From Longimicrobiales bacterium (GTDB taxonomy: Bacteria; Gemmatimonadota; Gemmatimonadetes; Longimicrobiales; Gaopeijiaceae): DNA of 64,000 bases. Below, piece after piece: positions 1 to 64,000 of the stretch (position 1 is its first letter; each line of letters begins with the position of its first letter). The translations under genes and the position numbers were made by a program. The notes beneath the pieces were generated by a model, which ran no database searches, was not told the DNA's origin, and was given only the letters and a program-made list of their open reading frames with translations. The stretch spans positions 288,001 through 352,000 of the forward strand of contig CBDDCX010000008.1 in NCBI GenBank assembly GCA_965226375.1. The letters run 5' to 3'.

Positions 1-711
1 GATAGCCGCGAGCGACACCGTGGTCCCTGGTTCTGGCGGAGCCAGAGGATAACCGGCCACTCGGCGCTCGAGCTCGACTTTCGGACGGAAGCCGGCTCCT
101 CCGGTTCCCGCCATGGGCATCGAGTACCCTGAGCCCACCCGATATTGGCGGACCACGGTGGCATCCACGTCCGGATCCCGGACCAGCTCGACCAGCAGTT
201 CTAGCCCCAACTGCCAATCCTCCGGTAGGACATCGAGTGAGACCGTCGTGACGTCCAGCGTCTCTTCGGTGGTCAGCGCAGCGCCGAGTTCCGCGAGCCG
301 TAGGGACAGGGGACGATTCGCTTCGGCCGCGCCTCTCGTCGTAAGGAGTCGGGTCAGGAGCGCCGATGCTCCGGCCTCACCTTTCACTTCCCGCAGTCGC
401 CCGAGCGGAAGCGCAGCCGTCAGCCGCACGAGCGGATCCGACGGGTCCGTCACGATGTAGGCTTGGACACCGCTGGAGGCCACGAAGAGAGCCACGGTAG
501 GATCCGGCGGCGTAAATCCGATCGGCCCCAGGTCCAAGTCGTTCGGGTCGGCCCAATCATGTTCCAGGATCGGTCGCGAGTGGCCGGGCAGGATATCCCC
601 GCCTCCCTCACCGCACGCGGTCGCCGCGAAGACCGCCAGAGCAGCCGCAAGTAACCGACCGCGCCGGCCACGCTCACGTACGACTATTCGGGTCCGCATG
701 CGGGCCCTCAT
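1..711 (-). CDS. M16 (insulinase) family protein, probable non-catalytic partner subunit, lipoprotein; runs off the window start
   Basis: Manual translation (not in the ORF track): MRARMRTRIVVRERGRRGRLLAAALAVFAATAC (lipobox) ...GVQAYIVTDPSDPLVRLTAALPLGRLRE..GASALLTRLLTTRG...DVTTVSLDVLPEDWQLGLELLVELVRDP. M16 N-domain pattern without HxxEH. Its ATG overlaps the upstream stop (ATGA at 711-708). Confidence 0.75.
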   Translation of the reverse strand, partial: MRARMRTRIVVRERGRRGRLLAAALAVFAATACGEGGGDILPGHSRPILEHDWADPNDLDLGPIGFTPPDPTVALFVASSGVQAYIVTDPSDPLVRLTAALPLGRLREVKGEAGASALLTRLLTTRGAAEANRPLSLRLAELGAALTTEETLDVTTVSLDVLPEDWQLGLELLVELVRDPDVDATVVRQYRVGSGYSMPMAGTGGAGFRPKVELERRVAGYPLAPPEPGTTVSLAAI

Positions 712-2366
712 CGTCCGTCTCCCGGCAGGTCGGACCACACGAAGTCGAGCCAGCTCGGCCCACTCCCTTCGGGCGGTTCAGCGCGCGCGACAGCGATCAC
801 TCGGTTCGACGGTACGAAGTAGGTTTCGGCCACTCGCCTTATATCTTCCGCCGTCGCCGCATCCCTCGCCTCCACCAGAGCGGGCAGCGTGCTCCAGTGG
901 TTCATCGTGTGGTGGTGTCCGATGAGAAACGCCAACTCCTGGGGATTCGCCAGGAACTCGGCCCATTCGACCCGGAGACGCTTGTGGGCCCGCGCCAGTG
1001 CGGCGGAATCGATTCGGCCCGCACGCAGGTCTTCAAGGGCGGCTAGGAGCCCCCTTTCGACAGCTGCGAGATCCCCATCGGCCTCGGCCCGTGCCACGAG
1101 ATTGAACGCGCCGGGCGAGCCGAAGCGATACGTGTGGATCACGCGGAAGTCGGCCGAAACCGATGCTGACGTGCCGCTCGCAGCGAGCCTTTGTCCGGCG
1201 ACACCGTGGGGCCCGCCCAGCAGGGCGGCAATCAGGTCGAAGACGGGTCGGTCGGGATGTCCCATACCGGGAATGCGGTAGCGGACGTGCACCTGCGGTG
1301 AGAGCCGCTCAGTCCAATCGAGGCGGATCGACCCGCCCGGGACGGGCTCGGCCTCTATGTCCAGGTCGGCCGGTGGCTCGGGGCCCCGGGGGAGCTCCCC
1401 GAAGTAGCGTTCCGCCAGGGGCACCACCTCCGCCATCGTGACGTCGCCCACGAGCACCAGCGCGGCATTGTTCGGCACGAAGTAGTCATCGTAGATCTTC
1501 AGATGAGCCGCCCGAGTGAAGTTTCCGAAGTCTCGAATGTGCCCGCCATCGGGCCGGTACACGGGATGTGCCTGGGCCGTCACCGCGTCGATCGCCTCGT
1601 TGAAGCGCGTCTGCGGCCGGCCTTGTCCTCCCAGGATCTGTTCGAGCACGGTGAAGCGTTGGGCCTCCCAACCCCTGAGGATGGCATTGGCCATGCGGTC
1701 CGCTTCGAGACGGAAGAAGAGCTCCAGGTTCTCCCGGGGGAGCGCCATGTTGATCTCCATGTAGTCCTGCTCGGTGCTGGCTGGTACGGGGTCCGTGTGG
1801 CGCGCATAACCTCCGTGCTGCATGTACGAGTTGTAGGAGGTCCAGAAGTCGCGATACTGGTTGTCTTGATCCTCGAGCTCGTACAGCCGCTCACGGAGCG
1901 CTTGGGTCTCCGGAGTTCCCGGCCACGCCATCTCGTCGATGAACACACCGCGTTCACGAAGCTGATTCCGCTCACGGTTCCTCACGGCGATGAGGTCTTG
2001 TTCGGTATCGTGGATCTCCTGTAGGATCGGCAGCTCGGCGGCAAGATCGCTCGTTCCGACCGTCGTCGTCCCCTGGTGGATGACATGCTCCAGGAAGTGC
2101 GTCATCCCGTGCAACCCGACGGGTTCCTGCATGGACCCGATCCGGATCCAGAGATTGGCGGCCACTCGCGGCATCCTGTCGTCTGCGAGCACGAGGAGCG
2201 TGAACCCGTTGTCGAGCACGTGCTCCTGGATATCCAATGACGGGAGCGGAGACTGGACCGCGGCGGGCGGTCTGTTCTCGACCCCCATTTCGCGAGGTGC
2301 TGTGGACGCGTCGGTGGACAACAAGGCAGCCGACGTGAGGAAGGCGACAGCAAGCAGGATTCTCAT
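708..2366 (-). CDS. M16B zinc peptidase (pitrilysin/insulinase family), secreted
   Basis: Inverted zincin motif HFLEH; LDNGFTLLV, EADRM and YFVPNNAALVLVGD motifs; signal peptide MRILLAVAFL. Confidence 0.9.
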   Translation of the reverse strand: MRILLAVAFLTSAALLSTDASTAPREMGVENRPPAAVQSPLPSLDIQEHVLDNGFTLLVLADDRMPRVAANLWIRIGSMQEPVGLHGMTHFLEHVIHQGTTTVGTSDLAAELPILQEIHDTEQDLIAVRNRERNQLRERGVFIDEMAWPGTPETQALRERLYELEDQDNQYRDFWTSYNSYMQHGGYARHTDPVPASTEQDYMEINMALPRENLELFFRLEADRMANAILRGWEAQRFTVLEQILGGQGRPQTRFNEAIDAVTAQAHPVYRPDGGHIRDFGNFTRAAHLKIYDDYFVPNNAALVLVGDVTMAEVVPLAERYFGELPRGPEPPADLDIEAEPVPGGSIRLDWTERLSPQVHVRYRIPGMGHPDRPVFDLIAALLGGPHGVAGQRLAASGTSASVSADFRVIHTYRFGSPGAFNLVARAEADGDLAAVERGLLAALEDLRAGRIDSAALARAHKRLRVEWAEFLANPQELAFLIGHHHTMNHWSTLPALVEARDAATAEDIRRVAETYFVPSNRVIAVARAEPPEGSGPSWLDFVWSDLPGDGR

Positions 2367-2658
2367 CGCTCGAGCCCGGGTCTGCGTGGTGGTTGGATCA
2401 GCGCGTTGACCCCTACAATGCGACATGGCGTGAGCCCGGGCCAGGAGAGGTTAGATGATCCGCAGCCGTTCCTTCAATGGGCCGTCGGATGTGCCCCCCA
2501 CCGGGCTGCCGGAGGTGCGCCTCACGGGGCTGACGGACGTCCTCCTTGCCTCGGGTGACTCGGGCCGTCATGCTGGTGTGGGAAGTCTCGTGCGGTTCCA
2601 CCCGGCATACCGCGTGTGCGGAGGGGACGCTTCAGCTGCGAACCTGGCATAGCGATAT

Positions 2659-4854
2659 GTGTCCATGCTTGAACGCCTAGTACTCCTTACAGCCCTTTGG
2701 ATCCCGGTAGTGGGGCTCCATCCGGGAGGCCTCGTCGGGCAGGCCTCTGGCGGGCCGGGTCCGGTCGAATCCGACTGCCTTGCCTCGTGCCTCTCGGTCC
2801 GGGCAGTGAGGATCGAGACGCCCCCCGACATCGACGGCGTGCTCGATGAGGCGTTTTGGGACGACATCGAGCCCATCACGGACTTCAAGCAGTGGGTCCC
2901 CGTGGACGGAGGAGAGCCGACGGAGCGTACCGAGGTGCGGATCGCCTACGATCGAGACAACCTCTACTTCGGCTTCAAGCTCTTCGACTCGGAACCCGAC
3001 AAGATCATCGCCAACGTGCTGGAGCGTGAGGGAAAGCTTCCGTACAACGACCGGGTGGCCATCGGCCTAGACACCTTCAACGACGACCGGAACGGGTACA
3101 TCTTCGGGTTGAATCCGCTCGGGACCCAGGAGGACGCGCAGTTCACCGACGAGGGATCCGTGTCCTGGGTGTGGGAGAGCGTCTACCACAGCGAGGGGCG
3201 GATTACGGACGAGGGATGGGAGCTCGAGGTGGCCCTTCCGTTCACCACGCTTCGTTTTCCCGCCGCCGATTCGCTCACGATGGGACTCGTCTTGTATCGC
3301 CGGATCCGACGTAAGAACGAAGACGTCTTCTGGCCGCACATCCCCAAGCGCTTCCGGGCCCACATCTCGCAGGCCTCCCAGTACGCGGATCTGGTCGGGC
3401 TGACGGATCTGCGCAGAGGCCGCAACCTCGAGTTCAAGCCCTTTGCCATAGCGGGGGCACAGAAGCTCGACAGTGAGCCCGAGACCGACGTTCTCCGGGA
3501 CTTTGGGCTGGACGTGAAGTATTCCGTCACGTCGAACCTCACGTTGGACCTGACTGCCAACACGGATTTCGCTCAAGCGGAGGCGGACAACGCTCAGGTG
3601 AACCTGACCCGGTTCAGCCTGTTTTTTCCCGAGAAGCGCGAGTTCTTCCTGGAGCGTGCTGGCTTGTTCACGTTCGGCCAGCGACGGGAAACGGAAGCGT
3701 TCTTCAGTCGACGGATCGGCATCGATAACGAGATTCTGGGGGGTGCACGTTTGACCGGGCAGGCAGGCCCGTTCTCGATCGGCCTCCTGGACCTGCAGAC
3801 CCGGGACGCCGAGGGAATTCCGGGAGCCAACAACGCGGTTGCCCGAGTCCGGGTAGATGTCCTGACCAGGACGACCCTCGGCGGGATCTTCACGAATCTG
3901 CAGAACGGCGACGGTCATAATCGGGTCATGGGCGGGGACATCGCACTGCGCTTCTGGAACAGCAGCTCACTGACCGCCTGGGGCGCCAACGTTTCGGACT
4001 CCAGGGATCTGCCGGGGAGCACGTTTGCGGCAGCCGCCGCCTTGGTACTTGCCAACGATCTGTGGCAGACGGGGGCGAGCGTGACGGACATCGGTGAGGG
4101 GTATCAGCCGGCCCTGGGCCTCGTGCGTCGTGGAAACATGCTGCGTTACAAGGGGAACCTTGGCTTTACGCCGCGCTTCGAGGGGAGCACCTGGGCGCGC
4201 CAACTCGACCTGACGGCTGCGGGAACGTACATCGAGGGCCAGGACGGAGAGGAACAGACCACCGAGGTCAGACTCGCCAGCAAGATGATGTTGGAGACGG
4301 AGGACCACCTCACCCTCTCGGGCACGCGCAAGAGCGAAGTGCTGGACGAGCCGTTCAACATCCGACCAGACGTGGTGATCCCGGTGGGACGGTACGAGTT
4401 CAACCAGATCGGTGCGGTCCTGGGCACCAATCGAGGCCGTCCCGTCTTCGGGACATTCACGGTCTCGACCGGGGGCTTCTTCAATGGCGACCGCACGCAG
4501 CTAAAGGGCGAAGTTCGCTGGAGCACCGGTTCCCATCTGGTGCTCATCGCGAGCGCGGATCTCAACAAGATCTCGCTCCCGGTGGAGAACGGCGACTTCA
4601 CCACCACCGTACTCGGACTGACGCCGGAGATCGCGATCAACCGAAAGCTGTTCGCCAACGGCCTCATTCAGTACGACACCGACTCGAAGACGCTCGCGTC
4701 GAACTTCAGGATCGACTGGATCCATACACCGGGCAGCGACCTCTTCCTGGTCTTTAACACGGGGTATCTGATCGGCGATCAATTCGATCCCAACGAGACG
4801 CGATGGACGCAACGGACCGGCATCGTGAAGCTCACGTATCTGAAGACGCTGTGA
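2659..4854 (+). CDS. DUF5916 family protein with N-terminal CBM9-like/DOMON domain, probably outer membrane
   Basis: IDGVLDEAFW, TEVRIAYDRDNLY, NTDFAQAEAD and NLTRFSLFFPEKREFFLE motifs; C-terminal VKLTYL beta-strand; signal peptide. Confidence 0.85.
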   Translation: MSMLERLVLLTALWIPVVGLHPGGLVGQASGGPGPVESDCLASCLSVRAVRIETPPDIDGVLDEAFWDDIEPITDFKQWVPVDGGEPTERTEVRIAYDRDNLYFGFKLFDSEPDKIIANVLEREGKLPYNDRVAIGLDTFNDDRNGYIFGLNPLGTQEDAQFTDEGSVSWVWESVYHSEGRITDEGWELEVALPFTTLRFPAADSLTMGLVLYRRIRRKNEDVFWPHIPKRFRAHISQASQYADLVGLTDLRRGRNLEFKPFAIAGAQKLDSEPETDVLRDFGLDVKYSVTSNLTLDLTANTDFAQAEADNAQVNLTRFSLFFPEKREFFLERAGLFTFGQRRETEAFFSRRIGIDNEILGGARLTGQAGPFSIGLLDLQTRDAEGIPGANNAVARVRVDVLTRTTLGGIFTNLQNGDGHNRVMGGDIALRFWNSSSLTAWGANVSDSRDLPGSTFAAAAALVLANDLWQTGASVTDIGEGYQPALGLVRRGNMLRYKGNLGFTPRFEGSTWARQLDLTAAGTYIEGQDGEEQTTEVRLASKMMLETEDHLTLSGTRKSEVLDEPFNIRPDVVIPVGRYEFNQIGAVLGTNRGRPVFGTFTVSTGGFFNGDRTQLKGEVRWSTGSHLVLIASADLNKISLPVENGDFTTTVLGLTPEIAINRKLFANGLIQYDTDSKTLASNFRIDWIHTPGSDLFLVFNTGYLIGDQFDPNETRWTQRTGIVKLTYLKTL

Positions 4855-4885
4855 GTGGAGGAGTTCCTTCCTTCGCCTCACACCC

Positions 4886-5272
4886 TCAGATATCCCACCC
4901 CGCCCTCGCGAGCATCCAGAGATTGATCACCACCACCACGATGGCCGTGATGTAAAACGCCGGGGGTGTCACTGCGGTGGGGGCAGCGAAGAACGCGCCC
5001 CTGACCAGGGTCGGCAGGCGTAGCCCGTGAACGGCCCACACTACCCGGGCGAACCAGACGTTCTGCCACCGGTACAGACCGACGAATACGAAGGCCGTAA
5101 CGAGCGCTCCGGCTCCGAGCCAGAGCCACGGGGACCCGAACCGCTCCGGCAGAAGGCCCGACGTGAGCATACCGTACGCTGCCGATTCGTACAGGATGGC
5201 GACGTGCAGATATACGAAGCCCGCCTGACGGAATTTGGTTGCGCGTTGCGGGGGCCACTCTTGTTTCAGCAC
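4886..5272 (-). CDS. Small multi-pass membrane protein, hypothetical
   Basis: AGGAG RBS before the GTG at 5272; 3-4 hydrophobic segments. Confidence 0.65.
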   Translation of the reverse strand: MLKQEWPPQRATKFRQAGFVYLHVAILYESAAYGMLTSGLLPERFGSPWLWLGAGALVTAFVFVGLYRWQNVWFARVVWAVHGLRLPTLVRGAFFAAPTAVTPPAFYITAIVVVVINLWMLARAGWDI

Positions 5273-5408
5273 GACCTCTCCTTGTGGACGCCAACCATCG
5301 ACGGGAGGGGGTCCCACCGCAAGGCCCCGTGCTTCCGGCGGGTGTGTCCTAATGGGACACTCCCCTCCCGGCTTGTGGTGACATGCGCCCCGGCCGCATC
5401 TTGCGGAC

Positions 5409-6320
5409 ATGCTCTGCCCAATCCGAGATCCGCGCGTCGCGCTCCTCGTGATGCTTGCGCTTCCAGCGCCCGTCTTTGGCCAGGAGTTCCTGAGCGCGAA
5501 TGACGTGGTCGCCATGGAGTCCCCGGCCCCGGACCTGCGTATTCCCTACGGCGAGCATCCGCTGCAATACGGACACCTGCGTCTTCCAGAGGGAGCCGGG
5601 CCGCATCCGGTGCTGGTCTTCATTCATGGTGGATGCTGGCTGTCCGCCTACGACATTGGGCACGTCGGTCAACTGGAAGAGGCCGTCACGGCGGCGGGAT
5701 ATGCGGTGTGGAGCCTCGAGTATCGCCGTGTGGGTGACGAGGGGGGTGGGTGGCCGGGGACGTTTCTCGACATCGCCCGTGGCGTAGATGCTGTCGCCGA
5801 GTTGGCGAGCGAGCATCCGCTTGATCTGAGCAGGGTGATCGCGAGCGGACACTCGGCCGGTGGACACCTCGCCCTTTGGGTCGCCGCCCGGCCACGCATC
5901 CCGAGGTCGAGCGAGCTGTACGCCGCCAGTCCGTTGCCGATCCACGGAGTCCTCGCTCTCGCGCCGGCCGCCGATCTGGAGACCCTCCAGGCCCAGGCGG
6001 TGTGCGGAGGGGTCGTGGACGGGCTCATGGGCGGATCCCCCGAAACAGTGCCGGAGCGCTACGACGCGGCGTCCCCCATGCGCTTGCTGCCGATCGACGT
6101 ACCGCAGCGCATCGTGATCGGCGCGCACGACCGAGCGTGGTCGCCGGGCGGACGCGCGTACTTCGAGCGGGCGGGTGCCGTCGACGGCGCGAGCATCGTG
6201 CTCATGGAGGCCCCCGAGTCCGGACACTTCGAGATGGTGGTTCCGACCACCTCCACGTGGCCCCTTGTTATGCGGGAGCTCGCTGCGCCGTCGTCCGACC
6301 TCGCGCGGGGTGGGGGGTGA
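5409..6320 (+). CDS. Alpha/beta hydrolase (esterase/lipase), secreted
   Basis: HGG oxyanion motif, GHSAGG nucleophile elbow, C-terminal GHFE histidine. Confidence 0.9.
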   Translation: MLCPIRDPRVALLVMLALPAPVFGQEFLSANDVVAMESPAPDLRIPYGEHPLQYGHLRLPEGAGPHPVLVFIHGGCWLSAYDIGHVGQLEEAVTAAGYAVWSLEYRRVGDEGGGWPGTFLDIARGVDAVAELASEHPLDLSRVIASGHSAGGHLALWVAARPRIPRSSELYAASPLPIHGVLALAPAADLETLQAQAVCGGVVDGLMGGSPETVPERYDAASPMRLLPIDVPQRIVIGAHDRAWSPGGRAYFERAGAVDGASIVLMEAPESGHFEMVVPTTSTWPLVMRELAAPSSDLARGGG

Positions 6321-6323
6321 GGC

Positions 6324-6677
6324 ATGCGTCGATCAGCCCTCGTTCTGGCGACCATCTCGTATCTGGGCGCCTGCGCCTCGTCGACGCCGGTGTCGGCGAG
6401 TTATGCCAGGGACAGGATCACCCAGGAGGATATCCTGGCCACACTCGCTCTGGACGCGTATGATGCCGTCTGGCTTTTGAGGCGTCGGTGGCTCACCGAC
6501 CAGTTGACGATCTATGAGAACGGCACGCTCGTGAGCCAAGGTCCTTCCAGCTTCCTACGCATGCTTCCCATAGAGTATGTTGTGGAAATCCGTTATCTCG
6601 ACCCTGAGATTGCCCGAACGGTCTATGGGTACAACGTCTCTGGCGCAGTATTGGAAGTGGATACGGTGATCCGGTGA
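6324..6677 (+). CDS. Small lipoprotein with TonB plug-like domain
   Basis: Lipobox LGAC; RITQEDI..AYDAV..LR, EIRYL..A...YG....GAVLEV pattern typical of stand-alone plug-like proteins. Confidence 0.6.
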   Translation: MRRSALVLATISYLGACASSTPVSASYARDRITQEDILATLALDAYDAVWLLRRRWLTDQLTIYENGTLVSQGPSSFLRMLPIEYVVEIRYLDPEIARTVYGYNVSGAVLEVDTVIR

Positions 6678-7204
6678 TGGCTGCCTCGACCGAATCCCTT
6701 GCTCCGCTCCGTGCGGTAGGCGCGCTCCTCCTCCTCACGGCACTCGGCCTTGCCGCGTGCAGTGACGGAACCTCGCCCGGGGGGGACACACCCGGCCCGC
6801 CGTTGATCGAAGGGCCTCTGACGCTAGAGGTCGTGGCTCCGGACTCCAGCATCACCGAGCGCGTGCTCTTTCCCGACTTCACCTACACCTACGTCTGTAC
6901 GTTGAGCTTTCTCGCCAGGCTGACCGGTGGGGATCGGGATAGTGAGATCTACTGGCAGACCGCGGACATCGAGTGGCACTGGCTCTCGGACAACCGGTTC
7001 CGGAACGCCGCCGTATGGTCTTTGGAACAGCTCGAGTTGTTTTGGGGATCCGATCGGATCGCCACGGGGCAGACGCGGGAGTCGCTCATCTGGCAATTCA
7101 TCGGGACGCAGCCGTACCGCCTCGACTTCGCGTTCCACTATCTGATCCAGGGTGATGACAGCCTGCGGACGCACGACACCGCGGTGCGCTGTGTCGGGCC
7201 CTGA
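6674..7204 (+). CDS. Hypothetical lipoprotein
   Basis: Lipobox LAAC; overlaps the previous stop codon. Confidence 0.6.
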   Translation: MMAASTESLAPLRAVGALLLLTALGLAACSDGTSPGGDTPGPPLIEGPLTLEVVAPDSSITERVLFPDFTYTYVCTLSFLARLTGGDRDSEIYWQTADIEWHWLSDNRFRNAAVWSLEQLELFWGSDRIATGQTRESLIWQFIGTQPYRLDFAFHYLIQGDDSLRTHDTAVRCVGP

Positions 7205-7273
7205 CGGGGGCCGCCTACCGCGCTGGACCCTCGGGGCTCCTAAAGGGACCCACTGTACTGCTTCCACAGATCT

Positions 7274-8761
7274 CTAGACCGCCCGGGGCCGCCTCGTCGC
7301 CGGTCGTCCGCTCCCGGGCTGACCCGTAACCCGACCGTCTTCGTAGACCACTTCACCTCGCCGAATCGTGATGATGGGCCAGCCTGTGACCGTCCAACGT
7401 TCGAAGGGTGTGTAGTCCGAGCGTGAGGGATCGTCGTCCGCACTGGCGGTGCGCTCGAGGTTGGGGTCCAGGACCACGACGTCCGCCAACGAGCCCTCCC
7501 GCACCGCACCCCGCTCCGGGAAGAGCCCGAACGTTCGGGCCGCCGCGGTAGACGTTACCTCGACGAATCGCTGCTCAGAGATCCGCCCTCGGTTGACGCC
7601 CTCCGAGAAGAGTAGTGGAAGCATGAAGCGCAGATCGCTGACGCCGGGGCGCAGCCGGCCTACGTTCAGCTCCGGGTCCATCTTCTGAGCCCTTGTCCAG
7701 GGTGCATGATCCGTTGCGAGGAAGTCGATTCGCCCGTCGACCAGTCCTAGCCACATGGCGTCTACGTCCGACGCAGAGCGCAGCGGTGGCTGACCGATGT
7801 AGAGTGGCCCGTCGTCGTCCAGGAACCTCTCTTGGTTGAAGTAGAGATATAGGGGTCGGGTCTCTATCGTGAGCGGAAGGCCTCGTGAGCGGGGTGTGCG
7901 TGCGACGTCTAGGGCGCCCTGCGAAGAGAGGTGTACGAAGTGCATGGGCGCCTGGGTGAACTCGCAGAGGGCTACCGCGTCCTGGGTGGCAGCCACTTCG
8001 GCGATCACGGGCCGGCTCTCTGCGAAGTGGCGGAGCGAGGTGCGGCCCTCCGCTCTGAGGCGCTCCAGGACCGCGGCCAGCATCGCCCCGTCCTCGCAGT
8101 GCATGAGCGTGACCACTCCGGCGTCCCTGGCCGCCTCCAACAGGTCGATGAGCGCACTTCGGCTCGTCCCAAAGTCCCGCCGTGTCATGAAGATCTTATG
8201 GCTGGGCTGACCCCGCGCCGCCAGTTCGGGCATCAACTCGGCGAACTCGGGTGTGGGCGGCCAGGTGGAGGCGTGGAAGAAGACGTCCCCTATGGCGCTC
8301 CGGCTCACCTCGCCGAGCCAGCGGTCCATGGCTTCAACCGCGTTCTCACCGTTCTGGGGGTATGCGAACGTGCCCACGGTCGTGATGCCGCCTGCCACAG
8401 CCGCCGAGGTTCCCGTGGTCAGGTCGTCGACGAAGGAGCCTTGCAGATGAGTGTGGGGATCGATGCCGCCCGGGATCACCAGTCGACCGGTCGCATCGAT
8501 GATCCTGGCTTCCGCCCCGGCCGTCAGGCCGGGTCCGACCTCAGCGATCGTATTGCCGAGGATGCGGACATCGGTGGACTGGCTGGTGGCGTCCGCGTTC
8601 ACCACGCGGCCGCCGCGGATGAGAATCTCGCCGGCTTCCTGTTCCGGGGCGCGGCCCGTGTCCGAGGCATCCGAGGGCAGATGTGCGCCATCACCACGGC
8701 CTCCGGCGGCGAGCCCGAGGGCTGTGGCTCCCATGGTTTGCAGTGCCTGGCGGCGGTTCAT
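7274..8761 (-). CDS. Dihydropyrimidinase/hydantoinase-like cyclic amidohydrolase with Tat-like leader
   Basis: PGGIDPHTH, GGITT, carbamylated-Lys position (HKIFM), HCE, HLS, PPLR and TDHAP motifs; N-terminus MNRRQAL. Confidence 0.85.
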   Translation of the reverse strand: MNRRQALQTMGATALGLAAGGRGDGAHLPSDASDTGRAPEQEAGEILIRGGRVVNADATSQSTDVRILGNTIAEVGPGLTAGAEARIIDATGRLVIPGGIDPHTHLQGSFVDDLTTGTSAAVAGGITTVGTFAYPQNGENAVEAMDRWLGEVSRSAIGDVFFHASTWPPTPEFAELMPELAARGQPSHKIFMTRRDFGTSRSALIDLLEAARDAGVVTLMHCEDGAMLAAVLERLRAEGRTSLRHFAESRPVIAEVAATQDAVALCEFTQAPMHFVHLSSQGALDVARTPRSRGLPLTIETRPLYLYFNQERFLDDDGPLYIGQPPLRSASDVDAMWLGLVDGRIDFLATDHAPWTRAQKMDPELNVGRLRPGVSDLRFMLPLLFSEGVNRGRISEQRFVEVTSTAAARTFGLFPERGAVREGSLADVVVLDPNLERTASADDDPSRSDYTPFERWTVTGWPIITIRRGEVVYEDGRVTGQPGSGRPATRRPRAV

Positions 8762-8822
8762 GCTCGGGTCCGTTGTATTCACGCGGATCCTCCAATCTGG
8801 TCCCCGAGTGTACCAGCATGAC

Positions 8823-8860
8823 AAGAGCCCGGCGAGGTCGTTCACCTCGTCGGGCTTCTC
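8823..8860. terminator. GC-rich hairpin between the AbrB-like gene and the amidohydrolase
   Basis: agcccggcgagg-tcgttca-cctcgtcgggct: 12-bp stem with one imperfect pair; weak U-tract. Confidence 0.4.
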
Positions 8861-8897
8861 GTCTTATACCGGTCGCGCTCGACCAGGGGGCTTCAGG

Positions 8898-9170
8898 TCA
8901 GCCCGCTGCCTCTGCCGGATCACTCTGAGTCCATCCCATAGCCACGCACACGTCGGCCGGAGTCACGCCCATGTCCCCGAAGCGGCGAGCGATGCGCTCG
9001 GCCATCTCTCCGTGGACATCCCCCGAGGGGGGTGCCTTTCGGGCCACGATCCGTGCTCCGCGGGACTCGAACACCAGGGTGTCTCCCTCGCTCAATCCGA
9101 GACGGTCCCGGAGTTCCTCTGGCAGCGTCAGCCGCCCCTTCTCGTCGATGTTTGCCGAAAACTGCACCAT
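8898..9170 (-). CDS. AbrB/MazE/SpoVT family DNA-binding protein
   Basis: IDEKGRLTLPEELRDRLGLSEGDTLVF swapped-hairpin signature. Confidence 0.85.
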   Translation of the reverse strand: MVQFSANIDEKGRLTLPEELRDRLGLSEGDTLVFESRGARIVARKAPPSGDVHGEMAERIARRFGDMGVTPADVCVAMGWTQSDPAEAAG

Positions 9171-9405
9171 ATATCTACCCCTCGTCTTCCTCATCCGGTC
9201 TTCATTTCACTCTTATTCCTACGTTCAGCCATGGAGAAAGATTCCCCACGCTCTGTCTCACATGCTTAGATACGAGGTCCCGTTGATCGGCTTACGCCGG
9301 GGATCCGCTTCTCCCTTGGCCTCTTCGGCGCGAACTGATAGGGTGTCTCGGTCGATGTGTTTCGAAGTCGCCGCCGCCGGGGGTGGGCACTCACAGGAGG
9401 GATGG

Positions 9406-11022
9406 ATGGGGGAGAGATCCATGGGCGCGCGGGTCGCGCTGATCCTCTGCTTGTCTTGGCTCGGGGAGGGTTGCGCCACGCCCGGAGGCCTCGGCTCTCC
9501 ATCCCCGGGTCCCGGGGTCGACGTGGTGGAGCTCACGGCCGAGCAGATCCAGGCCGGTCTCGCGGCCGGTGACTTCACGTCGGTGGACCTCACCCGCGCG
9601 TTCCTCGAGCGCATCGCCTTGTATGAGGATCGATACAACGCGCTTATCTCGATCAATCCCGACGCCCTGGCCATCGCCGACGCCCTGGACAAGGAGTACC
9701 GGGCCACCGGGCCCCGCGGACCGCTCCATGGGGTGCCCGTGGTTATCAAGGACAACCTCGACTACGGCGGGCTCGTTACGACAGCCGGTTTTTCCGGATT
9801 CAGCGCCGCAACGGGTGGGGTAGACATGATTCCCGGGGACGATGCCGCGGTGGTGGAGCGGCTGCGTGCAGCCGGCACGATCGTTCTCGGCAAGACGAAC
9901 ATGCCGGATTTTGCCGGACACGGGACACGCACGAACAGCTCGGCGGCCGGGGTCACCCTGAACCCGTACAACGTGGACAAAGCCCCCGGTGGATCGAGCG
10001 GTGGCACCGCGACCGCCGTCAATGCCAGCTTCGCGGTCCTGGGTCTGGGGACGGAGACCGGCGGCTCGATCCAGAATCCCGCGGCGGCTCAGGCCCTGGT
10101 GGGGGTCAAGCCGACGTTCGGCTTGGTGCCACTCGAAGGTGTCGTGCCCATCAATGCCACCTACATCGATGTCGTCGGGCCACTGGCAAAGACCGTCTAC
10201 GACGCAGCGGTCACGCTCGACGTGCTGGCCGGGCCGACCACAGAGGACCTCGCCACGTACTCAGCCGTCGAGCACATCCCGGAGGAGGGGTACGCGGCGG
10301 CCCTGAGCACCAACGCCTTGGAGGGCAAGCGCTTCGGACTGGTGGGGTCGGGGTGGCGTGAGGAGTTTCTTCCGCTCGCGCCGGAGACCGAGGACATGTA
10401 CCGGCGCGCGATCGACGTCCTGGTAGGCGAAGGCGCCCGGGTGGTGGATGACCCATTTCGGGGCCGTGAGTTCATCGCGCTGTACGGTGAACGCCCCCGG
10501 GTGTCCGTGGGTGCTCACGATATGCTCGTGTACTTGCAGGGGCTTGGTGACGATGCGGCGTTCCACAGTGTTGAAGAGTGGGAGGCGCTGACCGGAGAGG
10601 AGTTCCGGGGCGGGAGGGTGAATCGACCGCCGGTCCGGCCCAGCGCAACGGAGGCGGGGGACGCGTATCAGGCTTGGCGTCAGCAGATTCGGAATCGGTT
10701 CCGTGAGGTGCTCGATGAGTTCGAGCTCGACGGGTTGTTCTTCCCGCAGGCCGGATCCCCCATCCGAGACCTCGTGGAGGACCCCGAGCGCCCGGATTTC
10801 AATCCGAACAACCATCCCGAGCTTCCCAGCAACATCATCAACCAGATCGGCGTGCCGGTCGTGACGGTGCCCTTCGACTACTACGACGACGGAACGCCGT
10901 TTGTCATCGCCTTTATCGGGGACACTTGGACCGAGGCGGAACTGCTGGGCTATGCGTACGACTTCGAGCAGGCTACCAAGGCGCGGATCCCGCCGACATT
11001 GACCACGGACGCGGGGCGCTGA
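9406..11022 (+). CDS. Amidase signature family protein, probable lipoprotein
   Basis: GPLHGVPVVIKDN, GKTNM, GGSSGG and GTETGGSI (Ser-cisSer-Lys triad); AGGAGG RBS before the ATG at 9406. Confidence 0.92.
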   Translation: MGERSMGARVALILCLSWLGEGCATPGGLGSPSPGPGVDVVELTAEQIQAGLAAGDFTSVDLTRAFLERIALYEDRYNALISINPDALAIADALDKEYRATGPRGPLHGVPVVIKDNLDYGGLVTTAGFSGFSAATGGVDMIPGDDAAVVERLRAAGTIVLGKTNMPDFAGHGTRTNSSAAGVTLNPYNVDKAPGGSSGGTATAVNASFAVLGLGTETGGSIQNPAAAQALVGVKPTFGLVPLEGVVPINATYIDVVGPLAKTVYDAAVTLDVLAGPTTEDLATYSAVEHIPEEGYAAALSTNALEGKRFGLVGSGWREEFLPLAPETEDMYRRAIDVLVGEGARVVDDPFRGREFIALYGERPRVSVGAHDMLVYLQGLGDDAAFHSVEEWEALTGEEFRGGRVNRPPVRPSATEAGDAYQAWRQQIRNRFREVLDEFELDGLFFPQAGSPIRDLVEDPERPDFNPNNHPELPSNIINQIGVPVVTVPFDYYDDGTPFVIAFIGDTWTEAELLGYAYDFEQATKARIPPTLTTDAGR

Positions 11023-11189
11023 TTGGCCTGGGTACCCTGCAAGGGGCGTACCGCAGCCGTCGGCAAACTCTTCGCTGTCGACCCCACCTTGTGGTTGCGC
11101 GCGACCCGACCGCATTTTGCTGGGCCATGTTCGATCGGACACCCGCCTGACCAAGTTCTTTGAAGATCTCTACCCATCCAGGAGTGATC

Positions 11190-12608
11190 ATGCGCCAGCG
11201 CATACTGCCGGTTGTCTACACGCTCACCTTGGCGGCCGCGGCCGTCGGCCTCATGGCGTCCAGTGCGCCGGCGCAGGTGACGTGCTTTGGCGACCCGACC
11301 TGCATCCAGCCGGAGACGGGGTATCCCGTGGGCCGGCCGGGCACGCCGAACATCGAGGTCGTATCACACCAGCCCTTGCCTGGCGTGATTTTCAGCCACG
11401 CCGACATCGAGATCGAGCAGGAGATGGATCGGCCGTTCGCCTACATCGCCCAGCGCTTCGGGGCGTCGGGCTTTTATGCCATCAGCCTCGAAGATGAGGC
11501 GAATCCAGAGGTTCTTTACCGCTACATCGTCGACGACCCGGACCTCCACCTCGGCACCGGATGTGTGGACATCAAATATGCTAAGGCCGAGGGCCGCTAC
11601 TACGTGATCGTCTCCTGCCAGTTCGGACAGGGTGGGCCGGACTTCGATCTGGGCGCGATGATCTTCGACGTGACCGGACTACCCGATGCCTCGACCGTGC
11701 GCAAGGTCGCGGAGCTCAGGCTTCCGGACCTGCCGGGGGGCTTCCACAACGTCTACACGTACAGGCATTCCAACGGGCGGTCCCTGCTGTTGGCGACCAC
11801 GCAGTCCAAGGACGCGTTCATCTACGACATCGCCCAGCTCGCGGCCGGGAACCTGGATCCGGTCTCGGCCATCTCCGTTCCTCAGCCCTCCGAGTCGCGT
11901 AGCCGCCAGTGGCACGACATGTACGTAGGGTTCCTTCCCGATGCCGGGCAGGACCGCTTCTACGGGGCAGGTACCGGGGGCTTCCATGTCTTCGACCTGA
12001 CGGACGTGGAAAATCCCCGGCTTCTGACCTCCGTCACGGGCGTCCCCGGGGTCGAGAACGGACATACCTTCACCCCCACGCCGGACGGGCGGTACGGACT
12101 CGGCATGCCCGAGCCCACCTACCAGCACTCTCCGGTCCGGTTCTTCGACCTACGACCGGAGGGCTCCGAGGGGCAGACTCCGAACATCGTGAGAGGGTCC
12201 GGCGTCGGAGCCTGGATCGCCAAGTTCGGAGGCTCGACCCACAACCATGAGATACGTTGGCCCTACGTGTTCATCTCGGCACAGGACGACGGACTGCAGA
12301 TCGTGAACATGGCCGATCCCACGCACCCCTACACGGTCGGTTACTACAACACACGTATCGGTCCCATGCTCTACGGGGACGGTCAGCGCCCGAGCCAGGC
12401 CACCACCGGCAACATCTACGACGGTGCCTGGGGCATCGATATTCGGGACGCGGACGGACTCATCGTGGTGAGCGACTTCAACACGGGGTTCTGGGCGTTC
12501 AGGCTGGACGGCTTCCAGGGCTGGAACGGCAACGACTGGAACATGCCCAACATTTCGAGCGCGCAGAACTGGGATCAGAGCCCGGATCAGCCGCAAGCGA
12601 TCAGGTAG
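11190..12608 (+). CDS. Secreted LVIVD-repeat-like beta-propeller protein (paralog 1)
   Basis: Signal peptide; repeated blades (GFHVFDLTDVENP, GLQIVNMADPTHP); GAWGIDI..DGLIVVSD ending. Confidence 0.75.
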   Translation: MRQRILPVVYTLTLAAAAVGLMASSAPAQVTCFGDPTCIQPETGYPVGRPGTPNIEVVSHQPLPGVIFSHADIEIEQEMDRPFAYIAQRFGASGFYAISLEDEANPEVLYRYIVDDPDLHLGTGCVDIKYAKAEGRYYVIVSCQFGQGGPDFDLGAMIFDVTGLPDASTVRKVAELRLPDLPGGFHNVYTYRHSNGRSLLLATTQSKDAFIYDIAQLAAGNLDPVSAISVPQPSESRSRQWHDMYVGFLPDAGQDRFYGAGTGGFHVFDLTDVENPRLLTSVTGVPGVENGHTFTPTPDGRYGLGMPEPTYQHSPVRFFDLRPEGSEGQTPNIVRGSGVGAWIAKFGGSTHNHEIRWPYVFISAQDDGLQIVNMADPTHPYTVGYYNTRIGPMLYGDGQRPSQATTGNIYDGAWGIDIRDADGLIVVSDFNTGFWAFRLDGFQGWNGNDWNMPNISSAQNWDQSPDQPQAIR

Positions 12609-12616
12609 GGGGGATC

Positions 12617-14095
12617 ATGCACAAGCCAATTCTGTGGCCCCAGCCAATCTTGTCAGTCCGACCCTTTCTGTCGGTCCGGCCAAACCTGGCGGCTTTATTC
12701 GGACTTACCCTGGCCGCTCTGACGGTCGGCCTGACCTCTTCCTCCGCCTCGGCCCAGGTCATGTGCTTCGGCGATCCGACGTGTGTACAGCCCGAGACGG
12801 GCTATGCGGTCGGCCAGCCCGGTACACCCAACATCGAGGTCGTCTCACACGTGCCTCTGCCCGGGCAGCGCTTCAGCCACGCCGACATCGAGATCGAGCA
12901 GGAGATGGACCGACCCTTTGCGTACATCGCGCAGCGTCACGGCGCCTCGGGCTTCTATGCGATCAGCCTCGAGGACCCGGAGCATCCCAGGGTACTGTAC
13001 CGGTACATCGTCGACGACCCCGATCTCCACCTCGGTAGCGGATGCGTGGACATCAAGTATGCCAAGGCCGCCGGCCGGTACTACGTGATCGTGTCCTGCG
13101 AGTTCAGCCAGGCGGGGCCGGACAGCGACCTGGGTGCGATGGTCTTCGATGTGACGGGGCTGCCCGACGGATCGACCGTGCGCAAGGTTGCGGATCTACG
13201 AAATCCTCTCATGCCGGGAGGCTTCCACAACATCTTCACGTACCGGCACTCCAATGGCCGGTCGCTGTTGGTTGCGACCACCAAGGAGGAGGACGCGTGG
13301 GTATACGATCTCGAGCAGGTCGCCGCCGGTATCACCGAGCCCGTCTCGGCGATCTCCGTCCCCAATCCGACCGCGACCAACTACCAGACGTGGCACGACA
13401 TGTACCTCGGTTTCCTGCCCGATGCCGGTCAGGATCGCTTCTACGGGGCCGGAGGCGGGGGTTTCCACGTCTACGACGTCACGGACCTCGAAAATCCGAG
13501 GCTCATTACGTCCGTCACGGGCATTCCGGGCGTCTCGGACGGCCACACCTTCACGCCGACGCCCGACGGGCGTTATGCGATCGGCATGCCCGTTCCGACC
13601 TACCAGCACTCGCCGATCCGCTTCTTCGACCTGCGACCCGAAGGGTCGGAGGGCCAGACTCCTAACATCGTGAGAGGCTCCGGGGTCGGAGCCTGGATCG
13701 CGAAGTTCGGAGGGGCGACTCACAACCACGAGATCCGCTGGCCGTACGTCTTCGTCTCGGCGCAGGATGACGGGCTCCAGATCATCAACATGGCAGATCC
13801 CTCGCGGCCCTTCACGGTCGGCTACTACCACACACGGGGGACCCCGGCGCTCTTCGCGGGAGAGGGTGCCTTGAACGCGGGTACCGCAACCACCGGCAAC
13901 ATCTACAATGGCGCCTGGGGCGTGGACATCCGGAATGCGGATGGCCTCATCGTGGTGAGCGACTTCAACACCGGTTTCTGGGCGTTCCGGCTGGAGGGTT
14001 TCCAGGGCTGGAATGGCAACGACTGGAACATGCCGAACATCTCGAGCGCGCAAAACTGGGATCAGAGTCCGGATCAGCCGCAGCAGATCCGGTAG
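12617..14095 (+). CDS. Secreted LVIVD-repeat-like beta-propeller protein (paralog 2, tandem duplicate)
   Basis: Colinear and highly similar to 11190..12608 along its whole length. Confidence 0.75.
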   Translation: MHKPILWPQPILSVRPFLSVRPNLAALFGLTLAALTVGLTSSSASAQVMCFGDPTCVQPETGYAVGQPGTPNIEVVSHVPLPGQRFSHADIEIEQEMDRPFAYIAQRHGASGFYAISLEDPEHPRVLYRYIVDDPDLHLGSGCVDIKYAKAAGRYYVIVSCEFSQAGPDSDLGAMVFDVTGLPDGSTVRKVADLRNPLMPGGFHNIFTYRHSNGRSLLVATTKEEDAWVYDLEQVAAGITEPVSAISVPNPTATNYQTWHDMYLGFLPDAGQDRFYGAGGGGFHVYDVTDLENPRLITSVTGIPGVSDGHTFTPTPDGRYAIGMPVPTYQHSPIRFFDLRPEGSEGQTPNIVRGSGVGAWIAKFGGATHNHEIRWPYVFVSAQDDGLQIINMADPSRPFTVGYYHTRGTPALFAGEGALNAGTATTGNIYNGAWGVDIRNADGLIVVSDFNTGFWAFRLEGFQGWNGNDWNMPNISSAQNWDQSPDQPQQIR

Positions 14096-14135
14096 GGGAG
14101 ACCGACCAGGAAGCATCGACCAGGAGGGATCGACT

Positions 14136-15836
14136 ATGACGACACTCGCTGATCGGCTGCGGCGCAGGTCTGCGTCGGGGTGCACCTGGATCCTCGTCCC
14201 GGCGGCGGTCTTGGCCCTCTCGGCGTGCGATGCGTCGGCACCCCCACCGGACACCATCTTCACCGGCCGATTCATCACCCTCGACGACGCCCAGCCCGAA
14301 GTCGATGCGCTGGCCGTTGCCGACGGACGGATCGTGGCGGCAGGCTCGCGGGCGGACATCGAGGCGCTTGCCGGAGAAAACACACAGACCGTGGCGATCG
14401 GCGGTGTGGCCGTTCCCGGCTTCGCCGACTCTCACGTCCACGTGTCGGGTGTGGGCAGGCTTCTGGAGCGGCTCAACGTCCGGGCCATGACCAAGGAGCA
14501 GATCGTCGAGTTGGTGGCCGAAGCGGTCGGCTCGACTCCACCGGGTCAGTGGATCTTCGGGCGCGGGTGGGACGAGGGGTTCTTCCGGCCGGCCGTATTC
14601 CCCACGGCGAGGGACCTGGATGCCGTGAGTCCGAACAACCCGGTGATGCTCACCCGGATCGACGGTCACGCGAGCTGGGTCAACTCTCAGGTGCTGGGGC
14701 TGTCGGATATCACAGTAGCCACCGTGGATCCCGAAGGAGGGCGGGTCGTGCGAGACGCGTCGAATCGGCCCACCGGGATTCTGGTGGACAACGCCCAGAG
14801 CCTGATGGATCGTGTCACGCCCAACAGCGACTCGCCTGACGCGGCCGAGCAGCGCATCCGTACGGCCATGGAGCAGTACACCCGGTGGGGTCTCACCAGC
14901 ATCCACGACGCGGGTGCGGGCTTGGAGGCGATCGCGATCTACAAGAAGCTTCTCGCGGCGGGTGAGCTTCCGGTGCGGGTGTATGCCATGGCACGCGGTG
15001 ATGCGGCGGTAGAGGAGTATCTGGTGCGGGGGCCGGAGGTGCTGGGCGACGGCAAGCTCGTGGTCCGGGGGTTCAAGGTGATTCTCGACGGAGCGCTGGG
15101 GTCTCGGGGGGCCGAACTCGATGAGCCCTACTCGGACGCGCCGGAGGAGATCGGTCTCGAGCAGATGAGCGATGAGGCTCTCGACGACCTGATCCGAAGG
15201 GCCCGGGAGGCCGGCTTTCAGGTGAACCCCCATGTCATCGGTGATCGAGCGGTCCGGCGGGCCCTCGACGCGTTCGAGCGCGCGGGCGTCGAGCCCGGTG
15301 AGCGCCACCGGCTGGAGCACGCCTCGATCATCGCGCCCGACGATCTGCCTCGCCTGGCACAGATGGGTATTGTGGCCTCGATGCAACCGGTGTTCGTCGG
15401 GGAGTACGGGCGCTGGGCCGAGGACCGTCTAGGGTCGACACGTGTGCTCTGGGTGCTTCCTATCAAGGACCTTCTGGCCACCGGTGCGGTCTTGGCCTCG
15501 GGGACCGACTTTCCAGCCTCGGACTCGGGGGATCCCCGTGCGACGCTTGCCGGGCTGGTGGCGCGGCAGAGCTCCGAGGGAGTCCCGGAGGAGGGATGGT
15601 ACCCGGATCAGGCGGTCGACGTGGAGACCGCCCTCTGGTCGATGAGCGCCGGGCCGGCGTACGCCACGTTCCAGGAGGATGACCTGGGGCAGCTTACGGT
15701 GGGGCGTTTCGCCGACTTCACGGTCCTGTCGGACGATCCGCGGAGCGTCGCGTCGGGAGCGCTGCTCGACCTGACGGTTCGTATGACTGTTCTGGGCGGC
15801 GACGTAACGTTCGACCTCGATGCCGAGGGCCGCTGA
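14136..15836 (+). CDS. Amidohydrolase 3 / YtcJ-like metal-dependent hydrolase, lipoprotein
   Basis: PGFADSHVH, DGHASWVNS, DGALGSRGA, HVIGD, RLEHA and SGTDFP motifs; lipobox LSAC. Confidence 0.9.
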   Translation: MTTLADRLRRRSASGCTWILVPAAVLALSACDASAPPPDTIFTGRFITLDDAQPEVDALAVADGRIVAAGSRADIEALAGENTQTVAIGGVAVPGFADSHVHVSGVGRLLERLNVRAMTKEQIVELVAEAVGSTPPGQWIFGRGWDEGFFRPAVFPTARDLDAVSPNNPVMLTRIDGHASWVNSQVLGLSDITVATVDPEGGRVVRDASNRPTGILVDNAQSLMDRVTPNSDSPDAAEQRIRTAMEQYTRWGLTSIHDAGAGLEAIAIYKKLLAAGELPVRVYAMARGDAAVEEYLVRGPEVLGDGKLVVRGFKVILDGALGSRGAELDEPYSDAPEEIGLEQMSDEALDDLIRRAREAGFQVNPHVIGDRAVRRALDAFERAGVEPGERHRLEHASIIAPDDLPRLAQMGIVASMQPVFVGEYGRWAEDRLGSTRVLWVLPIKDLLATGAVLASGTDFPASDSGDPRATLAGLVARQSSEGVPEEGWYPDQAVDVETALWSMSAGPAYATFQEDDLGQLTVGRFADFTVLSDDPRSVASGALLDLTVRMTVLGGDVTFDLDAEGR

Positions 15837-16092
15837 CGATCCGATCCGCTAGCGCTGATCTGCGATGAAGGCCAGGCGGCGGTTGATCTCGTCCACGACC
15901 CGCTGCGTCAGCCATCTCTTGGGGACAATGGACGGGACTCCCTCTTGGGTCTCGGATCGTCGAGCGGTCGTCATTCAGGACGTCGGCTGCGGGTAGGCAC
16001 GTCGAGCTTCACGGGGGGGTTGGCTATTGGACTCTAGGGACATGGACCGCCAAGCCACTTGTTCAAGTTCGGGCTCTCCCTGAGGTTGCGGC

Positions 16093-17328
16093 ATGCGTAT
16101 TGGTGGTTTCGCCGCAGTTTCCCTCGGCCTGTGCATCCTCAGCCTTCCCGGTGTGGACGAGCTGTGTGCCCTGCAGATCACAGAGGGCCAGATGCCGACG
16201 GCGGAGAACGACTCGCTCCCTCCACTCGTGGGCCACGGGCCCGGCGGCTTCTTCATACGGTCTCCGGACGATCGGTGGCGGGTGGCCTTCCAGTTCCGGC
16301 TCCAGTTCCGCCTGTCGCACCCCTGGAATTCGGATCCGGTAACCCGAGACGACTACCTGAGTGAGGCCGAGACCAGTCTGTCGGTGAATCGGGCCAGGCT
16401 GAAGGTGGGAGGACACGGGTACCGACCCTGGCTCAACTACTACTTCGAGTATGAGCTGGCTTCTTCGAAGTTGCTGAACTTCGAAGTGACCCTGGAGAAG
16501 TACGAGCAAGTCCGACTGCGCGTCGGGCAGTGGAAGGCACAGTACAGCCGGGAGCGGATCATCTCATCGGGCAGGCAGCAGTTGGTGGACCGCTCCCTGA
16601 TCAACCGCTACTTCACGCTGGATCGTCAGCAGGGGATGTCGCTTTGGGGCCGCTTGGGGGCCGGGAGCGCGGCCGACTTCAGTTATTGGCTGTCGGCCTT
16701 CAATGGCATGGGGCGAGGTGCGGATGCCAACGACGACGGCCATCTCATGTACATGGGACGGGTTCAATGGAACGCCCTCGGGCGGGTGGTCCCGTTCGCG
16801 GGGTCTGATCTGGCCACGACTCAGCGACCTGCATTCGCGCTGGCCCTGGGCGGTGCCACCAATCGTAGCTCCTGCACACGGTTTTCAACGGCCGGATGTG
16901 GCAGTTTGGGGGGATTCGAGGACGGAGCGCCCGGGCAGTTTCGGGTGAACCAGGCCATCGGCGAATCGGCATTTCTGTGGCGGGGACTGTCGTGGGCCCA
17001 CGAATCGCACTGGAAAAGGATCGATGATCTAGGGGATGGGTCCCAGACCACCATGGCGGGCCACTACGCCCAGCTCGGCTACTTCTTTGGAGAGATGTGG
17101 GAATGGGTACCACCGTCGCTCGAAGTGGCGTTTCGATATGCTGTGTTCCGCCCGGACGTAGACGAGTCCAAAAACCGGCATGATGAGTTCACAACTGCTG
17201 TGAACTGGTTCTTTCAGGGCCACAACAACAAGCTTACCGCCGACCTTTCCTGGCTGAGGCTTCAGGACAATGTGACCAGTCAGGAGGACGGCGTGCGATT
17301 CCGCCTACAGTGGGACATTCAGTTCTGA
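16093..17328 (+). CDS. Phosphate-selective porin O/P family protein
   Basis: RARLKVGG, GQWKAQYSRE and VNWFFQGHNNKL motifs; C-terminal Phe. Confidence 0.85.
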   Translation: MRIGGFAAVSLGLCILSLPGVDELCALQITEGQMPTAENDSLPPLVGHGPGGFFIRSPDDRWRVAFQFRLQFRLSHPWNSDPVTRDDYLSEAETSLSVNRARLKVGGHGYRPWLNYYFEYELASSKLLNFEVTLEKYEQVRLRVGQWKAQYSRERIISSGRQQLVDRSLINRYFTLDRQQGMSLWGRLGAGSAADFSYWLSAFNGMGRGADANDDGHLMYMGRVQWNALGRVVPFAGSDLATTQRPAFALALGGATNRSSCTRFSTAGCGSLGGFEDGAPGQFRVNQAIGESAFLWRGLSWAHESHWKRIDDLGDGSQTTMAGHYAQLGYFFGEMWEWVPPSLEVAFRYAVFRPDVDESKNRHDEFTTAVNWFFQGHNNKLTADLSWLRLQDNVTSQEDGVRFRLQWDIQF

Positions 17329-17499
17329 CGGTCAGTTTGCCCGTCGGGTCGTTTTTCGGGTGCACAAGCTTTTCTGAAGATCAGCATTGGCGGAGAGCGG
17401 TCGGAGATGCCCCCCGCCAAGAATCCTCCTATACTGATCGTCCCGTCGCTCTGGAGTCGAAGTGCTTCCGGTCTCAGGCCGAACCAAGCGAGGTGCACC

Positions 17500-18819
17500 A
17501 TGATCAAGCGAACTTCACCACTGTCCGCCGCTGCCCTCCTGGGCGCGGTAGCTCTTCTACCGGCGGCTCCCGCCATGGCACAGGAAGACGCCGAGAAGCG
17601 GGGGAGCGATAACATCGAGGTCGTGGCGCATATCCCGCTCGGCCCGAGAGTGTCCGACATCGAGATCGAGCAGGACATGGATCGCCCATACGCCTACGTG
17701 GCGCGGCAGGATGGCGGACTGGACATCATCGACCTGCACGATCCGTACGACGCCAAGGTCATCCACCGCTGGCGTATCGAGGACCAAGACCTCCACATCG
17801 GGTCTGCCGGAAAGGACATCAAGATCTTCAGCTGGCAGGGCCGACACTATGTGGTCCACTCCGTCCAGTTCCGGCAGGGGGGACCGGACGCGGATCTCGG
17901 TGCCATCGTCTTCGACGCTACGGGGCTTCCCGACGTCTCGACCTGGAAGGAAGTGGGCCGCATTCAAGGTCCCGGTGAGTTCGGCGGATTCCACAACATC
18001 TACGTGTACAACCACAGCAACGGCCGCCCGCTCCTGATCTCGACGGTCGCGGGTCCATTCGCCAACGTCTACGATCTGGGTTATGTCGTGGAAGGTCGGC
18101 TCGACGATGCGCTCGTGGCGCAGATCCCCGTACCTCAACCTGAGAATGTTCCGCCGGGTAGATCGGGATACCACGACTTCTATGCGGGTTACCACGCCGA
18201 CAGCGAGACGGACCGCTTCTACGGTGGTGGCACGGGCGGGTACTACGTCTACAACATCACCGATCTCGAGAATCCGGAGCTGATGGTGAGCCTGACCGGA
18301 ATCAACGGGGTCGGGCGAGGCCACACGTTCACTCCGTCTCCCGATGGCCGCTACGTGGTGGCCGAGGTCGAATACCAGTACGCTCCGCTTCGGATCTTCG
18401 ACCTGAAGCCCGGCCTGGACGGCGAGGTCGCGAACATCAATCGGCCCATCTCGGCCTGGACGGCCAACTGGGAGCACCTGTCGCACAATCATGAGGTGCG
18501 CTGGCCCTTCGTGTTCGTGTCCGCTTATCTGGACGGGATGCAGGTGTTTACACTTTCCGATCCGAAAAACCCGAAGACGATCGCTCACTATGACACCTAT
18601 CTCGAGCCCGATGAGAACCGGGGGATGGGCGGGAACTGGGGTGTGGACGTGAGGAACGCCGACGGCCTCATCGTGTCGTCGGACTCACAGACGGGCTTCT
18701 GGGCCTTTTACATGGAGGGCTTCAACGGCTGGAATGGTCTGGACTGGGGTCAGCCCAATATCTCGAGTGCGCAGGACTGGGAGAATGGGCCGGCCGCACA
18801 GGCGGCGACTCGGAATTAG
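17500..18819 (+). CDS. Secreted LVIVD-repeat-like beta-propeller protein (paralog 3, divergent)
   Basis: Shares DIEIEQ.MDRPYAY, GGFHN, HD, GHTFTP, HNHE.RWP and PNISSAQ.W with paralogs 1 and 2. Confidence 0.75.
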   Translation: MIKRTSPLSAAALLGAVALLPAAPAMAQEDAEKRGSDNIEVVAHIPLGPRVSDIEIEQDMDRPYAYVARQDGGLDIIDLHDPYDAKVIHRWRIEDQDLHIGSAGKDIKIFSWQGRHYVVHSVQFRQGGPDADLGAIVFDATGLPDVSTWKEVGRIQGPGEFGGFHNIYVYNHSNGRPLLISTVAGPFANVYDLGYVVEGRLDDALVAQIPVPQPENVPPGRSGYHDFYAGYHADSETDRFYGGGTGGYYVYNITDLENPELMVSLTGINGVGRGHTFTPSPDGRYVVAEVEYQYAPLRIFDLKPGLDGEVANINRPISAWTANWEHLSHNHEVRWPFVFVSAYLDGMQVFTLSDPKNPKTIAHYDTYLEPDENRGMGGNWGVDVRNADGLIVSSDSQTGFWAFYMEGFNGWNGLDWGQPNISSAQDWENGPAAQAATRN

Positions 18820-19289
18820 ACGCGAGAACCAGGGCATCCATGGACCGTCTGAAGAACGGTCTCGCCCGGTTCACCGGTTTCGCACGGGCAGCACCCGTGG
18901 CCATCGCGATGGAGATGGTCGCGGTGCCCGTGCCGCTCTCGGCCACCTGGTCCGCTTTTCATCGTTCATCCCAATCGGAGTTTCCATGACACCGCACCGA
19001 CGAGACGTCCGCTCTACTCGGATCGGCATACTCCTGGCAGTCGCCGCGCTGGTTGCCCGCATGTGGTAGCTGCGGATCAATACCAGGCTGATTTCTTCCG
19101 TGTCTTCGCACAGCAAGATGGCGACTTGCAAGCGTTCGACAACGAGATATCTCGAGACACCGAAATGACCTTTTGCCGATAACAGCGGTTATCATGCATC
19201 TCGAGGTCGAAGACGGGCTGAAACGCGATATCGGCCAGGATGTCAGCTGAAGCCTGTGACCGACGCCCTCCGCGGATGATCGGAGGCTG

Positions 19290-21272
19290 ATGTGGAGCCC
19301 GACGCCTGAGCGCGTCAGAGCTACCCATCTCGTTCGCTTCGCCAAGCAGGTCGCCGCCCACCTGGGGGACCGCTGGGACGTAGCGACCGGGTCCGACCCT
19401 ATGGCCGCCCTCCACGAGTGGTCCGTCCGAGAGCCATCGACGTTCTGGTCCGAAGTGTGGGATTTCTGCGACATGCGGGGGTCCGAGCGTGCCACTGAGG
19501 TAGTCGACGACCCGACACGCATGCCGGGCGCTCGATGGTTCAGCGGTTCCCGCCTCAACTTCGCGGAGAACTTGCTCGCCGATCGCCACGTTGCCGAACG
19601 TCGGCCAGAGGCGATCGTCGCGTGGAACGAAGACGGACCGGCGAGCTCGGTCACGTGGGAGGACCTCAAGGAGCAGGTAGCACACTTCGCAGCTGGGCTG
19701 CGGCGAGCGGGCGTCGCTCCCGGTGACCGAGTGGCGGGGCTTCTACCGAACATCCCCGAGGCGGTCATCGCGATGCTCGCCACCTCGAGCCTCGGCGCGG
19801 TCTGGTCGTCGTCTTCGCCCGACTTCGGCGTCGACGGAGTGTTGGACCGGTTCACGCAGATCGAGCCCAAGGTCCTGGTTTGCGCGAGGGGAACGATGTG
19901 GAATGGATCGTGGCTCGGTTCTCTGGAGCGCGTGCGTGCGATCGTCGAACGTCTGCCTTCGGTAGTTGCGGTAGTGGTCGCCGACTATGGAGAGGAAGCG
20001 GACTCCACCGACCTCGAGAGCATCCGGCATGCGGTTCCATGGAACGAGTTCGCGAGCCCGTCGGATACCCCCACGCCTACGTTCGTCCAACTCCCCTTCG
20101 ACCATCCGCTCTACGTGCTCTACTCCTCGGGCACCACGGGTATTCCAAAATGTATCGTGCACGGACAGGGCGGAACGCTCATCCAACACCTCAAGGAGCA
20201 CGTGTTGCATTGCGACCTGGGACCCGGAGACACCCTCTTCTATTACACGACCTGCGGCTGGATGATGTGGAATTGGATGGCCTCGTCGCTGGCTTCAGGC
20301 GTGACCATCGTGCTGTACGACGGCTCGCCGTTCCAGGCGACGCCGGAACGCATGTGGGATGTGGTCGATGCCGAGCGTGTGGACGTGTTCGGGACGAGCG
20401 CGCAGTACCTGGCGCTGGCCGAAAAGCGTGGACTGTGCCCGCGCACGAGTCACGACCTGTCCTCGCTTCGCACGATCCTCTCGACCGGCTCCCCGCTGCT
20501 GCCCCAGTCTTTCGACTGGGTGTACGGCAGCGTCAAAGCCGACGTGCACCTCGCGTCCATTGCAGGCGGCACGGACCTGGTCGCCTGCTTCGTCGGTGGA
20601 AACCCGGCCGCCTCGGTCTTCCGGGGAGAGATCCAGACGGCCGGGCTCGGCATGAGCGTCGAGGTATGGGACGCCGAAGCGGTGGAGTTACCGCCCGCCC
20701 AGACGGGTGAGCTCGTATGCACCCGGGCCTTCCCATCGGTGCCCATCCGTTTCTGGAACGATCCGGGAGATGTACGATTCCGAGCGGCATACTTCGAGCA
20801 CACGGTTCGCCCGGCGTGGCGGCACGGTGACTGGATCGAAGGGACCGAGCATGGCGGTTTTGTCATCCACGGCCGTTCGGACGCCACGCTCAATCCGGGA
20901 GGTGTCCGGATCGGGACGGCGGAGATCTACCGTCAGGTCGAACGCCTCGACGAGGTCGTCGAGAGCGTGGCTGTGGGGCAGCAATGGGAGGGAGACGAGC
21001 GAATCGTCTTGTTCGTGGTGCTGCGTGACGGGGTGGAGCTCGACGACGACCTCAGGGCCCGCATTCGGACGGAGATCAAGTCGAACAGTTCACCACGCCA
21101 CATACCGAAAGTCGTGCTCTCCGTACCAGCCATCCCGCGAACGATCAGCGGTAAGGTGAGCGAGATCGCGGTTCGCCGCGCGGTCCACGGACTGACTGTG
21201 GAGAACGTCGATGCGCTCGCGAATCCGGAGTCGCTCGCCCACTTTCAGGACCTCGCCGAGCTGCGCGGCTGA
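19290..21272 (+). CDS. Acetoacetate--CoA ligase
   Basis: LYSSGTTGIPKCIVH, YYTTCGWMMWNW, GRSDATLNPGGVRIGTAEIY and ALANPESL motifs. Confidence 0.95.
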   Translation: MWSPTPERVRATHLVRFAKQVAAHLGDRWDVATGSDPMAALHEWSVREPSTFWSEVWDFCDMRGSERATEVVDDPTRMPGARWFSGSRLNFAENLLADRHVAERRPEAIVAWNEDGPASSVTWEDLKEQVAHFAAGLRRAGVAPGDRVAGLLPNIPEAVIAMLATSSLGAVWSSSSPDFGVDGVLDRFTQIEPKVLVCARGTMWNGSWLGSLERVRAIVERLPSVVAVVVADYGEEADSTDLESIRHAVPWNEFASPSDTPTPTFVQLPFDHPLYVLYSSGTTGIPKCIVHGQGGTLIQHLKEHVLHCDLGPGDTLFYYTTCGWMMWNWMASSLASGVTIVLYDGSPFQATPERMWDVVDAERVDVFGTSAQYLALAEKRGLCPRTSHDLSSLRTILSTGSPLLPQSFDWVYGSVKADVHLASIAGGTDLVACFVGGNPAASVFRGEIQTAGLGMSVEVWDAEAVELPPAQTGELVCTRAFPSVPIRFWNDPGDVRFRAAYFEHTVRPAWRHGDWIEGTEHGGFVIHGRSDATLNPGGVRIGTAEIYRQVERLDEVVESVAVGQQWEGDERIVLFVVLRDGVELDDDLRARIRTEIKSNSSPRHIPKVVLSVPAIPRTISGKVSEIAVRRAVHGLTVENVDALANPESLAHFQDLAELRG

Positions 21273-21335
21273 TGGGACATCGCGACCCTTCGATACCGAG
21301 GACGTCATGCCAAGGCATCACACACACCTGAGGGC

Positions 21336-22604
21336 ATGACGGATCCGACCGTAGATCCGGCACGGCGGTCGTGGGTCCCGGTCGATCGGGACTCGGACTT
21401 TCCGATCCAGAACCTCCCGTTCGGCGTCTTCAGCAGCGCGGGAAGATCACCACGTGTGGGTGTCGGCATCGGCAGTGAGATCGTAGATGTTTCCGTACTC
21501 TCGGATGCGGGTGTGTTCGATGACGCCTCGCTGCCGGCCGGCCTATTCTCGGCCGCGACCCTGAACCCGTTCCTCGAACTGGGCAAGTCCGCCTGGGAGT
21601 CGGTGCGCCGAGAACTCTCGACTGTGCTGTCCGACACCGCACAGCGGCCATCGCTTTCTCCCGAGGCCTTTCTCGTGCCGATGGCCGAGGCCCAAATGCA
21701 GCTCCCCGTCGATGTCGGGGATTACGTGGACTTCTACTCCTCGCTTGAACACGCGACAAATGTCGGCAGGCTGTTTCGACCGGACCAGCCGCCCCTGTTG
21801 CCCAACTGGCGCCACCTCCCGATCGGATATCACGGACGCTCATCGTCGATAGTCGTCGACGGGACACCGATCGTTCGGCCATCGGGTCAACGCAAGTCGC
21901 CTGACGGCGATCCTGTGTTCGGACCCACCCGGCGTCTCGATATCGAACTCGAGGTCGGCTTCATCACGGGGAACGGGGGTCCGCTGGGCGTTCCCATCGC
22001 CGTGGACGACGCCGAAGATCACATCTTCGGGCTGGTCTTGGTGAACGATTGGTCGGCGCGTGACATTCAGGCATGGGAGTACCGGCCGCTCGGCCCATTT
22101 CTCGGTAAGTCGTTCGCCACCTCGATTTCACCTTGGGTGGTGCCACTTCAGGCACTCGCTCCGTACCGAGTGACCGCACCGACGCAGGACCCTCCCGCTT
22201 TGCCGTACTTGACCATTGAGCCGAACCGTGGAATCGACATGAACCTGACCGTCGACCTCAACGGAACCACGATCACGACAACCAATTTTCAGCACATGTA
22301 TTGGACGATGGCCCAGCAGCTGGCGCATGCGACCGCGAACGGTGCGAATGTCAGGGCCGGCGATCTCTTTGCTTCGGGAACGGTTTCCGGCCTTGAAGCA
22401 ACGGCACTCGGGTCACTACTCGAGATGACACGGAATGGCGTCGAGACGATTCGGCTCGACGACGGGAGCACGCGCACGTTCCTCGAAGACGGTGATCGGA
22501 TCACGCTGCTCGGGTGGTGCACATCGGACGCAGCACCGCGCATCGGCTTCGGTAGGTGTCGCGGCGTAGTCGCCCCCGCCGGCTCGGGGCCGACGAGTTC
22601 CTAA
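21336..22604 (+). CDS. fahA: Fumarylacetoacetase
   Basis: DFPIQNLPFG, DYVDFYSSLEHATN, GYHGRSSS and NDWSARDIQAWEY motifs. Confidence 0.95.
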   Translation: MTDPTVDPARRSWVPVDRDSDFPIQNLPFGVFSSAGRSPRVGVGIGSEIVDVSVLSDAGVFDDASLPAGLFSAATLNPFLELGKSAWESVRRELSTVLSDTAQRPSLSPEAFLVPMAEAQMQLPVDVGDYVDFYSSLEHATNVGRLFRPDQPPLLPNWRHLPIGYHGRSSSIVVDGTPIVRPSGQRKSPDGDPVFGPTRRLDIELEVGFITGNGGPLGVPIAVDDAEDHIFGLVLVNDWSARDIQAWEYRPLGPFLGKSFATSISPWVVPLQALAPYRVTAPTQDPPALPYLTIEPNRGIDMNLTVDLNGTTITTTNFQHMYWTMAQQLAHATANGANVRAGDLFASGTVSGLEATALGSLLEMTRNGVETIRLDDGSTRTFLEDGDRITLLGWCTSDAAPRIGFGRCRGVVAPAGSGPTSS

Positions 22605-22766
22605 CGGCGATCACCCTCCCGGCCGTGGCAGGGCTGCCTCCCGGGTGCCTCAGGACCGCTCGAAGATGACGGACTCGAGTGGAGATAGCTGTGCATCGCC
22701 ACCGATATCACGGGGGGCTCTGGGCGCCGCCCCCGACTCACTCCGTGTCCCATGCCACACCACGAC

Positions 22767-24281
22767 CTACAGATCCCCACCCGGAGGCGGGATCAGGGCC
22801 GGCTGTGGGTCGAGCGGAGTGAGATTCCGACCTCTCAGGGCCGGATGGTCGCCCGCTATGTACGTCGCCCGAAATACGGCGTAGGGGTTGGCCCGGATCG
22901 CGGCGCCGCCTTGGGCGGAAGCCACATCGCCAGACGTCGGCGACCAGAACTCCCAGACGATCTCCCCGTCGGTGGTCACTTCGAAGAAGCGTCCCTGGGG
23001 CCCCGAGGTGATCAGGGTGTTGCCCCCCGCGAGCCGGTGCGTTCCCGAGACGAACGAGCCGTAGAAGGTGGGCGGGTCGGGCGCAGTGTAGCTCCAGATC
23101 ACTTCTTCCGGACCGAACGCCTCCCCGTCCTCTATGACGTACGCGCCCGAGGCGTCGGTAGGGGGCGCGAACTCGAAGACGGCGGAATAGGTCCCGCCCG
23201 GTGTGACGTTGTCGTTGTTGAATACCGTGAAGTTGCCGGCACCCGGCATCCCCTCCGGTACCCAGCGGATATCGTGCTGACCGAAAAGGATCTGGTCGGC
23301 TTCCGTGCCTTGCCCGTACACCTGCGGATTCCCCCAGCGGTAGAGCAAGTCACCTCCGCGGCCCCAGCGACCTCCCGTGCTGCCACGGGCCTCCGCCGTG
23401 GTGGTGCTGTGGTCGATGACCCAGATCTCGCTGAAGACGCGCGGGCTCAGTACGATCTGATCCAATTCTGCGTTGTACGCGATCGCGTTGGAATGCATGA
23501 GGTCCGACGACGGGTTGTGACCGTCGCCTTCCGGCACATATCCGAGCTCACGATACCGTGCGATATCGTCCTGCATGACGTTGCCTGGCACCCGGCGACC
23601 GGCATTGATGTCGACGAGCTCGGGGTGGGCCGCCGGGTCAGCGAAATTACCCGCATTGTCATCGTAGTCTTGGATCATGTGGTCCCAGGCGTGCCACTCC
23701 CACACGATCCGGCCGCCTGTGCGGCCCTGGGGCTCGATCTCGACGATCATGTCAGGCCAGACGCCACTCTCGGGGGTCATCTCCGGCCGATACCCCATCT
23801 CCCCCGCCTCTTCGCGCGACTTCTCTTCCCATGCAATCGCCAGGATGTTGCCGTTAGGAAGAAGCGCGGTGTCGTGATGCAGAAGGTACTCCTCAGTGGC
23901 GCACCGGAAGTCCCAGACGACTTCGCCATCCCATGCGAACTCCTGGAGCCTGCCGCCCTGTCCGCCGCCACTGAATACCTCGACCTCCGGCATTTTTCCG
24001 CCCCGGAGCAGGTTGCCGTTGTCGAGCAGATAGACGGACGCGGTGGGGGCGCACTCGCTCTCCCACGTGTGAACGACGGCGCCGCTGCCCGCCTCGATCA
24101 AATAGGTGGTCGACGATGTGAGGGGCGTGTAGTAGACGTATCCGGGCGCTTCCCCGGGCGGGCTCACCAGGAGTCCGCGCGGCACGTGGGACGTGCCGCA
24201 GGCCATCAGCAGCGAGCATGCGATGATCAGGACGAGGCCCGGGCGGTGCGGCCCGAAGCGGGAGGGTGGTCGTGTTCTCAT
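22767..24281 (-). CDS. Aryl-sulfate sulfotransferase (ASST) family lipoprotein, copy 1 (intact)
   Basis: LLHHD, HSNAI, VLSPR and GQHD (catalytic His/Asn/Arg positions of ASST); LLYRWGNP; lipobox LMAC. Confidence 0.85.
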   Translation of the reverse strand: MRTRPPSRFGPHRPGLVLIIACSLLMACGTSHVPRGLLVSPPGEAPGYVYYTPLTSSTTYLIEAGSGAVVHTWESECAPTASVYLLDNGNLLRGGKMPEVEVFSGGGQGGRLQEFAWDGEVVWDFRCATEEYLLHHDTALLPNGNILAIAWEEKSREEAGEMGYRPEMTPESGVWPDMIVEIEPQGRTGGRIVWEWHAWDHMIQDYDDNAGNFADPAAHPELVDINAGRRVPGNVMQDDIARYRELGYVPEGDGHNPSSDLMHSNAIAYNAELDQIVLSPRVFSEIWVIDHSTTTAEARGSTGGRWGRGGDLLYRWGNPQVYGQGTEADQILFGQHDIRWVPEGMPGAGNFTVFNNDNVTPGGTYSAVFEFAPPTDASGAYVIEDGEAFGPEEVIWSYTAPDPPTFYGSFVSGTHRLAGGNTLITSGPQGRFFEVTTDGEIVWEFWSPTSGDVASAQGGAAIRANPYAVFRATYIAGDHPALRGRNLTPLDPQPALIPPPGGDL

Positions 24282-24616
24282 TAGACTAGGCCTCCACGGC
24301 TGAACGTGGGCCGACACATACAGCCATGAAAAAACAGCACAACCGGATACGCTTCCTCACGGTTGTACGAGTTCGGGAACGTGACGGAGAAATGTCGGTC
24401 GTAGCCGTTGATGTTGACGGTGCCACGATTCGTCTCATCGATGTCCAAACTCGGGAATACCAGTTCGGCGTCATCAGACTGCGACGATGAGACTGGAGTC
24501 GGAGTCCCGGAATCCCGACTTTCGTCGGGGGACCCTTGAGTGCAAGCCGGCAACAGCATCATGGCACCAGAAAGCAGAAAAAGAGCGGCCGTCTTGGTTC
24601 GAATCCGTATCTTCAT
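24281..24616 (-). pseudogene. 5' fragment of a PHB-depolymerase/esterase-like lipoprotein
   Basis: Lipobox LPAC, then R.F.V.FP.SY....YPVVLFFHG, ending shortly after; more AT-rich than its neighbours. Confidence 0.65.
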
Positions 24617-24661
24617 TTTTCTCTCCTGGGAATACTCAATAGCTGTGTGCCGGGCCGACGC

Positions 24662-26038
24662 TTACTGAGCGTCGCGCAAGACGTCCAGCATGATGTCGAT
24701 GCCTGCGTTGAGGTACGACCGAGGAATGGTGAGGGACGGCATCAGGCGGAGGACGTTTCCGTACCGTCCGCACGGCACCATGATCACACCCCGCTGAAGC
24801 ATCGCGTCCACGATCGCTCCGGTTCGATCATGGCTGATCGGTTCGCCGGTCTCCCGGTTCGCCACGAGTTCGACACCGATCATCAGACCACGACCACGAA
24901 CGTCACCGATGATCTCCAGATCCTCGGCTGCAGCCCTCAAGCGCTGCATGGCCTCTTCCCCGACCTCGGCCGCTCGCTGAACGAGACCGTCACGCTCGAT
25001 AATGCCCAGATTGGTCAGGCACACCTCGGCCGAGACGGCGTTGGCCGCGAAGGTCTGCGGCTGTGAATGGTCGTCGAGCTGCGCGGCCAGGTCCCGGCGC
25101 ATCAGGACGCCGGCCATGGGGAGGTCTCCACCCATGCCCTTGCCGAAGGTCAACATGTCCGGCTCCACCCCGGCGTGCTCGACCGACCACATCTTCCCAG
25201 TGCGACCGGCGCCGGCCTGCACCTCGTCGACGATGAACAATGCACCGTGCTTGACGCAGGCGGCCTTGACCGTCTGGACGAACTCCGGGTCCGGAGGCAG
25301 GTAGCCCCCCTCACCCTGGAGCGGCTCCATGATCACCGCTGCCACGTCGTCGGCCGCGGTGTACGGCGTGTTCAGCACGTGGTCCACGTAACCTGCGCAG
25401 GCCATGTCGCAACTGCTGCGTTCCAGACCGAACGGACAGCGATAGCAGTACTGATACGGCATGTGGATCACACCGGCCATGAAGGGCCCATAACCGGCCC
25501 GGTACTGATCGCCAGTCGTCAGCGAGTTCGCGGCGTGCCAGGTCCCGTGATACGCCCCGTGGAAGGCGACGATCTGATGCCTTCCCGTGACCCTCTTCGC
25601 GAACTTGACAGCGGTCTCCACCGCGCCACTGCCGCTCAGGGTGAAGTAGGCGACGCAGTTGTCGCGAAGTCCGGGTGGTGCGACCGCAACAAGCTTCTTG
25701 GCGAGTTCGCCGCGCTTGGTGTTGCTGATGTCGGATCCGTGCATGAGCACCTTGGACTGGCGCTCAATCGCCGCGACGACATCGGGATGGACCCGTCCGA
25801 CGCTGTTGACCGCGACCCCTGCGGTCATGTCGATGTAGAGGTTTCCGTCCGGATCGAGCACCGTCACACCCTTGCCGGTGTCGAAGATCAGCGGGAACCG
25901 CCCACCTCCGCGGGTCATGGACTCGTAGTTCGGCACCTCCTCGAGCAAGGCTGCGCTCGTCGGTCCCGGAAGCACATCCGAGATGATCTTCGGCGCGTCG
26001 GGAAACGACAGCGCTTCGAGTTCCTGTTCTGAGATCAT
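24662..26038 (-). CDS. Class III PLP aminotransferase (GabT-like), copy 1
   Basis: SGSGAVE, YHG, EPLQGEGG, DEVQAGAGRTG and TFGKG motifs. Confidence 0.92.
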   Translation of the reverse strand: MISEQELEALSFPDAPKIISDVLPGPTSAALLEEVPNYESMTRGGGRFPLIFDTGKGVTVLDPDGNLYIDMTAGVAVNSVGRVHPDVVAAIERQSKVLMHGSDISNTKRGELAKKLVAVAPPGLRDNCVAYFTLSGSGAVETAVKFAKRVTGRHQIVAFHGAYHGTWHAANSLTTGDQYRAGYGPFMAGVIHMPYQYCYRCPFGLERSSCDMACAGYVDHVLNTPYTAADDVAAVIMEPLQGEGGYLPPDPEFVQTVKAACVKHGALFIVDEVQAGAGRTGKMWSVEHAGVEPDMLTFGKGMGGDLPMAGVLMRRDLAAQLDDHSQPQTFAANAVSAEVCLTNLGIIERDGLVQRAAEVGEEAMQRLRAAAEDLEIIGDVRGRGLMIGVELVANRETGEPISHDRTGAIVDAMLQRGVIMVPCGRYGNVLRLMPSLTIPRSYLNAGIDIMLDVLRDAQ

Positions 26039-26070
26039 TTGTTCTCCTCCTCGTTCTTCGTTCTCCGTAC

Positions 26071-26205
26071 CTACTTCGTCGACGACTTCATGTCGTTGCA
26101 CGTCGCAGCGGTCCACCGACGCGGCCCACCTTCCTCGCCCGTCGTATAGCTCTCGGCGATGACGTGGCCGCGGTGGATGACCAGGAGCGCACCGCCATCT
26201 TGCAT
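26071..26205 (-). pseudogene. 44-codon fragment of a serine hydrolase (beta-lactamase family)
   Basis: Manual translation MQDGGALLVIHRGHVIAESYTTGEEGGPRRWTAATCNDMKSSTK*; stops immediately after an SxxK-like motif. Confidence 0.5.
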
Positions 26206-26695
26206 CAGCTATTCCCCATCAACTGCTTCAACTCCTGCCCTCAGCCGTCCCCACCCGGAGGCGGGATCAGCCTCGGCTGTGGGTCGAGCGGAACAAGGTT
26301 CCGACCTCTCAGCGCCGGATGGTCGGCCGTAACGTATGTCGCCCAAAATACGGCGTAAGGGTTGGCCCGCGCCTCCGCGCCCGAATCTGCATCGCCCGAC
26401 GTCGGTGACCAGAACTCCCAGACGATCTCCCCGTCGGTGGTCACTTCGAAGAAGCGTCCCTGTGGGCCCGAGGTGATCAGGGTGTTCCCCCCCGCGAGCC
26501 GGTGCGCCCCCGAGATGAACGAGCCGTAAAAGTTGGGCCGGTCGGGCGCAGTGTAGCTCCAGATCACTTCTTCCGGACCGAATGCCTCCCCGTCCTCTAT
26601 GACGTACGCGCCCGAGGCGTCGGTCGGGGGCGCGAACTCGAAGACCGCCGAATACGTCCCGCCCGGCGCGACGTTGTCGTTGTTGAATACCGTGA

Positions 26696-27762
26696 ATGGG
26701 GTATTGCCTTAAGTCCACCGCCCACTACATGTTGTGGTCATGGCGGTTCCGGCTTCTCAGCTCCGTGGCGGCGTGGACTATCCCCGTACGCGGCTGGAGT
26801 TGGACGAGTTCTTCCCCGACGATGCGGCATGCCTGGAGTACGTGGAGGGTCTGCGCTGGCCGGAAGGGTTTGTGTGCGTGGGCTGTGGCGGGTTGGGAGA
26901 GGTCTGGCGAGCATCGCGGGGGCGTCTCGTCTGCCCACACTGTCGAAGGCAGACCTCGGTGCTGGCGGGAACCGTGTTCCACCGCACGCGCTCGCCCCTG
27001 CGTCTGTGGTTTCTCGCTGCCTGGGAGCTCACGAGCCAGAAATACGGAGCCAATGCTCTCGGGCTCCAGCGCGTGCTCGGACTGGGAAGCTACAAGACAG
27101 CGTGGGTCTGGCTCCACAAGCTCCGCCGGGCCATGGTCCGACCGGATCGCGACCAGCTGAGCGGCGTTGTGCAAGTGGACGAGAGCTATGTCGGGGGCGT
27201 GGAGGCTGGAGTGCGGGGCCGCGAGACGATCAAGAAGGCCATCGTCGCGATCGCCGCCGAGGTCGACGGACGCAAGATCGGGAGAATACGGCTGCGTTGG
27301 GTGCCCGACCTCTCCGCTCCGGTTCTGCGAGGCTTCGTCAAGGATAGCATCGCACCGGCAAGCACGGTGCATACCGACGGATGGCCAAGCTATCAGGGAC
27401 TCGCCAAACTGGGCTTTCGCCACACGGTCACGAACCTCTCGACCTCCGGCGATCCCGCTCACGTGCTCATGTCGGCCGTACATCGGGTGGCGTCTCTCCT
27501 CAAGCGCTGGGTCCTCGGAACCCTCCAAGGAGGGATCGCCCGCGAACACCTCCCCTACTATCTGGACGAGTTCACCTTTCGCTTCAACCGACGCACATCC
27601 CGGGCTCGCGGCCTGTTGTTCTACCGCTTGCTTGAGCAGGCTGTTCAGTGTGCTCCCACGCCAGCTTCGGCCCTTTACCTCGGCACCGGACGTGGGAAAC
27701 GGCCCGCAGAGCCCCGGTAACCACTATATCTTGGGGTCGGTGGACTTAAGGGAATACCCCCT
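26696..27762 (+). mobile_element. IS1595-family insertion sequence, 1067 bp
   Basis: 25-bp TIRs ATGGGGTATTGCCTTAAGTCCACCG / AGGGGGTATTCCCTTAAGTCCACCG (2 mismatches); 8-bp TSD TACCGTGA at 26688-26695 and 27763-27770. Confidence 0.95.
26734..27720 (+). CDS. IS1595-family (ISXO2-like) DDE transposase with zinc ribbon
   Basis: RWPEGFVCxxC...CxxC; VQVDESY, HTDG and YLDEFTFRFNRR motifs. Confidence 0.95.
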   Translation: MVMAVPASQLRGGVDYPRTRLELDEFFPDDAACLEYVEGLRWPEGFVCVGCGGLGEVWRASRGRLVCPHCRRQTSVLAGTVFHRTRSPLRLWFLAAWELTSQKYGANALGLQRVLGLGSYKTAWVWLHKLRRAMVRPDRDQLSGVVQVDESYVGGVEAGVRGRETIKKAIVAIAAEVDGRKIGRIRLRWVPDLSAPVLRGFVKDSIAPASTVHTDGWPSYQGLAKLGFRHTVTNLSTSGDPAHVLMSAVHRVASLLKRWVLGTLQGGIAREHLPYYLDEFTFRFNRRTSRARGLLFYRLLEQAVQCAPTPASALYLGTGRGKRPAEPR

Positions 27763-28903
27763 TACCGTGAAGTTGCCAGCACCCGGCAGCCCCTCCGGTA
27801 TCCAGCGGATATCGTGCTGGCCGAAAAAGATCTGGTCGGCTTCCGTGCCTCGCCCATACACCCGCGGATTCCCCCAGCGGTAGAGCAGGTCACCTCCGCG
27901 ACCCCAACGACCCCCCGTGCTGCCGCGGGCCTCCGCCGTGGTGGTGCTGTGGTCGATGACCCAGATCTCATTGAAGCGGCGTGGGCTCAGAACGATCTGA
28001 TCCAATTCGGCGTTGTACGCGATCGCATTGGAGTGCATGTGGTCCGACTCCGGATTGTGACCTTCACCTTCCGGCACGTACCCCAGCTCACGATACCGCG
28101 CGATGTCGGCAGGCGTGACGTTGCCCGGCACCTGGCGACCGGCATTGATGTCGACGAGCTCGGGGTGGGCCGACGGGTCAGCGAAATTACCCGCATTGTC
28201 ATCGTAGTCTTGGATCATGTGGTCCCAGGCGTGCCACTCCCACACGATCCGGCCGCCTGTGGAGCCCTGGGGCTCGATCTCGACGATCATGTCAGGCCAG
28301 ACGCCACTCTCGGGGGTCATCTCCGGCCGATACCCCATCTCCCCCACCTCTTCGCGCGACTTCGCTTCCCATGCAATCGCCAGGATGTTGCCGTTAGGAA
28401 GAAGCGCGGTGTCGTGATGCAGAAGGTGCTCCTCAGTGGCGCACCGGAAGTCCCAGACGACTTCGCCATCCCATGCGAACTCCTGGAGCCTGCCGCCCTG
28501 TCCGCCGCCACTGAATACCTCGACCTCCGGCATTTTTCCGCCCCGGAGCAGGTTGCCGTTGTCGAGCAGATAGACGGACCCGGTGGGGGCGTACTCGCTC
28601 TCCCACGTGTGAACGACGTCGCCGCTGTCCGCCTCGATCATATAGGTGGTCGACGATGTGAGGGGCGTGTAGTAGACGTATCCGGGCGCTTCCCCGGGCG
28701 GGCTCACCAAGGAGTCCGCGCGGCACATCAGATGTGCCGTGCGGCCCGAAGCGGGAAGTTCCTGGCTTTCTCATGATCAGGCCTCCACGGCCGAAACGAC
28801 TTTCTGTATGAGCGTGTTGCTGAACGGCGGGTGATAGCTGTGTGCCGGGGCGACGCCCGCCGGGGGTGGGAGGTCATCAACCCGTGCGGATGTCGGCCGA
28901 CGC

Positions 28904-30280
28904 TTACTGAGCGTCGCGCAACACGTCCAGCATGATGTCGATGCCTGCGTTGAGGTACGACCGAGGAATCGTGAGGGACGGCACCACGCGAATGAGGTTT
29001 CCGTACCGTCCGCACGGCACCATGATCACACCTCGCTGAAGCAGCGCGTCCACGATGGCTCCGGTTCGGTCACGGCTGATCGGTTCGCCGGTCTCCCGGT
29101 TCGCCACGAGTTCGACACCGATCATCAGACCACTACCACGAACGTCACCGATGATCTCCAGATCCTCGGCTGCAGCCCTCAACCGCTGCATGGCCTCTTC
29201 CCCGACCTCGGCCGCTCGCTGAACGAGACCGTCACGCTCGATAATGCCCAGATTGGTCAGGCACACCTCGGCCGAGAGGGCGTTGGCCGCGAAGGACTGC
29301 GGCTGTGAATGGTCGTCGAGCTGCGCGGCCAGGTCCCGGCGCATCAGGACACCGGCCATGGGGAGGTCTCCACCCATGCCCTTGCCGAAGGTCAACATGT
29401 CCGGCTCCACCCCGGCGTGCTCGACCGACCACATCTTCCCGGTACGGCCGGCGCCGGCCTGCACCTCGTCGACGATGAACAATGCACCGTGCTTTTCGCA
29501 GGCGGCCTTGACCGTCTGGACGAACTCCGGGTCCGGAAGCAGGTAGCCCCCCTCACCCTGGAGCGGCTCAATGATCACCGCTGCCACGTCGTCGGCTGCG
29601 GTGTACGGCGTGTTCAGCACGTGGTCGACGTAGCCTGCGCAGGCGATGTCGCAACTGCTGCGTTCCAGACCGAACGGACAGCGATAGCAGTACTGATATG
29701 GCACGTGGATCACGCCCGCCATGAAGGGCCCATAACCGGCCCGGAACTTATCGCCGGTCGTCAGCGAGTTCGCGGCGTGCCAGGTCCCGTGATACCCCCC
29801 GTGGAAGGCGACGATCTGATGCCTTCCCGTGACCCTCTTCGCGAACTTGACAGCGGTCTCCACCGCGCCACTGCCGCTCAGGGTGAAGTAGGCGACGCAG
29901 TTGTCGCGAAGTCCGGGTGGTGCGACCGCAACAAGCTTCTTGGCGAGTTCCCCGCGCTTGGTGTTGCTGATGTCGGATGCGTGCATGAGCACCTTGGACT
30001 GGCGCTCGATCGCCGCGACGACATCGGGATGGACCCGTCCGACGTTGTTGACCGCGACCCCTGCCGACATGTCGATGTAGAGGTTTCCGTCCGGATCGAG
30101 CACCGTCACACCCTTGCCGGTGTCGAAGATCAGCGGGAACCGCCCACCTCCACGGGTCATGGACTCGTAGTTCGGCACCTGCTCGAGCAAGGCTGCGCTC
30201 TTCGGTCCCGGAAGCACATCCGACACGATCTTCGGAGCGCCGGGGAACGACAGTGCCTCGAGCTCCTGTTCTGTGATCAT
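28904..30280 (-). CDS. Class III PLP aminotransferase (GabT-like), copy 2
   Basis: Near-identical paralog of 24662..26038 with scattered substitutions. Confidence 0.92.
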   Translation of the reverse strand: MITEQELEALSFPGAPKIVSDVLPGPKSAALLEQVPNYESMTRGGGRFPLIFDTGKGVTVLDPDGNLYIDMSAGVAVNNVGRVHPDVVAAIERQSKVLMHASDISNTKRGELAKKLVAVAPPGLRDNCVAYFTLSGSGAVETAVKFAKRVTGRHQIVAFHGGYHGTWHAANSLTTGDKFRAGYGPFMAGVIHVPYQYCYRCPFGLERSSCDIACAGYVDHVLNTPYTAADDVAAVIIEPLQGEGGYLLPDPEFVQTVKAACEKHGALFIVDEVQAGAGRTGKMWSVEHAGVEPDMLTFGKGMGGDLPMAGVLMRRDLAAQLDDHSQPQSFAANALSAEVCLTNLGIIERDGLVQRAAEVGEEAMQRLRAAAEDLEIIGDVRGSGLMIGVELVANRETGEPISRDRTGAIVDALLQRGVIMVPCGRYGNLIRVVPSLTIPRSYLNAGIDIMLDVLRDAQ

Positions 30281-30319
30281 ATGTTCTCCTCCTCGTTATG
30301 CGTTGTCCACATCGGGTCC

Positions 30320-31168
30320 TCAGAGCTCCATGAAGTCTTCGCCCAGGACGACCTCTCCGTCGAAATCCCGCTTCGCCTCCTGCGTCCAGACGTCGGCACT
30401 CGGCCCTCCGTCGGTGGGGATCATGTGGGTCAGCACCAGCATGCCCACATCAGCCGTTCTCGCGATCCGGCCGACGTCCGCCGTACGCGTGTGCGAGTTG
30501 ACGAGGTGTGAACGAAGTCCCTCGGGGGCTCCGACGGCCTCGACCAACGAGTCGATGCTCGGTAGGTGCATCACCTCATGCACGAGAATGTCGGCGCCTT
30601 GGGCCAGGGCAATCAGGTCGTCGTTCGGCGTAGTGTCCCCGGAGAAGACGTACGAGCGGTCGGGTGCGTCGATCCGGTACGCGTGAGCGAGCATCGGAGG
30701 ATGGTCGACGAGGCAGGTCGAGATGCGCACGTTCTCGTCCTCGTAGACGGGACCGGCGCCCGAAAGTTCGTGCACGTCGATCAATGCTTCCGGGCCAGGC
30801 CGACCCTCGTCGGCCATCCTCGTTTGCACGTCGACTTCTGCGAAGTCGAGATACGACTCGATCATCTTCCGAATCGGCTTCGGTCCGACGACCCGAACCG
30901 GGGAGGTCAGGCCCGTTCCCCAAGCGAGGATCAAGACCGCGCCGACGTCAGCCACATGGTCGGAGTGGTGGTGGGTCACGGCGACGACACGGAGGCGATT
31001 GATGTCCAGGCCGGCACGCACCAACTGGCGGCCCACTCCGTTTCCCGCATCGACCAGGTAGATGTCGTCGTTCACCACCACGGCGTGCGCCGGTGCCGAC
31101 CGCGCAACCTTGGGCGTCGGCCCCCCGGCCGTTCCGAGCAGCACCAGCCGACTGGCTCCCTCGCTCAC
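30320..31168 (-). CDS. MBL-fold hydrolase (RNase Z/AtsA arylsulfatase-like)
   Basis: LLGTAGGP, VDAG, THHHSDH, FSGDT, VHE, SHT and LTH motifs; GTGA overlap with the upstream gene. Confidence 0.88.
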   Translation of the reverse strand: MSEGASRLVLLGTAGGPTPKVARSAPAHAVVVNDDIYLVDAGNGVGRQLVRAGLDINRLRVVAVTHHHSDHVADVGAVLILAWGTGLTSPVRVVGPKPIRKMIESYLDFAEVDVQTRMADEGRPGPEALIDVHELSGAGPVYEDENVRISTCLVDHPPMLAHAYRIDAPDRSYVFSGDTTPNDDLIALAQGADILVHEVMHLPSIDSLVEAVGAPEGLRSHLVNSHTRTADVGRIARTADVGMLVLTHMIPTDGGPSADVWTQEAKRDFDGEVVLGEDFMEL

Positions 31169-32619
31169 GAAGCCGCGCGGTCGATGATGCTCCACAGTCG
31201 GTCGACGTCCTCGGCGGTCGTCCACGTCGAACCGACCGACACCCGGATGAAGCGCTCCGAGCCGAGGCTCGAACCGATCAGAAAGACGTTGGGCACCGAG
31301 TTGATCGCATCCAGTAACGCGTCGGTGGCCTCGTTCCCCGAACGGTGACGGAAGCACACCACACCGAAGGAGACCGGAGTAGTCAGGGCGAGGTGGTCGT
31401 GCTGTTCGATCCTCCCGGCAACCGTCACTGCGAGACGGATGTATTCCCGGAGGTGGTGCCGGAGCCCCTCGGCGCCATAGCTGCGCAGCACCCACCACAG
31501 CTTGAGCGCCCGGAACCGCCGGCCCAGGGGCACCTGCCAGTCGCGGTAGTCGATCACCCGGCCGGACTCCGAAGCCTGATTCCTCAGATACGGAGGCGTG
31601 ATGGACATGGTGTCGATCAGCGCTGCACGGTCGGCGACCCAGAGAACGTTGCAGTCGAAGTTCGTGAACATCCACTTGTGGGGATTGACCGTGTAGCTGT
31701 CTGCCGACTCGGCGCCGTCCTGGAGGTGCCGAAACTCCGGACAGACCATGACGGATCCGGCATAGGCCGCGTCGACGTGGTGCCACATGCCTTCGTCGCT
31801 CGCAATCTGCGACATCGCGGCGATGGGATCGACCGCCGCAGTCCCTGTCGTACCGAGGACGCTCGTGACGATGAGCGGCGTCAGCCCCGCGTCTCGATCG
31901 GCGGCGATCGCCGCTCGGAGCGGCACCGGGTCGAGACTCCAGTTCTCATCGACGTCGATCGCCCGGAAGTGCTCGATGCCGGCGACGCGTGCCCCCTTCT
32001 CGACGGACGAATGTGCCTGGCCCGAGGCGTAGGCGACGAACTCGGGCCGGGGGGTCTGCCCAGCCATCGCTCGTTCGCGGGCAAGCACATGGACCAGGTG
32101 AGTCGAGTCCGAAGCACTCGTTTGGATGACCCCACCACCCGGACCGGTCCGGTTCCGCCATGCGGCGGGGAGGCCGAGCAGATCCACCAGCCAGTCGGTC
32201 ACCCGACTCTCGATCTCGGTCGCAGCCGGACTCGTCGACCAGAGCATCGCCTGCACCCCAAGGCCCGCGCTCACGAGCTCGCCCAGGATGGAGGGTCCCG
32301 ACGTGGTTGAGGGGCAGTACGCGAACCACCCCGGTGACTGCCAGTGGCTGACACCGGGCATCACGACCTCGTCGAGATCGCGAATCAGGTCCTCGAACGG
32401 CTCGGGCTTCTCCGGGGCCGTCTCCGGGATGGCCGCGGCGATGTCTCCCGGCTCGACGTCCGGCATCACCTGGCGTTCGCCGACCGTCTCCAGGTAACGA
32501 GCCAACCAGTCGACCAGGGCATGGCCATGACGCCGAAACTCGTCGGGGTCCATATGATAGGACCGCTCCGATCCGACGACGTCGTCGGGGCTATCCCGAT
32601 CGGATGAGAGATCAGTCAT
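31165..32619 (-). CDS. Aromatic-L-amino-acid decarboxylase (group II PLP)
   Basis: PGVSHWQSP, SPAATEIE, HVDAAYAG, NPHKW and PLGRRFRALKLW motifs. Confidence 0.92.
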   Translation of the reverse strand: MTDLSSDRDSPDDVVGSERSYHMDPDEFRRHGHALVDWLARYLETVGERQVMPDVEPGDIAAAIPETAPEKPEPFEDLIRDLDEVVMPGVSHWQSPGWFAYCPSTTSGPSILGELVSAGLGVQAMLWSTSPAATEIESRVTDWLVDLLGLPAAWRNRTGPGGGVIQTSASDSTHLVHVLARERAMAGQTPRPEFVAYASGQAHSSVEKGARVAGIEHFRAIDVDENWSLDPVPLRAAIAADRDAGLTPLIVTSVLGTTGTAAVDPIAAMSQIASDEGMWHHVDAAYAGSVMVCPEFRHLQDGAESADSYTVNPHKWMFTNFDCNVLWVADRAALIDTMSITPPYLRNQASESGRVIDYRDWQVPLGRRFRALKLWWVLRSYGAEGLRHHLREYIRLAVTVAGRIEQHDHLALTTPVSFGVVCFRHRSGNEATDALLDAINSVPNVFLIGSSLGSERFIRVSVGSTWTTAEDVDRLWSIIDRAAS

Positions 32620-34942
32620 CGAGGCGCTCCGCCAGCCGGCTGTGTTCCTCGTCGACACGACTTCGAGACGATTTCAGCATCTCACTCAACCGCTCACCCG
32701 GCATGATCGTGACGGAGCGGAGGGCCCCCGAGTAGGCGAACGTCCCCCGCCGCGAACGCAGCTCCCGCGAGACGGGCGATCTCCGGTCGATCCCGACATC
32801 GATCCCCTGGAAGGGGGTGACGCCGGAGAACACGTCGAATTGTGCCGGAACCTCCCGCACCTCGTCCTCGACTGTGATACGCACGGAACACACCCCTTCG
32901 GGTCGAGCGACGAACGCGGTATCGATCCGATCGAGGTGCGGACGGAGGGCACCCATGTCGAAGTCACGCGTCCGACCGCCGTAGTTGTGACAGAAATGCA
33001 GATGGCCATCCTCGACGTAAAGGAGGTAGCCGCCACCCTGATCACCCTGTGCGATCAGAACACCTTCTTCGGTGGGCTGGTATCCGTCCCCGAAATCGAC
33101 TCGCACGTCGAAGGACCGCATCTGGACCAGGATACGGGAGCGATACCTGTCCAGGGTCTGGGCCCCGAACAGGATCTCTACCGGCCGGGATGCTCGACGC
33201 CACGCAGGCGAAAGGGGGTCGTCCAGGCCGCTGTCGTCCGTCAGAGGAAACACCTGCTTCTCCCACGCCGTGTCCTCCCACTCGGCGGCCATCGCGACGG
33301 TGTGCTCGACCTCGACGGAGGACAGGTCCACGATCTGGGTCGGATCCGTGGTGAGGTCGTACAACTCCCAGTCCTCATCCGAGTAGCCGCCCACACCGTC
33401 GTACCGCGCTACGATCTCCCAACCGTCCACGTACATGCCGCGATTGCCGTCCATCTCGTAGTACTGCTTGCGGTGTCGGCTGGTGGCTTCGGGATCATGG
33501 ATGGAGCCGACGAAGCTGAACCCGTCGAGTCCGTCGAGTTGGGGGTCCTCCCCCTTCGCCAGAGCCACCATCGTGGGGAGCACGTCGGTCACGTGCAGGT
33601 ACTGGCGACGCAAGGCGCCCGCGTCGGTAATGCCCGCTGGCCACGATAAGATTGCGGGGACGGTATGCCCTCCCGCATGGGTCTGACGCTTGAACAGCCG
33701 GAATGGTGTGTTGCTCAGCCGGGCCCACCCCCAGTTGTAGGCCGGCTTCGCATAAGCCGAGCCGATCAGATCGATGACGGAGTGGGCGAACTCGGGTGAG
33801 ACCAGGCGCTTGTGCTCGTCGGTCTGCGGGAGCCCGCCGATCCTGGGAGCGCTGAAGTAGTACGGTGATCCCGCTGGGCCTCCTTCCTGGCTCGCCCCGT
33901 TGTCGGAGTGGAACAGGAATACTGTGTTGTCCCACTGGCCCGTCTCTATGAGATGGTCGCGGAGTCGCCCGACACTCCGGTCTATGCTGCTCACCATCGC
34001 GGCATAGACCTCCATGTACCGTGCGTAGACCGACTGTTGCTCGTCGGTGAGAGAATCCCACTCCGGCAGGTCGTAACCCTCTTCCACGCCGGAGGGCAAT
34101 CGAGTCTCCGGAGCAACGATCCCCATCAGCTTCTGTCGCTCAAAACGATCGAGACGCGCCCGGTCCCAACCCATCGCGTAGCGCCCGCGGTGGGGCTCGA
34201 TGTCGGACTCCTTGGCCTCCAAGGGGAAGTGGACGGCCGCGTGCGCGAAGTAGAGGAAGAACGGGCGTGACTGCTCGCCGAGGTGGCGATCACGCAGCAT
34301 CCGCAACGCCTGGTCCGTGAGGTCGTCCGTCAGGTAGTACCCATCGGGGAACTCGTCGACGTGCCTTACCGAGTTGCCGTCGACGAGCTGGTGGGGGTCG
34401 TGTTGACTGGAGAAGCCGTCGAGGATCCCATAGAACTCGTCGAATCCGTTCTGGAGCGGCCAGTTCCGTCGCGGAGCATCGACCGACATGTGGGCTTCCG
34501 GCAAAAGATGCCATTTGCCGACCATGAGCGTCGAGTAGCCCTCGTCACGGAGTCGCTCCGCGATCGTCGGGGCAACCCCCAACTCCATTCTGTAGTTCGG
34601 GTAGCCGGGATCGAAGTGGGTAACGTCGGCATAGCCGGCTAGGTGGTGATCGACGCCCGTCATGAGCGAGGCGCGGGTGGTCGTGCACTTCGGCGTAGAG
34701 TGGAAGTTCGTGAATCGGAGACCCTGGGCGGCGATGGCGTCGAGGTTGGGGGTGGGGATCTCCCCACCGAAGCAACCGACGTCCGAATAGCCCAGGTCGT
34801 CGACCAGCATCAAGATGATGTTCGGGCTTCCCGGCCTCGCCGAGTTCTCTGCAGGCCATGACGGCGTGGACTCGGAAAATGTCCGCCCGATCTCACCGTC
34901 GAAGCCTTCGTAGGCCCGTCTCCGCCCCGGCGACTCGGTCAT
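32612..34942 (-). CDS. Arylsulfatase (formylglycine-dependent) with C-terminal extension
   Basis: PNIILMLVDDLG, CTTTRASLMTG, GKWHL, SDNG and NTPFRLFK motifs; no signal peptide. Confidence 0.9.
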   Translation of the reverse strand: MTESPGRRRAYEGFDGEIGRTFSESTPSWPAENSARPGSPNIILMLVDDLGYSDVGCFGGEIPTPNLDAIAAQGLRFTNFHSTPKCTTTRASLMTGVDHHLAGYADVTHFDPGYPNYRMELGVAPTIAERLRDEGYSTLMVGKWHLLPEAHMSVDAPRRNWPLQNGFDEFYGILDGFSSQHDPHQLVDGNSVRHVDEFPDGYYLTDDLTDQALRMLRDRHLGEQSRPFFLYFAHAAVHFPLEAKESDIEPHRGRYAMGWDRARLDRFERQKLMGIVAPETRLPSGVEEGYDLPEWDSLTDEQQSVYARYMEVYAAMVSSIDRSVGRLRDHLIETGQWDNTVFLFHSDNGASQEGGPAGSPYYFSAPRIGGLPQTDEHKRLVSPEFAHSVIDLIGSAYAKPAYNWGWARLSNTPFRLFKRQTHAGGHTVPAILSWPAGITDAGALRRQYLHVTDVLPTMVALAKGEDPQLDGLDGFSFVGSIHDPEATSRHRKQYYEMDGNRGMYVDGWEIVARYDGVGGYSDEDWELYDLTTDPTQIVDLSSVEVEHTVAMAAEWEDTAWEKQVFPLTDDSGLDDPLSPAWRRASRPVEILFGAQTLDRYRSRILVQMRSFDVRVDFGDGYQPTEEGVLIAQGDQGGGYLLYVEDGHLHFCHNYGGRTRDFDMGALRPHLDRIDTAFVARPEGVCSVRITVEDEVREVPAQFDVFSGVTPFQGIDVGIDRRSPVSRELRSRRGTFAYSGALRSVTIMPGERLSEMLKSSRSRVDEEHSRLAERLDD

Positions 34943-35703
34943 GCGATGACTCTCCGTAGGAAAGCTCGTGACCGCTCTTCCTTCGGGTTCACGAGCACTT
35001 CACCCGGAGGACCGTGCTCGATGATCCGCCCATCGACCATGATCGCCACGGTGTCACACGAGCTGCGCGCAAAGCCGATCTCGTGGGTGACCACCAGCAT
35101 CGTGATGCCACGTCCGCTCAGCTCGGTCATCGTGTCGAGGACCTCGCCGACGAGCTCCGGGTCGAGCGAACTCGTTGGCTCGTCGAGAAGCATCACCTTC
35201 GGGTCCATGGCGAGGGCCCTGGCGATGCCGGCGCGCTGTTGCTGGCCGCCGGAGAGTTCGCTGGGGTAGAAGTCGGCACGGTTCTCGAGAGCGACGGCCC
35301 GAAGGTGCTCCATGGCAACGGCCCTGGCCTCGCCCTTGTCCATGCCCCTGACGTAGACCGGCCCTGCCATCACGTTCTCGATGGCTGTCATATGGGGGAA
35401 CAGGTTGAATGCCTGGAACACCATCCCGATGTCCGCCCGACGCCGAGCGATCTCGCCGTGTCCGAGCTCGAAGAGTTGGTCGCCCTCCCTGCGGTATCCA
35501 ACCGGCTTGCCGTGCACCTCGACGGTCCCTGAGTCGATGGTCTCGAGATGATTGATGCAGCGCAGCAGGGTGCTCTTTCCCGCACCAGACGGACCGATCA
35601 ACCCGAGCGTGGTCCCGGCCTCCACGACGAGTGAGGCGTCGACGAGCACATCGACATCGCCGTACGACTTCGAGACGTTCGCGATCTCGACCGCCGCTAT
35701 CAT
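34939..35703 (-). CDS. Polar amino-acid ABC transporter ATP-binding protein
   Basis: GPSGAGKS, LSGGQQQR and LLDEPTSSLDPELV motifs. Confidence 0.95.
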   Translation of the reverse strand: MIAAVEIANVSKSYGDVDVLVDASLVVEAGTTLGLIGPSGAGKSTLLRCINHLETIDSGTVEVHGKPVGYRREGDQLFELGHGEIARRRADIGMVFQAFNLFPHMTAIENVMAGPVYVRGMDKGEARAVAMEHLRAVALENRADFYPSELSGGQQQRAGIARALAMDPKVMLLDEPTSSLDPELVGEVLDTMTELSGRGITMLVVTHEIGFARSSCDTVAIMVDGRIIEHGPPGEVLVNPKEERSRAFLRRVIA

Positions 35704-36578
35704 GCACCGACCTTTCGAAGGGTCATCCGGAGGGACGAACTGGACGAGCGGTCGTGGCGGTAGCCCCTCGAGAACCGACGTTCGATGAGTCGCTGTCCGG
35801 CGGTCGCGACCAGCACCATCGCCAAGTACCAAATGGACGCGACGGTCAGTAGTTCGATCACCCGCAGATTCGTAGCGGCGATGTTTTGTGCCTTCGTCAA
35901 AAGGTCGCCACCGGCGATCACGAAGACGAGCGAGCTCGCCTTCAACAAGGAGATGAACTCATTGCCCGCCGGAGGGACGATCACACGCATCGCCTGCGGC
36001 AGTACCACGCGGAACATCACCTGACGGCGCTGCATCCCCAGGCTCAGCGCCGCATCCCTCTGTCCATGATCGACGGACGTGAGGCCCGCGCGGACGTTCT
36101 CCGACATGTACGCCGCCTGGTGGAGGCCCAATCCGAGGGTCCCGGCAACGAACGTGGTCATCACATCGTTGGTGTCGAGGGAGAACAGCGTGATGCTCGT
36201 GAACGGGATCGTTAACGCGATCCGCCGGAATAGCAGCGAGAGATTCCCCCAGATCAGGATCTGAACGAGCAGCGGAACGGCCCGGAAAAACGTGACGTAC
36301 GCCCGATTGATAGCGGTGAGGACAGGGTTGCTCGATGTCGCCATGAGGCCCAAAGCGACCCCGAGGACCGTCCCGAGGGCCATCGCGGAGGTCGCGAGCG
36401 TGATCGTCACCCACACCCCGCCGAGGATCACGGGGTGGAACAGGTAATCGCCGATCACCGAGTGGTCGATGAACGGGTTCGAGTAGATCGGCTGGGCCAT
36501 GAGGAAGAAAAGCAGCAGGACTCCAGCCGCCGAAGCCCAGCGCCCGTATCGGCGCGGTTCTGTGACGACGGGGGGCAC
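35700..36578 (-). CDS. Polar amino-acid ABC transporter permease
   Basis: FFRAVPLLVQ, AAYMSENVRAG, GQRDAALSLG and PQAMR motifs. Start codon approximate. Confidence 0.92.
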   Translation of the reverse strand: MPPVVTEPRRYGRWASAAGVLLLFFLMAQPIYSNPFIDHSVIGDYLFHPVILGGVWVTITLATSAMALGTVLGVALGLMATSSNPVLTAINRAYVTFFRAVPLLVQILIWGNLSLLFRRIALTIPFTSITLFSLDTNDVMTTFVAGTLGLGLHQAAYMSENVRAGLTSVDHGQRDAALSLGMQRRQVMFRVVLPQAMRVIVPPAGNEFISLLKASSLVFVIAGGDLLTKAQNIAATNLRVIELLTVASIWYLAMVLVATAGQRLIERRFSRGYRHDRSSSSSLRMTLRKVGA

Positions 36579-36582
36579 CCGG

Positions 36583-37497
36583 CTACTCGACAACGTTGAT
36601 GGGGATCGGGTCGTACAGCCCGTTCGGGTCCACGCCGTACTTCTCCAGGATCTCTGCGGCCGTACCGTTGTCGATGAGTCTTTGCACCGCCGCTTGCACG
36701 GCGTCGCGGAGTTCGTCGTTGCCCTTGAGGAACGCGAACGCATCCGGCTGGACGGTATAGGGTCCCCCAGGTGCCACCTCGAAGACGGTTCCGTTCTCGA
36801 CGGTCGCAGCGACATAGTTCAAGGCAGTCCCGCCACCGAAGGTTGCTGCGGCTTGCCCCGAGCGAACCGCCAGTTGTGAATGGAAAACCGCGGGGAACTC
36901 CTTGATCTCCAACGGATCGGCGCACGATTCGCTGGTCTCGGTCAGGACCCCCACAGAGATGGATCCGGCGAGAACGGCCACGGTGTGGCCGCAGAGCGAC
37001 TCGAGGCTGTCGAAACCGTTCGGGTTGCCAGCCGGCACCAAGATCCTGAGTCCATCCCCCAGGTAGTCCACGAAGTCGAGGACCTCATGGAGTGTTTTCT
37101 TGTCGCTGATGGTGAGGGTTATGTCGATGCTCCCCCTCTGCAAGCCCGGAACCAGCGAAGGGAACGGCATGTCGATGTACTCGATCTCGACCCCCAGCAG
37201 GGCGCCCACAGCATTGGTGAGATCGGTCATGTACCCGGTGAGGGTTACGGCGTCCTCCTCGAGGTACACGGCCGGGGGCACGGACACCGGCCCACCCACC
37301 TTGATGACGCCCGCCTCACGGATGTCGTCGGGAAGCAGCGCGTTGAATTCCCCACTCATCGCATCCGTGGCGGGTGGCGGATCCGTTGCCGCCGGTGGCG
37401 GGTCGTCGCCTCCGCAAGCGGAAACGATCAAAAACACGGCAAGTAGCGCGGCTGGGGCCCAACGAGGAGCTCGGCGAGGGGTCGAACGGCGTCTCAT
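36583..37497 (-). CDS. ABC transporter substrate-binding lipoprotein (family 3)
   Basis: Lipobox VSAC, Pro-rich linker, LLPDDIREAGVIKVG and LDFVDY motifs. Confidence 0.9.
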   Translation of the reverse strand: MRRRSTPRRAPRWAPAALLAVFLIVSACGGDDPPPAATDPPPATDAMSGEFNALLPDDIREAGVIKVGGPVSVPPAVYLEEDAVTLTGYMTDLTNAVGALLGVEIEYIDMPFPSLVPGLQRGSIDITLTISDKKTLHEVLDFVDYLGDGLRILVPAGNPNGFDSLESLCGHTVAVLAGSISVGVLTETSESCADPLEIKEFPAVFHSQLAVRSGQAAATFGGGTALNYVAATVENGTVFEVAPGGPYTVQPDAFAFLKGNDELRDAVQAAVQRLIDNGTAAEILEKYGVDPNGLYDPIPINVVE

Positions 37498-37548
37498 CTT
37501 CAGCTTTGCCTTCCTTTCTCGAGGCCAGCCCTCCAAACCGGGAGGCGC

Positions 37549-37700
37549 CCCTACGATATGGGACAGGAAAGCCCACATGACGGGACATTATTGTGACTCG
37601 CCAATCGGGTTGTCAAGCGAGATGCGGCCTGTTCCGACGGCGGACAGCGCGCGGTTGACGACCGTGCAGAGCCGAGATAATGTCATCCCACTATGCGGTA
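37549..37700. promoter_or_regulatory. Divergent promoter region with three candidate 15-bp operator boxes
   Basis: TTGACA on - (37616-37611) and TTGACG on + (37655-37660), each followed by an AT-rich -10-like element; boxes at 37549-37563, 37571-37585 and 37686-37700. Confidence 0.55.
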
Positions 37701-37721
37701 TATGATTTCTTACCAGTCGGG

Positions 37722-38546
37722 ATGGGCCCTGTGACCACGAACACACCAGCCGAGCCAGTACCACACCCGCTCGACCGTTTCGCCGTCGAGGGGAAGAGCG
37801 CCGTCATCACGGGCGCCTCGGGAGCACTGGGGGCCGGCATCGCCGAGACCCTCGGGGCGATGGGCGCGAAGCTCACTCTCGCCTCTGGCAGCGCCGAGCC
37901 GCTTGCCGACCTCGCCCGACGGATCACACAGGCCGGTGGCGAGGCACAGACCATCAACCGTCGACCCGATGGCATCGAGGACGCCGACGCCATCGTCCAG
38001 CGAAGCGTAGAGGCATTCGGATCCGTCGACCTCCTCGTCGTCGCATCCGGGTTCAACCAGGCCGGCTTCATCCACGAGCAGGATCTAGCGGACTGGGAAC
38101 AGGTCATGGATGCCAACGTCCGCGGGGCGTGGCTGATGGCCCAGGCGTTCGGCAAGCACGCCCTTGAACAGGGAACCGGCGGCAAAGTCCTGCTCATCTC
38201 ATCGGTGCGCGGTCGTCACGGCAACTACTCCGGCTACACGGCCTACTGCACCTCGAAGGGCGCCACGGACGCTCTGACGCGTTCGCTGGCGACGGAGTGG
38301 GCGCAGTACGGCATCACGGTCAACGCGATCGCACCGACGGTGTTCCGGTCGGGACTGACCGCGTGGATGTTCGGCGATAGCGAGCTCGGTCGCGCCACGA
38401 GGGAACGGAGCCTGGCGCGCATCCCGCTGCGCCGGCTCGGTGAAGTCGACGACCTCCTCGGTATGGCCATCTACCTGCTCTCTCCCGCCTCGGATTTCTG
38501 CACCGGTCAGGTCATGTACGTCGACGGCGGCTACACCGCGGGATGA
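37722..38546 (+). CDS. SDR family oxidoreductase (candidate phloroglucinol-reductase-like)
   Basis: TGASGALG, SS and YCTSK (YxxxK) motifs; VNAIAP; VDGG. Confidence 0.9.
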   Translation: MGPVTTNTPAEPVPHPLDRFAVEGKSAVITGASGALGAGIAETLGAMGAKLTLASGSAEPLADLARRITQAGGEAQTINRRPDGIEDADAIVQRSVEAFGSVDLLVVASGFNQAGFIHEQDLADWEQVMDANVRGAWLMAQAFGKHALEQGTGGKVLLISSVRGRHGNYSGYTAYCTSKGATDALTRSLATEWAQYGITVNAIAPTVFRSGLTAWMFGDSELGRATRERSLARIPLRRLGEVDDLLGMAIYLLSPASDFCTGQVMYVDGGYTAG

Positions 38547-39484
38547 TGAGCGGCCTGCCGAACGTCGCCGTCCTGGGCGCGGGACGCATGGGGGCGGCCA
38601 TCGCCTTCGTCTTCGCCGGAAGCGACCACGACGTTCGGTTGTACGAACCCGATCCCTCGGCGCGCGATCGGGCGAGTCACCGCCTCCGAGAGGTGGCGAC
38701 GACGCTCCATCGTCCGAGCGCGTCAGACATTCCCATCTTGGATGACCTGAACGAAGTCGTCCGAGAAGCCGATCTGATCATCGAGGCCGCCCCGGAGGAC
38801 ACCGCCATCAAGCGGGCCCTTTTCGACGAACTCGGTGGGGCGGTGGGGCCGGATGCCCTGGTCGGCACGAACACCTCATCGCTGCCTATTGAGAGTTTCG
38901 CTCAGGGCTTCCCGAACCCCGGACGACTGGTCTACGCCCACTTCTGGAACCCTCCGTACGCCATCCCTCTCGTCGAGGTCGCACCGGGGCCGGACACCGA
39001 CGAACCGGCAATGGACACCGTCGCCGGCTGGCTGGAAGGTGCCGGGATGGCGCCGGTGTTGCTTCAACGGGCGGTCCCGGGACTCATCGGAAACCGGCTC
39101 CAGCACGCCCTGAAGCGTGAGGCCATCGCGCTCGTTGCGGACGGCGTCTGCGACGCCGCCACCATCGACGACGTCGTCAAGCTCGGGTTCGGAGCCCGGA
39201 TGGCGGTGCTCGGCCCGATGGAGCAGTCGGACCTCGTCGGGCTCAACCTCACCCTCGCGATCCATGAGAGCCTCATGCCGACGCTGGACCGGACGGACGG
39301 CGCGCACCCCTACCTCATGGAGAAGGTCCGCAGGGGCGAGCTCGGCATGGATGCCGGCGTCGGCTTCCGACCTTGGACCCCGTCATCGGCGAAAGCGGTC
39401 CGCGACCGGCTCGATCGTTGGAACACCCGGACATCGCCAGCCGAAGGTGACCCCGAACCGCTGGACTCAGGGAGAACCAAATGA
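38543..39484 (+). CDS. 3-hydroxyacyl-CoA dehydrogenase family protein
   Basis: GAGRMG, EAAPE, NTSS, HFWNPP and GNRLQHAL motifs. Confidence 0.9.
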   Translation: MMSGLPNVAVLGAGRMGAAIAFVFAGSDHDVRLYEPDPSARDRASHRLREVATTLHRPSASDIPILDDLNEVVREADLIIEAAPEDTAIKRALFDELGGAVGPDALVGTNTSSLPIESFAQGFPNPGRLVYAHFWNPPYAIPLVEVAPGPDTDEPAMDTVAGWLEGAGMAPVLLQRAVPGLIGNRLQHALKREAIALVADGVCDAATIDDVVKLGFGARMAVLGPMEQSDLVGLNLTLAIHESLMPTLDRTDGAHPYLMEKVRRGELGMDAGVGFRPWTPSSAKAVRDRLDRWNTRTSPAEGDPEPLDSGRTK

Positions 39485-40329
39485 ATCCCAGCGTCACGCG
39501 CCACCGACCCACACCTGCGCCGAGTCCGGTAGTCGATCCCCAGACCGGCCTCGAACTGTACGAACTGAGTCACCCGTGGGGCCACGGGGCACCGGCCTAC
39601 CCCGGCTACCCGGACACGCGGATCCATCGTGTTGTCACGCACGCTCGGCACGGCGTCCTGACCCAGCGCATCCAGACGGTCATGCACACCGGAACCCACG
39701 TGAACGCTCCCGCCCATCTCGTCCAGCGAGCCGCGGGTATTGGCGCGCTCCCCCTTGGGTTGTTCTTCGGCCAGGGTGTCGTCCTCGATGTCTCGAAAGA
39801 GCAGTGGGAACTCGTCACCGCAGCCGACCTCGAGTCGGCAACACCTGCGGTAGAACCGGGCGACATCGTACTCATCGTCACCGGATGGCACCGGCGCTAT
39901 TCCGACAGCCAGGACTACTTCGGTCATGCGCCGGGACTCTCCCCGGGGGCGGCCATGTGGCTGCGTGACGCCGGAGCGAAGCTCGTGGGTGTCGATACAC
40001 CGTATGTCGACCACCCGCTGGCGACGCAGCTCGCCGATCACCGCGGCGGCCCCCTCGCGCCGTACCTCGTCCCGCGGTACGAATCGGAAACGGGCAGAGC
40101 GGCATCCGAAGACTTCCCGGAGTTGCACCCCGCCCACCGGACGCTTCTCGACGCCGACATCCCCACCATCGAGAACGTGGGGGGCGACGTCGACCTCCTC
40201 CTCGGCAAGCGCGTCACGATTCAGTCGTTCCCTTGGCGGTGGCCCGAAGGTGACGCCTGCCCAGTACGACTGGTCGCCCTACGGGACGACCGAGGTGACT
40301 ACCGAATCGAGACGGGGGAAGCCAGGTGA
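39481..40329 (+). CDS. Cyclase (kynurenine formamidase-like) family protein A, variant motif
   Basis: HTGTHVNAPAH (Asp to Asn in HxGTHxDxPxH), VGVD, IEN. Confidence 0.88.
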   Translation: MNPSVTRHRPTPAPSPVVDPQTGLELYELSHPWGHGAPAYPGYPDTRIHRVVTHARHGVLTQRIQTVMHTGTHVNAPAHLVQRAAGIGALPLGLFFGQGVVLDVSKEQWELVTAADLESATPAVEPGDIVLIVTGWHRRYSDSQDYFGHAPGLSPGAAMWLRDAGAKLVGVDTPYVDHPLATQLADHRGGPLAPYLVPRYESETGRAASEDFPELHPAHRTLLDADIPTIENVGGDVDLLLGKRVTIQSFPWRWPEGDACPVRLVALRDDRGDYRIETGEAR

Positions 40330-41147
40330 GCGGCCTGGAGTTCTACGACCTGTCCCATCCGTGGGGTCACGGAATGCCGGAGTGGCCTTCCTCTCCCGGC
40401 ATCCGGGTCAACCGGGTGCAATTCCACGCTAAGGATGGGCAGTGCGTCCACGAAATGGATGCGCACATGCATCGCGGGACACACATGGACGCACCGGTGC
40501 ACGTCACGGCCGACTGGCCGACCCTCGCGGGCTACGAGACGTGGCGCTTCTTCGGCACGGGGGTCGCCGTCTCGATTCCGAAGGGCCGGTGGGAAGTGAT
40601 CACTCCCGACGACCTCGAAGCAGCCGAGCCGCGCATCCAGCCCCACGACATCGTGATCATCAACACGGGGTCGCATCGGCTGGTCGGCGACAACGACGAC
40701 TACTTCAACTACTCGCCCGGCCTCTACGACGAAGCCGCCCGCTGGCTCGTCGAGCGCCAGGTGAAGCTCGTAGGCGTCGACGTCCAGGCCCTGGACCATC
40801 CGCTCGGCACCAAACTCGTCGAGCATGGACCGGGACCGTCCCACCCTCATCTCATCGAGGAGTACCGACGAGAGTTCGGGCACCCCCCCGCCGAGGACTT
40901 CCCCGACTGGGAGCCTGCCCACAAGATCCTCATGGGGAACGGGATCCCCGGCATCGAGAACGTCGGGGGAGACCTCGATGCGGTCACGGGCAAGCGATGC
41001 ACATTCGCCGCCTTCCCGTGGCGATGGACCGAGGGCGAAGGATCCGGAGTCCGTGTGGTCGCCATCCTGGATCGCGAGGGGAGCTACCGGATCAGCGAAG
41101 ACGAAGCCGCTGGTGAGAAGCTGGCATCCGCGGTGACCGGTGAGTGA
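40326..41147 (+). CDS. Cyclase (kynurenine formamidase-like) family protein B, canonical motif
   Basis: HRGTHMDAPVH, VGVD, IEN; GTGA overlap with A. Confidence 0.9.
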   Translation: MSGLEFYDLSHPWGHGMPEWPSSPGIRVNRVQFHAKDGQCVHEMDAHMHRGTHMDAPVHVTADWPTLAGYETWRFFGTGVAVSIPKGRWEVITPDDLEAAEPRIQPHDIVIINTGSHRLVGDNDDYFNYSPGLYDEAARWLVERQVKLVGVDVQALDHPLGTKLVEHGPGPSHPHLIEEYRREFGHPPAEDFPDWEPAHKILMGNGIPGIENVGGDLDAVTGKRCTFAAFPWRWTEGEGSGVRVVAILDREGSYRISEDEAAGEKLASAVTGE

Positions 41148-41982
41148 GGGAATAGAGACCTTGGTCGACCGCAGCCAGGGCAAAGCTCCCGGGACGAAGC
41201 GGGTCCAGTCCGTGATCCGCACGGTCGAGATCCTGCGTGCGCTCGGCGACGCCGGACAAGACCTTACGTTGGCTGACCTCGCGGAGCGCACCGGTCTGCC
41301 ACGCTCGACGGTTCACCGAATCGTCCAGACCCTCCAGAGTGCGCACTTCGTCGCAAAGGGGGCGGGCCCAGGGGGACTCCGACTCGGACCGGAGTTCGGC
41401 CGTCTTGCCTCGAACTCCCGGCAGGCGCTCACTCCCGCAATGCGCCCCTTCCTCGAGAGGCTCGCAAGCGAGATCTCAGAGAGCACGAGCCTCACCGTTC
41501 TCGAAGGGCTCAATGTGCGGTTCCTCGACCAGGCCATCGTCGGTCAAGGGCTGCGCGCCGTCACACTCGTCGGCACGGCCTTCCCAGCACACTGCACGGC
41601 GAACGGAAAGATCCTGCTGGCGGCTCTGCCGAGGGCGGTTCTTCGCGCAAGGCTTCCCGAACGGCTGGAATCCCGCACTTACCACACCATCACGGATCCC
41701 GAACGCCTCATGGACGAACTGGACCGTGTCGGGACCGACGGCGTGGCGTTCGATCGTGAAGAACACGGGATCGGTATCAGTGCGATCGCTGCGCTCGTCG
41801 TCGACGATGCGAACAACCACGCCGCGATCAGCGCCGCCATGCCGACCGCAAACTTCGAAGGCCGCGAGGAGTACCTCACCGAGATCGTGCGTAGGACCGC
41901 GCACGATGCCAGTGTAGCGCTCGGCTGGAGCGGCGCGAATGGGAAGTCGCCAAGTCCCAACCCCAACGCGACCACCGACTGA
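41140..41982 (+). CDS. IclR family transcriptional regulator
   Basis: VQSVIRTVEIL...GLPRSTVHRIVQTL HTH; HCTANGKILLA; DREEH. Confidence 0.93.
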   Translation: MSEGIETLVDRSQGKAPGTKRVQSVIRTVEILRALGDAGQDLTLADLAERTGLPRSTVHRIVQTLQSAHFVAKGAGPGGLRLGPEFGRLASNSRQALTPAMRPFLERLASEISESTSLTVLEGLNVRFLDQAIVGQGLRAVTLVGTAFPAHCTANGKILLAALPRAVLRARLPERLESRTYHTITDPERLMDELDRVGTDGVAFDREEHGIGISAIAALVVDDANNHAAISAAMPTANFEGREEYLTEIVRRTAHDASVALGWSGANGKSPSPNPNATTD

Positions 41983-41996
41983 TCGGAGAGAAGAAC

Positions 41997-42329
41997 ATGG
42001 AAGTCACCCGACTCGCGGACGCTCTCCCCTACGAGGCCCCGAAGCATCACGGCATCGCCGCTCTTCGACTCCACGGCAGAGAGCAGACCAACGCGGAGCG
42101 TGTGGTGGTGGGGCTGACGCACTTCCTTCCGGGTGGCGGCGCCGACGAGTCCTCGAGTGAGGCCGAGAGGGTCTACGTGGTGTTGGAGGGGCAGGTCACA
42201 GTGACCACGGAGGAGGGGCCCGTGGTGCTCGGCCCCCTGGACTCCTGCCTCATCCCTCCCGGAGAGACCCGATCCGTGCAGAATTCGACCAACCGACCCG
42301 CCTCGATGCTCGTGATCGTGGTCCCGTGA
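41997..42329 (+). CDS. Cupin domain protein
   Basis: PYEAPKHHG; ERVYVVLEG...GPLDSCLIPPGETRSVQN cupin motifs. Confidence 0.85.
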   Translation: MEVTRLADALPYEAPKHHGIAALRLHGREQTNAERVVVGLTHFLPGGGADESSSEAERVYVVLEGQVTVTTEEGPVVLGPLDSCLIPPGETRSVQNSTNRPASMLVIVVP

Positions 42330-42421
42330 TCGAGAGCCGCTGCCTCCCTCGTCGCATGATCGCTCTCACACGTCACGTGCATGCACTCGACTCAGACGCT
42401 TAGATAGAAGGAGATACGAGG

Positions 42422-43930
42422 ATGTCGACACAACACCAAGCGATGTCGGTTGCCACTGCGCCGACGGAGGTCCAGGAGTTCCTGCGAAGTACGCCGGCAC
42501 ACGTCGTCGGAGATACGAAGCGACCTTCCGGGTCAGGTGAGGAAATCGAAGTTGTCGACCCGTCCACCGGAGAGGTGATCTCACACATCGCTCGCGGGCG
42601 AGCCGAGGATGTCGACGCCGCAGTGCAGGCGGCGGACTCCGCACTGCGTTCGTCATCCTGGACGAACGCGAGCCCGGCAACCCGCGAGTCCCTCCTCCAC
42701 CGGCTCGCAACGGTCATCGATGAGAACGTCGAGACCCTTGCCCTTCTCGAGTCGCTGGACATCGGGATGCCGTTGCCGCTGTCTCACCACCTCGACATCG
42801 CAGGAGCCGCCGATGTCGTGCGCTACATGGCGGGATGGCCCACGAAGATCGCGGGGCGGACCCTGACCTTCGAGAGCCCCGGCGGCAACCGGGCGATGGG
42901 CCACACCCGCCTGGAGCCCGTCGGTGTCGTCGGAGGCATCATTCCGTGGAACGTGCCGTTCATGTTGGCGATCTGGAAGGTGGCGCCCGCCCTTGCCGCC
43001 GGATGCACCATCGTCCTGAAGCCAGCCGAAGCCGCGTCGCTCACGGCGTTGTTTCTGGGCGATCTGGTCCTCGAGGCCGGCTTCCCACCGGGGGTCGTGA
43101 ACATCGTCACCGGGACCGGGCCCGAAGCCGGTCAGCCGCTCATCGAGCACCCGCTGGTCAGCAAGATCTTCTTCACGGGCTCGACTACGACGGGGATCGC
43201 CGTCGGCCGAGCGGCCGCTTCCCACACCAAGCCCGTGTCCCTGGAGCTAGGCGGCAAATCGCCCACGATCATTTTCGCCGACGCCGACCTCGAGGCGGCG
43301 GCGGCCGGTGCAGCGGAGTCGATCTTCCTGAACTCGGGACAGATCTGCGTGGCTGGCTCCCGGCTTTACGTTCAGAAGAGTGCCTACGACGACGTCGTGA
43401 ACCGGGTCGCATCCCTCGCAGCGAAGCACGTCGTCGGCAGCGGTCTCGACCCGGCCACGACCCTCGGGCCGGTGATCAGTCGACGGCACAAGGAACGGGT
43501 CGACGGATACATCGACGCCGCGGAGAACGGCGGGGCCGAGCTCATCTCGAGTCACGTAGTTCCCGAGCAGGGTTTCTTCGTGGCTCCCACGATCGTCACC
43601 GGTGCCGAGCACGGAGCGGCGATAACCCAGGAGGAGGTCTTCGGTCCGGTGCTCTCGGTCTACCAGTTCGACGACGAAGCCGACGTCCTGAAGGCCGCGA
43701 ACGGAACCCCGTACGGACTCGCCGCCACCGTTTGGACATCGAGCATCGCCCACGCGGAGGCGATGATCGACGGACTGGAGTGCGGCAAGATCTCGGTGAA
43801 CTCGCCCGGCTTCCCTTACCCCGGACTGCCCGAGGGCGGCAAGAAGGCGTCGGGCTACGGAAGGGACCTGGGACCGGAGTCGGTGGACGGCTATCTCCAC
43901 TCGAAGTCCGTCATCTTCGAGCGGTCCTGA
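42422..43930 (+). CDS. Aldehyde dehydrogenase (phenylacetaldehyde-DH-like)
   Basis: PWNVP, FTGS, ELGGKSP, NSGQIC and EEVFGP motifs. Confidence 0.93.
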   Translation: MSTQHQAMSVATAPTEVQEFLRSTPAHVVGDTKRPSGSGEEIEVVDPSTGEVISHIARGRAEDVDAAVQAADSALRSSSWTNASPATRESLLHRLATVIDENVETLALLESLDIGMPLPLSHHLDIAGAADVVRYMAGWPTKIAGRTLTFESPGGNRAMGHTRLEPVGVVGGIIPWNVPFMLAIWKVAPALAAGCTIVLKPAEAASLTALFLGDLVLEAGFPPGVVNIVTGTGPEAGQPLIEHPLVSKIFFTGSTTTGIAVGRAAASHTKPVSLELGGKSPTIIFADADLEAAAAGAAESIFLNSGQICVAGSRLYVQKSAYDDVVNRVASLAAKHVVGSGLDPATTLGPVISRRHKERVDGYIDAAENGGAELISSHVVPEQGFFVAPTIVTGAEHGAAITQEEVFGPVLSVYQFDDEADVLKAANGTPYGLAATVWTSSIAHAEAMIDGLECGKISVNSPGFPYPGLPEGGKKASGYGRDLGPESVDGYLHSKSVIFERS

Positions 43931-43954
43931 GGTCCTCGGGAGGGGTAATCGCCG

Positions 43955-45510
43955 CTACGAACTCGCCATCAGCCGCTGCAACTCGACCTCGAGTCGGCTC
44001 AACTGTTCGGGCCGCACGGCTGCGGCGATGTATCGATCGGGTCTGACGAGCAACACATCGCCGCGGTGCTGCCGCAACGTTTCGACGAACCTCGAGTCCC
44101 GCAGGACCACGGCATGCCCGTCGGCGACGGACGCATCGCTCGCCACCGAGACAGCTTGGACACTCAATCGATGCCAGAGCCCGTTCCGGACGACCGCGTT
44201 CAAATCGGCCGCGGGACAATCGAGGCCAACCAGTGCAAACCCCGGTCCAAGTACCTTGTCCAGCAGGACGTCGTCCCCGCCGGGTGTGCGCACGAGAGGC
44301 TGCGACAGCATGTGCCCGACGAGCGACCGTCCGGGTCGACCGCCGCTCGGAAGCAGAAAGCCATCACGAAGCACTGCACGAGGGATGTAGCGCATCCCGG
44401 TGATGTACGGGCCGTCACGGGTGCTCGTGACAGAACCCAGAACGCTAGGTCCCGCAGGTAGGCCAGCCACGTCGCGGTGAGATTGACGATGCGGCCGAGC
44501 GTGACCGAGATGTCGATGACTGCCTGACAGTGCCCGCGCCGCTCGAGATCGTACGTGTCGAGAATGTCCTGCGAAGCATGCCCTCTGAGCACCGCGGCAA
44601 TTTTCCAGCACAGGTTGGTCGCGTCACGGCTGCCCGAGTTCATGCCCGACGCGCCGAATGGCGGCATCAGGTGGGCGGCGTCACCCAGGAGAAACGTCCG
44701 GCCGACGCGCATGTCCCGGACCAGCAACGCATGAAAAGTATACACGGCCTTGCGAAACACCTTCACGTCATCGAAATCGCGGTACGGCGCAAACAAGCGT
44801 CGCAACGAATCGTCCTCGAGGATCGTGTCGGGATCCTCACCAGGCAGGAGCATGAACTCGAAGCGTCGACCGCCTCGCGGGGCTGGAATGCTGTCGGTCG
44901 GGCGCTGCGGGTGGACGAAGTACTTGGAGAACGGGCTCTGGTCCGTGTCGTCGAGCATGTCGATGACGGCCCAAGGCTGCTCGTACGACTGGCCCTCCAT
45001 CGGCAGGTCGAGGAGTTTCCGTACCGTGCTGCGACCACCGTCACATCCGAGGACATAGTCAGCCACGATCTCGTGGCGCAGACCGTCGGGATCGACGACC
45101 CCAGCTGTCACCTTGCCGTCGCCCTCCGTGAGGTCGACCAGCGTACGCTCGAAGCGGACTGACGCCCTGTCCCATCGCTCGACACCCTGCGCCAGCACCT
45201 GCTCCAACTCGGGTGGCCAGATCGCCGAGCGGTTGCCATACCCGTTCGGCGTTATCTGTCCCTTGATCGCGGCTATGCGAAATCCGAGCCTGGAAAAATA
45301 GGTGACGCCGGCGGCCGGAACGCAGTTCTCGTATACCTGTGGGGCGAGTCCCACACCGTCGAGCGTTCGAAAGAACTCATCGTCGATATAGATGCCCTTC
45401 GGGATCGTCGACGTCTGGGCATCACACGCCACGACGAGCGTCTCGATGCCGTACAGGCCGAGCAAGTTGGCGGCGGCGAGACCGGTAGGCCCCGCCCCGA
45501 CAATCAACAC
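43955..45510 (-). pseudogene. FAD-dependent aromatic monooxygenase (MhpA-like), frameshift near 44410
   Basis: GAGPTG, CDGGRS and GDAAHLMPPFG in ORF 44200..45510; the C-terminal LVRPDRY domain is in ORF 43955..44611. May be a sequencing error. Confidence 0.82.
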
Positions 45511-45521
45511 CTGGGTCTGGG

Positions 45522-46487
45522 TCAGGGGGAGTCCGCCGAGACGGGGGTCGGCTGCGTCGTTCCTGCTCGCCGATGTTCGAGCGCGGCATAAGCGATTTCG
45601 TGAAACGGCACGTCGACGCCAAGTTCGCGACCGAGGCGGACGACGAGTCCACTCAGGTAGTCGAGCTCCAACGGACGCCCGGCGCGTTGGTCGGCCAGCA
45701 TGGACGGCGTGGACTCTGGGGGCATCGCGTCGGCGACCTCCAGCGAACGCTCGACGATGTCGTCGGCCAGATGCACGCCTTTGGCGCTGGCGACGGCGGC
45801 TGTCTCGCGCATACCGCGTTCGAGCATGGCTCGCGTGTTGGGCGCCGTCCGCAAGGGGTCAGTCGACTGGTCGGTGAGACAGCACGCGGCGCTCATCACT
45901 GAGAACATCACGAACTTCGACCAGAGTGCGGCATCGATGTCGTCGACGTTCTCAGCGTCGACCCCGGCGGCCGCGAAGGCATTCGCAATCTCGCCCGACC
46001 GCGCGCGCGCGCGCCCCTCCCGGCCACCCAGTCGCAGCCGCGCCATCGTGCCGAGATGCACTATTCGACCTGGCTCCCGGCGGACGGTGTTGCCGTAGAC
46101 CACAACACCGGCCACCTGCCCGGCCGGTACCCAGGGCGCGAGCCGGTCCATTGCATCGACGCCGTTCTGCGTGCACAGGACTAGGGTGTCGGGCCCGACG
46201 AGCGGCGAGAGCGTTGGGCCGACGCTCTCGACATCGTATGCCTTGACGCACAGCAAGACCGCATCGACGACCCCGACCGTCTCGATACTATCGGTGGCCG
46301 TGACCTCACGGAGCCGCACGTCACCCAGAGCACTCTCTACGCGCAACCCAGAGCCTCGAAGGGCCTCGAGGTTGGCGCCCCGGGCCACAAAAGTGACGTC
46401 GTGACCTCCGGCCGCCAGTCGCGCTCCGTAGTAGCCGCCGACGCCGCCCACGCCAACGACCGCTATACGCAAGGGCCCCTCGGCCAA
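45522..46487 (-). CDS. Ketopantoate reductase (PanE/ApbA) family protein
   Basis: GVGGVG, CVKAYD, QNG, WSKF and SMLAD..GRPLELD motifs. Confidence 0.88.
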   Translation of the reverse strand: MAEGPLRIAVVGVGGVGGYYGARLAAGGHDVTFVARGANLEALRGSGLRVESALGDVRLREVTATDSIETVGVVDAVLLCVKAYDVESVGPTLSPLVGPDTLVLCTQNGVDAMDRLAPWVPAGQVAGVVVYGNTVRREPGRIVHLGTMARLRLGGREGRARARSGEIANAFAAAGVDAENVDDIDAALWSKFVMFSVMSAACCLTDQSTDPLRTAPNTRAMLERGMRETAAVASAKGVHLADDIVERSLEVADAMPPESTPSMLADQRAGRPLELDYLSGLVVRLGRELGVDVPFHEIAYAALEHRRAGTTQPTPVSADSP

Positions 46488-46489
46488 GG

Positions 46490-47041
46490 CTACGCGTCCA
46501 GCTTCCGCTGCATCTCGGCCTCGAACTGCTCGCGCGGCATGAAGCCGGGGTCGTTCCGTATCGCGTCGAGGGTCGTGCTCATGATCTCGTCGTTGGACAT
46601 CTCGAGGTCGAGTTCGTCAGCATGCGGCTGCGGCACGTGCCACGGAGAATCGAGATACACCTCGACCCGGTTACCCTCCGGGTCGAGAAAGTAGAGCGAC
46701 CAGGCGTTCCCATGGTTGATCTGCACGAGATCTCTGACGGCCTCGGCCGTGACGCGCCGCGACATCTCACGCAGCTCGTCGAGCGACTCCACGGCAAACG
46801 ACATCTGATTTATCACACTGTAGGTCGCGTCCTCGGGTCGACCGGACGCGAGCGCAAGCTGATGGTGCACGTCCGGCCGGCTGCTGAGGAATACCAGGTC
46901 GATCGGAAACCGGAATGCCTTGCCACGTTCGGTGACGACGAGCCCCATGACACGCGTGTAGAAGTCTTCCATGGCATCCATATCGTGAACATAGATGCCC
47001 ATGTGACTGAGAACGGGGCGGATGGGAGTGGGTGATTGCAT
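46490..47041 (-). CDS. VOC (glyoxalase/extradiol dioxygenase) family protein
   Basis: SHMGIYV, HHQLAL and NHGNAWSLYFLDPEGNRVE motifs. Confidence 0.85.
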   Translation of the reverse strand: MQSPTPIRPVLSHMGIYVHDMDAMEDFYTRVMGLVVTERGKAFRFPIDLVFLSSRPDVHHQLALASGRPEDATYSVINQMSFAVESLDELREMSRRVTAEAVRDLVQINHGNAWSLYFLDPEGNRVEVYLDSPWHVPQPHADELDLEMSNDEIMSTTLDAIRNDPGFMPREQFEAEMQRKLDA

Positions 47042-47092
47042 GGTGCTATTGGGGTTGAAGGTAAGGTCCCAGGGGGACGGGGTTCCGAGGTG

Positions 47093-47936
47093 TCACTTCC
47101 CCACCACATGCTGCAACGTCCCGATACTTTCGATCTCAACCTCCACCTCGTCGCCTACTTTCATGAACAGAGGTGGCGTGCGCTTGAAGCCGACGCCGCC
47201 TGGAGTCCCGGTGACGATGACATCGCCCGGCACCAGGGTCGTCCAGGTAGAGCAGTACTCGATGAGCTCGGCCACGGAAACACCATCTGTCCGGTGTTGG
47301 CGTGCTGCTCGACCTTGCCGTTCAGCCGCGTCGTCAGCTCGAGTGCCTGCGGGTCAGGAACCTCGTCGGCGGTCACCATCCAGGGACCGAAGCCGCCAGT
47401 CCGGTCGAAATTCTTGCCTGATGTGATCTGTCGCGTGTGGCGTTGCCAGTCCCGGACGCTGCCGTCGAAGTAGCACGAGTACCCGGCAACGTGGTTGAGC
47501 GCCGAGGCCGCCGGAATGGCGCGGCCGCCCGTCCCGATGATCACCGCCAGTTCGCCTTCGAAGTCGAAGTTGTCAGACACAACAGGCATCAGCAACGGCT
47601 GATGATGCCCGCACTGCGACGGGGGGACCCGGATGAACCAGGCCGGATTCTCGGTCTTCGGCCGGCCGGTTTCGGCGATGTGACGTCGTAATTGAGGGCC
47701 ACGGCGAGAATCTTCTCCGGGTGCGGAATGACCGGGAGAAAGACGATGTCCGCCAAGGCGTGGTCGCCCGGCTCTCCGTCGGCGGCGCGGCGGGCTTCGT
47801 CGAGCACATCGGCAGCAATGACATCGCGAAGCGTTTCGCACCGCTCGGACAGCCGCGACCGAAGGTCTACGATTCTCTCACCCATGACGACGCCAAAGCT
47901 CGCGTCGCCATCCACACTGTATGAAGCGATCTTCAT
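47093..47936 (-). pseudogene. Fumarylacetoacetate hydrolase family protein with two -1 frameshifts (near 47685 and 47277)
   Basis: Three consecutive frames: MKIASY..KILAVALNY | HIAETG..DFEGELAV..DGSVRDWQ..GKNFD | VAELIEY..GDVIVTGTPGGVG. Confidence 0.85.
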
Positions 47937-47965
47937 TTTCAGATTTCTCCTGCGACTAGTTGATG

Positions 47966-48550
47966 CTACCGTAGCCCGTCGTCGCCGACGATGTCTGACG
48001 CGGCGAGGCCGCCAATCCGCGCATGCGCGCGCGGTCCGGTCGCCATCACCAGTGCGTAGAGGATTTCGTCGGGTCGGGGCGCATCGTGCACTCCGGCATC
48101 TGTGGCACTCATGTGACTTCGGACGTAAGAGGCACCCACGTGGCCTAGCGGAATCATGAGCCTGGATCCAACCGCACCGATCATCTTCGACGACGGGACG
48201 ACGGCTTTCGTCCCGCCGAGGACCTCTCGTATACCCCACCCGCCAGGCTCGTGCCAAAGGGCCCCGTGCTCGAGTTCACCGTTCACCCCGACGATGGCGC
48301 CCTTGCCGTATGATTCGATGACGGCTGGATCGCCGCCGAGCGCGTCCACGAGATCGGCGGCGAGCCGCCGACCGAGCGACTTCAGATCGGCCATCATGGG
48401 CAAGAGGTCCGCCTCATAGTGGCCGGCGTACGGATTCCTGACGACCGCGGCGGCAGTGCCGACCAGCAGCGGTGGATCGATGACTGCGCCGCCGTCGTGC
48501 AGGACGGTCTCGACGCTCACGACCAGCTTTCGGATCTGAACCAGCGACAC
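47966..48550 (-). CDS. DUF1185 / 'amino acid synthesis' family protein
   Basis: AAVVRNPYAG, SYGKGAIVGVNGELEH, YVRSH, DAPRPDEI and GPRAHARIGG motifs. Confidence 0.88.
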   Translation of the reverse strand: MSLVQIRKLVVSVETVLHDGGAVIDPPLLVGTAAAVVRNPYAGHYEADLLPMMADLKSLGRRLAADLVDALGGDPAVIESYGKGAIVGVNGELEHGALWHEPGGWGIREVLGGTKAVVPSSKMIGAVGSRLMIPLGHVGASYVRSHMSATDAGVHDAPRPDEILYALVMATGPRAHARIGGLAASDIVGDDGLR

Positions 48551-48811
48551 TCTCGGACCTCACGGCTCGCATGGCGCGATCGCCTCGTACGACCGCGCAA
48601 TACGATACACCTGTTTCGTGGACGCGCAAATCAGCAGGCGTCTCGCCGGCGCGATTGTCGTGGCGGCAGCTGGGATGCTCGTCCTGGCCCAGCCGATGCC
48701 CAGCAACTACCGTCTCGGGCGGGCAGGTTGGCCGTACATGTACGACGGCGTGCTCGGCAGCCGCAGGGCGACCCGCCGTTCAGCAACACGCTCATGCAGA
48801 AAATCGTTTCG

Positions 48812-49961
48812 GCCGTGGAGGCCTAGTCTAATGAGAACACGACCACCCTCCCGCTTCGGGCCGCACCGCCCGGGCCTCGTCCTGATCATCGCATGCTCGC
48901 TGCTGATGGCCTGCGGCACGTCCCACGTGCCGCGCGGACTCCTTGGTGAGCCCGCCCGGGGAAGCGCCCGGATACGTCTACTACACGCCCCTCACATCGT
49001 CGACCACCTATTTGATCGAGGCGGGCAGCGGCGCCGTCGTTCACACGTGGGAGAGCGAGTGCGCCCCCACCGCGTCCGTCTATCTGCTCGACAACGGCAA
49101 CCTGCTCCGGGGCGGAAAAATGCCGGAGGTCGAGGTATTCAGTGGCGGCGGACAGGGCGGCAGGCTCCAGGAGTTCGCATGGGATGGCGAAGTCGTCTGG
49201 GACTTCCGGTGCGCCACTGAGGAGTACCTTCTGCATCACGACACCGCGCTTCTTCCTAACGGCAACATCCTGGCGATTGCATGGGAAGAGAAGTCGCGCG
49301 AAGAGGCGGGGGAGATGGGGTATCGGCCGGAGATGACCCCCGAGAGTGGCGTCTGGCCTGACATGATCGTCGAGATCGAGCCCCAGGGCCGCACAGGCGG
49401 CCGGATCGTGTGGGAGTGGCACGCCTGGGACCACATGATCCAAGACTACGATGACAATGCGGGTAATTTCGCTGACCCGGCGGCCCACCCCGAGCTCGTC
49501 GACATCAATGCCGGTCGCCGGGTGCCAGGCAACGTCATGCAGGACGATATCGCACGGTATCGTGAGCTCGGATATGTGCCGGAAGGCGACGGTCACAACC
49601 CGTCGTCGGACCTCATGCATTCCAACGCGATCGCGTACAACGCAGAATTGGATCAGATCGTACTGAGCCCGCGCGTCTTCAGCGAGATCTGGGTCATCGA
49701 CCACAGCACCACCACGGCGGAGGCCCGTGGCAGCACGGGAGGTCGCTGGGGCCGCGGAGGTGACTTGCTCTACCGCTGGGGGAATCCGCAGGTGTACGGG
49801 CAAGGCACGGAAGCCGACCAGATCCTTTTCGGTCAGCACGATATCCGCTGGGTACCGGAGGGGATGCCGGGTGCCGGCAACTTCACGGTATTCAACAACG
49901 ACAACGTCACACCGGGCGGGACCTATTCCGCCGTCTTCGAGTTCGCGCCCCCTACCGACGC
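48812..49961. repeat. About 1.15-kb near-perfect inverted repeat of 23152..24300
   Basis: Alternative-frame ORFs are identical between copies (e.g. 23677..23877 = 49236..49436); the only difference seen is one extra T near 48943. Confidence 0.9.
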
Positions 49962-50328
49962 GTCGGGCGCGTACGTCCTGGGGGACGGAGAGGCGTTTGG
50001 TCCAGAAGAAGTGATCTGGAGCTACACTGCGCCCGACCGGCCTGACTTCTACGGCTCGTTCATCTCCGGGGCGCACCGGCTCGCGGGGGGCAACACCCTG
50101 ATCACCTCGGGGCCCCAGGGACGCTTCTTCGAAGTGACCACCGACGGGGAGATCGTCTGGGAGTTCTGGTCGCCGACGTCTGGCGATGTGGCTTCCCCCC
50201 CACGCGGCGCCGCCATCCGTGCCAACCCCTACGCCGTATTTAGGGCGACGTATGTTGCGGGCGACCATCCGGCCCTGAGAGGTCGGAATCTCGTTCCGCT
50301 GGATCCGCAGCCGAGGCTGATCCCGCCC
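48831..50328 (+). pseudogene. ASST family gene, copy 3: +1 frameshift near 48943, no stop codon, fused in frame to DUF885
   Basis: Signal peptide is in ORF 48618..49220 and the body in ORF 48943..51492; reads through ...PRLIPP into NVQSEPP... Confidence 0.85.
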
Positions 50329-53300
50329 AACGTACAATCCGAGCCGCCAGCCAACGTGGCTGACCCGACCGCGTCTCTGCACGCGCTCTGCGACGAGTTT
50401 TTCGAACGCGGACTTGAACTCAACCCAATGCGGGCGTCCTCAATTGGCGATTACCGCTTCAATGATCAGTACGCCAATTCGATCGGTCCAGAACATCGTA
50501 AAGCCAGCCACCAGCTCGATGAGACATTCCTCGCGCGCCTCCTAAATATCGATCGCAAGCAACTCTCACGTCAGGACAGATTGAGCTACGACTTGTTCCG
50601 GCTCCATCGTGAGCAGTCGCTCGAGAGCGAACAATTTCCCGGCCACCTGCAACCGATCAACCAGCGTTCCTCGGCCTTGAATTCATTTGTGCAACTCGGT
50701 AGCGGTACCAGCGTTCACCCCTTCAAGACGATTAAGGACTACGATGACTGGTTGTCACGAATTGATGGATTCGTCGTGTACGTTGACCAGGCGATCACCA
50801 ACATGCGGGAGGGCGTGCGACAGGGCGTGGTGCAACCGCGTATTCTGATGACCGAGTCTCTGAAGCAGATCGAGTCGCAGATTGTCGACTCGGCGGAAGA
50901 CAGTGGTTTCTGGGCGCCGATCGAAAATATGCCCATCGAATTCAGTCAGGAAGAACGGGGACGACTTACGGTGGCATTCAAAGATGCTATCGAGAATAAG
51001 GTTCTTCCAAGTTATCAACGGGTTGCCAATTTTATCGCAGACGAGTATCTGGCGGCGGCACGGGACACGGTTGGGCTGTATGCATTGCCTGACGGACAAG
51101 AATGGTACGCCTACAACGTCAAGCGTGTGACCACCACTGACCTGACGCCTGACGAGATCCATCAAATTGGCCTGGACGAAGTTGCGCGCATTCACAACGA
51201 AATGCGCGGTGTCATGACCGAAGTCGGGTTCGAGGGCGACCTCAAGGATTTCTTCGACTACGTAAATAGCGACGAGAAGTTCTATTACGATGAAGCCGAC
51301 GAATTGATTCAGGGCTATCGCGACATGTACGAACGGATTTCGGCATTGTCGATGAAACTGTTCGACGTTTTTCCCAAGAGTTTAGCGCCCCCGATTTCTC
51401 TGGACAGTAGATTGGCAAAGACAGCGGGTCCAGAGAGAAAGGGACGTGATGGCCCAGAAGCCGAGGGAGAACAAGGCGACCGCAGGTCGTGAGAAGGTAC
51501 CCGAGCGGTGGAGTGCCCAGCAGAAAACGGAGGTGGTGCTGCGCCTGCTACGGGGTGAGGACCTGGTGGAGGTCAGCCGCGAGGTACAGGTCTCACCGCC
51601 GGAGCTGGAGGAATGGCGGCGGGTGTTCCTGGAGACCGGTCAGCAGGGACTGAGACGCCGGGGCCGAGACCCTGGAGAACGGGAGCTGACCCGGACCCGG
51701 GCGAAGCTGGGAGAGTTGACGATGCGACTGGAGCTTGCGAGAGAACTCCTGGAAAAAAGGGGGTACGGGGACGAGCTGGAGAAGCTCTTGAAGCGCGGAC
51801 GCGGGTGAGTCCGGGGACAGGGCGGCTCTACCCTCTGACGATGATCTGCGAGGTCTGGCGGGTGGGGCGCTCGACGGTCTACGCGGCCCGAGATCGAGAA
51901 GAGAGCGACGGGCCGGCAGGGCTGAAGAAGCGCGGACCGAAGACGAAGCTGAGCGACGAGGAGTTGGTGGAGGAGATCCGACAGGTGCTGAAGGAGAGCG
52001 ACTTCCTGGGCGAAGGCCACCGGAAGGTCCGGGCCCGTCTGAGAGCCAAGGGGATCGGTGTGGGCAAGAACCGCGTGCTGCGGCTGATGCGGGAGAATGG
52101 GCTGCTGGCCCCCGTACGGCGCGGAAAGCACCCGCGTGGGGACCGGAGCCACAGCGGCCGGATCACGCGACGGATGTGCCGAACGAGCTGTGGGGTACGG
52201 ACGCGACGCGGTTCTACACGAAGGAGGATGGGTGGTGCTGGTTCTTCGTGGCGGTGGATCACTGCATCACAGACGTGGTGGGCTGGCACGTGGCGAAGAA
52301 GGGCGATCGGTGGGCAGCGCTCGAGCCGATCCGCCAGGGTGTACGAACCCACATGGACGGCTACGCGCCCAAGATCGCTCTGGGGCTCGGCCTACGGCAC
52401 GACTGGGGCCCTCAGTACACCGCCCATCAGTTCCAAGGAGAGCTGGCCTGGCTCGGGATCCGCTCGACGGCCTCGTACGTAGGAGAGCCGGAGTGCAACG
52501 GCGTCGCGGAACGCTTCATGCGGACGCTGAAGGAAGAGTGCCTGTACCTCCACGACTTCGAGAGCCTCGAGGAGGCCAGGCAGGAGATCGATGCGTTCAT
52601 CGAACGCTACAACCGCGGGTGGCTCCTGGAGCGGCACGGGTATCGGACCCCGGCCCAGGTCCGTCAGGAGCTCACCCTGAAGGCGGCATGATTAGGCCGC
52701 CGACTTGTCCAGGAAACCGGAACCGGTACAAGAGCAGCCTCGAAGTGCGTCGAGTCGAACCGTTTCGCGAAGCGTCAGCTGGTGGCGCCTCCTATCGTAC
52801 TGGCACGCCGGACGGTAGCCGAGCCGGCGTTTTTTACGCCAACGCCTATGACATCAAGGCACGTCCAATCTGGAATATGGAGTCGTTATTCCTGCACGAG
52901 GCGATTCCCGGCCATCATTTCCAGCGCTCCCTCCAGGTCGAAAATACGGACCTGCCAAGCTTCCGACGATTTGGCGGCAATTCGGCGTTCACCGAAGGTT
53001 GGGGTCTTTATGCCGAGATGCTCGGCAAGGAAATTGGCGTCTATACCGATCCGTATCAGTACTTTGGCCTCTTGAACGGCGAGCTCTGGCGCGCTATTCG
53101 CCTGGTCGTTGATACCGGCCTGCACACAAAAGGATGGACGCGACAGGACGTGCTCGACTACATGTACGCGAATTCGGCGGTAAAAGAATCGCGGGCCGTT
53201 CCTGAAGTCGGGCGTATCATCGCCAGCCCGGGTCAGGTCCTGGCATACAAGATTGGTCAGCTCAAGATCCGTGAACTGCGCGATGACGCGGAGGAGCGCC

Positions 53301-53413
53301 TGGGTGACCAATTTGACATCAAAGCATTCCACACCCAAGTGCTGATGGATGGCCCGATGCCGTTATCGATGCTTGAGGACAAGATCGACGACTGGGTGGA
53401 ATCACAACTGTAA
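50329..53413 (+). pseudogene. DUF885 family protein lacking its own signal peptide, interrupted by IS3
   Basis: TTDLTPDEIHQIGLDEVARI, HEAIPGHHFQ, EGWGLYAE, RLVVDTGLH and YKIGQLKI motifs; FPK|SSLEVRR rejoins across the IS. Confidence 0.9.
51381..52730 (+). mobile_element. IS3-family insertion sequence, copy A, 1350 bp
   Basis: Ends TTTAGCGCCCCCGATTTCTCTGGACA...TGTCCAGGAAACCGGAACCGGTACA; 4-bp TSD AGAG; orfA 51446..51808; orfB to 52691 with WGTD, HDWG and AERF (DDE). Confidence 0.93.
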
Positions 53414-53483
53414 AACGATTTCATGGCACGACTAAGGGGTCAACCCGAGTGTGCTGCAACTATTCAACGAATTGGAGGACAAA

Positions 53484-55323
53484 ATGGCAGGAATTGCATT
53501 AAAGCAACCTATTGGAAAAGAGGTTCGTGTTGTCGATTCTAAGTGTGAATCAGGTGTTAGATGTGACATTCACGCTGTTAATGACAACCAAACGATTATC
53601 ACTGACGAACCGCTTGAGCGTGGTGGGACTGGGACCGCGTTTAGCGCCCCCGATTTCTCTGGACAGTAGATTGGCAAAGACAGCGGGTCCAGAGAGAAAG
53701 GGACGTGATGGCCCAGAAGCCGAGGGAGAACAAGGCGACCGCAGGTCGTGAGAAGGTACCCGAGCGGTGGAGTGCCCAGCAGAAAACGGAGGTGGTGCTG
53801 CGCCTGCTACGGGGTGAGGACCTGGTGGAGGTCAGCCGCGAGGTACAGGTCTCACCGCCGGAGCTGGAGGAATGGCGGCGGGTGTTCCTGGAGACCGGTC
53901 AGCAGGGACTGAGACGCCGGGGCCGAGACCCTGGAGAACGGGAGCTGACCCGGACCCGGGCGAAGCTGGGAGAGTTGACGATGCGACTGGAGCTTGCGAG
54001 AGAACTCCTGGAAAAAAGGGGGTACGGGGACGAGCTGGAGAAGCTCTTGAAGCGCGGACGCGGGTGAGTCCGGGGACAGGGCGGCTCTACCCTCTGACGA
54101 TGATCTGCGAGGTCTGGCGGGTGGGGCGCTCGACGGTCTACGCGGCCCGAGATCGAGAAGAGAGCGACGGGCCGGCAGGGCTGAAGAAGCGCGGACCGAA
54201 GACGAAGCTGAGCGACGAGGAGTTGGTGGAGGAGATCCGACAGGTGCTGAAGGAGAGCGACTTCCTGGGCGAAGGCCACCGGAAGGTCCGGGCCCGTCTG
54301 AGAGCCAAGGGGATCGGTGTGGGCAAGAACCGCGTGCTGCGGCTGATGCGGGAGAATGGGCTGCTGGCCCCCGTACGGCGCGGAAAGCACCCGCGTGGGG
54401 ACCGGAGCCACAGCGGCCGGATCACGCGACGGATGTGCCGAACGAGCTGTGGGGTACGGACGCGACGCGGTTCTACACGAAGGAGGATGGGTGGTGCTGG
54501 TTCTTCGTGGCGGTGGATCACTGCATCACAGACGTGGTGGGCTGGCACGTGGCGAAGAAGGGCGATCGGTGGGCAGCGCTCGAGCCGATCCGCCAGGGTG
54601 TACGAACCCACATGGACGGCTACGCGCCCAAGATCGCTCTGGGGCTCGGCCTACGGCACGACTGGGGCCCTCAGTACACCGCCCATCAGTTCCAAGGAGA
54701 GCTGGCCTGGCTCGGGATCCGCTCGACGGCCTCGTACGTAGGAGAGCCGGAGTGCAACGGCGTCGCGGAACGCTTCATGCGGACGCTGAAGGAAGAGTGC
54801 CTGTACCTCCACGACTTCGAGAGCCTCGAGGAGGCCAGGCAGGAGATCGATGCGTTCATCGAACGCTACAACCGCGGGTGGCTCCTGGAGCGGCACGGGT
54901 ATCGGACCCCGGCCCAGGTCCGTCAGGAGCTCACCCTGAAGGCGGCATGATTAGGCCGCCGACTTGTCCAGGAAACCGGAACCGGTACACGCGGCCTCAC
55001 CATTGATGCACTTTGCCGCCTCGCTAGCAGCTTGCCAAACGGTTCAGGTTGTTAAGGTCGCCAAAGCAATGCGATTCAAGCACGGTGCCATCAACATTAA
55101 ATCCTCCACGACCACGGACAAAATCGCGTCGGTGGAAGGAGACGAGAAGGTAATGCGTTTCTGCGGGGCAGAACTGACTATCGATATTGAAACCAACGAA
55201 TCGCCGGAGAAATTGGAGCGACTGAAACGCTTGTCTGAGGATCGCTGTCCGGTGGGCAGAATCTTCACCGACGCGGGATACCCACCAACGGTAATTTGGA
55301 ATGTGCTCCCGCTCAAGGAATAA
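53484..55323 (+). pseudogene. OsmC/Ohr family protein interrupted by IS3 copy B
   Basis: DEPLERGGTGTA|ASPLMHFAASLAAC ... EDRCPV (two Cys) rejoins across the IS. Confidence 0.9.
53640..54989 (+). mobile_element. IS3-family insertion sequence, copy B, 1350 bp
   Basis: Same ORFs as copy A; own 4-bp TSD CGCG (53636-53639 and 54990-54993). Confidence 0.93.
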
Positions 55324-55324
55324 G

Positions 55325-55410
55325 GGCTCTTCAGCAGAATCTGTGGGTGACTTTGGGTGGGGGTAAGTCTCCAAGGGTATGATACAAGGCGATTTCGAGG
55401 GCTCGGAAGG
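55325..55410 (-). mobile_element. ISL3-family right-end remnant
   Basis: Encodes FRALEIALYHTLGDLPPPKVTHRFC* followed by ...GAAGAGCC; both resemble ISL3 transposase C-termini and element ends. Confidence 0.7.
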
Positions 55411-55726
55411 TTCGATCTGCGTCAACAATACCATTATCCAGGAACAACCGACGATCATTGGGATTTGTGAACCACACCCGCGTCGAGAAGCGGCAAGAAG
55501 TGCGGTACAAGCGACTCACCATCCAAAACAACATCCGTTGAGAGCGCGAATGCTGTTCACCGAACGCTCGGCCTAGCCCCCGGATGGCGACGAGTACCGT
55601 CGGGACGCCGGCGAGGCGGGACGCGACCGAGGCAAGAATGTTGGACTTGGTGGTGAAAGTGATCACGACGTCGAACCGGTGTCGACGTGCGGCTCGGAAG
55701 ACGCGGAAAGCATAGAGCAGGTCCAA
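55410..55726 (-). pseudogene. Glycosyltransferase family 4 N-terminal-domain fragment
   Basis: DVVITFTTKSNILAS.A.RLAGVP....IRGLG.AF ... VWFTNPNDRRLF. Confidence 0.7.
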
Positions 55727-55859
55727 GCGGGCTGCATGAACCGATCCATGGGAGTATCGATCACTTCAGCTGGCAGAGCTCGCAACTCCTCGTCGAAATC
55801 ACCAACCTCGCACAGGATGGATGACCGGAATCCACCATTTTGGGAAAGGATCTGACTGA

Positions 55860-56400
55860 ATCGTTCGCGAAGGATGAACGACTACGTCCATCAGCGACAA
55901 GAGCGCAGGGGCGTCCTCATGCCATCCCGTGAATACGACGCGATCGGACAGCCCGGCTTCCGCCACCTGACGCCTCAGGTTGTCCGCGTATTCCGATACG
56001 CGTCGAGAATGGGATCTCCAATGATCAACAGCCTAGCCTCCGCGTGCGCTGCCGCCACTCGACGAACAAATGCTGCTATCAAGTGATGGACGCCTTAGGG
56101 AGGATACAATTGACCGAGGTAGGCAAAGTTCAGCTGCCCCTCAGAAATCTCGAATTCGGTCTTGAGAGCCGAATGATCCGAGGCCAGAGTCCCGTCTACC
56201 TCGGAGATGTCCAGGCTGATCTCGAGAATGTCGATTCTCTGACCAAGAGTGCGTACCAGCCTGCGATACCGATCGTCGCGGTTCGAGCAGCTGAAGAAAA
56301 GGGTCCGATCAGCCCACAGGAGCCCGATCCGATCGAGCAGAGGTTTTGTGGCCGTCAGTAAGACACGGGATAGGCCGGCAACAAATTCGCCGACCTTTTA
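55860..56400 (-). pseudogene. Second GT4 glycosyltransferase fragment with a stop and a frameshift
   Basis: Manual translation: ...NFAYLGQLYPP*GVHHLIAAF...RLLIIGD...LRRQVAEAGLSDRVVFTGWHEDAPALLSLMDVVVHPSR. Confidence 0.7.
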
Positions 56401-56409
56401 TCGCCCCCG

Positions 56410-57648
56410 CTAGCGAGACTCAGCGGCGACCGCCTCGACCTCGCGCCAGACTCGCAGCAGATTGCCGCCCCAGAGCTTCTCGATGTCGTCTCGGCTGTAG
56501 CCCCTGCGCACCAACTCCAGTGTGACGTTCAATGTCTCGCTGGCGTCGAACCAATCGACAATGCCACCGCCACCGTCGAAGTCTGAGCTCAGCCCCACGT
56601 GATCGATGCCGATCAGGTCGACCGCGTGGTCCACATGATCGATGAAATCACCGACGTCGGCGTAGCCGATCTCACGGAGACGGGTCATGATCTCGCCGCG
56701 CTCATCGGCGTGGAGCGAGAGCGCATCTCTGAGTCGCTCCAGCCCGAAATCCGCCAGTAGCTCAGAGGTCGCCTCCTGTTGCTCCGGCGTTAGGGCCTTA
56801 ACGAAGACAGCAAGGGCCGTGGCCTGCGTGACCCCGCCGTTATTCTTGAGCGCGAGTAGTGTCTCGTCGTCCATGTTGCGGAAATGGTCCCTGACTGCGC
56901 GTGTGTTGGAGTGGGATGCGATAACAGGTGCGCGGGAGAGTCGTATCGCGTCGAGCGCCGCGGCCTTTGAGACGTGAGAGACATCGACCATGATGCCGAG
57001 CCGATTCATTTCGGCAATGACTCGTTCTCCAAACGCGCTGATCCCGTCATGCTCCGATTCTTCGTCCCCGAACTCGGGGCGCGGCCGTGAGGAATCGGAG
57101 ATGTCGTTGTGTCCGCCGTGGGACAGCGTGATGTAGCGGGCACCGAGTTCGTGGTAGCGCTGGAGGAGCGAGAGATCATTACCAATGACGTACCCGTTCT
57201 CGATGCCGATGGCGGCGACGAGCTTACCGGAAGAGTGGATGCGTGCGACGTCGTCAGCGGAGTAGGCCAACTCGATGAGATCCGGATACATCTCGTCCAC
57301 CATGCGGTGGATCGCATCGAACTTCGTCATTGCATCGGTTTTCGCTTGCGCGTAGTTCTCCGGCGTCCGTTCAGTCTGACCCACAAAAACGATAAAAAAC
57401 CCGACGTCGAGTCCACCCGCACGCATCTTTTCGAGATTGACCTGGCGGACACCGTTCAGCGGATCGACGGACTCGGTCGCGAAGTCGAACGAGATATCGT
57501 CGTGACTGTCGATGGTGATCACCGCGTCGTGAATGACCTCGCCGGTGGCGCGGAGATCGGCCTCCGACATCTGAGCGGGATCTGTGTCGGCGCACCCGAT
57601 CATCGCCAGCAAGAGGATTACGCAGAGCGGTATGGAACGTGGTTTCAT
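56410..57648 (-). CDS. Membrane dipeptidase (peptidase M19), lipoprotein
   Basis: IDSHDD, GIENG, YITLSH, VDVSH, IASHS and SSDFDGGG motifs; lipobox MIGC. Confidence 0.92.
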   Translation of the reverse strand: MKPRSIPLCVILLLAMIGCADTDPAQMSEADLRATGEVIHDAVITIDSHDDISFDFATESVDPLNGVRQVNLEKMRAGGLDVGFFIVFVGQTERTPENYAQAKTDAMTKFDAIHRMVDEMYPDLIELAYSADDVARIHSSGKLVAAIGIENGYVIGNDLSLLQRYHELGARYITLSHGGHNDISDSSRPRPEFGDEESEHDGISAFGERVIAEMNRLGIMVDVSHVSKAAALDAIRLSRAPVIASHSNTRAVRDHFRNMDDETLLALKNNGGVTQATALAVFVKALTPEQQEATSELLADFGLERLRDALSLHADERGEIMTRLREIGYADVGDFIDHVDHAVDLIGIDHVGLSSDFDGGGGIVDWFDASETLNVTLELVRRGYSRDDIEKLWGGNLLRVWREVEAVAAESR

Positions 57649-57692
57649 TTCGACCCCCTCAGGGTTGTCGGGTCTGGGCTTAGCCGGCTGTG

Positions 57693-57885
57693 TTATCGGG
57701 CGGTCTCCGTCCCGGCTCCGTAGGCCTCCATCAATTTTGCATCCACCCCTTCTGCGAGTACCCGCATGATTCCGGCGGGCGGCGCACGGTGTCGCAGCGC
57801 CTGGACCATGTACTTCATTGCCGGGTCGATGCGATTGAAGAACGTGCGGTAGCCTTCGCATAGGTAGTTCAGACCGGCTTCGAAC
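57693..57885 (-). pseudogene. C-terminal remnant of an anaerobic sulfatase maturase (anSME/AslB radical SAM)
   Basis: EAGLNYLCEGYRTFFNRIDPAMKYMVQALR..PPAGIM matches the end of the SPASM domain; no upstream CxxxCxxC. Confidence 0.75.
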
Positions 57886-58098
57886 CAGTTCACGACGACG
57901 ACCGGGCCGATGCCCTGTAGCACCCGGTCCGGCACATCTTACATCTTCTGGAGAAGGTATTTCAACCGCTCCAACCGGTGGGGCCCGTTATGAGCCACAG
58001 CCCGTCGCTGGCGTAGCTGCGCCCAAGCATCGAGAATGAAAGACCGACGAGCTTTAGTACTGCCAGTCGAACGTCCGATTGTCTACTTGGGAGGCAAT

Positions 58099-59214
58099 AT
58101 GTCATCGTCACGATTCCGAGCGTCCGTGCTTCTCACCTGCACAACCGCTCTGTTCGCGGGGTGTGCCCCGTCCGAAGCCCCGGCCATATCGGGCAACCCG
58201 ATCACCGGCGAGGGCCTACCGAACCCGAACCCGACGGTGACGGCGAACTGGGGGAACCTTCCCGAAGGAAGAGAGTGGGGGACGACCGCGGGTATAGACA
58301 TCGACCCGTTCGACGGGCACATCTGGGCTTATGAGCGGTGCGGTGCCGGCAACCTCAGTGGGGGTCGGGTCAACTGCGAGACAAACCCGGTCGACCCGAT
58401 ATTCAAGTTCGACCGCAATACCGGTGAGGTCCTCGCCAACTTCGGGGCAGGGCTGTTCGTCACGCCGCACGGCATCCACGTGGACAGCGACGGCAACGTG
58501 TGGGTGACCGACTACGCCGGAAACCAGGCCGGGACCAAGGGGCATCAGGTCTTCAAGTTCAGCCCCTCAGGTGAGGTGCTGCTGACGCTCGGCACGGCTG
58601 GGCAGCCGGGAAGCGGGCCGAACCAGCTGAATCAACCCAACGACGTGATTACGGCGCCGGATGGCAGCATCTTCGTCGCGGACGGGCACAGTGGCCAGAA
58701 CGACAACCCGCCGGAGGGCGCGACCGCGCGTATCATTAAGTACGCATCAGACGGCACCCACATCACGGAGTGGGGGCAGATCGGCCCGCGACACGGTGAT
58801 TTCCGGACGCCGCACTCGTTGGCATTCGATTCCCAAGGTCGCCTGTTCGTTGCTGATCGCGGCAACCACCGCATCGAGATCTTCGATCCGGATGGCAACT
58901 ACCTCGACTCGCGGTATATGTACGGGCGCATAAGCGGCATCGTCATCACCGCGGACGACATGCTTTATGCGATCGACTCGGAATCCAGCCCGACGCGCCA
59001 CCCCAACTGGCGTAACGGTGTCCGCATCGGGCACGTCGACGAGGACCTGGTCACCGGCTTCATCCCCCCCTTCGAGAGGGAAGACAGGGTCTATCAGGGA
59101 GCCGCAGGTGAGGGCATCGCCGTCGACGCGGACGGAAACGTGTACGCCGCCGAAGGGCCGAACTCACTGCGTTGGGCCGGTGGCGCGTTTACGAAATACG
59201 GCGTCGGCCGGTGA
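58099..59214 (+). CDS. NHL-repeat protein (PAL-like), lipoprotein
   Basis: PHGIHVDSDGNVWVTD, NQPNDV and PHSLAFDSQGRLFVADRGNHRI repeats; lipobox FAGC. Confidence 0.88.
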   Translation: MSSSRFRASVLLTCTTALFAGCAPSEAPAISGNPITGEGLPNPNPTVTANWGNLPEGREWGTTAGIDIDPFDGHIWAYERCGAGNLSGGRVNCETNPVDPIFKFDRNTGEVLANFGAGLFVTPHGIHVDSDGNVWVTDYAGNQAGTKGHQVFKFSPSGEVLLTLGTAGQPGSGPNQLNQPNDVITAPDGSIFVADGHSGQNDNPPEGATARIIKYASDGTHITEWGQIGPRHGDFRTPHSLAFDSQGRLFVADRGNHRIEIFDPDGNYLDSRYMYGRISGIVITADDMLYAIDSESSPTRHPNWRNGVRIGHVDEDLVTGFIPPFEREDRVYQGAAGEGIAVDADGNVYAAEGPNSLRWAGGAFTKYGVGR

Positions 59215-59223
59215 GTCGCGCGA

Positions 59224-60558
59224 TCATTCCCTGGTAGCACGCTGCGGCCGCCGCCTCGGGTTGTTCATCGTCCTCGGGGTGTCCCACTCGAAGCGGTCGT
59301 CTCGCTTGTAGACCTTGCCGTCCTTCATGACGAAGTGGACTTCTCGCAGCGCGGCCACGTCACTCAGTGGATCGTCATTCACGGCGATGATGTCGGCCGC
59401 CAGGCCCGCCTTGAGAATGCCGCTGTTCACTCCGAGCAGGTCGGCGGAGTTCATCGTGAGCATCTGTAGGATGTACGAGGACGGGATGTCTGCATCCTTG
59501 TAGCTGTCCAGGAACTCCAGCGTGAGCTCCCCGCGGGTCCACCCGTCCCGGATGTAGACCACGTCGGTGCCGAACGCGATGGGCGTGCCGATGGAGTACG
59601 CGCGACGAATCCGATCGAGGCTTCTCGCATAACTCTCCGGGTTCCGCCGTGAAGCGGGGAAGTCGGTGCCGACCAGATACGTGCCCCGCTCGGCCATGAG
59701 GCGGAGCGTCTCGTCGCTCGGCCTGGAGCCGTGCTCGATGGACGCGACCCCGGCGAGGGTGGCGTTGCGGATGCCCTCGTCGCTGGTAGCGTGTGTCATG
59801 ATCTTGATGCCTACGTCACCGGCCTCCTCGACGGCCGCCCGGATGTCGTCCTCGGAGTAGAAGTAGGGCTGGTTGTCGACGATGAGCTTTATGAACGTGG
59901 CGCCGTAGTGGATGTTCTCCCGGATCGCCTTGCGGATCTCGTCTCGGGTGTCCGCATAGGTATACTCGGGGTTGCCGAGGCCGGGCTTCTCCGGCTGCAT
60001 CTGAAACTGGCCGCCGAAGGGTGCGATCATGATGCCCGCGGCCTTCATGTTGGGCCCCGGAATCCAGCCGCCCTCGATGGCTCGTCTGAGAGTCACGTCT
60101 CCGTAGAGCCCGTTATTACCTGCGTCGCGAACCCACGTAAAGCCGGTCTCCAGCATGTTGCGGGCTTGCATGGTTCCCTGCGCCACACGGAAGGCCGTGG
60201 TCTCGATCAGGCTTGTGTAGTAGTAGGAGCCGTAGTCGTTGATGTCGGCACCGGGCATTTCGGTGAGGGCCAGATGGGTATGCACGTCCATCATCCCGGG
60301 CAGGACGTACGAGTCCGAGAGGTCGATCACCTCGGCCCCCGAGGGGATGCCGACGTTCGGCCCGACCTCCTGGATGATGCCGTCCTGGACCAGGATAATC
60401 TGGTTCGCGACCACCTGGCCGTTCTCCACGTCGATCATGTTGCCGGCACGGATGGCGATGGTCTGGGCTGAAGCCGAGACGACTGGTCCGAAGAGGAGAA
60501 GGAAGAGGCCGCACGCGGCCGTGTGAAACGAAGCGAGGTCCAAGCGCACTCGACTCAT
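59224..60558 (-). CDS. Secreted amidohydrolase (prolidase/imidazolonepropionase-like)
   Basis: PGMMDVHTHL, GFTWVRD, IK, HA, SIEHG and FGTD motifs. Confidence 0.88.
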   Translation of the reverse strand: MSRVRLDLASFHTAACGLFLLLFGPVVSASAQTIAIRAGNMIDVENGQVVANQIILVQDGIIQEVGPNVGIPSGAEVIDLSDSYVLPGMMDVHTHLALTEMPGADINDYGSYYYTSLIETTAFRVAQGTMQARNMLETGFTWVRDAGNNGLYGDVTLRRAIEGGWIPGPNMKAAGIMIAPFGGQFQMQPEKPGLGNPEYTYADTRDEIRKAIRENIHYGATFIKLIVDNQPYFYSEDDIRAAVEEAGDVGIKIMTHATSDEGIRNATLAGVASIEHGSRPSDETLRLMAERGTYLVGTDFPASRRNPESYARSLDRIRRAYSIGTPIAFGTDVVYIRDGWTRGELTLEFLDSYKDADIPSSYILQMLTMNSADLLGVNSGILKAGLAADIIAVNDDPLSDVAALREVHFVMKDGKVYKRDDRFEWDTPRTMNNPRRRPQRATRE

Positions 60559-60609
60559 GAGATGTCCTCCGGTGGAGGGTTGATGCACGGCTGGGGTAGG
60601 TGATCCACC

Positions 60610-62988
60610 TCAGCCCCCCGGTGTCAGCAGCAGGCGGTACTCGGCGACGGCCTCGACGGCCTCGCGGCTGAACGACAGCGGGAAGTACTCCTGGTTTGCC
60701 CAGCTCTCCGTGAGGTTGCCGTAGAACGGACTACCGGGACGTTCCGATTGTCCGGGTGCGTTCGTGCCTACCGATCCATCGAGATTCGAGAAGTCGATGA
60801 CCTCGCGGAACGTGGCTCCCACGGCCGCTACCGTGCCGGCACCACCCGTCCGCTCCGCGGCGGGCAGGTCGTATGCGGACACGAGCGGGTGGGGGAACTC
60901 GCTCCGGTTGGTGCGCCCCCAACGCCATTCGGACGGGTCGTCACCCTGCTCCTCACGCAGCATCCGGAGCGCGGTCGCGAGCACATACTCCGGATCGATC
61001 TCTGGCTCCGGATCGACCTCCGGGCCAGCCGTTCGCTGTCCGAAGCCGAGGTCTCCCAGCGCTCTACGAGCATGGCCGAAGAGGGCCGCGGCGCGGTCCT
61101 CTCGCCTGTAGACTCCGTCCCACGCGGTCAGCTCTCGTCTATAACGCTCGAGTTGCGGATCCTCGGCGGTCCACCCGCGGAACATCTCCAGCAACTCGGC
61201 CGCGGACGCCGAGAACGCGTCGTGCTGCAGGTCCTTGGAGTCCTGCACCGTGACTGCGTTCCCACTCGAAAGAACCTCGGATACGCGCTCGAAGCGCGGG
61301 AAGGTACCCTGGGTCTTGAAGTAGAGCGGTGGGTCGTAGCCCGGCGGATGGATGTCGTGATTGGCGGTTCCGACCCAGCCGCGCTCGGGGTTCAGCTCCC
61401 GAGGAAGGTCGTCCCTGAAGCCCCGCCACTCATACTCGCCCGTGCCCGGCACCGGCAGCCTCCCGTGCCATCCGTCCCTGCGGGGGGAGAGAGCTGAGGC
61501 CTGCCACGCGATGTTTCCTGATGCGTCGCCGCAGACCATGTTTTCCGTTGGCGCGAACCAGTAGTCCAGCGCCTCCAGGAACTCGATGCAGTCCGCCGCC
61601 ACATTGAGCCGCAGCGCGGCGAGGTAGCCGGTGCTGCCCGGCTCGTGCATGGTCGAGCGCATGGCGTACATCAGGTTATTCTCCGCGTCCTCGTAGAAGA
61701 TGGGCCCGTGGCGCGAGAACTTGAGTTCGACGACCTCCGTCTCGCCGCCGCGGATGTGGATGGTGTCGTACTCGATTCTGAGCGATTCCCACGCGCCTCC
61801 GAAGCGGACTTGGTTCGGGTCATCCGGGTTGACCTCTTCGACGTAGACATCGGACTGGTCGGTGCCGACGATCGTGAGACCCCAGGCGATCTGCCCGTTG
61901 TGACCGATCGCCACACCCGGTAGAACCGGCTCCGTGGAGCCGATCGCAGCCCAGCCGGGAGCGTCGAGGTGCACCAGGTACCTGAGCGAGGGATTGGTGA
62001 CCCCACGGTGCGGATCGTTTGCGACGATCACCTGACCGCTCGCGGTGCGCGAGCCGCTGATCGCCCAATTGTTGCTTCCGGGCGACGTCTCCCGCACTCC
62101 GAGATTCAGGGAGACCCGCGCGTCCAGCCACGTGTCGAAGGGAGGTACCAGCTCGGGCCTGACGATGGTGCCCTGAAAGCCCTGGAGACCGGAGGCGACC
62201 GCGCCGTCGATGATCGAGTAGTCTACCCGCTCGGGGACTACCAAGTCCCGGTACGGTGTCGTGCGCGCCTGCCGATTGGCCTCCTCTGCCCCCATCTCGA
62301 CCACATTCCGAGCGAGCTGGAGCTCGCGTCTGATGTCTCGCGTGGGCATCGCGGTCGCGATCCGGAGCAGCGGAGTCTCGACGCTCCACGGGTCAGGGTG
62401 GAGGCCAGTCAACTCGAACTCGACGGGTAGCTCACCCGTCGCCTCGGCATGCTCTATGTAGGCGTTTACTCCGGACGAGAATGCCTCGAGGATGCGGCGG
62501 CCTTCCGGGTGGTAGCTGCCGAACTCCTCGTCGGTCCATGGCCCCCGGTACTTGATGAGCCTCGCCAGCCGGTCATGCTCCAGAGCTTCGGCACCCAAGA
62601 TCTCCGCCAGCCGACCCTCTCCGGCGCGCCTGTACATGTCCATCTGCCAAAGACGATCCTGCGCTTGGACGAAGCCCTGGGCGAAGAAGAGGTCGTCGAT
62701 GTTGTCCGCGTAGATGTGGGGGACGCCCCAGGGATCCCGGATCACTTCCACCTCTGCTCGAAGGCCCGGGACCGATATCGTCCCCTCGATCTGCGGGAGA
62801 TGCGATTGTGCCAGGTCCGCGAAGTTGCTTGGCGGCGACTCGCAGGCGGTTGGCGCGAGGATCACGCAGGTCATGAGGAGAACTCGCGCCGCGGCGGTCA
62901 CGTGGGTCGGGAGTGCGGCCACGCCCGTGACGGGCCCCCGCCTCGCTCGTGAGCCTCGGTTCGCTTGCTGCGGTCGAGACGTGCGCAT
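60610..62988 (-). CDS. Penicillin acylase family (Ntn hydrolase)
   Basis: RDPWGVPHIYA, AQDRLWQ, GSNNW (nucleophile Ser) and ANDPH motifs. Confidence 0.93.
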   Translation of the reverse strand: MRTSRPQQANRGSRARRGPVTGVAALPTHVTAAARVLLMTCVILAPTACESPPSNFADLAQSHLPQIEGTISVPGLRAEVEVIRDPWGVPHIYADNIDDLFFAQGFVQAQDRLWQMDMYRRAGEGRLAEILGAEALEHDRLARLIKYRGPWTDEEFGSYHPEGRRILEAFSSGVNAYIEHAEATGELPVEFELTGLHPDPWSVETPLLRIATAMPTRDIRRELQLARNVVEMGAEEANRQARTTPYRDLVVPERVDYSIIDGAVASGLQGFQGTIVRPELVPPFDTWLDARVSLNLGVRETSPGSNNWAISGSRTASGQVIVANDPHRGVTNPSLRYLVHLDAPGWAAIGSTEPVLPGVAIGHNGQIAWGLTIVGTDQSDVYVEEVNPDDPNQVRFGGAWESLRIEYDTIHIRGGETEVVELKFSRHGPIFYEDAENNLMYAMRSTMHEPGSTGYLAALRLNVAADCIEFLEALDYWFAPTENMVCGDASGNIAWQASALSPRRDGWHGRLPVPGTGEYEWRGFRDDLPRELNPERGWVGTANHDIHPPGYDPPLYFKTQGTFPRFERVSEVLSSGNAVTVQDSKDLQHDAFSASAAELLEMFRGWTAEDPQLERYRRELTAWDGVYRREDRAAALFGHARRALGDLGFGQRTAGPEVDPEPEIDPEYVLATALRMLREEQGDDPSEWRWGRTNRSEFPHPLVSAYDLPAAERTGGAGTVAAVGATFREVIDFSNLDGSVGTNAPGQSERPGSPFYGNLTESWANQEYFPLSFSREAVEAVAEYRLLLTPGG

Positions 62989-63028
62989 GTCGACTCCCAG
63001 GAGTGTCTGGTCATGCTCATAGGATTGG

Positions 63029-64000
63029 TCACGGCAGCGCGAACACCAGGATGTCGGCTCCGCCGGCGATCGCCAAGAACTGCTGGCCATCTGCCATATA
63101 GGTCATGGGTGAGGCTTTCCAGCGCTGATTGGCCTGGAAACGCCAGAGTGGACGGCCGTCGGCCGCGTCGGCGGCAGCGAAGGCTCCACTGTCATCCCCG
63201 TAGAACACGAGTCCGCCCGCGGTGCTGAGCACACCGCCCCAGCTGTTGGCGGGTCCGGCCTGTGGGATCTCCCAGACGATGTCGCCGGTGTCGAGGTCGA
63301 GGGCGCGCAGGTACTTCTTGCCCGGTTCGCCCGGGACCCGCCGAGTGGAGCCGCCATAGAACGACTCGCCCTCCCTCCACCAGTCGTCCGACTTCGTGTA
63401 GATATTGCACTTCTCCAGCGCCATCACGTAGAACAGGCCGGTGGCGGCGCTGAACGCACTCGACATCCAGTTGGTCGCTCCCTCGATGGCGGGGCACGCC
63501 TCGACACCGTCGACACTGGGTTCGGCCTCGGGGATGAGCACTGGGCGTCCGTCTGCGCCGATACCGCTCGCCCAGGTGAGGTTCTCCACGAAGGGCTCGG
63601 CCAGCAGGAGCTCGCCGGTCAGGCGGTCCAGCACGTAGAAGAAGCCGTTGCGGCTGGCCTGCGCGAGCAGCTTCCGCTCCACACCGTCGAACGGCGCGTT
63701 GATCAGCATGGCCGTCTGCTGGGCGTCCCAATCGTGCACGTCGTGGGGTGTGTACTGAAAGTGCCATTCGAGAGCCCCGTCATCCGGGTCGAGGGCCAGC
63801 ACGGAGTTGGAGTACAGGTTGTCCCCCAGGCGCTCGTCGCCGTTGAAGTCGGGGCAGGGGTTGCCGGTGGTCCAGTATAGGAGGTCGGCCTCGGGATCGT
63901 AGGTGCCAGTGAGCCAGGCAGCCCCGCAAGGGTGCTCCAGGGCCCGACCAACCCAAGTCTCGGAGAGCGGCTCGCCGGGGAGCGGCACCGTCCAGAAGCG
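63029..64000 (-). CDS. PQQ-dependent dehydrogenase, C-terminal part (5' end outside the window)
   Basis: WHFQYTPHDVHDWD, RNGFFYVLDR, GATNW and GGVLSTAGGLVF motifs. Confidence 0.9.
   Translation of the reverse strand, partial: RFWTVPLPGEPLSETWVGRALEHPCGAAWLTGTYDPEADLLYWTTGNPCPDFNGDERLGDNLYSNSVLALDPDDGALEWHFQYTPHDVHDWDAQQTAMLINAPFDGVERKLLAQASRNGFFYVLDRLTGELLLAEPFVENLTWASGIGADGRPVLIPEAEPSVDGVEACPAIEGATNWMSSAFSAATGLFYVMALEKCNIYTKSDDWWREGESFYGGSTRRVPGEPGKKYLRALDLDTGDIVWEIPQAGPANSWGGVLSTAGGLVFYGDDSGAFAAADAADGRPLWRFQANQRWKASPMTYMADGQQFLAIAGGADILVFALP

Follow-up and report, generated by a model that had tools for sequence, protein, structure and literature searches.

A twin-cyclase operon of a marine Longimicrobiales bacterium: candidate sister type of the phloroglucinol pathway for a C2-acidic phloroglucinol, with a predicted heterodimeric ring-opening enzyme

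Anaerobic polyphenol breakdown converges on phloroglucinol, whose own pathway enzymes were not identified until 2023; the anaerobic pathway of Clostridium scatologenes comprises phloroglucinol reductase (PGR), DPGC, TfD and TAL (Zhou et al., 2023, PMC10470551). Trp20 and Tyr22 are the substrate residues of DPGC, and TAL is a BKACE-family enzyme that needs acetyl-CoA, which means that the known pathway does depend on CoA. The cluster has been published for facultative aerobes, marine alpha- and gammaproteobacteria and mycobacteria. Single-cyclase clusters, whose functions are predicted, occur in Proteobacteria, including plasmid pLA3 of Novosphingobium pentaromativorans US6-1 (L103), and in mycobacteria (Rv1714-Rv1716 of M. 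tuberculosis; PMC5894108). The same fold and metal motif (PF04199) are found in isatin hydrolase and KynB, both of which form homodimers whose two sites are equivalent and hydrolyse C-N bonds; in this fold, according to PMC6117287 and PMC4243253, a swapped hairpin lines the pocket of the partner subunit. Homology searches score clusters with two cyclases as phloroglucinol clusters. If this twin type acts on another, substituted ring, annotations of polyphenol turnover mix two pathways. A system that uses NAD(P)H to dearomatise and open a carboxylated arene would also be of value as a biocatalyst.

The window, 64,000 nucleotides of contig CBDDCX010000008.1 (marine Longimicrobiales bacterium, GCA_965226375.1), supplies the coordinates in Table 1. 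A preliminary description of overlapping genes for an SDR, a 3HCDH-family enzyme, two cyclases and IclR, followed by a cupin, agreed with six plus-strand open reading frames and their Pfam matches, the first five genes overlapping by 4-8 bases; the acetoacetate-CoA ligase that it named passed the TIGR01217 cut-off. Its gene set was one short, the aldehyde dehydrogenase being next on the same strand and immediately 3′ of the cluster in the closest GTDB loci as well (L008-L011, 4/4, 86%-93% identity). We set aside the FAD monooxygenase module found at 44.0-48.6 kb, since in G061 it lies far away from the operon. The Rfam scan of the window gave no match, and the promoter scan, with none for the operon, found a single sigma-70-like site, which is on the minus strand and points to the ABC genes. 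The host was placed by ribosomal protein L16, RecA having failed to do so.

Table 1. Features of the operon and associated genes (positions within the 64,000-nucleotide window).
Feature	Position	Strand	Basis and remarks
SDR, PGR subfamily; predicted NAD(P)H ring reductase	37722..38546	+	Pfam adh_short_C2; starts possible at 37680, 37722, 37731
TfD-like CoA-independent 3-hydroxy-acid dehydrogenase (predicted)	38543..39484	+	Pfam 3HCDH_N+3HCDH
Cyc1, DPGC paralogue, Asp75 to Asn	39481..40329	+	Pfam Cyclase
Cyc2, DPGC paralogue, metal site intact	40326..41147	+	Pfam Cyclase
IclR regulator	41140..41982	+	Pfam IclR
Small cupin	41997..42329	+	Pfam Cupin_2
Aldehyde dehydrogenase, phenylacetaldehyde-dehydrogenase-like	42422..43930	+	best model StyD, 535 bits, below cut-off 850
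Acetoacetate-CoA ligase	19290..21272	+	TIGR01217, 858.9 bits (cut-off 520.9)
Fumarylacetoacetase, FahA type	21336..22604	+	TIGR01266, 514.1 bits (cut-off 375.3)
Class III aminotransferase, metallo-beta-lactamase-fold hydrolase, PLP decarboxylase, sulfatase	28904..34942	-	Pfam

Because the CsTfD peptide spanning position 191 and the CsDPGC peptide with the first metal histidines were missing from the accessible part of the mass-spectrometry lists of PMC10470551, metagenomic Clostridium-type homologues were taken as reference. The SDR belongs to the PGR subfamily by its top PDB match (5G4K/5G4L, E 1.1e-50, 5G4L being PGR; next best 2.5e-39) and a mean identity of 39.7% to Clostridium-type SDRs, retains Tyr189 and Lys193, and clustered with SDRs of single-type clusters in a quick tree that carried long-branch warnings. 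Unlike the Clostridium-type enzymes, 93% of which have Arg in the TR(S/N) NADPH motif of PGR, it has Gly70, and the single-type proteobacterial SDRs likewise lack this Arg. Arg243 is twin-specific; the basic Arg179 does not discriminate, because Clostridium-type PGR has Lys or Arg there. The dehydrogenase (mean identity 36.5% to the Clostridium type) shares with TfD the catalytic Ser112, His133 and Asn184 and the loss of the CoA-binding Asn221 (Gly217 here). Its position 191 is Lys in 66/66 twin-type enzymes versus Trp in 51/51 Clostridium-type enzymes, the frequencies of Trp191 in canonical TfD being 51/51 (Clostridium-type) and 93%.

Cyc2 showed a mean identity of 38.5% to the Clostridium type, and both cyclases were 48%-50% identical to single-type DPGC homologues and about 22% identical to KynB and isatin hydrolase. 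The homology of SDR, cyclases and dehydrogenase to PGR, DPGC and TfD, proposed in the preliminary description, was thus borne out by PDB matches and identities. Cyc2 keeps the DPGC metal motif HxxTHxDxPxH, as in C. scatologenes, with His49, His53, Asp55, His59, His199, Glu211 and Trp20 retained in 85/85. In Cyc1 the motif is broken by Asn at the metal ligand Asp75 (84/84), with His69, His73, His79, His219 and Glu231 still conserved at 96%-100%. Single-type (28/28) and Clostridium-type (44/45) enzymes have Tyr at position 22 of DPGC, where Cyc2 has Ser or Gly, so that the Trp20/Tyr22 pair reads Trp20 and Ser22 in the Cyc2 of the window and Tyr40/Gly42 in its Cyc1. Arg50 lies next to a metal ligand in 85/85 Cyc2, and neither canonical set has it as a common residue. 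Trp20, Asp55, Gln154, Glu196 and Gly209 are kept by Cyc2 alone, and the hairpin residues Arg50 and Val59 of single-type DPGC are kept by Cyc1.

A fold search with a single-chain model of Cyc2 (pLDDT 70, mediocre and used for this search only) returned the KynB/isatin-hydrolase fold. The modeled Cyc1-Cyc2 complex scored 0.96 (best control 0.01), with runs sharing at least 95% of contacts and a partner pLDDT of 96; the mark was attained by 116/157 solved complexes versus 2/215 mismatches, and this pass may reflect likeness only, because solved homodimers of the cyclase fold exist. Cyc1 and Cyc2 are predicted to form one heterodimeric ring-opening enzyme, with Cyc2 as the putative catalytic subunit and Cyc1 as the partner donating the swapped hairpin. 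Literature searches found no heterodimer of the cyclase family in which one site is altered.

Among 79 GTDB loci chosen via Cyc2, Cyc1 directly preceded Cyc2 in all 79, an SDR lay within 5.5 kb in 70 and a dehydrogenase in 64; because the cyclase pair, SDR and dehydrogenase recur across these loci, the arrangement is not due to chance. The two cyclases were fused in frame in 30/91 pairs, at three or more places on a cyclase tree that is unrootable (its outgroups are long and Cyc1 does not form one side of a branch), and were duplicated as a pair in three loci (L036, L057, L069). The cluster was not found in the 60 relatives searched. Pelagibacterium lacus XYN52 and Rhizobium sp. ACO-34A are carriers of the twin type that exist in culture. 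The twin-cyclase cluster thus appears, from its sequences, to be a distinct and widespread sister type of the known phloroglucinol pathway that has apparently gone undiscussed, and at least two such clusters stand as unremarked matches in the accessible part of the supplement of Zhou et al. (PMC10470551). With C. scatologenes the window shares the PGR-subfamily SDR, the TfD-like dehydrogenase, a cyclase with Trp20 and metal motif, and a clustered regulator; it differs in its two cyclases, often fused in the twin type, in the changes at Tyr22, Arg50 and Trp191, and in the associated aldehyde dehydrogenase and FahA. Single-cyclase clusters have the SDR, dehydrogenase, cyclase and same cupin, usually with IclR, the SDR and the cyclase being about 50% identical, but their one cyclase is of the WPYF type with its Asp intact. 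Contigs of two RNA-labelled marine sediment runs span all 30 bins; contigs cannot show transcription.

The types also differ in the last step. No match to TAL (BKACE, PF05853) was found in this genome, which is 90% complete. BKACE lies near 2/46 twin versus 21/25 single-type loci with full flanks, near 22/28 single-type loci overall and in 30 of the 40 Clostridium-type loci that span 9 kb or more; 45/50 twin genomes carry one elsewhere, and in one twin locus (L033) it immediately follows the cupin. The cupin had been put forward as the triacetate lyase, which is ruled out by TAL belonging to BKACE and using acetyl-CoA. The small cupin lacks the metal-binding histidines typical of cupins, matches NF050094 below the cut-off (108.6 versus 175) and occurs in 28/28 single-type loci versus only 18/79 twin loci (within 5.5 kb), which suggests an accessory role. 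After the cupin of another twin locus (L082) come malonyl-CoA decarboxylase and malonyl-CoA synthase genes; these were rejected as a general feature (1/79 loci), and malonyl-CoA decarboxylase was not found in this genome.

A candidate final C-C hydrolase is FahA, whose top PDB matches are fumarylacetoacetases and which, as in the homogentisate pathway, would split a 3,5-dioxo diacid to set acetoacetate free; the acetoacetate-CoA ligase directly 5′ of it is a candidate for consuming that product, and a homologue of the ligase follows BKACE in one single-type locus (L113). Unlike that pathway, homogentisate dioxygenase (HmgA) was not found in this genome, so the FahA substrate likely comes from elsewhere; 5/6 GTDB genomes with adjacent FahA also had no HmgA match. 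FahA stands beside 7/87 twin, 0/28 single-type and 0/40 Clostridium-type loci. It was not found in two congeners, and a match was missing in 12/50 twin-selected genomes and in 7/7 further twin genomes. No usable paper on the cleavage of triacetate or succinylacetoacetate by FahA emerged from literature searches.

Our preferred reading, in which we place about even confidence, is that the operon is the phloroglucinol-pathway sister type for a C2-acidic phloroglucinol, opened by the predicted heterodimer. Candidate substrates are 2,4,6-trihydroxyphenylacetate and 2,4,6-trihydroxybenzoate; a 2-carboxy-1,3-dione decarboxylates easily, which weakens the benzoate option. The aldehyde dehydrogenase likely turns an aldehyde into the aryl acid, the SDR would reduce its keto tautomer to the dihydro compound, and the Cyc1-Cyc2 dimer, with the metal site from Cyc2 and the swapped hairpin from Cyc1, would open the 1,3-diketone hydrolytically in a metal-dependent retro-Claisen reaction. 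The dehydrogenase would convert the resulting 3-hydroxy-5-oxo diacid into a 3,5-dioxo diacid, and the fumarylacetoacetase, replacing TAL, would hydrolyse this to acetoacetate and succinate or malonate, the CoA ligase then activating the acetoacetate. What the sequences show (homology, the order and fusion of genes, swapped residues, co-occurrence) points this way, and from their sequence position Arg50 and Lys191 would face the substrate; the swaps and the BKACE loss count as a single event and not as independent tests, because the twin type is one clade. Against it stand the scarcity of adjacent FahA, 15 kb from the operon in the window, the BKACE elsewhere in twin genomes, which could finish the pathway, and the retention of Cyc1 ligands beyond what a dead site would predict. 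Pyrogallol-transhydroxylase homologues near 6/79 twin loci also argue against it, pointing to plain phloroglucinol or tetrahydroxybenzene.

Of the chemistry first suggested for the operon, reductive dearomatisation and O2-free hydrolytic C-C cleavage are likely, and the CoA-free reading of the known pathway falls. The suggested novelty of the context is weak, the cluster having been reported in aerobic marine bacteria. A fuller version of our reading, about which we are more tentative, is an O2- and CoA-free fission of carboxylated phloroglucinol in which a DPGC duplicate became half of a half-of-the-sites heterodimer, repeatedly re-fused, and a fumarylacetoacetase was recruited. Flavonoid A-ring or marine phenolic fragments would supply the ring, the 3,5-dioxo diacid (e.g. 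succinylacetoacetate) would go to the fumarylacetoacetase of tyrosine catabolism, and a mobile island would spread the pathway among marine Gemmatimonadota, Acidobacteriota and Gammaproteobacteria.

Among the 1,3,5-trihydroxy or 1,3-dihydroxy substrates first considered, resorcinol is unlikely, its breakdown needing a ferredoxin-dependent reductase and presumably offering no 3-hydroxy acid to the dehydrogenase, and plain phloroglucinol is less likely because residues of the twin type predicted to face the substrate differ from those of the canonical enzymes. Plain phloroglucinol, with the Cyc1 site or FahA hydrolysing triacetate to acetoacetate and acetate in a CoA-free, isofunctional counterpart of the Clostridium pathway, is nevertheless the rival that fares best, though we think it unlikely. 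FahA may act on triacetate, and a duplicated DPGC could cleave it too, triacetate and dihydrophloroglucinol both being 1,3-diketones; loci with Cyc1 generally lack BKACE, and the invariant Asn75 with the remaining ligands would suit an active Cyc1. In the accessible part of the PMC10470551 search, identities to the C. scatologenes enzymes (DPGC 33%-36%, PGR 42%-44%, TfD 38%-46%) were similar for twin clusters and for single proteobacterial ones. Tyr22 and Trp191, however, are conserved across canonical enzymes only about 36% (DPGC) to 47% (TfD) identical and are both changed here, six of the 25 matching genomes retain both types, and Cyc1 lacks Trp20, Gln154, Glu196 and one metal Asp.

Improbable, in our estimate, is 1,2,3,5-tetrahydroxybenzene or its sulfate ester, a 2-oxy phloroglucinol that would yield glycolate and acetoacetate. 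Such compounds are of algal origin, sulfatases occur in the window and near five loci (L010, L059, L084, L085, L139), and sulfate would also fit the new basic residues; transhydroxylase was not found in this genome, though, and the GlcD-like and glyoxylate-reductase-like neighbours are weak matches, all below cut-off and partly common to kin. An unrelated substrate (a hydroxylated pyridine or pyrimidine, a vitamin B6 intermediate, formylkynurenine or a sugar acid) is very improbable: the top PDB match of the dehydrogenase is FHMPC dehydrogenase (4OM8), JGI labels the cyclases kynurenine formamidase and the best NCBIfam model of the SDR is gluconate 5-dehydrogenase, but these groups, named at the outset as the alternatives, all fell far below cut-off (FHMPC dehydrogenase of the vitamin B6 pathway, 195.7 bits versus 500, NF042925; KynB arylformamidase, 65.2 and 48.2 versus 223, TIGR03035; gluconate 5-dehydrogenase, 208 versus 279, NF006070), and the cyclase identities and SDR grouping given above favor the single-type clusters.

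UbiD genes neighbour three loci (L072, L075, L077), with no close solved relative found for them. Part of the minus-strand set at 28904..34942 travels with the operon genes and may supply feeder steps: its decarboxylase and sulfatase DNA is 80%-86% identical in G063 and G064, where the orthologue of the operon's IclR adjoins sulfatase, decarboxylase and aminotransferase genes.

All six genes claimed in the preliminary description, from the SDR to the cupin and including two tandem cyclase-family proteins (Cyc1 and Cyc2, paralogues of the cyclohydrolase DPGC), were found on the plus strand.

Positions of the operon genes and the following gene in the window
Feature	Position (nt)	Strand	Source
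SDR	37722-38546 (alternative longer start 37680)	+	ORF listing, Pfam
3HCDH-family dehydrogenase	38543-39484	+	ORF listing, Pfam
Cyc1	39481-40329	+	ORF listing, Pfam
Cyc2	40326-41147	+	ORF listing, Pfam
IclR	41140-41982	+	ORF listing, Pfam
cupin	41997-42329	+	ORF listing, Pfam
aldehyde dehydrogenase, next gene after cupin	42422-43930	+	ORF listing, Pfam

In the available text of Zhou et al. (2023, PMC10470551), the Clostridium scatologenes phloroglucinol reductase (PGR) is an SDR, DPGC a cyclase-family protein that depends on Mn and has Trp20 and Tyr22 as substrate residues, the dehydrogenase (TfD) a 3HCDH-family enzyme without the CoA-binding Lys56 and Asn221, and the triacetate lyase (TAL) an acetyl-CoA-using enzyme of the BKACE family. 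The last assignment rules out the cupin, earlier proposed as TAL. An aerobic diderm host, earlier taken as a new context, is not new, because the cluster was already listed in facultative aerobes, marine alpha-/gammaproteobacteria and mycobacteria (PMC10470551). The SDR was correctly described as a phloroglucinol reductase relative, its closest PDB structure being 5G4K/5G4L (E = 1.1e-50; runner-up 2.5e-39), which is PGR per the supplement of PMC10470551. Every model for KynB, FHMPC dehydrogenase and gluconate 5-dehydrogenase scored under its cut-off. Among the at least 118 Clostridium-type metagenome loci listed, selected by the CsDPGC motif, mean identities were 39.7% to 54 SDRs for the window SDR, 38.5% to 45 cyclases for Cyc2 and 36.5% to 51 dehydrogenases for the window dehydrogenase. 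Two loci carrying both cyclases (twin type), L033 and L082, are matches in the PMC10470551 cluster search as far as available (DPGC 33-36%, PGR 42-44%, TfD 38-46%; no TAL match), at scores similar to those of proteobacterial clusters with a single cyclase in that search. The window operon very probably works like the phloroglucinol pathway, although it differs from the C. scatologenes-type cluster in three criteria, namely TAL, Tyr22 and the NADPH motif.

Twin-type loci form a unit of their own. At least 541 confirmed relatives came out of a scan of GTDB, and the best 79 loci were kept; Cyc1 lies immediately 5′ of Cyc2 in all 79, and within 5.5 kb an SDR was present in 70, a dehydrogenase in 64 and a cupin in 18 of these best 79. 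In one alphaproteobacterial order, 25 of 401 sampled genomes matched, 17 with the single-cyclase type only, 2 with the twin type only and 6 with both, one of the 6 being the centre genome chosen for the sample. In a quick SDR tree, the main twin group makes up a separate branch whose sister comprises most single-type SDRs, and 7 more divergent SDRs from the neighbourhood of twin loci fall outside it; in the cyclase tree Cyc2 occupies one side of a branch, as do the single-type cyclases. The main text of PMC10470551, as available, does not discuss two-DPGC clusters, and searches of the openly accessible literature, which do not extend to Conradt 2016 and other subscription articles, turned up no publication about such clusters. 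Three loci (L036, L057, L069) carry two full Cyc1-Cyc2 pairs each, with the partners diverged. On a Haloarcula ordinaria plasmid (L108), a 33% DPGC-like cyclase lies amid amidohydrolase and 2-oxoacid dehydrogenase genes, with SDR and dehydrogenase partners absent beside it.

Cyc1 and Cyc2 are likely to form a heterodimer, as predicted from the following. The metal-binding Asp is Asn in 84/84 Cyc1 domains and is kept in Cyc2 (85/85), single-type (28/28) and Clostridium-type (45/45) cyclases. Of the positions that single-type cyclases conserve, Trp20, Asp55, Gln154, Glu196 and Gly209 are retained by Cyc2 only; in the hairpin region Cyc1 alone retains Arg50, and Val59 is found in 95% of Cyc1 versus 36% of Cyc2. 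The available text on isatin hydrolase and KynB (PMC6117287, PMC4243253) describes a hairpin swapped between subunits, with residues 10 and 8 before the first His lining the partner's pocket; these positions are Val/Thr in the Clostridium type, as in Cyc1 and not Cyc2. In-frame Cyc1-Cyc2 fusions occur in 30/91 pairs and at three or more places on the cyclase tree. The complex model, in which the Cyc1 hairpin is predicted to contact Cyc2 His59, scored 0.96 (best control 0.01) against a mark met by 116/157 solved complexes and 2/215 mismatches, a pass that indicates likeness and not binding because homodimers of the cyclase fold are already solved. The Cyc1 histidines and Glu231 are still 96-100% conserved and Asn75 is invariant, which, judged from sequence, speaks against a dead Cyc1 site.

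The last step of the twin type probably differs from that of the known pathway. BKACE had no match in the host genome (90% complete) and, counting only loci whose flanks reach 8 kb or more in both directions, was near 2/46 twin versus 21/25 single-type loci; of the two twin cases, that at L049 is part of another cluster, of the single type, and L033 is a true exception. BKACE was present in 30/40 Clostridium-type loci at least 9 kb long. Against a different last step, 45/50 twin genomes have a BKACE elsewhere in the genome. A FahA-type fumarylacetoacetase was found within 7/87 twin, 0/28 single-type and 0/40 Clostridium-type loci, and homogentisate dioxygenase (HmgA) had no match in 5/6 GTDB genomes with FahA at the twin locus or in the host genome. 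The window FahA (at 21336), which scores over its model cut-off, directly follows the acetoacetate-CoA ligase gene, at a distance of 15 kb on the upstream side of the operon, and was not found in the host's two congeners. FahA, whose natural substrate type is a 3,5-dioxo diacid, would act as terminal hydrolase. It is not universal to the twin type: it had no match in 12/50 genomes picked for the twin type and in 7 additional twin genomes, several of which have other FAH-family genes nearby.

Phloroglucinol itself is probably not the substrate. Tyr22 of DPGC, invariant in both canonical (single-type and Clostridium-type) sets, is Ser in Cyc2, and the position following the first metal-binding His is Arg in 85/85 Cyc2. 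TfD Trp191, 7 residues past the catalytic Asn, is Lys in 66/66 twin dehydrogenases (Trp in 51/51 and 93% of the canonical sets); these also have Asn228 replaced by Gln, and the twin SDR has gained Arg243. A smaller residue and new positive charges in three consecutive enzymes, together with a candidate terminal hydrolase of the 3,5-dioxo-diacid type, would suit an anionic group on ring C2. These swaps, at putatively substrate-facing positions, make a substituted, anionic substrate somewhat more probable than not; since the twin type is one clade, its features are not independent tests. Transhydroxylase homologues near 6 of the best 79 loci speak for plain phloroglucinol or tetrahydroxybenzene; the host genome has none. 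The joint reading of a phloroglucinol-like pathway, a Cyc1-Cyc2 heterodimer and a C2-anionic ring is about evenly balanced between right and wrong.

Succinylacetoacetate is cleavable by FahA. Opening of 2,4,6-trihydroxyphenylacetate would yield 3,5-dioxooctanedioate, also called succinylacetoacetate, a name that a reference title confirms, and that of 2,4,6-trihydroxybenzoate would yield malonate; L082 alone of the best 79 loci carries the two malonate genes behind its cupin. The co-transcribed aldehyde dehydrogenase, with phenylacetaldehyde dehydrogenase as best model (under cut-off), could supply either aryl acid. In two genomes (G063, G064), decarboxylase, aminotransferase and sulfatase genes travel with the operon's IclR. 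Pyrogallol-transhydroxylase-like molybdoenzymes of three sequence subtypes lie near the twin cluster at L050 (955 bits to 4V4C), L053, L032, L060, L067 and L071. At L048 and some 23 alphaproteobacterial loci related to it, essentially one lineage with the cyclase gene mostly fused, a 4-hydroxybenzoate 3-monooxygenase (passing the TIGR02360 cut-off at L048) lies just downstream of the cluster, often with a LigXa-like Rieske oxygenase.

The host is likely a member of Gemmatimonadota, its ribosomal protein L16 sharing a 90% cluster with a protein named from that phylum. The operon is a mobile marine island, because Cyc2 was not found in the 60 relatives searched, operon DNA was 79-92% identical in one Vicinamibacterales and three proteobacterial genomes, and similar DNA was present in seawater and marine sediment sequencing runs. 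In the Vicinamibacterales genome G061 (L008:9150-11700) the operon is 90-95% identical, with the dehydrogenase and cupin genes cleanly gone and transposases on the flanks; BKACE, FahA and HmgA had no match in that genome. Across window 41096-42404, contigs of two marine sediment runs join over IclR and cupin, as at L009-L011, a natural shorter operon form.

Elsewhere in the window, an FAH-family gene lies in pieces on the minus strand (about 47935-47094; apparently two frameshifts) in a module with MhpA-like FAD monooxygenase, PanE-like, VOC and AA_synth genes that is far from the operon in G061. At 48943-55006, where GC falls to about 0.60, an arylsulfotransferase-like domain shares one reading frame with the beginning of a DUF885 gene, which is broken by two near-identical HTH_21 (IS3-like) ORFs (51613 and 53872). 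An IS1595-family transposase (26734-27720) lies between two blocks of class III aminotransferase and arylsulfotransferase, and a gene without Pfam match (17407-18819) has several DNA copies at 63-78% in the congener G001.
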